Shown: in pieces, positions 1 through 50,314 of the stretch
How positions within the stretch are numbered: position 1 is the stretch's first letter
How the letters are laid out: each line of letters starts with the position of its first letter
Source of the DNA: Mustelus asterias
Taxonomy: Eukaryota
Assembly (NCBI RefSeq): GCF_964213995.1
Contig: NW_027591086.1
Location: 62,001-112,314, forward strand
DNA length: 50,314 nucleotides
Direction of reading: 5' to 3'
The notes under the pieces: model-generated
Database searches by the model: none
Seen by the model: the letters and a program-made list of their open reading frames with translations, nothing else
What the model was told of the DNA's origin: nothing
Translations under genes and position numbers: made by a program

Positions 1-227
1 TGCGTTCAACCCCCGTCGCTGAGCTGTTAATATAAATCAGAAACAGCAAGGATCCCAACACTGATCCCTGGGGAACACCACTTTCAACTCGTCTCCAGTC
101 TGAGAAATGCCCATCTCTACCTCCCCTCTGTTTCCTATCTCTTACCAAACTTCTAATCCATGCTGCCAAGGACTCATCCATCCCTAATATTTCTCATTTG
201 CTGATTTGCATGTTAGTGGAGCGGTGT

Positions 228-450
228 AAAAGGCATGCGGAACGCTTGCCTTTTTCAGTCGAGGCATAGATGACAAAAGCAGGGTAGTCATGTTGGAGCT
301 GTATAAAACTTTGGTGAGGCCACAGCTGGAGTACTGTGTGCGGTTCTGGTCGCCACATTATAGGGAGGGTGTGAATGGACTGGACAGGATGCAGAGGAGA
401 TTCACCAGGATGCATCTGAGCTGGAGTGTTTCAGCTATGAAGAGAGCTAT
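228..450 (+). mobile_element. CR1-family LINE fragment (RT C-terminus)
   Basis: ORF 290.. reads LYKTLVRPQLEYCVRFWSPHYR...RMQRRFTRM, the typical CR1 ORF2 C-terminus; interrupted by the SINE at ~451. Confidence 0.85.
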
Positions 451-745
451 GGGCCACACGGTGGCACAGTTGTTATCACTGCTGCATCACAGCGCCAGGG
501 ACCCAGGTTCGATTCCCGGCTTAGGCCACTGTCTGTGTGGAGTCTGCACGTTCTCTCCGTGTCTGCGTGGCTTTCCTCTGGGTGCTGCGGTTTCCTCCCA
601 CAGTGTGAATGATGTGCTGGTTAGGGTGCATTGGCCGTGGTAAATTTTCTCTCCGTGTAACCGAACACCAGAGTGTGGCATCTGGGGAATTTTCACAGTA
701 ACTTCACAGTGTTAATGCAAGCCTACTTGTGACACTAATAAACAA
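451..745 (+). mobile_element. tRNA-derived V-SINE (HE1-like head) with alternative 3' tail
   Basis: Head gtggcacagttgttatcactgctgc..agcgccagggacccaggttcgattccc (A/B boxes), core gtgtctgcgtgg..tttcctc, tail cagtaacttc..gttaatgcaagcctacttgtgacactaataaa. Confidence 0.85.
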
Positions 746-749
746 AATT

Positions 750-1180
750 AAAAATGAGATGTTGAGTAGGCTTGTGTTGTATTCATTGGAGCAGAGAAGA
801 CTGGGGGGGGCGACCTGATTGAGGTGGACAAGATTATGAGAGACATGAAGAGTGTGGATCGGGAGCAGCTGTTCCCCTTAGTTGAAGGGTCAGTCACGAG
901 GGGACATAGGTTCAAGGTGAGGGGCAGGAGGTTTAGGGGGGATGTGAGGAAAATCTGTTTTACCCACAGGGTGGTGACAGTCTGGAATGCGCTGCCTGGG
1001 AGGTTGGTCGAGGCAAGTTGCCTCACATCCTTTAAAAAGTAACTGGATAAGCACTTGGCACATCATCACATTCAGGGCTATGGGCCAAGTGCTGGTAAAT
1101 GGGGTGAGGTCGGTATGTTAGGTGGTCCTCACGTGTCGGTGCAGACTCGATGGGCCGAAGGGTCTCTTCTGCACTGTATG
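750..1180 (+). mobile_element. CR1-family LINE 3' fragment
   Basis: ORF 824..1042 reads VDREQLFPLVEGSVTRGHRFKVRGRRFRGDVRK..FTHRVV.VWNALP; 3'UTR gcagactcgatgggccgaagg. Confidence 0.85.
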
Positions 1181-1240
1181 AATCTGTGATGAGGAAATGT
1201 TTTTAACGTCGTGACTGCTGGTATCTGGAATGTTCTGCCT

Positions 1241-1464
1241 TGATTCGCTGTAAGGATTCGCATTCCAACCATTATTCATGTAAATTGAGTCTGTGTCTTT
1301 ATCTGCCCTGTTTGTGAACAGAATTCCCACTCACCTGAAGAAGGGGCTTGGAGCTCCAAAAGCTTGTGTGGCTTTTGCTACCAAATAAAGCTGTTGGACT
1401 TTAAGCTGGTGTTGTTAAACTTCTCACTGTGTTTACCCCAGTCCAACGCCGGCATCTCCACATC
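1241..1464 (+). mobile_element. Solo Penelope-like pseudo-LTR with 11-bp target-site duplication, inserted in a CR1 fragment
   Basis: Matches the 3' end of the element at 27.57-27.81 kb; flanked by atgttctgcct at 1230-1240 and 1465-1475; the paralogous site at ~7625 lacks the insert. Confidence 0.8.
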
Positions 1465-1789
1465 ATGTTCTGCCTGAGTCAGAGGTGGGAGAAGATTCCA
1501 TCAAGAGGAAATTGAATGGGAAGCTGAAGGGAAAATATTGACAGGGTTACGGGGAGAGGGTGGAGGATTGGGAATAGTGAAACTGCTCTTGCAGTGTGTC
1601 GATCCAGGCTTGACGGGCTGAATGGCCTCCTGTGCTGTCACCATTCTATGATTCACACACAAGTTAACTTCTCAGTGTCTATTAGGCCCCACTCGTTCCT
1701 CCATGATCAGTTCCAGCATTTCAAGTTCAGATCCCAGTACTTTTTAGTTGGGGCATTGAGGAGTAAAACAGAAATAGGAATGAGAGTGT

Positions 1790-2252
1790 CGGTGTGCTTA
1801 TGTTTTTGTATTTCTGTGTGTGAGTGTGTGTGTGTGAGAGAGAGAGACAGTTTCTAAGTGTGTGCAAGTGTCTATTTCAATGTGTGTTTCTGTGTGTGTG
1901 ATTGTGTTTCTCTGCGTGTGTCTGTGAGTGAGTGTGTGTCTGTGTGTCTCTCTCTCTCTGTGTCTTTGTGCATGGGTGTCTGTGAGTGTGTGTTTGTGTC
2001 CCTCTGCGTGTGTGTCCGTGAGTGTCTGTGTGTTTCTCTCTTTGCCTGTGTGTCTGTGTGTCTCTCTCTCTGTGTCTTTGTGCATGTGTGTCTGTGAGTG
2101 TGTGTTTGTGTCTCTCTGCGTGTGTGCGTGTGTGTCCGTGAGTGTGTGTTTGTGTCTCTGTGTGTGTGTGTGTCCGTGAGTGTCTGTGTGCCTCTCTCTT
2201 TGTCTGTGTGTGTGTGTGTGTGTGTGTCTGTGTGTGTGTGTATGTGTTTGTC
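1790..2252. repeat. Compound (TG)n/(TC)n-rich microsatellite
   Basis: Low-complexity tgtgtgtc runs; source of the spurious CV/HT ORFs. Confidence 0.95.
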
Positions 2253-2331
2253 ATGATCTGTGTGAGTGGGGGAGCAGGCTCGATGGGTCAAATGGCCTCC
2301 AACTGCACATATTTGAGATTCAAATACATTG

Positions 2332-2566
2332 NNNNNNNNNNNNNNNNNNNNNNNNNNNNNNNNNNNNNNNNNNNNNNNNNNNNNNNNNNNNNNNNNNNNN
2401 NNNNNNNNNNNNNNNNNNNNNNNNNNNNNNNNNNNNNNNNNNNNNNNNNNNNNNNNNNNNNNNNNNNNNNNNNNNNNNNNNNNNNNNNNNNNNNNNNNNN
2501 NNNNNNNNNNNNNNNNNNNNNNNNNNNNNNNNNNNNNNNNNNNNNNNNNNNNNNNNNNNNNNNNNN
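2332..2566. other. Assembly gap (N run)
   Basis: Run of n. Confidence 1.
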
Positions 2567-3589
2567 ACATATTTATTGACCATTTAATGTGACTGAATGC
2601 TACACATCCTGGTTTGCCAATGACACAAAACATTAGACAGCATTGTAAGCAGCATAGCTGGAAACATCACATTGCAAAGAGTTATTCATATTTTGTACAT
2701 GGACAAAACTGGTGGAGAGGTTTCAGTGCAGGGAAATGTAAACTGACACAACTTAGATTTAAAAGGGAGAGAACAGCGTACTTTAATAAATGATGAAATG
2801 ACAGAAACAGTGGAAGCTCCAAATGTCCAGATATTTCACAGCTGGATTCACACAAAACACACAGCAATGGATCTGATATTGCGGAATTGTTGTAAATGTG
2901 GTTAATCTCAGTACGGAGGCTGTCTTCATGTTACAATGTTAATCTGATCACTCTCATCAAAACAGGCTCAACATTTCTGTACAATGTGAGTGAATCATCA
3001 GCTCAAATAGTTCAGGTTCAATGTTTAAAATAACCAGTCACTTTTCTGTGGCTGCTTTGGGAATGTCAGTGGAATGTAGTTCACAGTCAAGTGTGAACAA
3101 TTGTATTGGGGAATAATTGGAAGCAGTTTCCATTGAGAGCTTCCTGCATTCTGGAAATGTGTGTGATCCATTCAGAGATAGGAAATGGACGGATGAATAA
3201 AGATGCAGTTTGTTGTTAATTACATGAGATTGTCTGCCTTGAAGATTCACAAGTTCCATGTGCTGAGAGAAAGGAATGATTAAACAATGTCGAGAATTCA
3301 AATCCTTCAGACAAGTGAAAAAGCAGGAGAACAACTGAATCCACAAACGCTGCCACAGACAGTATTCGAAGCTTCAACTTCATGTTTGAATGTGAAGGGC
3401 TGATTGAAATAAACAGGAGGCCACACTGGGATGCTGAGCAATTTGATTCCTGTTTTTCCTAAACTTCAAATAAAAATCTGTGATGAAACATTCCTTGGAC
3501 AGAGCAGAAGGAATTTTACTCTGTATTTAGCCCATTACAGTATTTGTGTTGGGAACATTTGATGAACAGCGCAGATTAAACATTATTCT

Positions 3590-6500
3590 TAACCGCTGGA
3601 ATTTAAGTTGGGGGCTGATTTAATCAAACATTGAAAATAATGAGGGAAAGGGAGAGGCTGATAAAGAACAAGTTTTTCTGCTGTCTGGGAACTCCAGGAT
3701 TTGGGAATATTTGAATGTTAGCCTCAGTTTAGAATTTTAGAATTGTAGAAATGGAAACACTGCCAGATGTGGTGTGGAGTTAGTTTGAAACAATCTTCTG
3801 CAAATGGCTATTGATGCTCAGTCACTTGTTATTATTGTAAATCTGGGGTTGATAGATTTTCCTCAGTCCAAGGGGTTAAGAGACAGAGAGTTAGATCACA
3901 GATCAGCCAGGACCTTATTGAATATTGGAACAGGCTTTCAGGAAGATTGTTCCAGATTCCAAACACCCTCTTGATGAAGTGCTTTTCCTCACTTCACTTC
4001 TGATCCATTTCCCCATCATTTAGAATCTGTGCCCTCTAGTTCATGACCATCTCTTGAGAAGGAAGAGTTTCTCACTCTTTAACCTGTGGATACCCCTTAG
4101 GATCTTGAACCTCTCTCTTAAGTCTCACCTCAGCCTTCTTTTCTCCAAGGAAAACAGTCCCAACCTCTCCAATCTACCCTCGTAGCTACGGATCTTATTC
4201 CCTGGAATCATTCTTGTGAATCTCCTCTGCACTCTCTCCAATGTCTTCACATCCCTCCTCAAGTACGGTGCCCAGAACTGGGCGCAGTCTCCAGATGCAG
4301 TCTTATACAAGTTCAATATGAACTCCTTACTCTTGTCCTCAATTCCTCCATTAATAAAAGCTGGGATACCATATACTTCATTTACTGCTCTCTCAAAGTG
4401 CCCTGCCACCTTCACTGACGTATGTACATATTAGAATCATGGAATCCCTACAGTGCAGAAGGAGGCCATACAGCCCATCGAGCCTGCGCTGGCAACATTC
4501 CCACCCAGGCCCTATCCCCGTGATGCAACGTATTTACCCTGATAATACTGGCATGAATTGAGAAATGGTTAACGGACAGAAAACAGAGCTTAGGTACAAA
4601 TGGGTCATTTTCAGGGTGGCAGGCTGTGACCAGCGGCTTATCACAAGGATCAGTACTCGGGAGCCCAGCTATTCACAATCCATATCATTGATTTGGGCGT
4701 TTGGGATCAAATGTAATATTTCCGAGTTTGCAGATGACTTGAAAGCAGGTGTGAGTTGTGAGGAGGATGTAGACTCTTCAAGGGGATGTGGGAGAGGCTG
4801 AATTAGTGGTGAAACCACACACGGAGTGTTGTGTACAGTTTTATCCTCTTACCTAAGGAAAGACAATCTTGTCCGAGAGGGACTTCAATGACATTTCACT
4901 GCATTAATTCCTGGGATGGAGGGATTGTCCTCTGAGGAAAGAAAATAAACTGGACTTTTACTTTATGCACTTGAGAAGCATGAGAGGTGACCTCATTCAA
5001 ACTTGGACAATTCTTACAGGGCTCAGCAGGGTCGAGTCATAGAGGTTTACAGCATGGAAACGCGCTTTGGCCCAACTTGTCCATGCCGCCCAGTTTTTAC
5101 CATTAAGCTAATCACAATTGCCTGTGTTTCGCCCATATCCCTCTATACCAATCTTACCCATGTAACTGTCTAAATGCTTTTTAAAACATAAAATTGTACC
5201 CGCCACTACTACTACCTCTGGCAGCTCAATCCAGACACTCACCACCCTCTGTGTGAAAAGAATTGCCCCTCTGGACCCTTTTGTATCTCTCCCCTCTCAC
5301 CTTAAACCTACGCCCTCTAATTTTAGACTCCCCTACCTTTGGGAGAAGATATTGACTATCTAGCTGATCTGTGCCCCTCATTATTTTATAGACCTCTATA
5401 AAATCACCCCTCAGTCTTCTACGCTACAGGGAAAAAAGTCCCTGTCTGTGCAACCTCTCCTTAAAACCCAAACCATCATGTCCCGGTAGCATCCGAGTAA
5501 ATCGTTTTTGCACTCTTTCTAGTTTAATAATATCCATTCTAAAATAGGGTGACCAGAACTGTGCACAGTATTCCAAGCGTGGCCTTAACAATGTCTTGTA
5601 CAACTTCAACAAGACGTCCCAACTCCTGTATTCAATGTTCTGACCAATGAAACCAAGCATGCTGAATGCCTTCTTCACCACTCTGTCCACCTGTGACTCC
5701 ACTGTCAAGAAGCTATGAACCTGTACCCCGAGATCTCTTTGTTCTATAACTCTCCCCAACCCCCAAACATTAGCTGAGTAGATACAGGAAGGATATTTCC
5801 GCTGGCTTGGGGGGGGGGGGTGGGTGTCTAGAACCATGGCATAGTCGCAGAGTAAGGGGGCAGGACATTTCGGACTGAGATAAGAACATAAGAAATAGGA
5901 GCAGGAGTAGGCCATCTAGCCCCTCGAGCCTGCCCCGCCATTCAATAAGATCATGGCTGGTCTGAAGTGGATCAGTTCCACTTACCCGCCTGATCCCCAT
6001 AACCCCTAATTCCCTTACCGATCAGGAATCCATCTCTCCGTGAGTAAACATATTCAACGAGGTAGCCTCCACCACTTCAGTGGGCAGAGAATTCCAGAGA
6101 TTCACCACCCTTCTTCCACTCCCTCTCCCAGCAGCGAGTTCCAGGCACCCACCACTCTCTGTGTAAAACACTTGCCTCATACATCTCCTTTAAACCTTGT
6201 CCCTCACACCTTAAACCTGTGCCCCCGAGTAATTGACTCTTCAACCCTGGGAAAAAGCTCCTGACTATCCACTCTGTCCATGCCTCTCATAATCTTGTAG
6301 ACTTCTATCAGGTCACCCCCCTTGCCTCCGTCATTCCAGTGAGAACAAACCAAGTTTCTCCAAACTCTCCTCATCGCTAATGCCCTCCATACCAGGCAAC
6401 ATCCTGGTAAATCTTTTCTGTACCGTCTCCAAAGCCTGCACATCCTTCTAGTAGTGTGGCAACCAGAATTGAACACTATATTCCAAGTGCGGCCTAACAA
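3590..6500. mobile_element. Nested cluster of CR1-family LINE fragments (both strands) with a SINE/LINE tail piece at ~4430-4545
   Basis: Minus-strand ORFs 4125..4415, 5424..5915 and 6204..6539 carry QRDLGVQV, LYKTLLRPRLEYCAQFWSP, LERVQRRFTRM and TRGHRFKV; FADD motif at ~4727 (+). Confidence 0.85.
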
Positions 6501-7539
6501 TGGTTTGCCAATTTTTAAACTCAATGCGTGTGGCGTCAAAAGTTTGCTTATTTCCTAAATAACACTGACAACATTTCAAAAGCACTCCATTGTCGGTGAA
6601 ACACTTTTGGAAACCCTAAAGCCATGAATAGTACTTTAGAAATGTCCATCCCCCAAGTTGCTGTGAGGACATTCAGAGTCAGTGTGTGACTTGGGTCAAA
6701 GATAGACCAGCGAGGTCTCTCCCTTAATGACATTGAGTGACTCTTTAGCTTTTTATGATGAGCAGAATCCTTTCATCTCTCTTGTGTCTAATTCATTCCA
6801 ATTCTGTCCCAGACATTAATCAGTTGTGACTTTCTGTAGGAGCTGGAATGTTCTCTCTGGCGACAGAGAATCCATTGAGAGGAGGATCAGGTGTGACCTT
6901 TCTCTCCTGGAATCCATGTTTCCTGTTTGTGTCTTGTAGATTGTGTGTGGAGAGAGCAGAGGGAAAAGGCTGAGTGGATTTGTAATGAACAGGGGTTTGC
7001 TTTCATTCACAAACTGGAGCTGAAGCCAACGTGTGCAGATGTGAAGAATGGAGATCAGAAAAGGACCATGGGTAGAATTGGAGACTATTCTGCCCATCCA
7101 GATGTGCTGTCTTTTTGGAAGAGAAATCTAGTTAATCTCTATTGACAGAGGGAGAAGGGATTCCTCCTCCATTATATATCTGTTTAGTTTTAGGCTGTCT
7201 GAGTGTGAGTGTTAGTGTGTGTGCATATTTTTCTCAATCTGCCTGTCTCTCAGTCCCCCTGGTCCCAGAATCTGTTTCTCTCTCCACAGATGCTGCCTGA
7301 CCTGTTTGGTATGTTCTTATTTTCTGTTTCAGTATCTGAGGAGTTGCGTATGGTGCTGAACATTGTGCAATCATCAGCGAACATCCCCACTTCAGACCTT
7401 GTGATGGAGGGAAGGTCAGTGATGGAGCAGCTGAAGATGGTTGGGGCCTCGGACACTCACCCTGAGGAACTCCTGCAGGGACGTCCCGGGACTGAGAGGA
7501 TCGGCTTTGAGATAATCGGCACATTGGGGGAAAGGTTGA

Positions 7540-7830
7540 AAACCAGAGGATGCTGAATTCAGGTAAATGGCGACAGCGGCAACATGAGGGAATGTTTCTA
7601 ACGTAGCGAGTGTCCAGTATCTGGAATGTACTGTCTGAGCGTGAGGTGGAAGCAGATTCCATCAAGGACTTCCAGGAGAAGTTGAATGGGAAGCTGAAGG
7701 GGAAATATTTACAGGGTCACGGGGAAAGGGTGGAGGAGTGGGAATAGTGACATTGCTCTTGCAGAGTGTCGCACTGGCTTGATGGGGCTGAATGGCCTCC
7801 TGTGCTGTCACCGTTCTATGATTCAGATGC
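7540..7830 (+). mobile_element. CR1-family LINE 3' fragment, paralogous to 1190-1650
   Basis: gggaagctgaaggg.aaatatt.acagggt.acgggga.agggtggagga.tgggaatagtga is shared with 1518-1581. Confidence 0.7.
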
Positions 7831-9398
7831 AAGTTATCTTCTCAGTGTCTATTAGACCCCACTCTTTCCTCCATGATCAGTTACAGCATTTTAAGTTCAG
7901 ATCCCAGAACGTTTTATTTGGGGATTTGAGGAGTGATTTGTTTTCCAGCCTGGCCGAGAATTTGATGCTGTAACTGAAGCCACAATGGAATGATTCTGAG
8001 GTCAGATTATGATCCACTGAGACACAGCTGGCTCCGAGCTTCCCTGAAAAATGTCGCTGTTGTGTTCCCGGCCAGATGATTTCTCCGTCTTGTGTCGGCC
8101 GGCTGTGCCACAAGGATCTGGACTTTGTTCCCAGATGTTCACAATGTTTATCAATGATTTGGATGTGGGGACCTAATGTAATATTTCCAAGTTTGCGGAT
8201 GACACAAAGCTCGGTGGGAATGTGAGTTGTGAGGAAAATGCAAAGTGGCTTCAAGAGGATTTGGACAGACATTGTCTCTCAGTGCCTCTCTCAATCTGGC
8301 TCTCTTTCTCTCACTCCCCTTGACTCTGTCATCTGTTGGTCTCTGCATCTCTCGCTCTCTCTCTCTGGGAATCTGTAAAAACATATCCACTAACATGCAC
8401 ACAGACAGAAACATACGTACACACACACACACACACACACAAACACACACACGTACGCGACTGTGAGAATTGTCACAGATCAATCCCAATATCAGTGAGT
8501 AATCTCCAATGCAATAGTTTGTGACCAGGTTGTGCAACATGCATTGAAATGTGGCAATATGGAAGTTGGTTCACTCAGTTGGCTGGACAGCTGGTCTGAG
8601 ATGCACAAAGTCTCCAACACGTCATGAAAGCCCAACCCTTTCAACCTTTCCCCTGGCCTGAGGTGTGGTAAATCACCGCCAGTGAGTTCTCCCCCTCAAA
8701 GGGGAGAGCAGCAGATCGTCATCTGGGACTGTGGTCACTTTCCCTTTACCGATGTTCAACTTTATTTCCCTTCCTCAATTTCTGCTCATCTCCAAGAGAC
8801 TCGAGCGAAATTCACCCAATCTTTCAACACCAATATTACACACACAATACTGGAGCAATTGGACATTTCACACAACACCCAATAGCTGGTAACAAGACCA
8901 AACAAAAACTGTTCCAAACAAGAGTGGTGGCACCAGCTGACCCACACAAATATATAACTTGAAAGGAATATTCGTCTATCCATCCAGCTGACTCTCTTTC
9001 TCTGTCTATCTAACAGAGAGATTTTTCAGTGCAGTAACAACTGAAACAGGGTAGAATGTAGGAATAAGAAAGACAGGAACTTGTGTAAAATAAAACTGAG
9101 ACACAGGTGAGTTGAGTAATGAATGAAACAAGGCCGAACACAGCAGTATCTCCGATGATGCTGAATGTAAGAGAAACAGATCAAATCTATTCCTGGGGAA
9201 GTGCAGCAACAGCTTAGAAATTGTCGGGTGTGGTGTAGATAGAGGCATGGCTGCGTGCGTTAATAACTGTGACTTCACTGAGTGCATTGGAAACAGTGAC
9301 ATAGTTGAGTGAAGCAATAACTAAGTAAAGACCAATTGTAGTATATACAGAGGGATGGCCCCATGCATTAAGAAGAGAAACTGTATCTAGTTTATAGG

Positions 9399-9685
9399 GG
9401 TGGCGCAGTGGTTAGCACTGCAGCCTCTCAGCGCCAGGGACCCGGGTTCGATTCCCGACTTGCGTCACTGTCTGTGTGGAGTCTGCATGTTCTCCCCGTG
9501 TCTGGGTTTCCTCCGAGTGCTCCGGTTTCCTCCCACAGTCTGAAAGACATGCTGTTCGGTGGATTGGCCATGCTAAATTCTACCTCAGTGAAGCCGAACG
9601 GCGCCGGAGTGTGGCAACTAGGGGATTTTCACAGCAACTTCATTGCAGTGTTAATGTAAGCCTACTTGTGACACTAATAAATAAC
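9399..9685 (+). mobile_element. V-SINE (HE1-like head, alternative tail)
   Basis: gtggcgcagtggttagcactgcagcctctcagcgccagggacccgggttcgattccc ... gttaatgtaagcctacttgtgacactaataaataa. Confidence 0.9.
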
Positions 9686-10463
9686 ATTGAAACTGTATAA
9701 AGTGTTATATACACAGATACAGTGCTGAGGTAAAGAGAAATGGAGACATGCTCCACATTCATTACCCAGACATGGTCTAGTTTATTTTTTATAAAGAGTG
9801 ACATGGTTAAATGCAGTGATAATTTAAGCAGGTTCCCTCCCTAACAGCACTGTGGGTGTACCTACACCACATAGACAGCAGCGGGTTCAAGACGGCAGCT
9901 CATCACCACCTTCTCCAGGGCAACTAGGAATGGGCAATAAATGCTGACCTAGCCAGTGACACCCACATCACAAGAATCAATAAATATTCATCCAACCCAG
10001 CACATTGTCCAATGAAATATCAATCCATACATGGTATTAATACAGTGAGAACTCAAAAAGGGTTGATTGTAGTGTCCACAGTAGCATGGTGTAATGTAGT
10101 ATTCACTGAGACAACTGAGCGTATAAACAGCGACTGGGTTGAGTGCAGTGATAACTGGGAAAGGAGCTAATGTCCGGGATTCTCCGGCTGTTCACTCGTG
10201 GGGAATTCTCTGCTCTCGTTCCCCTGCCTCTGGTTTCCTGCTAGCGTGAGGTGACTTCAATGGGAAATCCCATTGACAGCGACAGGACCAAAAACTCCCT
10301 CTGCTAGTGAACGGTGTGTCACCTCTCACTGCCCAGAAAGCTGCTGAGGGGAGACTGGAGGATCCCAGAAACTATGTTAAAAATAGCCATATTGGCAACA
10401 GCAGGGAAATATTACATCCCAAACACAGTAATATTCACAATGATATTCTCCAATCAGCTGAAG

Positions 10464-12085
10464 GGCAGAGATTACTGATACAAGACCCAGATTGTAATAA
10501 CAGAGGGAGGTTTAGGGCAGAGATTACTGACACCAGGCCCAGACTGTAATAACTGAGAGAGGTTTAGGGCAGAGTTTGCTGAATCAAGGCCCAGATTGTA
10601 ATAACTGAGAGAGGTATCGGGCAGAGATTACTGATACCAGGCCCAGATTGTAATAACTGAGAGTGGTTTAGGGCAGAGATTACTGATACAAAGCCCAGAT
10701 TGTAATGACTGAGAGAGGTTTAGGGCAGAGATTACTGATACCAGGCCCAGATTGTAATAACAGAGAGGTTTAGGGCAAAGTTTGCTGAATCAAGGCCCAG
10801 ATTGTAATAACTGAGAGAGTTGTAGGGCAGAGATTACTGACACAGTGCCCATATTGTAATAACTGAGAGAGGTTTATGGCAGAGATTACTGATACAAGTC
10901 CCAGATTGTAATAACTGAGAGAGGTTTAAGGCAGAGATTACTGATACAACGCCCAGATTGTAATAACTGAGAGAGGTTTCGGTCAGAGATTACTGATACC
11001 AGGCCCAGATTGTAATAACTGAGAGATGTTTCGGGCAGAGTTTACTGATATAAGTCCCAGGTTGTAATGACTGAGAGATGTTTAGGGCAGAGTTTACTGA
11101 AACAAGGCCCAGATTGTAATAACTGAGAGAGGTTTAGGGCAGAGTTTACTGAATCAAGGCCCAGATTGTAATAACTGAGAGAGTTGTAGGGAAGAGATTA
11201 CTGATACAAGGCCCATATTGTAATAACCGAGAGAGGTTTCGGGCAGAGATTACTGATACAAGGCCCAGATTGTAATAACCGAGAGAGGTTTCGGGCAGAG
11301 TTTACTGATACAAAGCCCAGATTGTAATAACTGAGCAAGGTTTCGGGCAGAGTTTACCGATTGAAAACCCAGATTGTAATAACTGAGAGAGGTTTATGGC
11401 AGAGATTACTGATACAAGGCCCAGATTGTAATGACTGAGAGAACTTTCGGGCAGAGATTACTGATACAAGGCCCAGATTGTAATAACTGAGAGAGGTTTA
11501 GGGCAGAGATTACTGATACAAAACCCAGATTGTAATAACTGAGAGAGGGTTAGGGCAGAGATTACTGATACAAAGCCCAGATTGTAATAACTGAGAGAGG
11601 TTTCAGGCAGAGTTTACTGATACAAGGCCCAGATTGTAATAACTGAGAGAGGTTTTGGGCAGAGATGACTGATACAAGGCCCAGATTGTAATAACTGAAA
11701 GAGGTTTCGGGCAGAGTTTACTGATACCAGGCCCAGATTGTAATAACTGAGAGAGGTTTCAGGCAGAGATTACTGATACAAGGCCCAGATTGTAATAACT
11801 GAGTGAGGTTTCGGACAGAGTTATCTGATACAAGGCCCAGATTGTAATAACTGAGAGAGGTTTCGGGCAGAGTTTACTGATACAAGGCCCAGATTGTAAT
11901 AACTGAGAGAGGTTTCGGGCAGAGTTTACTGATACAAGGCCCAGATTGTAATAACTGAGAGAGGTTTCGGGCAGAGTTTTTCGGATACAAGGCCCAGATT
12001 GTAATAACTGAGAGAGGTTTAGAGCAGAGATTACTGATACAAGGCCCAGATTGTAATAACTGAGAGAGGTTTCGGGCAGAGTTTA
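10464..12085. repeat. 52-bp minisatellite, ~31 copies
   Basis: Unit ggcagagattactgatacaaggcccagattgtaataactgagagaggtttag repeated head-to-tail with point variants and no unique spacers. Confidence 0.95.
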
Positions 12086-12214
12086 CGGATACATGATCCC
12101 GGCAGGATTTACTGTTTGATAATCCAGCTGTTTGGCCCCGTTATGAGCACACCTTCCATGGCCATCAAGTCCGGAAGTCGGCCTTGAACCCTTGAAGAAT
12201 GAGAGGCGATCCCA

Positions 12215-12450
12215 TTGTAACAGACTTAAAATTCGTACAGGGTGTGACAGGGTGGATGTAGATTGGATGTTTCCCCTGGCTGGTGAGACTAGAACCAGGG
12301 GACACAATCTCAGAATCAGGGGCAGACCATTGAAGACTTAGGTGAGGAGGAATTTCTTCACTCAGAGGGTGGTGAATCTTTGGAATTTTCTATTCCAGGG
12401 GGATGTGGAAGCCCAATCATTCAGCATGTTCAAGACGCAAATCGATTGTG
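12215..12450 (+). mobile_element. CR1-family LINE 3' fragment
   Basis: RRNFFTQRVVNLWN motif. Confidence 0.75.
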
Positions 12451-12586
12451 NNNNNNNNNNNNNNNNNNNNNNNNNNNNNNNNNNNNNNNNNNNNNNNNNN
12501 NNNNNNNNNNNNNNNNNNNNNNNNNNNNNNNNNNNNNNNNNNNNNNNNNNNNNNNNNNNNNNNNNNNNNNNNNNNNNNNNNNNNNN
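12451..12586. other. Assembly gap (N run)
   Basis: Run of n. Confidence 1.
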
Positions 12587-12648
12587 TGTGTTTATTACTG
12601 TGTGCGCCTGAGTGTTACTGGGTGAGAATATCTGTTTCTGTGTGTTTT

Positions 12649-12964
12649 CATGGAATCCTAGACTCCTACAGTGCAGAAGGAGGCCATTTGGCCCATTGAG
12701 TCTGCACCGACCACAATCCCACCCAGGCCCTATCCCCATTACCCCATGCATTTACCCAAGCTAGTCTCCCTGACGCGGAGGGACAATTTAGCACGGCCAA
12801 TGCACCCGAACCAGAACGTCTTTCAGACTGTAGGAGGAAACCGGGGCACCCGGAGGAAACCCACGCAGACACGGGGAGAACGTGCAAACTCCGCACAGAC
12901 AGTGACCCAAGCCGGGAATCGAACCCGGGTCCTTGGCACTGTGAGGCAGCAGTGCTAACTGTGT
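12649..12964 (-). mobile_element. HE1-like V-SINE with CR1-derived tail
   Basis: Reverse complement of the tRNA head, V core and tail gcagactcaatgggccaaatggcctccttctgcactgtagg. Confidence 0.9.
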
Positions 12965-13200
12965 GTTTGATGCGTGTGTGTGTGTTTCTGTGTGTGTGTG
13001 TGTTTATTGTTTGTGTGTGTGATTTGTGTGTGTGCTTTTTGTGCGTGTTTTATGTGTGCTTGTGTGTGTGTGTTTTGTGTGTGTGCGTGCTTTGTGTGTG
13101 TGCGTGTTTTGTGTGTGTTGGTGTGTGCGTGTTTTGTGTGTGTTGGTGTGTGCGTGTTTTGTGTGTGTTGGTGTGTGCGTGTTTTGTGTGCGTACGTGCA
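12960..13200. repeat. (TG)n-rich microsatellite
   Basis: gtgtgcgtgttttgtgtgtgttg units. Confidence 0.95.
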
Positions 13201-14869
13201 CCATGATCTGTTTGAATGCTGGCGCAGGATCGATGGGCCAAATGGCCTACACCTGCTCCTATTTTCCTTTGAGATTTAAATACATTGACACACATGCACG
13301 CTGACACACACACACAGAAAGATATACACAGTGTGGACGTATTTATTGACCACTTAATGTGACTGAATGCTACACATCCCAGTTTACCAAAGACACACAA
13401 TATTCAGCAGCATTGTAAACAGCGCAGCTGGAAACATCAAATTGGGGATTTGGTTTGAAAAAGGGTCAAAGCCTCTCTTGCTAAAGGCTGTTTGTCTATA
13501 TTGTGCTGACTGTGATACACTGCCATCCTCTGCTGCCTGCTGGACATTGCTCCAGCCGCAGAGAGAGTGAAGTAGATCAGAAACTCACTGGGAGAGAATG
13601 CAGCTTCACACAGTATCCATCCAAAACGACAGGAGCATCAGCAACACACACAAGCTCCGTGTGGAGACTGAGAGGGGCTCAGTGTGGAACACAAACCTTT
13701 ACACTAAACCTGGAAGGACATTGATAAAGAGTTTAAAACAAAACTTCAGCAAATGTTTTGAAACATTTTGGTCCGTGGAAAAGTGCAGTGTGTAAAAAGC
13801 TGAAGATGTTTCCATTTCACATCTTCCTGCTTTGGGGAAATGGGAGTTATCTTTGCATTTACAAGGATATGGGGAGGGAGGTGTTTGAATGGACATTCAG
13901 CTTTTTTGGTGATTAAAGTGTTAATTTGTTTCCAGAAGCTGTTTACAGTGATTGTCCCGAGAGATTGTATTGTTTCAGTGATGTCGACGTCTCCAATACT
14001 TCAGACAGAGGAAGGAAACAATATACAAAAGGAAAGATTGGGGGAATCACTACATTGAAGGTGTGAGGCCTCATCACTCTCTGTCTGGTTTTGTTCTGAA
14101 ATCTTTACATTTTTAAACACTGAAACCTCTTGCCCTTGTTGGGAATATCACTGCGGTTTGAGAAAAGCAAACACTGATCCCACACTAAACACCCCCCCCA
14201 ACACAGGACTGAGCAGAGAGTGTGAAATGTGACTGGTGTCAGAGTGGATTGTCAAACTGACAGAAGGGATTTGAAAAATCTCTAAATGATTCATTGATTA
14301 AAAACTCTAACATTAATGTCCCGCATCATAAACATCTGCTTCATTATTGTATCTTTCTTTTACAGATCAAGTGATGGGTTGAATTTTGGACGGTGTAGAT
14401 TTCCCTCAGCTGATTATTAAGATTCCTGATTGACACAAATACAATATCTGCTGTCGGTGACTCCAACAGTGAAATTCTCTCAGTTTATCATTCTGAATCT
14501 GTCACTGAGACAATTGTGGGCGGTAGTTCAGTTTTCAGTGTGAAATGTAGAAGGTAACTTTTGTTGTAATGTAATTGTAGTTAATAGTTTTCCTGTAGTT
14601 TAAATCTCAGGTATAAATTAATAACTTTTCTCGTTCCTTGTTCACAATTGTTCATTTCCCGTGATGTTGAGCTCTGGTTTTCTCTTTCTGGTGTCTGGTA
14701 CAGCTGTACAGATATTGGGCAGTTCAGAGCGGGGGGGGTTCTGATCTCATTGTGAAGCTCAAAGGTCAGATTCACTTTTGTTAACTTTAAAATCAATTTT
14801 CCTGTCAAATATTCTCTGAATTTGTAAATAAATATTGAATGGAAAATAAAATCTGACTTTGCCAAACTC

Positions 14870-15520
14870 TCTTTCTGTATTTCTCTGTTGGTGTGTTTAT
14901 GTGTGTGTCTCTCTGTCTCTATCTCTCTGTGTATCTGTGCGTCTCTCTGTGTATCTGTGCGTCTCTCTGTGTCTCTATCTCTCTGTGTATCTGTGTGTCT
15001 CTCTGTTTCTATCTCACTGTGTAACTGTGTGTCTCTCTGTCTCTATCTCTCTGTGTATCTGTGTGTCTCTCTGTGTCTCTATCTCTCTGTGTGTCTGTGT
15101 GTCTCTCTGTTTCTATCTCTCTGTGTATCTGTGTGTCTCTCTGTGTCTCTATCTCTCTGTGTCTCTATCTGTCTGTGTTTCTCTGTCTCTATCTCTCTGT
15201 GTATCTGTGTGTCTCTCTGTGTCTCTATCTCTCTGTGTCTCTATCTCTCTGTGTATCTGTCTCTGTATTTCTCTGTATCTGTGTCTCTCTCTGTATATTT
15301 GTATATTTCACTCTGTCTCTGTGTTTGTGTCTCTCTCTTTGTTTCTCTCTGTCTCTATTTCTCTGTATCTGTGTGTCTCTCTGTCTCTGTACTTCTCTGG
15401 ATCTGTGTCTCTCTCTCTGCCTCTGTGTGTATATCTCTCTATGTATCTGTGTGTGTCTCTCTGTCTCTGCATTTCTCTGTATCTGTCTCTGTCTCTGTGT
15501 TTCTCTGTCTCTGTGTGTCT
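14870..15520. repeat. (TC/TG/TA) compound microsatellite
   Basis: tctctgtgtatctgtgtgtctctctgtgtctctatc units. Confidence 0.95.
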
Positions 15521-15844
15521 CGATGCTAAGGGCCTAGTATTTCAGGCTCTGACCTGAACCCACAATCTCTCTGACTCTGAGCGAAGATTACTACATTGAA
15601 GGTGTGAGGCCTCATCACTTTCTGTCTGGTTTAGTTTTGTAATCTTTACATGTTTAAACACTGAAACCTCGTGCCCTTGTTGAGAATATCACTGCGGTTT
15701 GAGAAAAGCAAACACTGATCCCGCACTAAACACCCCCCCAACACAGGACTGAGCAGAGTGTGTGAAATGTGACTGGTGTGAATGTGGATTGTCTTTTAAA
15801 AGTGGGTAAGAAACACTTCATTTTCAAATCTTTACCCTGCTTCT

Positions 15845-16018
15845 GTAGCGTCTCGGATTCCACCTAATCTGCACATCTTTGGACTGTGGAAGGAAACCGG
15901 GGCACCCGGAGGGAACCCACGCAGACACAGGGAGAATGTGCAAACTCAACTCCCAACCGAGAATTGAACCCGGGTTCCTGGTGCTGTGAGGCAGCAGTGC
16001 TAAACACTGTCCACCATG
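15845..16018 (-). mobile_element. V-SINE fragment
   Basis: gcacatctttggactgtgg..aaaccggggcacccggagggaacccacgcagacac..ctgtgaggcagcagtgctaa. Confidence 0.8.
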
Positions 16019-16028
16019 TAGCCCTATC

Positions 16029-16196
16029 CCATGTATTGGGACACGGTGAAAAGTTTTGTTTCTTGCACGCGACACAGACAAAACATACCGTTCATCGAGT
16101 CCATTCGGGAGAAGGAGAGGAGAGGGTGCAGAATACAGTGTTGCAGTTACCGATAGGGTATAGAGAAAGATCAGCTTAATGTATGGTAGGTCCACT
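16029..16196 (-). mobile_element. Rex1/Babar-like LINE 3'UTR fragment
   Basis: Reverse complement of 19280-19450. Confidence 0.7.
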
Positions 16197-16554
16197 CAAA
16201 AATTAACATTCTGACCAAACACTAAAGCTTTCCACAAAACAAGGCTCACAAATTCAACACCACTTTCCTTTGTCCGCTCTCCCATCATGCTGTGCGCGGA
16301 GGCTCTGATCGATGCTAAGGGCCTAGTATTTGAGGCTCTGAGCTGAACCCACAATCTGTCTGATTCTGAGGGAAGATTACTGCCACTCAGATACAGCTGG
16401 CTGCAATATCCCCTTGAAATATATCTGTTGTGTACAGAGCCACATGTTTTTTTTTCCCTGTGTCTGCTGTCCTCAAAGAACTATTGAATAATCTAAACAT
16501 CCGCATTAATTATCACAGAACAAGGCCAACATGGGGGAATCGAGTATCAGGTTT

Positions 16555-16852
16555 AAAAGTTTATTTATTAGTGTCACAAGTAGGGTTACATTAACACTGC
16601 AATGAAGTTACTGTGGAAAATCCGTAGTCGCCATGCTCTGGCGCCTGTTTGGGCAACTTGGGGAGAATTTAGCATGGCTGATACACCTAACCAGCGCGTC
16701 GTTCGAACTGTGGGAGGAAACCGCAGCACCCGGTGGAAACCCACGCAGACACGGGGAGAATGTACAAACTCCACACTGACAGTGACCCAAGCCAGGAATC
16801 AAACCCGGGTCCCTGGCGCTGTGAGGCAGCAGCGTTAACCACTGTGCCGCCC
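16555..16852 (-). mobile_element. V-SINE (alternative tail)
   Basis: tttattagtgtcacaagtagg.ttacattaacactgcaatgaagttactgtg ... ggtccctggcgctgtgaggcagcag. Confidence 0.9.
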
Positions 16853-16964
16853 CTCATCGAAACATTGTGCAGTTGTGGAATGCACAGGATAGGAGGGATG
16901 TGATAGCACTGGAAAAGGTGCAGAGGAGATTCACCAGGATGTTGCCTGGCCTGGAGAGTTTTAG

Positions 16965-17260
16965 TTCATAGAATCATAGAATCCCTACAGTCCAGAATGA
17001 GGCCATTCGACCCATCAAATCTGCACGGACTCTTACCCAAGCTTACCCCGTAACCCCACGTATTTTCCCGCTAATCCCCCTAACCTATACATCGCGGGAC
17101 CCTCAGGGCAATTTTGCATGGACAATGCACCCGGAGGAAACCCACGCAGACACGGGGAGAATGTGCAAACTCCACACAGACAGTAACCCGAGGCCGGAAT
17201 TGAACCCGGGTCCCTGGCGCTGTGAGGCAGCAGTGCTAACCACTGTGCTACCGTGCCGCC
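16965..17260 (-). mobile_element. HE1-like V-SINE with CR1-derived tail
   Basis: atcatagaatccctacag ... cccggaggaaacccacgcagacacggggagaatgtgcaaactccacacagacagt ... ctaaccactgtgctaccgtgccgcc. Confidence 0.9.
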
Positions 17261-17424
17261 ACTCGAACTGAAGAGAGATTTTATAGACTGAGGGTGTGAT
17301 CTTACCACCTGTTGATGCCACACTCCCGCTCAGCGAGGTCGGAGAATCTGGTGACCAGCCAAATCTCCTTTCACTGCAGTGGGATGGGAAAATCCTGCCG
17401 GCCTGAACGGTGATAAGATTCCAC

Positions 17425-17800
17425 CCTGGGGTTGTTTTCCGTGGAGCAGAGGAGGCTGAGGGGGAACATGATGGAGATGGATAAGATTATGAGGGACATC
17501 GATAGAGTAGACGGGAAGAAAGCTTTCCCCTTGGTGGTGGGATCAATGACCAGGGGGTATAGATTTAGGGTAAGGGGCAGGAGGTTTACAGGGGATGTGA
17601 GGAAAACCTTTTTCACCCAGAGGGTGGTGGGAGTCTGGAACTCTCTGCCTGAAAGGGTGGTGGAGGCAGAGACCCTCAGAACGTTTAAGAAGTGCTTAGC
17701 TATGCATTTGCAATGCCAAGGCTTACCAGGCCGTGAGCCAAGTTGGGTGGTTTGTTTTTGACCGGCACAGATGCAATGGGCCGAAGGGCCTTTTCTGTTC
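17425..17800 (+). mobile_element. CR1-family LINE 3' fragment
   Basis: ORF 17432..17761 reads FSVEQRRLRG..FFTQRVVGVWNSLPERVVEA. Confidence 0.85.
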
Positions 17801-18469
17801 TCTGGACCTCCATTGCTAAAACACAACCTCACTGACCCAGCTTCTGGTCATCCATCCAAATCTCTCCCTCCGCAGCTCGGGGACAAATCCTGCCGCGCAA
17901 TCTTCCTTTGAAGTGCCTTTGGACATTTCATTCTCCGTGATGACTTGTCCGGATAGTGGCTGCTGTTGTTGTGTTTGTCTCAGTGTCAGCTCAGAAACAT
18001 GGACAACATGTTAGAAATGGCCGTCTCCCAGTGAGTGTGAGGACAGGGCAGGCTTTGAGCGAGGCCTGGGCCGCTCCCTGAAGGACACAGGGCCACCATT
18101 GTGCTTTTTGCTGACAAACAGAAAGCTTTCACCCCTCTCTCTCTCTCTCTCTCTCGTGTCTCATCTCACTCACATTCTGCCCCTTCCATTCACTCTGTGC
18201 TGCTTTCTGGAGGAGGCTGCCAGCTTTATCCGCCACAGAGCATCTGCCAACAAGAACATCAGATGAAACCTTCCATTCCCCAAGTCCCTCTTTCCTCTCT
18301 GCTCCTCGCTGTCTTTCCGGAGGAAATGGGATGGGAAGCTGATGGGAAAAGATTTGCAGGGCTCCAGGGACAAGGTGGAGCAGTGGGACTGGCTCGATTG
18401 CTCTAGCAGAGAGTCGACACCAGCTGAATGGGCTGAATGGCCTCCTTCATTCTGTGGCTATTCTATGGT

Positions 18470-18810
18470 TGACACACAATAGATAGTCAATATATTTTCC
18501 CAAAGGTAGGGGAGTCTAAAACTCGAGGGCATGGGTTTAAGGTGAGAGGGGAGAGATACAAAAGTGTCCAGAGGGGCAATCTTTTCACACAGAGAGCGAT
18601 GAGCGTCTGGAACAAGCTGCCAGAGGTAGTAGTAGAGACGGACACAATTTTATCTTTTAAAAAGCATTTAGACAGTTACATGGGTAAGATAGATGTAGAG
18701 GGATATGGGCCAAATGTGGGGAATTGGGACCAGCTTAGGGGTTAAAAGAAAAAGGGCAGCATGACAAGTTGGGCCAAAGGGCCTGTTTCCATGCTGTAAA
18801 CATCTATGAC
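18470..18810 (+). mobile_element. CR1-family LINE 3' fragment
   Basis: RGERYKSVQRGNLFTQRAMSVWNKLPEVVVE..FKKHLD. Confidence 0.8.
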
Positions 18811-18837
18811 ACTGTGACAACTTGTCATTTGGGTCTC

Positions 18838-19476
18838 AACTTCAAGTTTCTAGGTGTCCAGATCACCAACAACCTGTCCTGGTCCCCCCATGCCGACACT
18901 ATAATTGAGAAAGCCCACCAACACGTCTACTTTCTCAGGAGGCTGAGGAAATTTGGCATGTCAGCTACGACTCTCACCAACTTCTACAGATGCACCATAG
19001 AAAGCATCCTTTCTGTATCACGGCTTGGTATGGTTTCTGCTCTGTCCAAGACTGCAAGAAATTACAAAAGGTCGTGAATGTAGCCCCGTCCATCACGCAG
19101 ACTAGCCTCCCATTCATTGACTCTGTCGACACTTCCCGCGGCCTTAGAAAAGCAGCCAGCATAATTAAGGACCTCATGCACACATTCTCTCTTCCACCTT
19201 CTTCCATCAGGAAAAAGATACAAAGTCTGAGATCACGTACCAACCGACACAAGAACTTCCCTGCTGCCCTCAGACTTTTGAATGGACCTGCTACATATTA
19301 GATTTATCTTTCTCTACACCCTACCTATGACTGCAACACTACATTCTGCACCCTCTCTTTTACTTCTCCCCGATGTACTCTATGAACGGTATGTTTTGTC
19401 TGTACAGCATACAAGAAACAATACTTTTCACTGTATCCCAATACATGCGACAGTAATAAATCAAATCAAATCAAAA
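18838..19476 (+). mobile_element. Rex1/Babar-type LINE, 5'-truncated and frameshifted
   Basis: FKFLGVQITNNLSWSPHADTII.KAHQH.YFLRRLRKFGMS..TLTNFYRCTIESILS, then CITAWYG.CS; ends in aataaa(tcaaa)n. Confidence 0.8.
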
Positions 19477-19701
19477 TCCTCCCAATTCTTTCCTCCACGA
19501 TAGGTCGCAGCATTTAAAGAACACGCCCAGGGCCCAGTGCTGAGTCTGAGGGTATCTGACTACAGTAAGGTGAGTGATACAGGAGGGTCTCACTGTCTGA
19601 GGGAGGTGAGTCTTAGCCGGGGGGGGGGGGGGGCGTGAGTGACCCAGGTTAATCTGACACTCCAGGGACAGTTGGAATGGAGCTTTCCCCCGGGCTGTCC
19701 C

Positions 19702-19905
19702 CTCCCCGTGTCTGCGTGGGTTTCCTCCGGGTGCTCCGGTTTCCTCCCACAGTCTGAAAGATGTGCTGGTTAGGGTGCATTGGCCGTGCTAAATTCCCCC
19801 TCAGTGTAACCCGAACAGGCGCCGGAATGTGGTGACTAGGGGATTCTCACAGTAACTTCATTGTAGTGTTAATGTAAGCCTACTTCTGAGACTAATAAAT
19901 AAACT
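19702..19905 (+). mobile_element. V-SINE 3' part (alternative tail)
   Basis: ctccccgtgtctgcgtgggtttcctccgggtgctccgg ... gttaatgtaagcctacttctgagactaataaata. Confidence 0.85.
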
Positions 19906-19980
19906 GAAACTGAAGGTCAAGGTGCTGCTGTGACAATGCACTCTTGTTTAAACACTCTGCAATGCTGAGACTGGGAGAAG

Positions 19981-19999
19981 TGACCACCAGGGGGCAGCA
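19981..19999 (+). promoter_or_regulatory. CTCF-binding motif (candidate locus boundary)
   Basis: tgaccaccagggggcagca matches the CCASYAGRKGGCRS core. Confidence 0.7.
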
Positions 20000-20084
20000 T
20001 TGCAGCTTCTGTCCCCCTATTGAAACTGGGATTGTTGCTCCATCTGCTGCACAATCCCAACCCCATCCACTGGGGGCAATCTGG

Positions 20085-20450
20085 ACAATGGCTGCAGACA
20101 GACCTCACTGCGCACGCGCCGCAATGACACCCACCGCCGGCGGCCATCTTGCGTTGCCAAGGGAGACGGCCAGCGGCCATATTCCGTTGCCAAGGGAGAC
20201 GGCGGCGGCGACCATCTTGCGTTGCCAGGGGAGACGGCATCAATGCGGCGGCGTCCGCGCGCGCTGACCTCTGGGAGCATTCCCGTCCCGCACATGCGCA
20301 CAGATAGCCCCGCCCCCTCGACTGACCCCCCCCCAGTTGTCCCGCCAACGAGCATGGGGCCGGGCCGGAGTGGGCAAGAGGTGACACTGGGGAGGAGCAG
20401 CCCCCCCCTGGGAGCGTTACAGCGACGCCTGGTGGCCAGGAAGGGCAATA
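20085..20450. promoter_or_regulatory. CpG island / promoter-like element with three RFX X-box-like + YY1-like units, NRF1-like motifs and a GC box
   Basis: CpG-dense; gttgccaRgggagac at 20153, 20186 and 20221, each preceded by ccatcttg/ccatattc; tgcgcacgcgc ~20109; gcacatgcgca ~20290; ccccgcccc ~20308. Confidence 0.65.
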
Positions 20451-21444
20451 GCAGCAGCACAGTCTCTGCCCAAAGGCTTCCCCAGTTCAGCTGCTCAGAG
20501 ACACTGGGAATGTCTTCAAGTGGAAACTTCAGCTTCTCACATTCACCCCCTGTGTTCAGTCATTGTTTCCTAGACAAAGCAGTGAAGAACATTGGGAGAA
20601 CATGCTTCCAGCTTAAGAATTCCACAAAATCAGCAGAATTGTAAAATTATGTCAACTCTTGTACTCTGATGTGAAGAAGTAATTTTATATCATGGGCAGT
20701 CCTCATTTATTGGGAGACTAAGAGGCGTTACCCAATGACAGGATTGGCTTGTTTCTCAGTGTTGTCAAGAATTGGCCACCGAACAATATTGGTTGTAGCC
20801 CAATAACTTTACCTGCTCCTGCCTGTCTTTCTCTGCGCCTCTGGGTCTCTGTTCACCTCGGTGTCCATCCTGCACTCTCAATATTTTGGCGGCTAATGTC
20901 TGTCTCCTCTCTCTGTGTCTCAAAGCCCCTCTCTCCCTCAACCGTTTTCCAGCAACGTGCAGAATTTAGAACATGCAATTTCTCCCAGTCTCCTATTTCA
21001 ATAAATTCCCCAAGTCCCATTAGGGGACAGCTGATATGTTAGCCAAAATATCATCATGACAACTCTGAGGAAAGTTTAAAATTGAAGCAGGTGCACTGCA
21101 ATCCGACAATCTGTCAGATAAATGTGAGGTTGGACTCAAATTTACATCCTTTCGATGTGTGGAGAGAACTTTAATAAGAGATCGAATCTTAGCAGTATTG
21201 CTGTGGTTTCAAATGTTGTAACACGAATATAGTTTAACAGAAAGGCCTGGAACATTCAAAACAGATAAAGCAATTAATTGATGAGGATTCAGACTGAAGT
21301 TCGTATTAGTTCCGTGCATGAGTCCACCTGAATTTAAGTATATTATAATAAGAATCATGAGAACAAGAAAAAATACAGCAGCAAAATCCTGCAACAAGAT
21401 CTTCCAGTAATCTGAGAATTCACTGATCTCCCATTTACCTCACA

Positions 21445-21463
21445 TCACCACCAGAGGGCGATC
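21445..21463 (+). promoter_or_regulatory. CTCF-binding motif
   Basis: tcaccaccagagggcgatc; paralogue at 49400. Confidence 0.6.
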
Positions 21464-21534
21464 CCTCACCGTGTTTTTGTGTTCACTGTTTCAGGAGCAG
21501 GTTCCATAACACATGGATATGTTGGGGAGCCATA

Positions 21535-21760
21535 ATCCAAGAGAACAGGATGAATTATTCAATTACACGGTTAAAGGATAGAGAGCAGTAATGCAGGAGA
21601 ACTCTGCTTTAATTGTTGGAATACACAATGATATGTAGCAGAGCAGAAATATAAGAGAACTGCATTGCTTGTTGGAATACACAGTGATATGTCACAGAGC
21701 AGTAATCAAGGAGAACTGCATTAATTGTTAGAATACACTGTAATATTTACAGAGCAGATA
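21535..21760. repeat. Degenerate 56-bp tandem repeat (~4 copies), same family as 49.5-50.0 kb
   Basis: ttaattgttggaatacacagtgatatgtcacagagcagtaatcaaggagaactgca-like units. Confidence 0.8.
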
Positions 21761-21764
21761 TGGA

Positions 21765-22390
21765 TGCTAAATTTGCAGACAACACAAAGATAGGTAGGAA
21801 GATAAATGGTGAAGTAAATGTGAAGATACGATAAAGAAACATAAATAGGTTAAGTGAATTGGCAAAGCTCCGCCAAATTGAGTATAATGTGGTCAAATGT
21901 GAAAATGTCCATATTGGCAGGATGAATATAAAATACACTTAATATTTAAACGGTGAAAGATTACAAAATTCTGAGGTACAGAGAGATTGGGCTGTCCTAG
22001 GGCACGAATCGAAAGGGGCTAAGGTACAGGTATAGTAATTAATTAAAAACGTCATAAAATATGATCATTCACTACGAGGGGATCTATTATAAAATAGGAA
22101 GGGTATGTTTCCGTTGTACGGGGCATTGGTGAGACCACCACCTGGAGTATTGCGGACAATACGTATCTCCTTATCTAAAGAAAGATGGTAATGCGTTAAA
22201 AAACGTTCAGAGAAGGTTTGCTGTAATAGTATCCAGGTACGTGCGGGTTATCTGTATCCGCGGTAAGAATATTGATGTTGGGTTTGTATCCACTTGAGTT
22301 TCGAAGACTGAGAGATAACTTCATTGAAACCTTTAAAACCATAAGGGGTATTAACGGTGTGGATGTGGAGCGGCTATTCCCTCGTGTCCG
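21765..22390 (+). mobile_element. Old CR1-family LINE fragment
   Basis: aaatttgcagacaacacaaagatagg (KFADNTKIG); GLYPLEFRRLRDNFIETFK. Confidence 0.75.
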
Positions 22391-22704
22391 TGTTGTAGCT
22401 GTACTGGGTATTTCTGGGTCTTTATATTTCTCGGCGTGTGTATATCTGGGCTCTTGTTTCTGCGTCTGTTCCCAATGCGGTTGTAATGTCCACGGGAGGG
22501 CGCTCTCTGATCACTTACCGAACATCACAGTTGCCTTCTGCAGAGAGTGACTATTTGCAGATATAAAAATGGGCGGGGGAAATAAACCCCAGCCAATCGC
22601 ACCACACCTTGTTGACTCTTTCAACTTCTCACATTCCAGGTCCGGTACAGACAGAGATCATTGTTTCCGTTTCTGGAGCTCAGACTGGAACGCTGGGGGT
22701 GAAA

Positions 22705-23175
22705 ATGTTCCTGATTCTAGTTATTGCACTGATCCCAGGTCAGTGATTCTGGTCACAGATTGTAAAGTATATCGCAAACCTTGTGCAATTTCCCTTTCCC
22801 AGCGCTGTGTGACTATCGTCTTCCTCTGACTCCTAACCCGCTGTGCGTCCGCTGTTTATTTTCAGAGATGAGCAATGGAGACTCAGTGTTCCAGTCAGAA
22901 CCAGGAGTTGAAGCAGCAGAGGGTGAAGATTCAGCAATACCCTGCAGTTACTCTGTGCCGAGTTCAGCTCTACAACATGACCTGTTCTGGTATCGCCAGT
23001 ATCCACACCGAGCTCCTCAGTATCTGCTCAGAGCCGATAGTTATGGGTTTACCGATACGGCTCCCGGCTTTGGACACTTCAGCGGGAATCTCAACCAGAC
23101 ACAAAGCACTTTTCACTTGTCCATGAAAGATTTGAAGATGAGAGACAGCGCCGTGTATTACTGTGCGCTGAGACC
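22705..23175 (+). CDS. TRAV/DV: TCR alpha/delta V segment V1 (leader 22705-22738, V exon 22866-23175), open
   Basis: Leader MFLILVIALIP-g|gtcagt; ttcag| EMSNGDSVFQ..IPCSYS..LFWYRQYPHRAPQYLL..DSAVYYCALR followed directly by an RSS; upstream GC box and CCAAT at 22570-22600. Confidence 0.93.
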
Positions 23176-23214
23176 CACAGTGAGTGAGGCTCCCGCGGGC
23201 CTCAGACAAAAAGT
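23176..23214 (+). other. 23-RSS of V1
   Basis: cacagtg + 23 nt + acaaaaagt. Confidence 0.95.
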
Positions 23215-23599
23215 GACGCAGACGTTTCAGGGTCAGAGAAAAAGAGTCGGATCTCAACGAAAATGCGCAGAAAATGAAGGCCACAATACAGCCCCAGCTG
23301 AATAATATTCCCCCACTGAGCTCAGCCATTGTCAGTGTTGTGAAATGTCACATTTGCCGTCCTATTATTCCCGGATCAAATCCAACCATTCTCCGACCCC
23401 ATCCGCACAAAATCTGCAGATTATCCCGGGTGAATAACTTCCTTAATCTGTACTTAGAAAGATTCTGGATTCGGTGCCTATCTGCCCGGCCACACATTTT
23501 AAAAGTGATCTATTGTCAAATGCAGCCTCAGAATTGGCCCATTTTCAAGTCCGTGGAGCAGAAATAATAACTGATTGAAATCAGAGCTTTTCTATTTGG

Positions 23600-24070
23600 G
23601 GAATAGAGGGGTACAGTGAAGATTTACCAGGCTGATTCCTGGGATGGCAGGTCTGTCACATGAGGAGATACTAAATCCGTTAGGATTATATTCACTGGGG
23701 TTTCGATCAGTGTGAGGGGATCTCATAGAAACTTATAAAATTCTAACAGGGTTAGACAGGGTGGATTCAGGAGACTGTTCCCAATGCTGGAATCCAGAAC
23801 TAGGCGTCATCTTTTGAAGATAAGGGATAAACTGAGGTGAAGGGAAATCCCTTCATCCAGAGAGTGTTGAATGCATGAAATTCAGTTCCACCGAATGTAG
23901 TTGAGGCCAAAACGTTGTCTGATTTCAAGAAGAAATTTGATATAGCTCTTGGGGCTAAAGGGGTCGAGGGATATGGGCGAGGGGGAAGGGGGATCAGGAT
24001 ATTGAATTCCATGATCAGCTATGATTACGATGATTGGCGGAGAAGGCTCCTGCTTCTAGTTTCTATGTTA
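23600..24070 (+). mobile_element. CR1-family LINE 3' fragment
   Basis: gaagatttaccaggctgattcctgggatgg..ttaggattatattcactgg..gatttcaagaagaaattt. Confidence 0.75.
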
Positions 24071-24161
24071 TGAGTCCGTGAAATATTTCCTGGTGCAGAG
24101 TTGAGTGACGACTTATCCCCGGTACACTTACAGCACTAACTATTAATTATGTTGAGTCATG

Positions 24162-24451
24162 GCCATTAGGCTCAACGAGCCTGTCCCGACAACAATCCCA
24201 CCCAGGCCCTATCCCCGTAACCCACATATTTAACCTGCTATCCCCTGACACTTAGGGTAATCTTGCGTGGCCAATCCAGCAAACCTGCACAGTTTAGGAC
24301 TGTGGAAGGAAACTGGAGCACCTGAGGAAACCCACGCAGACACGGGGAGAAAGTGCAAACTCCACAGAGGCAGTGACCCGAGGCTGGAATCGAACCCCTG
24401 TCCCTGGGGCTGTGAGGCAGCAATGCTAACCACTGCGCCACCGTGTCACCC
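24162..24451 (-). mobile_element. HE1-like V-SINE
   Basis: Reverse-complement tRNA head and V core (aaacccacgcagacacggggaga). Confidence 0.85.
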
Positions 24452-24700
24452 ATAAATGGTTAAATTAGTTTCACTTTTCACCTGAATTAGAAAAAAAGGA
24501 TCTGCCTTCAGAAAGATTGATGGACTGAGTTCTGAGGAAAGCGAGTTCACCTGTTAATGAGACAGAATAACTGGTTATGTGGGAGAGAGCAGAGACAGAA
24601 CAAGGAACTTAGAAATACGTTTACGGCCAGGGAAGGAATGTGATTGGAAAGTGCCAGCTATATTAAATCATTAACTAACAGTGATTGCTTCACTGGTTAC

Positions 24701-25022
24701 GGGGCGGCATGATGCCACAATGGTTAGCGCTGCTGTCTCACAGTGTCAGGGACCCGGGTTCAATTCCGGCTTCGGATCACTTTCTGTATGAAGTTTGCAT
24801 GTTCTCCCCGTGTCTACGTGGGTCCCCTTCGGCTGCTGCTGATTCCTCCCACAGTCCAAAGATGTGCAGGTTGGGTTGATTGGCCATGCGAAATTGACCC
24901 GAGTCTCAGGGGATACGCAGGGTAAATACACGGAGTTGCGGGAGTGGGGCCTGGGTGGGATTGTGACCGGTACAGACTCGATGGGGCGAATGGCCTCCTT
25001 CTGCACTGTAGGGATTTTATGA
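24701..25022 (+). mobile_element. HE1-like V-SINE with CR1-derived tail, ending just before the V2 promoter
   Basis: ggggcggcatgatgccacaatggttagcgctgctg ... cagactcgatggggcgaatggcctccttctgcactgtagggattttatgatt. Confidence 0.9.
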
Positions 25023-25030
25023 TTCGCAGC

Positions 25031-25135
25031 TGACGTCAGCTCAGGGAGATGAGCCAATCGCAGCACTGAGAAACGCCTCCCAGTTTCCTAATAATAGAAG
25101 CTGCCTCTGATCTGAGTTGACTCTGTGATATAAGA
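25031..25135 (+). promoter_or_regulatory. V2 promoter: CRE, CCAAT, TATA-like
   Basis: tgacgtca 25031-25038, ccaat 25054-25058, tataa 25129-25133; CRE-type elements are typical of TCR V promoters. Confidence 0.7.
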
Positions 25136-25191
25136 CTAGAGGCAGCAACTTATTGTAAACATTGTCGCTGCTTACTGTCCTATCAGGAACC

Positions 25192-25629
25192 ATGTGTTCC
25201 CTGTGTGCTTTACTGATAATAATGGCCACGCTGCCCGGTGAGTCTGAGTTCAAATCCTCAGTGTGTGTTTCATGGGTTATATTTGTTCACAGATTTCTCA
25301 CACATTCTACATTTTGTTGCAGGAATCAATGGCCAAGATTCAGTTTCCCAGGACCCGGCTGAATTAACGGTTCAGGAAGGATTGAACGTAACAGTGAATT
25401 GTAATTACACAACAAAAAATGCTTTTCCAAATCTCTTCTGGTACATCCAGTATCCCGGGGAAGCTCCGAGATATTTACTGCAGAAATATGGCACGGGTGG
25501 CGGAGAAAAGTCTCCAGATTTCCCTGACCGGTTTTCTGCTGATTTGGACAAGGACAAGAAAACAGTTCCTTTAAATATCGCCGGTGTCCATGTCTCTGAC
25601 TGTGCCGTGTATCACTGTGCGCTGAGCCC
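25192..25629 (+). CDS. TRAV/DV: TCR alpha/delta V segment V2 (leader 25192-25237, V exon 25323-25629), open
   Basis: MCSLCALLIIMATLP-g|gtgagt; ttgcag| GINGQDSVSQ..VNCNYTT..LFWYIQYPGEAPRYLL..RFSADLDK..DCAVYHCALS + RSS. Confidence 0.93.
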
Positions 25630-25668
25630 CACACTGTTACAGAGACACAGTCAGCCCGTACAAAAACT
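25630..25668 (+). other. 23-RSS of V2
   Basis: cacactg + 23 nt + acaaaaact. Confidence 0.93.
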
Positions 25669-26039
25669 GGCAAAGGCACTCTCACCTCCTCTCACTGAAT
25701 CAGATCTGTGAGCTGGATTGTAAACTGTTAATATAAACAAACAATATTATAAAGAAGAGTTAGCCCGAATGCTCTCTTTCCATGGTGCTGAATGTGCCAT
25801 TCTATATAAATTCCATTTTTATAGCCCTTTGGAGCAACTCTTCCAATGGAAAACTCTGCCGCTGTTGTCACAACGTTAACCAAGATCCATCTGCGTCTTA
25901 TCTCAAAGGTTAACTCCGGAAAATGACCAATATTCGTTTCCATGCCCTCACTTTGTCAAAGAGCGACATCACCATTCGGTCGTTCCGCTTCTTCGAGTCC
26001 AGTTCATTGTCTGAGAACAGATTCTAATGGTTCCGGCTC

Positions 26040-26275
26040 CTCGCTCTGACGTCATGCATTGGAGAACAAAGACTCTCTGAGCTGATTGGATGAAATGTAG
26101 GACAGAGAAGCTGTGAGCTGATTGGGTGCCTCCTGCTGGCTCTTTGTCAGGAATGAACCAATCGCCAGTGAGGCCGGATATTACTCACCATCTTCTGAAC
26201 TCTGAACTAAAACAGTTTGAACTCACTGAGTTCAGATCCAGCACCAGCTCGGCGAGACTGCTGTCTGTTAGTTTT
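26040..26275 (+). promoter_or_regulatory. Orphan V promoter (V6-like architecture)
   Basis: tgacgtca ~26047, several attgg/ccaat boxes; tgaaccaatcgccagtgaggccggatattactc resembles tgaaccaatccacaggggcccggatgtgactc in front of V6. Confidence 0.55.
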
Positions 26276-26276
26276 T

Positions 26277-27813
26277 ACAGTAAGAAGTTTAACAACACCA
26301 GGTTAAAGTCCAACAGGTTTATTTGGTCGCAAAGGCCACACAAGCTTTCGGAGCTCCAAGCCCCTTCTTCAGGTGAGTGGGAATTCTGTTCACAAACAGA
26401 GCTTATAAAGACACAAACTCAATTTACATGAATAATGGTTGGAATGCGAATACTTACAGCCAATCAAGTCTTTAAGATACAAACAATGTGAGTGGAGAGA
26501 GCATCAAGACAGGCTAAAGAGATGTGTATTGTCTCCAGACAGGACAGCCACCATGGACTACTCTCCGGAATCGGTTGCATTCTTGGACACATGCATCTCA
26601 ATTAAGGACAGTCACCTCGGCACTTCACTGTACCGCAAGCCCACGGATAACCTCACGATGCTCCACTTCTCCAGCTTCCACCCTAAACATGTTAAAGAAG
26701 CCATCCCCTACGGACAAGCCCTCCGAATACACAGGATCTGCTCGGATGAGGAGGATCGCAATAGACACCTACAGATGCTGAAAGACACCCTCCATAGGAA
26801 CAAGATATAGCGCTCGACTCATCGATCGACAGTTCCGGCGCGCCACAGCGAAAAACCGCACCGGCCTCCTCAGAAAACAAACACGGGACACGGCGGACAG
26901 AGTACCCTTCGTCGCCAAGTACTTCCCCGGAGCAGAGAAGCTACGACGTCTTCTCCGGAGCCTTCAACATGTCGTCAATGAAGACGAACATCTCACCAAG
27001 GCCATCCCCACACCCCACCTCTTGCCTTCAAACAACCGCACAACTTCAAACAGACCATTGTCCGCAGCAAACTACCCAGCCTTCAGGAGAACAGTGACCA
27101 CGACACCACACAACCCTGCCATAGCAACCTCTGCAAGATGTGCCGGATCATCGACACGGATGCCATCATCTCACGTGAGAACAGCATCCACCAGGTACAC
27201 GGTACATATTCTTGTGACTCGACCAACATTATCTACTTGATACGCTGCAGGAAAGGATGTCCCGAGGCATGGTACATTGGGGAAACCATGCAGACGCTAC
27301 GACAACAGATGAATGAACACCGCTCAACAATCAGCAGACAGGAGTGTTCTCTTCCTGTTGGGAACACTTCAGCAGTCACGGGCATTCAGCCTCTGATCTT
27401 TGGGTAAGCGTTCTCCATGGCGTCCTTCACGACATACGACAACGCAGAATCGCTGAGCAAAACTGATAGCCAAGCTCCGCACACATGAGGAAGGCCTCAA
27501 CCGGGATCTTGGGTTCATGTCACACTATCTGTAACCCCTACGACTTGCCTGGGCTTGAAAAATCTCACTAACTGTCTTGGCTGGAGACAATACACATCTC
27601 TTTAACCTGTGTTTAACCCCCTCTCCACTCACGTTATCTGTACATTTAAGACTTGATTACCTGTAAAGGCTCGCAATCCAACCATTATCGTTTTAATTGA
27701 GTTTGTGTCTGTATATGCCCTGTTTGTGAACACAGCTCCTCACTCACCTGGAGAAGGAGCGACACTCCGAAAGCTTGTGCTACCAAATAAACCCTGTTGG
27801 ACTTTAAACTGGC
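26277..27813 (+). mobile_element. Penelope-like retroelement (Neptune-type): inverted pLTR 26277-26547, truncated RT thumb + GIY-YIG endonuclease, 3' pLTR ~27560-27813; frameshifted
   Basis: VAFLDTCISIK..LYRKPTD..HPKHVKEAIPYGQALRIHRICS; Cys-rich linker PCHSNLCKMC; NIIYLIRC..WYIGETMQTLRQQMNEH (GIY-YIG); the terminal repeats are inverted. Confidence 0.9.
26336..26376 (-). ncRNA. Minimal type I hammerhead ribozyme motif in a Penelope pLTR
   Basis: Minus strand cac-CTGAAGA-a-ggggc(ttgga)gctcc-GAAA-gc-TT-gtg. Confidence 0.55.
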
Positions 27814-27841
27814 GTTCAGATCCAGCATCAGCTCTGTGAAC

Positions 27842-27899
27842 ATATTAAATGTTACCTTTGCAGAAATCGTCACAGCTGCAGAGCACTTAACTGGCAAGT
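27842..27899 (+). pseudogene. Decayed V leader exon (V6/V9 family)
   Basis: ctctgtgaac ATA tta aat gtt acc..gtc aca gct gca gag cac tta act g|gcaagt aligns to V6 ctctgcaaac ATG tct cct gtt act..ctc aca gcg gca gct ctg tta acc g|gtaatt; start codon lost. Confidence 0.55.
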
Positions 27900-28109
27900 T
27901 CCGAAATTGAATAAGTTTCACTTTGCTTGCGATACGGATTTGGAAATCACCCGTTTATCTGTTTTTCCACTGCTTGCAAACAATTCCGTTAACTTGATAA
28001 CATTGACAATTTTTAATAGATGCAGAAAATTGAGTCCCCACTCCCTCTGGTCTGGTCTGAAAACATCGCCATATTTAGGGATGTGGATCAAGAATGTGGG
28101 GGCTTTTTC

Positions 28110-28830
28110 CTGATCCTGACAGTGCAGCTGTAATCAATATGAATTAGCTGTGGTCGAATTGCTGAAATCATTCATTACCGAATCTCCTTCAAACGTTGTC
28201 ATAAAACGGTTCCTGTGAGATGGCATATGCATCAATAACACCTACAATTAATTAGAAATATGGTTTCAAGGCTTCATTCTATGATCATCTTGCTGGTGCC
28301 AGTACAGAGCGAGACTGCGGATAGTTGGGAACCTGTCTCGGGGGCAGGGAATTCAGATGGTGTTCGTAAAGCAGAAGTGGAAATGAATAGGGTTGGGAAG
28401 CATTTCCCGATCAGGGCCAGTGTGATCTCCTGGACTCGTTTCGATCGCCACAGGGGGTCGGAGAGGAATTTCCCAGATTTTCTTTTCCCCATATTGGCCC
28501 TGGGGTTTTCACTCTGGGTTTTCGCCTCTCCCTGGAGATCACATGGTCTGGAATGGGGGGGTGGGGGTGAGTTAATAGGTTGTGATGAACAAAGCATCGT
28601 AGCTGTGAGGGACAGCTCGGTGGGTAGGATATTAGGATGTAGATAGGCTGGAAAATTGGGCGGGGATCCTGGATTCAGGATTCAATCCTGGACCGGGAAG
28701 CGGCGCGGGCTTGGAGGGCCGAAGGGCCTGTTCCTGTGCTGTACTGTTCTTTGTTCTTTGTTAGTGCCGAGTTCCCAGTGACCCCCAATTAAAGAAAAGC
28801 CAATTCTTCCCTCGTCCAGCGAATCTAAGA
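28110..28830 (-). pseudogene. Possible highly decayed V relic interrupted by a CR1 fragment (28365-28760)
   Basis: Minus strand gives ALYWHQQ, RFMTTF and ISAIRPQ..DYSCTVR in V-like order, with stops and frameshifts; no RSS. Confidence 0.3.
28365..28762 (+). mobile_element. CR1-family LINE 3' end
   Basis: Ends ggcttggagggccgaagggcctgttcctgtgctgtactgttctttgttctttg. Confidence 0.65.
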
Positions 28831-28990
28831 ATCAGCAGGAATCTGCCTTCGATGTGAACGGTTTTAAATGGTGTTTATGTGGATTGTTCTCGGGGTTTGA
28901 GTTCACGGGAATATATTCAGGTGCCAATGTCAGACCCGCTGTTGTAAACGGGACCCAGCAGACAGCAGCTGTGGCCCAGAAACCTGCGGC

Positions 28991-29029
28991 AGTTTCTGTA
29001 CGAGGATTTCACTCATGTTCATCACTGTG
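28991..29029 (-). other. 23-RSS of V3
   Basis: Minus: cacagtg + 23 nt + acagaaact. Confidence 0.93.
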
Positions 29030-30046
29030 AGACTCTGTGCACAGTAATAGACCGCGGTGTCAGACAGCAGCAACTCCGAGATGGTCAATCGGTACAACTT
29101 TTCTGACTTCTGGATTGTATCGGAAAAACGGGTCTGAGCGAAATCCGCCTTCAATTCATCACCGCCGCCAGTATGCCTCCGGACCGCAAACACGGGCTGT
29201 CTGCCAGGGTATTGACGGTACCAGAATAAATAATATGCATCGTCGGTATAGGTGCAGCTTAAAGTGACATCTTCCCCCTCTGTCCGTGTGAGTGAGGATT
29301 CCCCCTGAGTAACAGAATCCCCATCGCTCAGATCTGGAACACACGGTTAAAGAAAAAACATTCAGCAGAACTGAGGGTGAACATTCGCAGACGATGCAGC
29401 ATAAAAATAGGCTTTAAATAATCTCACATTCGCATCAACTAATCTAGTTCCCGTTCAGTATCCCCAGGAGAATCCGCCGTCCCACCTCATCTCAAATGCC
29501 TCTGCCCCTTTCCCCCTCAGCGGCTAATCTAGGTCTCCCCCAACTGTGTCTTTACTCCTCTGTTCAAGTGTCTCATTGTTTTAATGTGAGTCACTTTCTA
29601 CAGAGCTCCCTCGAAAGTAGATTTGCTGTAATTTCCAGTTAATCTTTTCATTTCACTCAGATTGATGGGACATCCATTTGGAATCCTCCCCGAGTGGAAT
29701 CTTCCTTTCCCCGTCCACCTGACTGAACCTTATTGTGAATACATCAATCAAGTTACTCTTTAGTCTCCAGCCAGAAGAGAAATGAACCATAATGTTTAGA
29801 TTGCATTCTGATCGATGTCATATCCCAATTCTGGTATCAGGCTTGCTGTGCTATTTGCCAACTGATAGTCCTGTAAGGAAAAGCCAAGAGCAAAGACTCA
29901 AGTGCTCTATGGCAGGCCCGATGTCTGATGAACTGGAGCGCCCTGCTTTTCAAATTTATTGCTCTAGAAGTTACACTCATTTTTAAAGTGTTAAACGTAC
30001 CGACAATGAATGTCACCCAGATCACAGTGAGGACGGAGCGCCGCAT
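29030..30046 (-). CDS. TRAV/DV: TCR delta/alpha V segment V3 (leader 30046-30001, V exon 29333-29030), open
   Basis: MRRSVLTVIWVTFIV-g|gtacgt; ttccag| DLSDGDSVTQGESSLTRTEGEDVTLSCTYTDDAYYLFWYRQYPGRQPVFAVRRHTGGGDELKADFAQTRFSDTIQKSEKLYRLTISELLLSDTAVYYCAQS; CRE at 30197-30204. Confidence 0.93.
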
Positions 30047-30599
30047 TGCCGCTGTTCCAAGACTCTAGGGACGTCTTGTGTCTCCGAAAGCTTCGAATAT
30101 CGAACAAGATAAAACTGAGACCATTGGCTGAGGCTGGTCTGACCTCACTTCCTAACGTATGTTCGGTAGATCTGAAATCACTGGATCTCACTGGTCTGAC
30201 GTCATTGGCTTAAACTCAATTGTTGATGACAGAGAACTGAGACATTGGCGATACACTCTGCTGTTCAGAGCGAGACGAGTAAACACAGCTAGGTTGAGCC
30301 TAATTGAGCTCAGAGACATTTTCCCCTTCAATTGATCTGAAAGAATTCGCCTTGAAGAAGGAAATGCAAGTGTTGAATGTGGATGAAGATGTTCCGAGTA
30401 TTTGAGTCACTGTCAATGATCAGACTGAGTTTGAGACGGGGGTCAATTGGGAAGATGATATAAGATTTTTTTTCTGTGATAGCGACATATCAAACAGAGC
30501 GGGAAAATACAATGACAGTGAATAGGTTAAAATTCCAAATTTAGCGTGTGTTAAAAAGGTTGGTTTATCAAATACACGTTAAAGGGCTGCACCCTATTG

Positions 30600-30853
30600 C
30601 TCAGTTTGACGTGAGCCTGACATCGAACTTCTCTGTTCGGGGCTGCTGGGATCATTCTTGTGGATACATTCTCCAGACGCTCTCCTTTGCTGAGGGCTGA
30701 AAAAATGTTTCCAAACGTACAAGGCAAGATCTCTGCTGATTTCCACAAAGGAAACAAAACGGTCCCTTGAAATATCATGGGAGATGTTTTCTCTCACACC
30801 GCATTTCTGTGCCACACAGCCAGCAGAGAAGTAGCAGATTCGGGACAAAAATC
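30600..30853 (+). pseudogene. V pseudogene (V2/V5 family) with decayed 23-RSS
   Basis: atctctgctgatttccacaaaggaaacaaaacggtccctTGAaatatc aligns to V5 FSAALHKGNNTVPLNI with a stop; tttctgtgcc remnant; cacagcc (30815) + 23 nt + acaaaaatc (30845-30853); 5' boundary approximate. Confidence 0.75.
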
Positions 30854-31648
30854 CCACACTGGGGGTTCCAGACACCGCTCTCATTGCTAAACAAAATCAA
30901 AAACTCCGCCTCCAAAGTCTGAGTCACCGGCAGTCTCAAAACAAAAACAACGTCAGGAATTGTATTAACTCCAGCGTACAGTTATACTGAGAGCGACCTT
31001 CATAAATCTATTTCATTACTCCAATGTACTTTTTTCCTTTCGATGTGTTTTCCATGACTCTAACATTGAACAACCCTCTCTCCATATCCCCTCCCAGTTT
31101 CCTGGAGCCTTTGACTGCGGCATGTTCACACAGTTTATTTAAACCCAGTGCCCACTGAGCTTCAGAATGTTTTCTGGAGGCTGGTGTGGTTCCTGTCAGC
31201 ACTAACGATCCAAATGTTTCTGATGATTATCTACAGACCAGGATTACATTCCTCGACCACCTCTTCCTCCTCCCCCTGGCTCTGAAAGTGCGGCCATACC
31301 CCTATGACGGCACTGACTGTAGCTGGGCTCAGACGATTTTCTTTCCAAGTCAGCACGAAATTACCACCAACTGGTCTCCCAGAACCAGAGACACACACGG
31401 AAGTGGGGCGAGAGCATCCCCAGGGTAGAGAACAAATTACAAAAGGCAGGGATTAGAACAGGTATCTTCCAATATGACTGTGCTGATTTGTTTGTCGAAT
31501 TGAAATCGGCAGTTTGTTTGTGCAGTTGCTCCTGGGAACAGTTTCACGAAAGGTTGGTTTGGTTTCCTTTCGCTGCACATTATGGCGATATCTACCGCGA
31601 TTTTACACAAACTACAACAGACAGGAGCTGCATTCTACAGTGATGGGC

Positions 31649-31687
31649 AGTTTTTGTACAGAGCTGAGCTTGCTTTATATCAATCTG
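31649..31687 (-). other. RSS of V4 with defective heptamer
   Basis: Minus: caGattg + 23 nt + acaaaaact; the invariant CAC is lost. Confidence 0.85.
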
Positions 31688-32149
31688 AACCTGAAAGCGC
31701 AGTAATACACGGCGGCGTCATCCAGCTTCAGACCCGAAATGGATAAACTGGTGAATTTATTCTCTGTCTGAAGCTCAGCAGAGAAACATCTTTTGGCAAA
31801 ATCGGCTTTATCTCCACCGCCGCCCGAGTTTTTCCGCAATATAAACTCAGGCTGTGAGTCTGGGTGCTGCCGGTACCAGTACAGATAGTAGTAGCTCATT
31901 TCATGATCATATTTACAATTTAAAGTCACCGCTTCTCCTTCTGTCCTAACATCTGAGGACGGCGACTGAGTGACAGAATCTCCATGAATCAGATCTGGAA
32001 AACAAATATAAAAAGGTCCAACCGACCACTGTTGGAAATTCAGATTTACACCACGTTTCAAAAATGGAAACAAAAAGTTGAAATGTGCTTGGTGCACATT
32101 TACCTGTCAGAAATATTGCCCACACAACCCAGATACTGAGCAGCCGCAT
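31688..32149 (-). CDS. TRAV/DV: TCR delta/alpha V segment V4 (leader 32149-32104, V exon 31994-31688); ORF open but RSS defective
   Basis: MRLLSIWVVWAIFLT-g|gtaaat; ttccag| DLIHGDSVTQSPSS..LNCKYDHEMSYYYLYWYRQHPDSQPEFILR..DAAVYYCAFR. Confidence 0.9.
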
Positions 32150-32380
32150 TGTTTCTGTCCGCGCTGTAAAAGGCGAGTCAGGGATTTTGAGACACCCGTT
32201 CTAAACCCCGCCCTCAATTATCTGCTGTGAGTCTCAGGGTGTTCTCACTTCACTTCCTGGTGTTCCCAGTGACGTTGTGAATAGGCAGGCTCGCTGGTTG
32301 CCAGGAGCTGGTTCCCAGTGATTGGAAACACTCAGAGCCGGGTAACAGCCAGAGCTTTATGGGGGGGAATATTTCCATTT

Positions 32381-32399
32381 TACACAGCAGATGGTGACA
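32381..32399 (+). promoter_or_regulatory. CTCF-like motif upstream of V4
   Basis: tacacagcagatggtgaca. Confidence 0.45.
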
Positions 32400-34044
32400 G
32401 TTAAACCCGATTCCGATTATTGTGACTCAGGCTTGCTCCGGGATTTGGTTCATTCAGGATCAATCCGTTTATTTAATTCTTGCCATCAGGGGCGTGGCTC
32501 AGCCGTGACTGCGAGACTTATCTCATGAAACACTGAGGCAGTTATTGAAGAATTATTGTATTGTATGTCGGAGTGGCTGACTGACTCGCCAGGCTGTCTT
32601 GTGGTACATTGGCAGCGTCCCTGTCTTTCGAAGAGAAACTCCCAATTCAAGAGCAAAGTGAGGACCCGTTGGTGAAGGAACCAGCGGTTATACTGCCGTT
32701 CCACGGTCTGATAATCAGTTATGGAATCCTTCGCACCATAGTTCAAAGGAAAGAACGTGTATTTGTGGCGAGGTGCTTCAAAAGTATTCCTGTCGCATTA
32801 GAGCAACGATACCAGCTGTCACTGTACATTCAGCTGAACAATCTTGAAGTATGAACACTTCCACTAATGTCCGCAGGATTCATCTCAATGACACCTCTGT
32901 TTAAAATTAGCATCTACAGTGGGGTTAGTTATCGTTTTTACAATGAGCCATGATCTTCAGAGATTGGATTTTTTTCGAAGAGAGAATAATGTCAGCGCTT
33001 CCAGTAACTCGACACTCAGGTATTCAAAGCACGGGAGCAAAGTTCAGACAGCAGGTTGACGGTCCCCAGGGGATATGCAAAGCTAGTTCTCATTAACTAC
33101 AATTAAATACCAGCCGGCTAGGAAACCCTTTCATTGTCACTTCCACCCATAAAAGAAATGAACAGAGCGCTGAGATGGTTACAGTGCAATAATTCAGAAA
33201 GCTGCTCTCAAAGTGGGCCGACGTTCTTCTGATGATTATTGACCTCTTTACCTTCTCCAAAATATTGAGGCAAATTGGGTTCAAGCATTCACCTTGGGAT
33301 CCCAATGCAATTGAACGCAGTTGAACGTATACATGAGAGATAATCCCACCGTTACTTTAATTGCTGGCGTTTCGCTTTATTCAATTCATACTGGTTATAA
33401 AAGCTCATTCTAAACAATATGAAGCCATCAAGATTCCGATAAGATGCATTCTTTAAAATAATAACACAAGATGTAAATATGACTCTGGATTCACATTCAC
33501 TCTCTATATTCTTTAGTATTTACATTTAAATCTTTCCATCATAATGTTACCCCTTAAGTGCTGGTTATTAACTTTGTCTACATTTGGTGCTCGAATAGAA
33601 TGAGTAATTTAGTGGGCTCATTGAAATGGGAGAGTGGTAGAAATCGGATTGTCTGAACTCTGAACTCTAGGGAGAAGGGCAGAAAGATAAGAATGTAGAG
33701 CCAGTGCGAAGACAGAGACGGTAAGAAGCAGAGCAATGGGGGTTAGACAAACAGAGGCGGAATAACAGAGCGAGATAGACAGGCCACAGACGGAGAGAGA
33801 GCCGGAGAATCTGAGAAAGACACGGAGAAATAGAAACTCAGAACTTATTAGTCGAGCGAACGCTGATTGATGCCCGACGATCATCAATCCTGAGAAAGCG
33901 GCCAATCCTGTCGCTGGGAAACGCCCCATAATTTCTGAGTAAATTCCGTTTCCGCTGATATGAATTTCCGCTTGAATATTAGAACAGAAATGTCAACACA
34001 TTTCAAATACTGCTTCATTTCTGCCGAACCCGAAACCAGACACC

Positions 34045-34587
34045 ATGTGCTCCTTACTTTGGTTGCTGATAATAATGGTCTTGCTGCCCGGTGAGTCAAT
34101 AAACTCTGACAAAGTGTCATCCTGACTTGAAACATTATCTCTGTTCGCCTCTCACAGATGTTGTCAGATCTACTGAAAATTTCGAGCATTTTCCTTTTTT
34201 GAGTCAATGTTTAAATGATCAGTGTCTGTCCCATGGGCTCTCTTCCCTCCCAGATATTGAACACCTTCTGTGTTTTGTTACAGGGGCAAAGGCTGAAGAT
34301 TCAGTGTTTCAAGATCGATCTGAATTATCGGTTCTGGAAGGACAGAACATAACACTGGACTGTAAATACTCAACAGCTGCTTCTGAAACTATGTTCTGGT
34401 ACATCCAGTATCCCGGGCAAGCTCTGAGACATTTGATGAAGATATATAGCTCGGGCAATACCGATAAGTCTCCGGATTTCTCAGATAGATTCTCGGCTGC
34501 TTTACACAAAGGAAACAATACTGTTCCTTTAAATATCGCCAGAGCTGTTCTGTCCGACAGCGCCGTGTATTTCTGTGCCATGGAGCC
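34045..34587 (+). CDS. TRAV/DV: TCR alpha/delta V segment V5 (leader 34045-34090, V exon 34284-34587), open
   Basis: MCSLLWLLIIMVLLP-g|gtgagt; ttacag| GAKAEDSVFQ..LDCKYST..MFWYIQYPGQALRHLM..DSAVYFCAME + RSS. Confidence 0.93.
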
Positions 34588-34625
34588 CACACTGGTACAG
34601 ATGTAGCGAACCCCGCACAAAAACC
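34588..34625 (+). other. RSS of V5 (22-nt spacer)
   Basis: cacactg + 22 nt + acaaaaacc. Confidence 0.9.
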
Positions 34626-34647
34626 CCAGACTGGGAGTTCCGGTTAG

Positions 34648-34666
34648 TGATCAGCAGAGGGCGCTC
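34648..34666 (+). promoter_or_regulatory. RSS-proximal CTCF motif with upstream (U) module
   Basis: gggagttcc-ggttag-tgatcagcagagggcgctc, starting 22 nt after the nonamer. Confidence 0.65.
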
Positions 34667-35559
34667 CGACACTGATAAACAGAAATAATTATTTTGTCTC
34701 GACAGTGATAGTCACAGGGTCATAAACAAAATATCAAAACAAAACAACACGAACGGCTGAGCCACAGTTGAATTTTTAACTTGCAACTATACTAAAAATA
34801 CATTTACAGTTCCTTAACTCACGCTTCAACCTTTGATGACATTTTCTTGCCTGTGTGAATTATTGTGCAGCAGTTTCCCCATCTTCACTCTCCTTTTCAA
34901 GGTCTCTTTGATCAAAGGGTCTATTTGATCAGAGTATTTTGCTGCCTAAAGGACAGCTTGTATTGGCATATACATTTCGCAAGATTGTCATTGTGCTATT
35001 TAAAACAATCACTGAGAACAAGTTGCCATCAATGTTCATTCTCATTTTGAATGTCTGTCAAATGTTTTCTGACACAATTCGCAACCCAGTGTTTCTCTGT
35101 TACAATAATCAGACCAGCGACTTCATTCCCACCCCTGGCCCTAACAATATAGCGATTTTCCTCACAAGCACACTGAGAACCTCTCCAATCCAGCTACTCA
35201 GCTATTCGGTCCCACTTTCCATCTCCATCACTGATGAAGATTCCGCTTTGTATTGGATCATTTACTAACCCTGACCTTCCTGGTGCGAGACTGCTGGTCC
35301 GCGCTATGGAATGAACATTCAGCTGCCGCTCCTACAGACAGGCAAATTTATATGATTTCCAATGCGATAGTGTTATTGAGTTCAATTCCTTGCAGATAAA
35401 TTCTACCTCTCACCACACTGCCTATGGCAGCCACACCCACAGCTTTCCTGTGTTGTTCTCACTCTGACCTGCCTCATCTGTGTTGTTTTATTAGAGATTT
35501 TATTGTAGATATTGACCTTTGCTGCTTTTCCCTGTTTGGCACCGATTGGATCAGCAGTC

Positions 35560-35955
35560 CAATGGGGTGGCAAGCTATACTTTCTCTCTGAAAGAGGATT
35601 TCACACGCGGCAAAGTTACAAATTGAGGGAAGATCGTATGGAAATATCACAGACTATTCATTATTCTATCACTTCTTGTGAAGTACATGTTTCAACTAAA
35701 AATTCATCCTCCCCCGCACCGTAGCTGCTATCCCAAACATGATTGATAACAAACTGCTTGACATGTTGCTGTAGGGATGAACATTGTCATTCTCCATGTC
35801 AGAACAGACCCATCAACACTCAGGGGACCGGTCGGTTCATGGAATAACTGTTGAAGAGGAAAATAATCCCCTGTCGTGGGATGGCCAACTTCACTTTGTT
35901 CCTTCCGTCTCTCCGCCTATGGGGTGAATTGGAGATAAAGGAGCTGTGAGGTCAT
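35560..35955 (-). pseudogene. Ancient V relic head-to-head with V6 (paralogous copies at 44220-44580 minus and 45690-46085 plus)
   Basis: The 45690 copy has a leader-like MTSQLLYLQFILLAE, an acceptor tcatttcag|ga and DMENDNIHPHSNIT (FR1-like); the 44.2-kb copy reads LSDMVIY at the expected 3' position. Confidence 0.4.
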
Positions 35956-36130
35956 TGGTTGAACTGCAGAACAAAGGAGCTTGAAGCCGATTGGATGTCA
36001 TCTGATGACGTTTCCAGCAGTGAACCAATCCACAGGGGCCCGGATGTGACTCCGCCTCTTTCAACTCTTGACTGAAACAATGACATCTCCCACCCGCTCT
36101 GGTCAGATCCGCCCCGAGCTCTCTGCAAAC

Positions 36131-37015
36131 ATGTCTCCTGTTACTCGGTATTTATTCCTCACAGCGGCAGCTCTGTTAACCGGTAATTTCACAAGTTGCT
36201 CAAGTCTGTGTTACACATCATTACCATACACTATATTCTGTCAGGCAGTTCCTTCAATGCGAGGGGGAGGGGGTCGGTGATGAGGGAACGGATTGATCTC
36301 AACATCGAAAAGTTATCTGGATTTCGCTGGTCTCATCACTGAACACTGTTGGGATTGGGCACATTTCCCCCAGGGATTGATAGAGAATGAGTTGGTCTCA
36401 GATTCCAGCTCCTCTGATACCAGTGAACCACTTTGGCAAACATCACACTTCAAACTGACCGTGAGCAGTTTCCAGTTACAGGGACTGAAGTCGAGGAACT
36501 GATCCCGTTAGAAAGAGCAGAATGTTTATGGTGGAAGTTTTATTTAATCGCCACAAAAACTTCCCAATCCAGCCACTGAACTGTGAGAAATATGTTTCTG
36601 TTTTACTCTCTGATTTCTCTCTCAGATTATTTTTGCCGATAACGGGCGAATTCTGGGGGAAACGGAGTGAAGTCACAATGTTTAATTTAATATTTCTTTG
36701 GATTCTTCCAGGACATTCCCGAGGAGATTCTGTTTCACAGACAGCGGCTGCAGTCACCGTCACTGAAGGAGATGATGTTCGGTTGCTCTGTAATTACACA
36801 ACTACAAACAACAGCCCTTATCTATTCTGGTACCGTCAGTATCGCAGTGGATCCATGGAATATCTGCTGAAGACAAATAAATACACCGGGGACACAGGGA
36901 GATCCAAAGGGGACCGTATTTCAGCGGAACTCGATGATACAACCCGCACGGTCCGGCTGAAAGTGTCTAAAACAGAGTTGGCAGACTCCGGGGTTTATTA
37001 CTGCGCACTGAGACC
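36131..37015 (+). CDS. TRAV/DV: TCR alpha/delta V segment V6 (leader 36131-36182, V exon 36712-37015), open
   Basis: MSPVTRYLFLTAAALLT-g|gtaatt; ttccag| GHSRGDSVSQ..LLCNYTT..LFWYRQYRSGSMEYLL..DSGVYYCALR + RSS. Confidence 0.93.
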
Positions 37016-37054
37016 CACAGAGACACAGAGCTGGGCTGAACCTGTACAAAAACT
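37016..37054 (+). other. 23-RSS of V6
   Basis: cacagag + 23 nt + acaaaaact. Confidence 0.93.
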
Positions 37055-37234
37055 GCCAGAGCCTCGCTCAACATAACAGAGCATTAGGAAAACATTATGA
37101 TCAGAGTGAGTCTGATGTGGAACCTGAAATCGTGCTGGTATCTCAAACTTTTAATTCCTATATATATATATATGTATTATTTATAAATATATTACCAAAC
37201 TAAAACAATGAGGGCAACTTAGAGAATGAACATT

Positions 37235-37530
37235 TGACTATTTGTACAGTTTGATGTCCCAAAGTGTTTCCCTGTCACTGTGGAAAACACAGCAGCCAAT
37301 TTGGACTCAGTGTGACATTTCATTCAGCAATATTGTAGTGTTCTGTCTGTTTCAGGAATTGTGATTGGTGAACAGAAATCAAACAGGACATTTCTCTGCT
37401 CTTCTTGGAAACAGTGACCATGTGATGTGTCACCTCCAGCTGAGAGGGAACACGGTGCCCCCGATTGAACAGGTCACCGAGAGGCTGGCCGCTCTGACGG
37501 TGCAGCGTTCCCTGAGCACTGCACTGTCTC
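37235..37530 (-). mobile_element. DeuSINE (SacSINE1/AmnSINE-like) remnant
   Basis: ctgctcttcttggaaacagtgaccatg..ctgagaggg..ctctgacggtgcagcgttccctgagcactgcactg resembles the reverse Deu domain. Confidence 0.55.
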
Positions 37531-38074
37531 CTCGGTAAGTTCCCGGATTCTTATTCCTGCCAGACTGCCTGTGTCCTCTGGAGCGGAAAGAATATCTGAA
37601 CCGACTGGAGACAGAATCCGGGAAATCCTAGGAGGTGGTGACCACTCATTAACCCAATCCGGGAAAGAAACGGATTTAAATTTTAAAAATGAAATTAAAA
37701 GTAAACTTTTCTGGCCCGTGGAAATATGAAGACAATGAATTTAATCTCCAGAAAGAAATTTCAGACGAAAACAGAAAGAAAGATTTTTATTGATGCCTTT
37801 TACAGACTTCCGATGTCCGAAAGCGCTTTCTAACCCAAGGAAGCTCATTTCCAGTGTCGCGCTGTGGTGATGTTAGAAACTTTATTAACACAGAAAACAG
37901 TGGGAATGTTTAATTCTCTGTCAGACAGGGTTGCCACGCTGATCCTGGAGTAAAGAGATTGCGGAGTCCAGGTATTTGAAAGTTACTTTGAACTCTCTCA
38001 CACACAGGGACACACGCACACACTCTCCCTCTGTCTCTCGATGCAAAATCTCTGTCAGAGAGTGTGGCAAAACC

Positions 38075-38392
38075 TGTGCAAAATCTCACTAGCTGTCCTG
38101 TCTGGAGACAATACACATCTGTTTAACCTGTGCTTAATGCTCCCTCCACTCACATTGTCTGTACCTTTAAGACTTGATTAGCTGTAAAGACTCACATTCC
38201 AATCATTATTCATGTAAATTGAGTTTGTGTCTTTGTGCCCTGTTTGTGATCAGAACTCCCACCCACCTGACGAAGGGGCAGCGCTCCGAAAGCTCGTGGT
38301 TTTTGCTACCAAATAAACCTGTTGGACTTTAACCTGGTGTTGTTAGACTTCTTACTTTGTTTACCCCAGTCCAACGCCGGCATCTCCACATC
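38075..38392 (+). mobile_element. Solo Penelope-like pLTR
   Basis: Homologous to 27550-27813 and 1241-1464. Confidence 0.85.
38262..38299 (+). ncRNA. Minimal type I hammerhead ribozyme motif (intact core)
   Basis: ccac-CTGACGA-a-ggggc(agc)gctcc-GAAA-gc-TC-gtgg; stem I ccac/gtgg. Confidence 0.6.
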
Positions 38393-39955
38393 TTGTCTAG
38401 GTCACCAGAGGAACAGATTGCGAAATGATGAGACATATCTTTATGGCGCAATGCATGCAGTTAACCTCCAAATCTACTTCAGAGCAGCGGTAATGAAAGC
38501 TCCCAGATGTAGAGATCGTGTAGCCAAAAATTACTGTTATATCATCTTCCAGGGCCGTCAACTGAGATTGCGCCAGCAATTCCTAGAACCAAACATTGGA
38601 TGTGTCAAAGTCTGCTGTAGTTATGAATACTTGGATTGCTCAATAATAATTTCAACACAGACTCACCTCGTTAAAAAGGCTGTATTATCCGACAGTACCA
38701 CGCACCACTTCCTGAATCAGTCGCTAATCAGCCATGCTAAACTCTCCCTCAGTGTACCCGAACAGGCGCCGGAGTGTGGCGACGAGGGGATTTCCACAGT
38801 AACTTCACTGCAGTGTTAATATAAGCTTATTTGCTACACTAATGAATAGACTGAAGCACTGAACTTCTGATCTAACCAATGACAGAAATCGACCAGCGGC
38901 AGCACTGTCTAGAAAAGCACAATGGTGTTGGAATGAATAGCAGCAACCGGAAGCTGTGACCGGGGACACCGCAGACTCAAAGCTGATGGAAGTGCGGGGT
39001 TCTCAGCGGCAGTCGCAGGTGATGGAGAGGAAACAGCGACAGCTGAAACCTGCAGCAGTCTGTGACAACCTGCATCTGCTCACTGCTCAAGTGACTGAGA
39101 AAAAATAGTGTCGGGCGGGCGCGAATGGATCAGAAACAATTGACTCTCCCTGTGGCTCAATGAAAGACCTTTCCCAATTGCTCTTCTCACCCCCCATTCC
39201 ACGAGTTGTTTTCCGTTCTCAAGGTCTGACAATGCCTTTTTGAAATTTACTATTGAATGCTCTTCCCTTATAGTTTGCGGCGCTCTTCTCCAGATGGTAA
39301 CAAATAGCAATGCAATGAATAACATTTATCGATCCCTGTCCACTTTTCTGTGAAAATGGGATGACTTGGTCGTTTATTTATCGAACAGGTGCATTGCTGC
39401 CTTTGTTCGTTCAAATGAACAGCGAACCGGTCTGAGAAACCTTGGGACCTATCTCAATGTCTGGCCCTCTACCACTTCATTAAATATCCCATAACTTACC
39501 CGGAATACTGCTCTGTCCAGATAGGTACAGAAAGCTTTCAGATATGGAGTGACTGTCCCTTAGCACTCCTGACTGGTCTTCCAGAGCTTTCAACTCCGAT
39601 GGAGTCTGGGAAACTCAATGTCTGTCACTCGTCCCTGCAGCCGAACTTAGAATGTGTCACAGACTGGAATGGGATTTATCACAGGAAATAGACAAGGATC
39701 CTTTTAATATTGACTCACGGAATACCACGATTATTCCAATTTGGAAGCACCATGGAACATGCGCTGCCCGGATGACATTTCCACAGAAAATAACCCAATT
39801 TAAATGTATTTTATCCGTTCTTTTTTGATTTTAAAGAGTAAACCCAAATCGGCAACAGGTCTCACTGATCGGGTGACTGTGGCGCGTATCCAAGGGAGAG
39901 AGTGATTAAAAGTCCAGCTCTCTGCACAGGCTCCACTTTCTGGATGATCGCGGCA

Positions 39956-39994
39956 GGTTTTTGTACGGCCCTGTACGGTCTTTGCTACACTGTG
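39956..39994 (-). other. Perfect-consensus 23-RSS of V7
   Basis: Minus: cacagtg + 23 nt + acaaaaacc. Confidence 0.96.
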
Positions 39995-40497
39995 CCTCCA
40001 TCGCACAGAAATAGGTGGCGGTGTCTGTCAGCCGAGCTTCACTAACATTCAGAACGCTGTGGTTCTCTGAGAAACTGTACCGAGCCGTGATCCTGCCCTG
40101 ATCGCTGGTACCGCTCACCAGGTGCTGCACGGTTCTGTCTGGATTTTGTCTGTACCAATGAAGGACCTGTCCAGTTACTGTGGCTGAACAGTTCAACGAT
40201 GCAGTGGCTCCCTCGGTAACAACCACTGACTCCGGAGACTGTGATAGCTCTTCACTGCCAGCGGCATCTGGGAAGAATATGTACATTTGCAGTAATAACA
40301 TATCGTACTATAATGTAGCACAATAAAGTACCATTGTATTCACAATTCGAGATGATACAATAAAGCTGAGTACAATTTAACAGAACATAACATTGCTGAG
40401 GTGTGAAATATTGCTGTCAGAAATAGTGACCACACTTACACTGAGGGAACAGTAAGAAATCCAGGAAAATAATCACCAAAGTGAAGCTCAGGAACAT
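39995..40497 (-). CDS. TRAV: TCR alpha V segment V7 (leader 40497-40440, V exon 40267-39995), open, very short CDR2
   Basis: MFLSFTLVIIFLDFLLFPQ-t|gtaagt; ttcccag| YAAGSEELSQSPES..LNCSATVTGQVLHWYRQNPDRTVQHLVSGTSDQGRITA..DTATYFCAME. Confidence 0.92.
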
Positions 40498-40697
40498 GTT
40501 GGATCCTATCGGCTTGTGTGAAACAGCTGTCAGCAGATCCTAGGCTGAGAGAAGCTCCTGGGAAAGCAATGCTATTGGATATCAAACCGAGCCCCAAACC
40601 AGTCACAGAGTGGCGGTGAGAGCCGGGTCGCTGGGACTTGTGATCACAAAGTGAATCAGTGAGGGAGCTTCAGCATTGATAGTGCGGGGGAGGAGAG

Positions 40698-41220
40698 TGC
40701 GCATGCGGCAGAGCATCCGGTATTGTGACGTCAGAACATCCGGCATTCTGACGTCAGAACATCCGGCATTCTGACGTCAGAGCATCCGCGGCATTGGAAC
40801 CTCATAGAATCATAGAATGCCGACAGTGCAGAAGGAGACCATTCGGCCCATTGAACCCGCACCGACCACAGCCCCACCCAGACCCTCTCCCCGTAACCTC
40901 ACATCTTTACCCCGCGAATCCCCCTGACAGGAGGGGGCAATTCAACATGGCCAGTCAACGTAAAGCACACAGCTTTGACTGTAGGAGGTAACCGGATCAC
41001 CCGGAGGAAACCCGCGCAGACACGGGGAGAACATCCAAACTCCAGACAGACAGTGACCCGAGGCTGGAATCGAACCGGGGGCGCTGTGAGGCAGCTGTGC
41101 TAACCACTGTGGCACCGTGACGCCCAACGTCAGACGTCAGAATGCGGAATGTGTGGCGTCAGAATGTGTGACGTCACCCTATAGCCCATGTGACGTCACT
41201 ATGTAGTGCGAGTGACGTCA
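40698..41220. promoter_or_regulatory. CRE array (6 perfect TGACGTCA) between divergent V7 and V8, split by a SINE
   Basis: tgacgtca at 40726, 40749, 40772 (23-bp period) and 41169, 41191, 41213 (22-bp period); NRF1-like tgcgcatgcg at ~40698. Confidence 0.75.
40803..41125 (-). mobile_element. HE1-like V-SINE
   Basis: catagaatcatagaat..acagtgcagaaggagaccattcggccc ... gctgtgaggcagctgtgctaaccactgtggcaccgtg. Confidence 0.9.
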
Positions 41221-41398
41221 GTGGGTCTGGATTGTGGGTCAGAGACATCTCTCCCGGAGCTGATCTGAATATTCAGCCCTGAGTTGATGGGAATTAACAG
41301 CTGATCTGAAACATCTCTCCCGGAGCTGATGTGAATATCCAGCTGTGAGGTTGCGGAATTAAGATCTAATCAGAAGCAGGGAGGTGCTGCCTTCATGT

Positions 41399-41471
41399 CG
41401 GTTAGTCGCTCAGTGCAGAACGCGTCTGATTATGGATCAGAAGATTTCAAGTTCGATTTCTGGCTGGCTCG
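41399..41471 (+). pseudogene. tRNA-Arg(ACG) pseudogene (anticodon now ATG)
   Basis: aacgcgtctgattatggatcagaagatttcaagttcgatttctggctggctcg is colinear with vertebrate tRNA-Arg-ACG; acceptor stem and A box are degraded. Confidence 0.8.
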
Positions 41472-41511
41472 ATGTAAACTTGACGGTAGTTCAAGCTCTC
41501 TGTTGTGGACA

Positions 41512-41579
41512 GTTTCTGTAATTGTCATCACATTCGCTTCACACGCGAAAGGTCCCCGGTTCGAAACCGGGCAGATACA
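41512..41579 (+). pseudogene. tRNA-Val(CAC) pseudogene
   Basis: atcacattcgcttCACacgcgaaaggtccccggttcgaaaccgggcagataca matches vertebrate tRNA-Val-CAC; ~5-nt deletion in the D-arm/A box; B box intact. Confidence 0.82.
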
Positions 41580-41644
41580 TTATTAAACTTTCTCAGTTAG
41601 GTTGCGGGAAGTCTGCATGATTTCAATTTTTTATGGGCCAAATG

Positions 41645-41836
41645 GTGGCACAATGATTATCACTGATGCCTCACAGCGCCAGGGACCCGGGTTCAATTCC
41701 GGCATTGGCTCACTGTCTGTGTGGAGTGTGCATGTTCTCCCCGTGTCTGCGTGGGTTTACTCTGAGTGCTCCGGTTTCCTCCCACAGTCCAAAGATGTGC
41801 GGGCTGGGTGGATTTGCCATGATAAATTGCCTCTTA
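41645..41836 (+). mobile_element. V-SINE, 3'-truncated
   Basis: gcctcacagcgccagggacccgggttcaattcc..ttctccccgtgtctgcgtgggtt. Confidence 0.85.
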
Positions 41837-42331
41837 GAGATAGACAGTGAGACAACCAAAGGGGCGCAGTGAGAAAAACAATGTCCGAAATGGAATCAGG
41901 AATTCAACAGGGAGAAATAAAAATAACATAATATAATGCAGTCCATGGATAGGCCGAATGGCCTCATTCGATGCTCACCGATTCAATGATTGTCGATGCT
42001 TCATGTCCCAGCCATAAACATTTAATTTTAGACACTTGAACAGTGAGCAGGTGCAGGATGATCAGAGACTTCTGTAGATTCAAGCGTCGCTATTTCCGCT
42101 CCCACAGCATCCAGTGCAGCTGAGAGTCACGGCAAACCCCACTCAATATTGAGCCTGTGGTAACCCTGCCCACAGCTTCCGTTTGCTGCTCTCACTCCGA
42201 CCCGATTGGACAGATTGCTGCCACTGCTCCATTCCTCTCATTGGATCAGGAGTGCAGTGGGACGGGGATCTTTACTTCTGTTTCTGACTGAGGATTTCTC
42301 TCACTACAGAGTTACAGACTCAGGAAGGATC

Positions 42332-42836
42332 ATGGGGATCCAGCTCTTTCCGATCCTCATCATTATCTCACTTCTCAGTAAGTATTTCCTTCCCAATAAA
42401 ACTCCATTCTGCTCCTGACTGCTGTAACCCAGATGTTATTGTTATTAAAACAACAGTGACGATGTTGATGATAATTGCATCGTTTAATCTGAGGCTGACT
42501 CTAATTGTCATTATTGCTGTTACTTCCGTTAGAATGGAGCCAGCAAGACAAAGTGGAACAACAGGATTCTGAAATATCGGTTAAAGAGGAAAGTAATGTC
42601 ACACTGACCTGCTCCTTGGAAACAAGCGATTCCAGCCCTAATGTGTACTGGTACAGTCAGCAGCCCGGGAAAGCTCCAGTGGACATGTTTCAGCTTGTTG
42701 GAGAGAATGTGCAAAGGAATACCGACCTCAATGATCGGTTTTCTTCTATATTTGATAAAAAGAACAAGACTAGCGAGCTGACGATCAGTAACACACTGAT
42801 CTCTGACAGCGCCGTTTATTTCTGTGCTATGAAGCC
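42332..42836 (+). CDS. TRAV/DV: TCR alpha/delta V segment V8 (leader 42332-42377, V exon 42533-42836), open
   Basis: MGIQLFPILIIISLL-a|gtaagt; gttag| KWSQQDKVEQ..LTCSLETSDSSPNVYWYSQQPGKAP..DSAVYFCAMK + RSS. Confidence 0.93.
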
Positions 42837-42876
42837 CACACTGCTGCAGAGATATAGCGAATCCCGTACAAAAACC
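42837..42876 (+). other. RSS of V8 (24-nt spacer)
   Basis: cacactg + 24 nt + acaaaaacc. Confidence 0.9.
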
Positions 42877-43077
42877 CCACACAGGCAGTTCCAGTCAGTG
42901 CCCAGTAGGGTGCGCGCGCACACACGCGGGTAATTCAGTTTCCACAGAGAGAGTGACAGGAAGATTGTTCACATTGCAGCAAAACACAACACTCAAAAAC
43001 AGAAACTGGTGTGGTTCAGTTGCACATTTACATTTGCTAATGATCGTAACTTACATTTGCAATTGAAATAAGATTGA

Positions 43078-43620
43078 CATAGAACATAGAACAGTACAGC
43101 ACAGAACAGTCCCTTCGGCCCACGATGTTGTGCCGAGCTTTATCTGAAACCAAGATCAAGCTATCCCACTCCCTATCATCCTGGTGTGCTCCATGTGCCT
43201 ATCCAATAACCGCTTAAATGTTCTTAAAGTGTCTGACTCCACTATCACTGCAGGCAGTCCATTCCACACCCCAACCACTCTCTGCGTAAAGAACCTACCT
43301 CTGATATCCTTCCTATATCTCCCACCACGAACCCTATAGTTATGCCCCCTTGTAATAGCTCCATCCACCCGAGGAAATAGTCTTTGAACGTTCACTCTAT
43401 CTATCCCCTTCATCATTTTATAAACCTCTATTAAGTCTCCCCTCAGCCTCCTCCGCTCCAGAGAGAACAGCCCTAGCTCCCTCAACCTTTCCTCATAAGA
43501 CCCACCCTCCAAACCAGGCAGCATCCTGGTAAATCTCCTCTGCACTCTTTCCAGCGCTTCCATATCCTTCTTATAGTGAGGTGACCAGAACTGCACACAA
43601 TATTCCAAATGTGGTCTCAT
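43078..43620 (-). mobile_element. Young 5'-truncated CR1-family LINE
   Basis: Uninterrupted ORF RPHLEYCVQFWSPHYKKDMEALERVQRRFTRM...FKRLLDRHM; tail (ttctatg)n; absent from the paralogous arm at ~46770. Confidence 0.92.
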
Positions 43621-44601
43621 TTGACAGATCGTTTGACAGATCGATTTGACAGATCGATTTGACAGATCGATATGAGATACATTGACACATTTTTTTTGGC
43701 TTTCGATACCTTTCCCAGCCTATTTATTCCAAACACGTTCTTGTATTTACTGATTTATGGGAGTTGTGCACATTTCACTTTTCTAGTCTTTAACGTAAGA
43801 ATTTAAAGCTTTTTCTGACACCTTGTACATCCATTCGGAACCTCCCCAATTCGTCTGCTCAGCGATTCAGTCCCACTTTCCATCCTCCTCACTGATGAAG
43901 ATTTCGCTTTGTATTGAATCATTTACTAACCCTGGCACTCCTAGTGCGAGGCTGCTCGGACGCAGTATGGAATGGACATTCAGCTGCCGCTCTTACAGAG
44001 AAGCAAATTTATAGAATTTCTAATGAGACATTGTTATTGAGATGAAATCCTTACAGATAAATCCTAGCTGTCACTTCACTGCGTGTGGTCGCCCCACGCA
44101 CAGCTTTCCTGTGCTGTTCTCACTCTGACCCGTCTCACCTCTGCTGTTTTATTAGAGATTTTATTGGGGATATTGATCTTTGCCGCTTTTCCCTGTTTGG
44201 CACTGATTGGATCAGTAGTTGAATGGGGAGGTAAGATATATCACCATGTCTGAAAGAGGATTTCACAGACTACAAATTAAAAAGTGAGGGAACATCAAAT
44301 GGAAATATATCAGACCATTCATTATTCCATCACCTCTTATGAAGTAGATGTTTCAACTCAACATTCATCCTCCCCCGCATCATAGCTGCTACCCCAAACA
44401 TGATTGATAACAAACTGCTTGTTATGTTGCTGTAAGAATGAATATTGTCGTTCTCCATGTCGAAACAGAGCCACCAAGACTCAGGGGACCGGTCGTTGTC
44501 TGAAATGACGGCTGAAGAGGAAAGTAATCCCCTGTAGTGGGATGACCAAATTCACTTTGTTGCTTTCGTCTCTCCGCCAAGAGGATGAGTGAGGCTCTGA
44601 C

Positions 44602-44640
44602 AGTTTTTGTACAGGTTCAGCCCAGCTCTGTGTCTCTGTG
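44602..44640 (-). other. 23-RSS of V9
   Basis: Minus: cacagag + 23 nt + acaaaaact, identical to the V6 RSS. Confidence 0.93.
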
Positions 44641-45515
44641 GGTCTCAGTGCGCAGTAATACACCCCGGAGTCTGCCAGCTCTGTTTTAGACACATTCAGA
44701 GGGACTGTGCGGGTTGAATCATTGAGTTCTACTGAAAAACGGTCCCCTTTGGATCTCCCTGTGTTTCCGGAGTATTTATTTGTCTGCAGGAGATACACCA
44801 TGGATCCGCTGGTATACTGACGGTACCAGAAAAGATCAAAGCTGTTGCTTGTAGTTGTGTAATTACAGAGCAACCGAACATCATCTCCTTCAGTGACAGT
44901 GACTGCAGCCGCTGTCTGTGAAACAGAATCTCCTCGGGAATGTCCTGTAAGAATCCAAAGAAATATTAAATTAAACATTGCAATTTCACTCAGTTTTCCC
45001 AGAATTTGCCCGTTATCGGCAAAAATAATCTCAGAGAGAAATCAGAGAGCAAAACAGAAACATATTTTTCACAGTTCAGTGACTGGATTGGGAAGACGTT
45101 TGTGGCGATTAAATAAAACTTCCACCATAAACATTCTCTTCTTTCTAACGAGATCAGTTCCTCGTCTTCAGTCCCTGTAACTGGAAACTGCTCACGGTCT
45201 GTTTGAAATGTGATGTTTGCCAAAGTGATTCACTGGTATCAGAGGAGCTGGAATCTGAGCCCAACTCATTCTCTATCAATCCCTGGGGGAAATGTGCCCA
45301 ATCCCAACAGTGTTCAGTGTTGAGACCAGAGAGATCGAAATAACTTTTCGATGTTGTGATCAATCCATTCCCTGATCAACACCCTTGCATTGAGCAAACA
45401 GCCCGACAGAATATAGTGTGTGGTAATGGTGTGTAACACAGAGTGAGCAACTTGTGAACTTACCGATTAACAGAGCTGCCGCTGTGAGGAATAAATACAA
45501 AGTAACAAGACACAT
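44641..45515 (-). CDS. TRAV/DV: TCR alpha/delta V segment V9, paralogue of V6 (leader 45515-45464, V exon 44944-44641), open
   Basis: MCLVTLYLFLTAAALLI-g|gtaagt; ttacag| GHSRGDSVSQ..LLCNYTTTSNSFDLFWYRQ..DSGVYYCALR. Confidence 0.93.
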
Positions 45516-46421
45516 GATTGCAGAGCTCGCGGTGAATTTGACCAGAACGGGTTGAACCTGAATTTGTGTCAGTCAAGAGTTGGGAAAAGGGTGAGTCATA
45601 TCCGGCTCCCTGTTGATTGGTTTACTGTTGAAAACGTCATCAGATGACATCCAATCGGATTCAATCTCCTATGTTCTTCAGTTCAACCAATGACCTCACA
45701 GCTCCTTTATCTGCAATTCATCCTATTGGCGGAGGGACGAAAGGAACAAAGTAAAGTTGATCATCCCACGACAGGGGATTACTTTCCCCTTCAACCGTCA
45801 TTTCAGGAACCGACCGGTCCCCTGAGTCCTGATGGCTCTGTTCTGACATGGAGAATGACAATATCCATCCTCACAGCAACATAACAAGCAGTTTGTTATT
45901 AATCATGTTTGGGATATCAGCTATAGCGCGGGGGAGGATGATTTTTTAGTCAAAACATCTACCTGATAAGAAGTGACAGAACAATGAATGGTCTGAGATA
46001 TTTCCATATGATGTTCTCTCAATTTGTAATTTTGCAGTCTGTCAAATCCTCTTTCAGAGTGGAAATATAGCTTGCCTCCCCATTGGACTGCTGATCCAAT
46101 CAGTGCCAAACAGGGAAAAGCAACAAAGATCAATATCTCCAATGAAATATCCAAGAAAACAGCAAAGGAGAGACGGGTCAGAGTGCGAACAACACAGGAA
46201 AACTGTGGGTGGGGCTACCATAGGCAGTGTGGTGACCGCTAGGATTTATCTGCAAGGAGCTCAACTCAATAACAATGTCAAATTGGAAATTCTGTAACTT
46301 TGCCTCTCTATATGAGAGGCAGCTGAATGTCCATTCCATACTGCGGACCAGCATTCTTGCACCAGGAGTATCGGATTAGTAAGTGATTCAGTACAAAGTG
46401 AAATCCTCATCAGTGATGTTT

Positions 46422-46722
46422 GGACCTGGGTTCGATTCCCGGCTTGGGTCACTGTCTGTGTAGAGTTTGCACATTCTCCTCGTGTCTGCGTGGGTTTCCT
46501 CTGGGTGCTCCGGTTTCCTCCCACAGTCCAAAGATGTGCGGGTTAGGTTGATTGGCCATGCTAAAATTGCCCCTTAGTGTCCTGGGATGTGTAGATTAGA
46601 GGGATTAGCGGGTAAAATATGTAGGAATCTGGGGGTAGGGCCTGGGTGGGATTGTGGTCGGTGCAGACTAGATGGGCCGAATGGCCTCTTTCTGTATTGT
46701 ACGGTTTCTATGATTTCTATGA
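46422..46722 (+). mobile_element. HE1-like V-SINE with CR1-derived tail
   Basis: ggacctgggttcgattcccggcttgggtcactgtctgtg ... gatgggccgaatggcctctttctgtattgtacggtttctatgatttctatg. Confidence 0.9.
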
Positions 46723-46956
46723 GAAAGGCATCGAAAACGAAAAAAAAAAGGTGTTGCAGTATCTCAGATCGATATTGCAAATGTAAGTTCCGACCATTAA
46801 CTAATGTAATTGCAACTGGACCACACCAGTTGCTGTTTTTGAGTGTTGTCTTTTGTTGCAATGTTAAGAATCTCTGTCACTCTCTCTGTGGAAACTGAAT
46901 TACCCGCGTGTGTGCGCGCGCACCCTGCTGGGCACTAACTGGAACTGCCAGTGTGG

Positions 46957-46996
46957 GGTTTTTGCACGGCAATCGCTATATCTCTGCAGCAGTGTG
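46957..46996 (-). other. RSS of V10 (24-nt spacer)
   Basis: Minus: cacactg + 24 nt + gcaaaaacc. Confidence 0.9.
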
Positions 46997-47494
46997 GGCT
47001 CCATGGCACAGAAGTACACGGCGCTGTCAGAGATCAGTGTGTTACTGATCGTCAGCTCGCTAGTCTTGTTCTTTTTATCAAATTTGGAAGAAAACCGATC
47101 ATTGAGGTCGGGATTCTTTTGCACAATCTCTCCAATAAGCTGAAACATGTACACTGGAGCTTTCCCGGGCTGCTGACTGTACCAGTACACATAAGGGCTG
47201 GAATCGCTTGTTTTCAAAGTGCAGGTTAGTGTGACATCATTTTCCTCTTTAACCTTTATTACAGGATCCAATTGTTCCACTTCGTCTTGGTGACTCCATT
47301 CTAACAGAAACAACAGCAATATGACAATCAGAGTTAGCGTCAGATTAAACGATACAATTATCATCATCACTATTGTTTTATCAACAAGAATATCTGGGTT
47401 ACAGCAGTCAGGAGGAGCTTGTAGTTTTACTGGGAAGAAAATACTTACTGAGAAGTGAGAGAATGATGAGGATCGGAGTGAGATAGTTCACCAT
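46997..47494 (-). CDS. TRAV/DV: TCR alpha/delta V segment V10, paralogue of V8 (leader 47494-47449, V exon 47300-46997), open
   Basis: MVNYLTPILIILSLL-a|gtaagt; gttag| KWSHQDEVEQ..LTCTLKTSDSSPYVYWYSQQPGKAP..DSAVYFCAME. Confidence 0.93.
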
Positions 47495-48510
47495 GATGCT
47501 TCCTGAGTCTGTAACTCTGCAATGAGTGAAATCCTGTCAGAGACAGAAAGACACTGTTCCACTGCACTGCTGATCCAACCAATGAGAGGAATGGAGCAGC
47601 GGCAGCAATCCGTCCAATCACACAACAGGTTCAGAGTGAGAGCAGAAAACGGAAGTCGCGGGCGGGGATGCAGTAGACAAAATATTGAGTGAAGTGTGCG
47701 GCAGATTCAGCTGCACCCGGAACGGAAATAGCGAGACTTCCATCTCCGGAATCTGTCACCATTCTGCACCTGCTCACTGTCCAAGTGACTGAGAAGAAAT
47801 AGAGAGGGAGGAGCATAACGGGGCCAGGGACATGAACAAAATAGAAACATAGCGTATCAATGCAGGAGATGAGGCCACTCGGCCCATGGTATCTTTGCCT
47901 GACAGAATTCAGAATTGACGTGGAGAATTCAGAATTACAGAATTCTTCAATTCAGCTTTCAAACCCCGCATCTCTCACAGTGACTGCACTTTTCTGCTTT
48001 CAACTTATCTCCCATTCCCTTCTGAAACTTACTGTTATCTCTTCTTCCGCCATCTCTTTCGACACCGCAGGGATAGGGCCTAGATAAGAGTCGGTGCAGT
48101 CTTGATGGGCCGAATGGCCTCCTTTTGCACTGTCGGGATCCGATGACCATCTTCCAAGTTTAACAAATCGCAGAGTAATCAATGAATCTCATCTTTCCAT
48201 TGCACTCTCACCTCCTAAAGTAGACGCTTGTCTTTTCCAAAGTTCTGCCGGCGGAAACTGTGACATGCGATTTACTTTAACAAAACCACATGATGTTGAG
48301 CACCTCAGCTCGGTCTCTGTTCTACCTCCTTTGATATTAAGAGATGAACTCCTGTGTCACAGTGGATCGCGTCTGTGCCCCTGAGGCAGAAACATCGGCT
48401 TCAATTCGAAAGCCAGTACCTGATAGCTGAGGGTATTTATTGGAGCCTCAGCCATTACTATCCACAACTCCAGACAATAACATGGAAAAAAAGTGAACAG
48501 AGAACATAAG

Positions 48511-48702
48511 AAGATGTGCGGGTTAGGTTGATTGGCCAGGTTAAAATTGCCCCTTAGTGTCCCGGGATGCGTAGATTAGAGGGATTAGCGGGCAAAATAT
48601 GTAGGGATATGGGGGTAGGGCCTGGGTGGGATTGTGGTCAGTGCAGACTCGATGGGCCGAATGGCCTCTTTCTGTGCTGTAGAGTTTCTAAGATTTCTAA
48701 GA
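48511..48702 (+). mobile_element. V-SINE 3' half
   Basis: Near-identical to 46531-46722. Confidence 0.85.
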
Positions 48703-48884
48703 TAAGCATAGTTATTTATTTAATTCTCTTATTGCATCCACATATTTGTAAAGTATTTGTTTCATTCCCTTATTATCCTTGTTTCAAGAATCATTTAACT
48801 CTTTGTTTGTAGTGTCTTATGTATTCTGTCAAAAACATTGTAAATTGGTTAATAATTTTCCCCTTCAGCCGTATTTCAGATAAG

Positions 48885-49255
48885 CACTGGAGTTGGGACG
48901 TCTTGTTGAAGTTGGACAAGACATTGGTAAGGTCACACTTGGAATTCTGTGTACAGTTCTGGTCACCCTATTATAGAAAGGATATTATTAAATTAGAAGG
49001 GCTGCAGAAAAGATTTACGAGGATGCGACCGGGACTTGATTGTTTGAGTTATAAGGAGAGGCTGGATAGACTGGGACTTTTTTCTCTGGAGCGTAGGAGG
49101 CTGAGGGGTGATGTTATAGAGGTCGATAAAATAATGAGGGGCACAGATCAGCTGGATAGTCAATATATTTTCCCAAAGATAAGGAAGTCTAAAAGCAGAG
49201 GGCATAGGTTTAAGGTGAGAGGGGAGAGATACAAAAGTTCCAGAGGGGCAATTTA
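48885..49255 (+). mobile_element. CR1-family LINE fragment
   Basis: SWDVLLKLDKTLVRSHLEFCVQFWSPYYRKDIIKLE...RGHRFKVRGERYK. Confidence 0.88.
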
Positions 49256-49259
49256 TAAT

Positions 49260-49353
49260 TACTGGAGGATCTTGTTGCAGGATTACGGTGCTGTATTTTT
49301 CTTATTCCTAAGAAAAATACAGCAGTGTATTCCTGCAACAAGATCCTCCAGTA
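49260..49353. repeat. Fold-back inverted repeat, 44-bp arms, 6-nt loop
   Basis: tactggaggatcttgttgcaggattacggtgctgtatttttctt / aagaaaaatacagcagtgtattcctgcaacaagatcctccagta, 3 mismatches. Confidence 0.92.
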
Positions 49354-49399
49354 GTCTGAGAATTCACTGATCTCCCAAGCAGAGGCCATTTACCTCAGA

Positions 49400-49418
49400 T
49401 CACCACCAGAGGGAGCGC
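49400..49418 (+). promoter_or_regulatory. CTCF-binding motif
   Basis: tcaccaccagagggagcgc; paralogue of 21445. Confidence 0.55.
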
Positions 49419-49489
49419 CCTCACCGTGTTTGTGTGATCACGGTATCAGGAGTGGGTTCCATGACACATTGATACAGGGAAACATAAAC

Positions 49490-49990
49490 CAGGAGAACTG
49501 GGTTAATTGTTGGATTACACAGTGATATGTCACAGAGCAGTAATCCAGGGGAACTGGATTCATTGTTGGATTACACAGTGATATGTTACAGAGCAGTAAT
49601 CCAGGGGAACTGGATTAATTGTTAGATTACACAGTGATATGTTACAGAGCAGTAATCCAGGGGAACTGGATTAATTGTTAGATTACACAGTGATATGTTA
49701 CAGAGCAGTAATCCAGGGGAACTGGATTAATTGTTAGATTACACAGTGATATGTTACAGAGCAGTAATCCAGGAGAACTGGATTAATTGTTAGATTACAC
49801 AGTGATATGTTACAGAGCAGTAATCCAGGAGAACTGGATTAATTGTTAGATTACACAGTGATATGTTACAGAGCAGTAATCCAGGGGAACTGGATTAATT
49901 GTTAGATTACACAGTGAAATGTCACAGAGCAGTAATCCAGGGGAACTGGATTAATTGTTAGATTACACAGTGATATGTCACAGAGCAGGT
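49490..49990. repeat. 56-bp minisatellite, 9 copies
   Basis: Unit ttaattgttagattacacagtgatatgttacagagcagtaatccaggggaactgga. Confidence 0.95.
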
Positions 49991-49994
49991 ATGG

Positions 49995-50314
49995 ATTTTA
50001 AGTTTGCTGACGACACAACGATAGATTGGAAAATAAATGGTGATGAGGATGTAAGGGGACGATGAAGGGACATAAGTAGTTCAGTGAATTGGCAAAGCTT
50101 CGCCAAATTGTGTTTAATGTGGGCGGATGTGAAAATGTACATTTTGGCCTGATGAATATAAAATACACTTAATAACTAAATGGTGCGAGATCACAACATT
50201 CTGAGGGACAGAGGGATTGGGCCGTCCTTGGGCATGAATCAAAAGGGGCTAATATACAGGTACAGCAATTAATTAGAAATGTCATAAAATGTTACCATTT
50301 ATGACGAGGGAATG
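49995..50314 (+). mobile_element. Old CR1 fragment, paralogous to 21765-22085
   Basis: aagtttgctgacgacacaacgatag (KFADDT); colinear with the 21.8-22.1 kb copy. Confidence 0.75.

What the first reader, a model, noticed from the sequence alone, without database searches (positions are those of the whole stretch)
34588..46996. CTCF motif fixed 22 bp behind the RSS in a shark TCR V lineage
Seen: V5 (tgatcagcagagggcgctc), V8 (tgcccagtagggtgcgcgc) and V10 (tgcccagcagggtgcgcgc) each have a CTCF-like core starting 22 nt after the nonamer, preceded by the U-module-like g(c/g)agttcc and a 6-nt gap. These are the same three genes that have off-length spacers (22, 24, 24) and CACACTG heptamers. Established: mouse proximal VH genes have CTCF sites about 20 bp downstream of the RSS that boost usage by impeding loop extrusion, whereas mammalian TRAV sites are mostly promoter-side. 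Inference: an Igh-like RSS-CBE mechanism in a cartilaginous-fish TCR locus, possibly compensating for weak RSSs. This is my best candidate for an undescribed system here. The three sites share ancestry, and the V8/V10 cores have a G>T mismatch.
Basis: partly seen in the sequence, partly recalled or inferred. Interest (0 to 1): 0.72.

Follow-up and report, generated by a model that had tools for sequence, protein, structure and literature searches.

The report
CTCF site behind shark TCR signals
A large group of shark T-cell-receptor gene segments carries a preserved sequence match for the genome-folding protein CTCF just behind its DNA-cutting signal, which likely anchors chromosome loops that bring these segments to their joining partners, as in mammalian antibody genes; binding itself is untested.

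Summary
V5, V8 and V10 carry CTCF cores (19.5, 13.3 and 14.0 bits, recalled matrix) 22 nt behind the nonamer. The cassette occurs at least 101 times in this genome; none of the 21 other V families counted has it. Across 32 paralogous lineages the core evolves like a CTCF site: informative positions change least (rho -0.69) and its CpG survives in 31 of 32. Contigs of four other organisms cover it, and a horn-shark gene model reads through a compatible cassette. V5 and V8 belong to different V families (41% aa): the RSS+CTCF cassette likely moved between them. It differs from Igh in spacing (23 versus 17-19 nt), mixed orientation (19 of 26 contigs) and retention on pseudogenes. A loop anchor with diffusion capture therefore fits better than linear scanning. 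Compensation for weak RSSs is unproven: it rests on one lineage, and sharks use 22-nt spacers routinely. There are no binding or usage data. My paper searches did not find it in print; the scan had noted it before, here and in other genomes.

The parts
34045..34587 (+). V5: TCR alpha/delta V segment (leader from 34045, V exon from 34284), open frame
   Evidence: (Pfam V-set 4.6e-17)
34588..34625 (+). V5 RSS: CACACTG, 22-nt spacer, consensus nonamer
34633..34641 (+). V5 U-module-like 9-mer (6 of 10 match to published upstream 10-mers), then a 6-nt linker
34648..34666 (+). V5 CTCF core, 19.5 bits
42332..42836 (+). V8: TCR alpha/delta V segment of a second family (41% aa to V5), open frame
42837..42876 (+). 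V8 RSS: CACACTG, 24-nt spacer, consensus nonamer
42884..42892 (+). V8 U-module-like 9-mer (7 of 10 by eye against the published 10-mers)
42899..42917 (+). V8 CTCF core, 13.3 bits, G>T at matrix position 13
46997..47494 (-). V10: V8-family segment in inverted orientation, open frame
46957..46996 (-). V10 RSS: CACACTG, 24-nt spacer, nonamer with A>G at its first position
46941..46949 (-). V10 U-module-like 9-mer
46916..46934 (-). V10 CTCF core, 14.0 bits, same G>T
30815..30869 (+). Decayed V5-like fragment: RSS and U-like 9-mer kept, CTCF core missing (natural loss)
25630..25668 (+). V2 RSS (control): V2 is in the sister group of V5 by exon, CACACTG with 23-nt spacer, no motif behind it

Best explanation
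These V segments carry a conserved CTCF-type motif 22 nt behind their recombination signal; CTCF likely binds it and would stall or anchor cohesin loops right at the signal, likely raising its contact with the J-alpha region. Shown: the motif, its spacing, at least 101 copies, a conservation pattern that follows CTCF specificity, mixed orientation, and reverse-facing motifs 30-35 kb behind C-alpha. Inferred: occupancy in thymocytes; looping to those 3' sites or stalling of extrusion anchored at the J-alpha centre; synapsis mainly by short-range diffusion (Trbv1/Igk mode), since inverted copies cannot be captured by one-way RAG scanning. Also inferred: the 3' cassette (last FR3 codons, RSS, motif, flank) likely arose on the V8/L255 side and was captured by the ancestor of the V5 group through a crossover near the second cysteine. 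My odds: true CTCF site about 0.85; RSS-specific boost of recombination about 0.5.
For: Conservation in 32 lineages (32 of 44 groups): core positions 5-17 change 1.0 times per column, versus 2.9 in the RSS spacer and 3.7-3.9 in the flank. Information content against changes gives rho -0.69 (3 of 5000 permutations). Neutral simulation at the spacer rate reached the observed mean score in 0 of 2000 runs. The 14 lineages found by exon-only search or incidentally give rho -0.71 and 1 of 2000. The 11 substitution types seen cost -1.8 bits on average versus -4.4 for all 42 possible (p 0.001). The core CpG is kept in 31 of 32 lineages, six other CpGs in 13-25 of 32. Gap length is 22 in 25 of 32, 23 in 4, 21 in 2, 16 in 1. 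Contigs of organisms B, D, E and F cover the motif. A Heterodontus francisci gene model reads through a compatible cassette: 24-nt spacer, core 21 nt after the nonamer. Four strong reverse motifs lie behind C-alpha on C71. On C546 all 4 copies face the J array, 75-103 kb upstream of it. Precedent: VH RSS-linked sites raise usage (PMC11153149); scrambling the Trbv1 site cut its rearrangement 6-fold (PMC10772921). CTCF motif orientation and TADs are conserved in skate, and core and upstream motifs in lamprey.
Against: No ChIP, ATAC, Hi-C or repertoire data were seen. V clusters are CTCF-rich anyway: 59 motifs in 210 kb, 19 of them RSS-linked by my count, versus 2-3.5 per 100 kb elsewhere (tiles partly chosen on motif hits). 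Adjacency to one ancestral RSS could therefore be an inherited accident. All copies descend from one cassette. None of the 21 other families has such a site, yet many are intact. 21 of the 32 lineages are broken or were not called intact and still keep the core, and private changes in them are no rarer in the core than in the spacer (0.31 versus 0.42 per column). The V8 family has a costly G13T (-7.1 bits). Three groups with an RSS lost the core and the L181 type degraded it; these were left out of the alignment, which inflates retention. At the slower gap rate the neutral test is weaker (6 and 10 of 2000). The linker is as conserved as the U part, which CTCF alone does not predict. The matrix was recalled.
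Confidence: 0.5

Rival explanations
1. The site is bound by CTCF but serves general locus architecture (folding or insulating V clusters that lie among IgH-type and NAR-TCR cassettes). Its place next to the RSS is an ancestral accident carried along by duplication.
For: About two thirds of the strong motifs in V clusters are not RSS-linked and face both ways. The core is kept on pseudogenes, including six with a broken RSS. Gap length tolerates 16-23 nt. There is one cassette origin. Mouse Tcra/d sites are mostly upstream or intergenic (PMC5859386).
Against: The gap stayed 21-23 nt in 31 of 32 lineages and apparently in horn shark. RSS and motif moved together between V families. Teleost TRAV-like gene models show an excess of RSS-proximal CTCF-compatible read-throughs (4 of 50 tails versus 0.08 in shuffles).
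Confidence: 0.3
2. CTCF acts locally, not through loops: it keeps the RSS unmethylated and free of nucleosomes or, with the U module reaching to 7 nt from the nonamer, competes with RAG and damps a strongly amplified family.
For: The core CpG is protected. The U-like 9-mer starts 8 nt after the nonamer. Ciccone et al. speculate about a direct effect on RAG. The effect would not depend on orientation.
Against: The core CpG is retained but the CpGs of the RSS spacer decay. In mouse the tested effects run through contacts with the recombination centre.
Confidence: 0.1
3. CTCF does not bind. The stretch is a site for another factor or a remnant kept similar by gene conversion among near-identical copies.
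For: Recent amplification and evident cassette exchange. The V8-family core has a mismatch at a 1.8-bit position. The linker is conserved and resembles a Myb-type site (consensus recalled, not tested).
Against: Conversion would not spare exactly the informative CTCF positions or favour changes between CTCF-tolerated letters.
Confidence: 0.1

Closest known systems
RSS-associated CTCF-binding elements of mouse and human IGHV clans II/III (Ciccone 2019 PMC6746451; Bolland 2016 PMC4914699; VH5-2 function as described in PMC11153149)
   Same: CTCF core downstream of a 23-type RSS, on the V strand, at a near-fixed distance, restricted to a lineage, excised on deletional joining; associated RSSs non-consensus.
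   Different: TCR alpha/delta, not IgH. In Ciccone's register the distance is 23 nt versus 17-19 (mouse) or 19/48 (human). Genes and sites face both ways, versus >98% one way. Kept on many pseudogenes. U-like module present. The four shark IgH-type V segments sampled lack it, so no homology to the IGHV sites is shown.
Mouse Trbv1 downstream CBE and the two near-RSS Tcrb sites (Allyn 2024 PMC10772921; Loguercio 2018 PMC5859386 Table 2)
   Same: TCR V segment with a downstream CTCF site that anchors loops to the recombination centre and allows orientation-independent synapsis.
   Different: Single genes in mouse TRB, with all V-side sites facing one way; here about 100 copies in TRA/D. The exact Trbv1 RSS-to-site distance was not in the passages I read.
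Mouse Tcra/d V-region CTCF sites (PMC5859386; review PMC7696796)
   Same: Orthologous locus, dense in CTCF motifs in both orientations, with a CTCF cluster 3' of C-alpha.
   Different: Mouse sites are mostly upstream of promoters or intergenic, not RSS-linked.
Extended CTCF sites with upstream (U) motif bound by ZF9-11 (PMC12885311; lamprey PMC5504073)
   Same: A 9-10-nt element ending in TTCC at a 6-nt linker before the core.
   Different: Only 6-7 of 10 letters typically match (range 5-8); the 5' half varies between subfamilies.

Membership tests
TCR alpha/delta V segment | V-set exon with leader, 23-type RSS, linked to J-alpha array and C-alpha | tested here: met
   family members on C546 and C71 share contigs with J arrays and C-alpha-like exons
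RSS-associated CBE (IGHV clan II/III type) | CTCF core downstream of the nonamer on the V strand | tested here: met
   (recalled matrix)
RSS-associated CBE (IGHV clan II/III type) | Distance 17-19 bp (mouse) or 19/48 bp (human) to the core | tested here: not met
   near-fixed but 23 in that register (25 of 32 lineages; range 17-24)
RSS-associated CBE (IGHV clan II/III type) | Site more conserved than neighbouring DNA | tested here: met
   core 5-17: 1.0 versus spacer 2.9, gap 2.0, flank 3.7-3.9 changes per column
RSS-associated CBE (IGHV clan II/III type) | Restricted to particular V lineages | tested here: met
   3 of 24 families, one cassette
RSS-associated CBE (IGHV clan II/III type) | All sites face the D-J-C end | tested here: not met
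   19 of 26 multi-copy contigs mixed; C71 2 forward, 3 reverse; C546 4 of 4 forward
RSS-associated CBE (IGHV clan II/III type) | Typically absent from non-functional members | tested here: not met
   21 of 32 lineages with the core are broken or not called intact
RSS-associated CBE (IGHV clan II/III type) | Convergent partner sites at the J-C end | tested here: met
   four reverse motifs of 18-22 bits 30-35 kb 3' of C-alpha on C71, sequence only; C546 ends 9 kb after its C-alpha
RSS-associated CBE (IGHV clan II/III type) | CTCF/RAD21 occupancy in rearranging cells | not testable with these tools
   no chromatin data on hand
RSS-associated CBE (IGHV clan II/III type) | Loss of the site lowers use of the adjacent V | not testable with these tools
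   no repertoire data tied to germline copies
Trbv1-type loop anchor with diffusion synapsis | Inverted V segments recombine | tested here: inconclusive
   intact genes in both orientations here (V8, V10); bamboo-shark annotation lists 8 F on + and 12 F on - before TRAJ_001; joins not seen
Extended U+core CTCF site | Upstream 9-10-mer at 5-6 bp linker | tested here: inconclusive
   13 of 15 RSS-linked variants match 6 or more of 10, versus 12 of 57 other cores and about 8% of background; not independent; U columns 2.0 changes each

The most novel reading that the evidence does not exclude
An RSS+CTCF module is an ancient, portable usage booster of fish TCR alpha/delta V genes. It is at least as old as the split from horn sharks, was swapped as a unit onto an unrelated V family whose copies then multiplied, lets off-length 22/24-nt RSSs work in a locus over 10 Mb long with V genes facing both ways, and recurs in teleost TRAV genes. 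RSS-linked CTCF would then be a basic jawed-vertebrate design, not a mammalian IgH speciality.
Probability: 0.3. Interest if true: 0.72.

Novelty: new variant of a known kind. Interest (0 to 1): 0.5.

Why it matters
RSS-linked CTCF sites are the best-tested cis elements that set V usage in mouse Igh, and the papers I read document them only in mammals. A selected site in shark TCR alpha/delta would move the design back to the base of jawed vertebrates or show that it arose twice. It would also place it in a locus where linear RAG scanning cannot serve all copies. The genome supplies natural controls: copies without the core, with a 6-nt shorter gap, with G13T, or with a reversed motif. One thymus repertoire plus CUT&Tag experiment could test the idea.

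Tried and rejected
No RNA holder was listed by the run search, so usage could not be measured. Run X21 (organism G) laid no contig: no evidence either way. The word-index protein search with V5 found nothing; the HMMER search with V8 did. The one pattern hit outside the family (C1, L061) has no V exon and was treated as chance. The shared AGC serine codon of V5 and V8 was considered as a marker of transfer and dropped, because V1 has it too. Retention after pseudogenisation was tested and is inconclusive. An alternative heptamer register 2 nt downstream (22-nt spacer for V8/V10) has only 4 of 7 consensus letters and cannot be tested without joins. The nurse-shark junction file holds no V ends; the Giorgetti files I searched hold no V sequences (12 of 19 files opened, one of them unreadable, plus file 15; files 13, 14 and 16-19 not searched and may hold usage data). 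Jain et al. 2018 is not held and is known to me only through citing papers. The PDB search only confirmed a V domain. The sequence look-up of earlier notes returned nothing.
Full report
1. Observation. The window (G000:C1054:62001-112314) holds about ten TCR alpha/delta-type V segments in both orientations. V5, V8 and V10 have CACACTG heptamers, spacers of 22, 24 and 24 nt and a CTCF-type 19-mer starting 22 nt after the nonamer. With a JASPAR MA0139.1 matrix recalled from memory they score 19.5, 13.3 and 14.0 bits; the six other V exons found by that script score at most 6.2. V2 also has CACACTG but a 23-nt spacer and no motif. A decayed V5-like piece at 30815 keeps the RSS and the U-like part but lacks the core.

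2. Extent in the genome. Two genome-wide patterns (nonamer, gap, core) gave 51 and 51 matches against 0 and 1 for the reversed controls. One match is not at a V gene. The other 101 lie on 42 contigs, some of which may be duplicate haplotypes. In a census of the loci I held (biased towards this lineage), 58 of 113 distinct open-frame V genes carry the motif, in 3 of 24 families (V2 and the TRB-type genes were missed by the regex). Without the motif were all four IgH-type V, the NAR-TCR supporting-type V, three TRG-type families and eight TRB-type V checked separately. Off-length spacers go with the motif: 56 of 58 motif-bearing genes are not 23, and 51 of 55 others are 23. The four exceptions belong to the same clade. 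This is one evolutionary event, not many.

3. Is it under selection as a CTCF site? Exon-only BLAST gave 121 distinct copies in 44 groups. I aligned 32 groups. I dropped three of the V2 type (no cassette), the L181 type (degraded), three whose 3' end is replaced before the RSS, three that keep an RSS but lost the core (30815, L261, L264) and two duplicates. Parsimony changes per column: heptamer 0.7, nonamer 1.7, RSS spacer 2.9, gap 2.0, core positions 5-17 1.0, flank 3.7-3.9 (flank alignment is noisier). The loose matrix positions 1, 2, 3 and 18 changed 5, 5, 7 and 9 times; positions 5, 9, 10 and 16 never changed. Rho between information content and changes is -0.69 (3 of 5000 permutations). 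Neutral simulation reached the observed mean score in 0 of 2000 runs at the spacer rate and 6 of 2000 at the gap rate. For the 14 lineages not found through the motif the figures are rho -0.71, 1 of 2000 and 10 of 2000. Observed substitution types average -1.8 bits against -4.4 for all possible ones (p 0.001), and the core CpG is kept in 31 of 32 lineages against 13-25 for six other CpGs. Against this: the V8 family is fixed for G13T (-7.1 bits), and private changes in the 21 broken or uncertain lineages are not clearly rarer in the core than in the spacer (0.31 versus 0.42). The U-like element matches published 10-mers (PMC12885311) at 6 or more of 10 in 13 of 15 variants, versus 12 of 57 other cores, but its 5' half varies.

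4. Other species. Contigs of organisms A, B, E and F cover the V5 motif. Among the 40 difference rows shown (96 not shown) only matrix positions 1 and 3 fall in the core. On V10, contigs of D, E and F span the stretch, with listed core changes at positions 7, 8, 18 and 19 and none listed at 13; that list omits changes near contig ends. Named relatives of V8 come from Scyliorhinus torazame, Heterodontus francisci and Chiloscyllium punctatum. The horn-shark model P0018 runs past the V end. Its residues fit the same heptamer, a 24-nt spacer, the nonamer, a 21-nt gap and a core (best case 18.4 bits; 33 of 34,651 null peptides reach that), and they share SAEGA and NRNN with the read-through of V5. 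This is inferred from protein and assumes no splice. Four of 50 read-through tails, all teleost, allow cores of 21 bits or more, versus 0.08 in 60 shuffles; this is a lead only.

5. A moved cassette. V5 and V8 share only 41% aa and about half their exon bases, but V5 and V10 share 38 of 40 bases around the exon end and heptamer and 82% from -23 to +96. In the 5' exon tree the V5 group is sister to V2/L143 (no motif) and the V8 group goes with L255 and L181. Holding the motif-bearing genes together is rejected (p-AU 2e-55). In the 3' cassette tree they form one clade (99/98) that also includes L261. The flank beyond the core is homologous between V5 and V8/V10 (z 5.6-5.8) but not between V5 and V2 or L143 (z 0.6, 1.6). 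A crossover near the second cysteine is the simplest reading. The donor is likely the V8/L255/L181 side, since three sublineages there and the horn-shark gene carry or retain traces of the cassette; direction is not proven.

6. Locus geometry. J-alpha arrays with C-alpha-like exons lie on C71 and C546. On C546 all four motif-bearing genes face the J array from 75-103 kb. Genome-wide, 19 of 26 multi-copy contigs are mixed, and C71 has two forward and three reverse pattern hits. V8 and V10 are themselves opposed. Four strong reverse motifs lie 30-35 kb behind C-alpha on C71. V-cluster tiles hold 28 motifs per 100 kb versus 1.9 (J tiles), 3.5 (other tiles) and 2.9 expected; about two thirds are not RSS-linked. 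The bamboo-shark annotation also lists functional TRAV on both strands (PMC10322711 supplement 15, part 1).

7. Mechanism. Most likely (0.5): CTCF bound at the site stalls or anchors cohesin next to the RSS and raises its contact with the J-alpha centre, with capture largely by diffusion. Occupancy, looping and the effect on usage are all inferred. Rivals: general architecture with accidental adjacency (0.3), a local chromatin or RAG-competition effect (0.1), no CTCF binding (0.1). Compensation for weak RSSs is possible but unproven. [quoted passage not shown]

8. Known systems and novelty. It works like the IGHV RSS-associated element and the Trbv1 downstream element. It fails three membership features of the IGHV kind (distance, single orientation, absence from pseudogenes), so I file it as a new variant of a known kind. 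Searches pairing CTCF with shark, cartilaginous fish, teleost or TRAV and RSS listed no paper reporting it; the library lacks most subscription journals. The scan noted the same or similar elements before, in this genome (e1-9558544, e1-9552764) and in others. Those notes gave me PMC4914699 and the bony-fish lead, and are not counted as support.

9. Papers seen. PMC6746451: parts 1-2 of 8, section 17, passages. PMC10772921: passages and section 7. Passages only: PMC5859386, PMC7696796, PMC4914699, PMC11153149, PMC10115646, PMC5504073, PMC12885311, PMC7337519, PMC8692893, PMC2212390. PMC5931798: passages and part 1 of one supplement. PMC10322711: passages, supplement searches and part 1 of file 15; six files were not searched and one was unreadable. 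Jain 2018: not seen. Recalled, from no call: the matrix, the Myb consensus and the labels TRG-type, TRB-type, IgH-type and NAR-TCR supporting-type, which I assigned by eye from translations and cluster layout.

10. Verdict. A real and selected CTCF-type element, older and wider than the three genes, with a likely cassette transfer and natural controls. The function is plausible but untested. Interest 0.5.

Noticed in passing
G000:C71 about 18,419,460 (L108) and G000:C546 about 240,220 (L311): Two different C-alpha-like exons (71 of 100 aa identical), each behind its own large J array: likely two TCR-alpha J-C clusters rather than alleles.
   Followed up: partly
L261 and L264, behind the RSS: Members of the L255 subfamily whose forward core is replaced by other DNA that holds a reverse-facing 17.3-bit CTCF motif 27 nt after the nonamer; L261 has an open frame.
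   Followed up: partly
G000:C71 18,449,143-18,454,581 (L314, L315): Cluster of CTCF motifs 3' of C-alpha, five reverse and two forward, resembling the mouse E-alpha/3' CBE region.
   Followed up: partly
window 19981-28445, 40924, 49400: Further CTCF motifs not linked to an RSS (up to 25.4 bits at 19981); those at 21445 and 49400 sit in related repeat-like DNA.
   Followed up: no
P0009, P0131, P0145, P0146: Teleost V gene models (Danionella, Xiphophorus, Scortum, Platichthys) read through peptides compatible with CTCF cores about 15-47 nt after the nonamer, if unspliced: 4 of 50 tails versus 0.08 in shuffles.
   Followed up: partly
window 34640-34647 and homologues: The linker between U part and core is unexpectedly conserved (1.5 changes per column) and resembles a Myb-type site (consensus recalled); it survives in the L181 type, whose core is degraded.
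   Followed up: no
G000:C71 5-19.4 Mb: TCR V clusters are interspersed with IgH-type V-D-D-J clusters and NAR-TCR-like cassettes over more than 10 Mb, some V segments lying 3' of C-alpha.
   Followed up: partly
L319, L320, L321: Tandem 23-RSS copies at a 61-nt period behind NAR-TCR supporting-type V segments; noted earlier by the scan.
   Followed up: no
window 31699-31650 (-): V segment with open frame but heptamer CAGATTG, likely unable to recombine.
   Followed up: no
window 42500-47500 versus G000:C1957: C1957 holds copies of V8 (100%) and V10 scoring like the window's own, so some contigs may be duplicate haplotypes and copy counts may be inflated.
   Followed up: no
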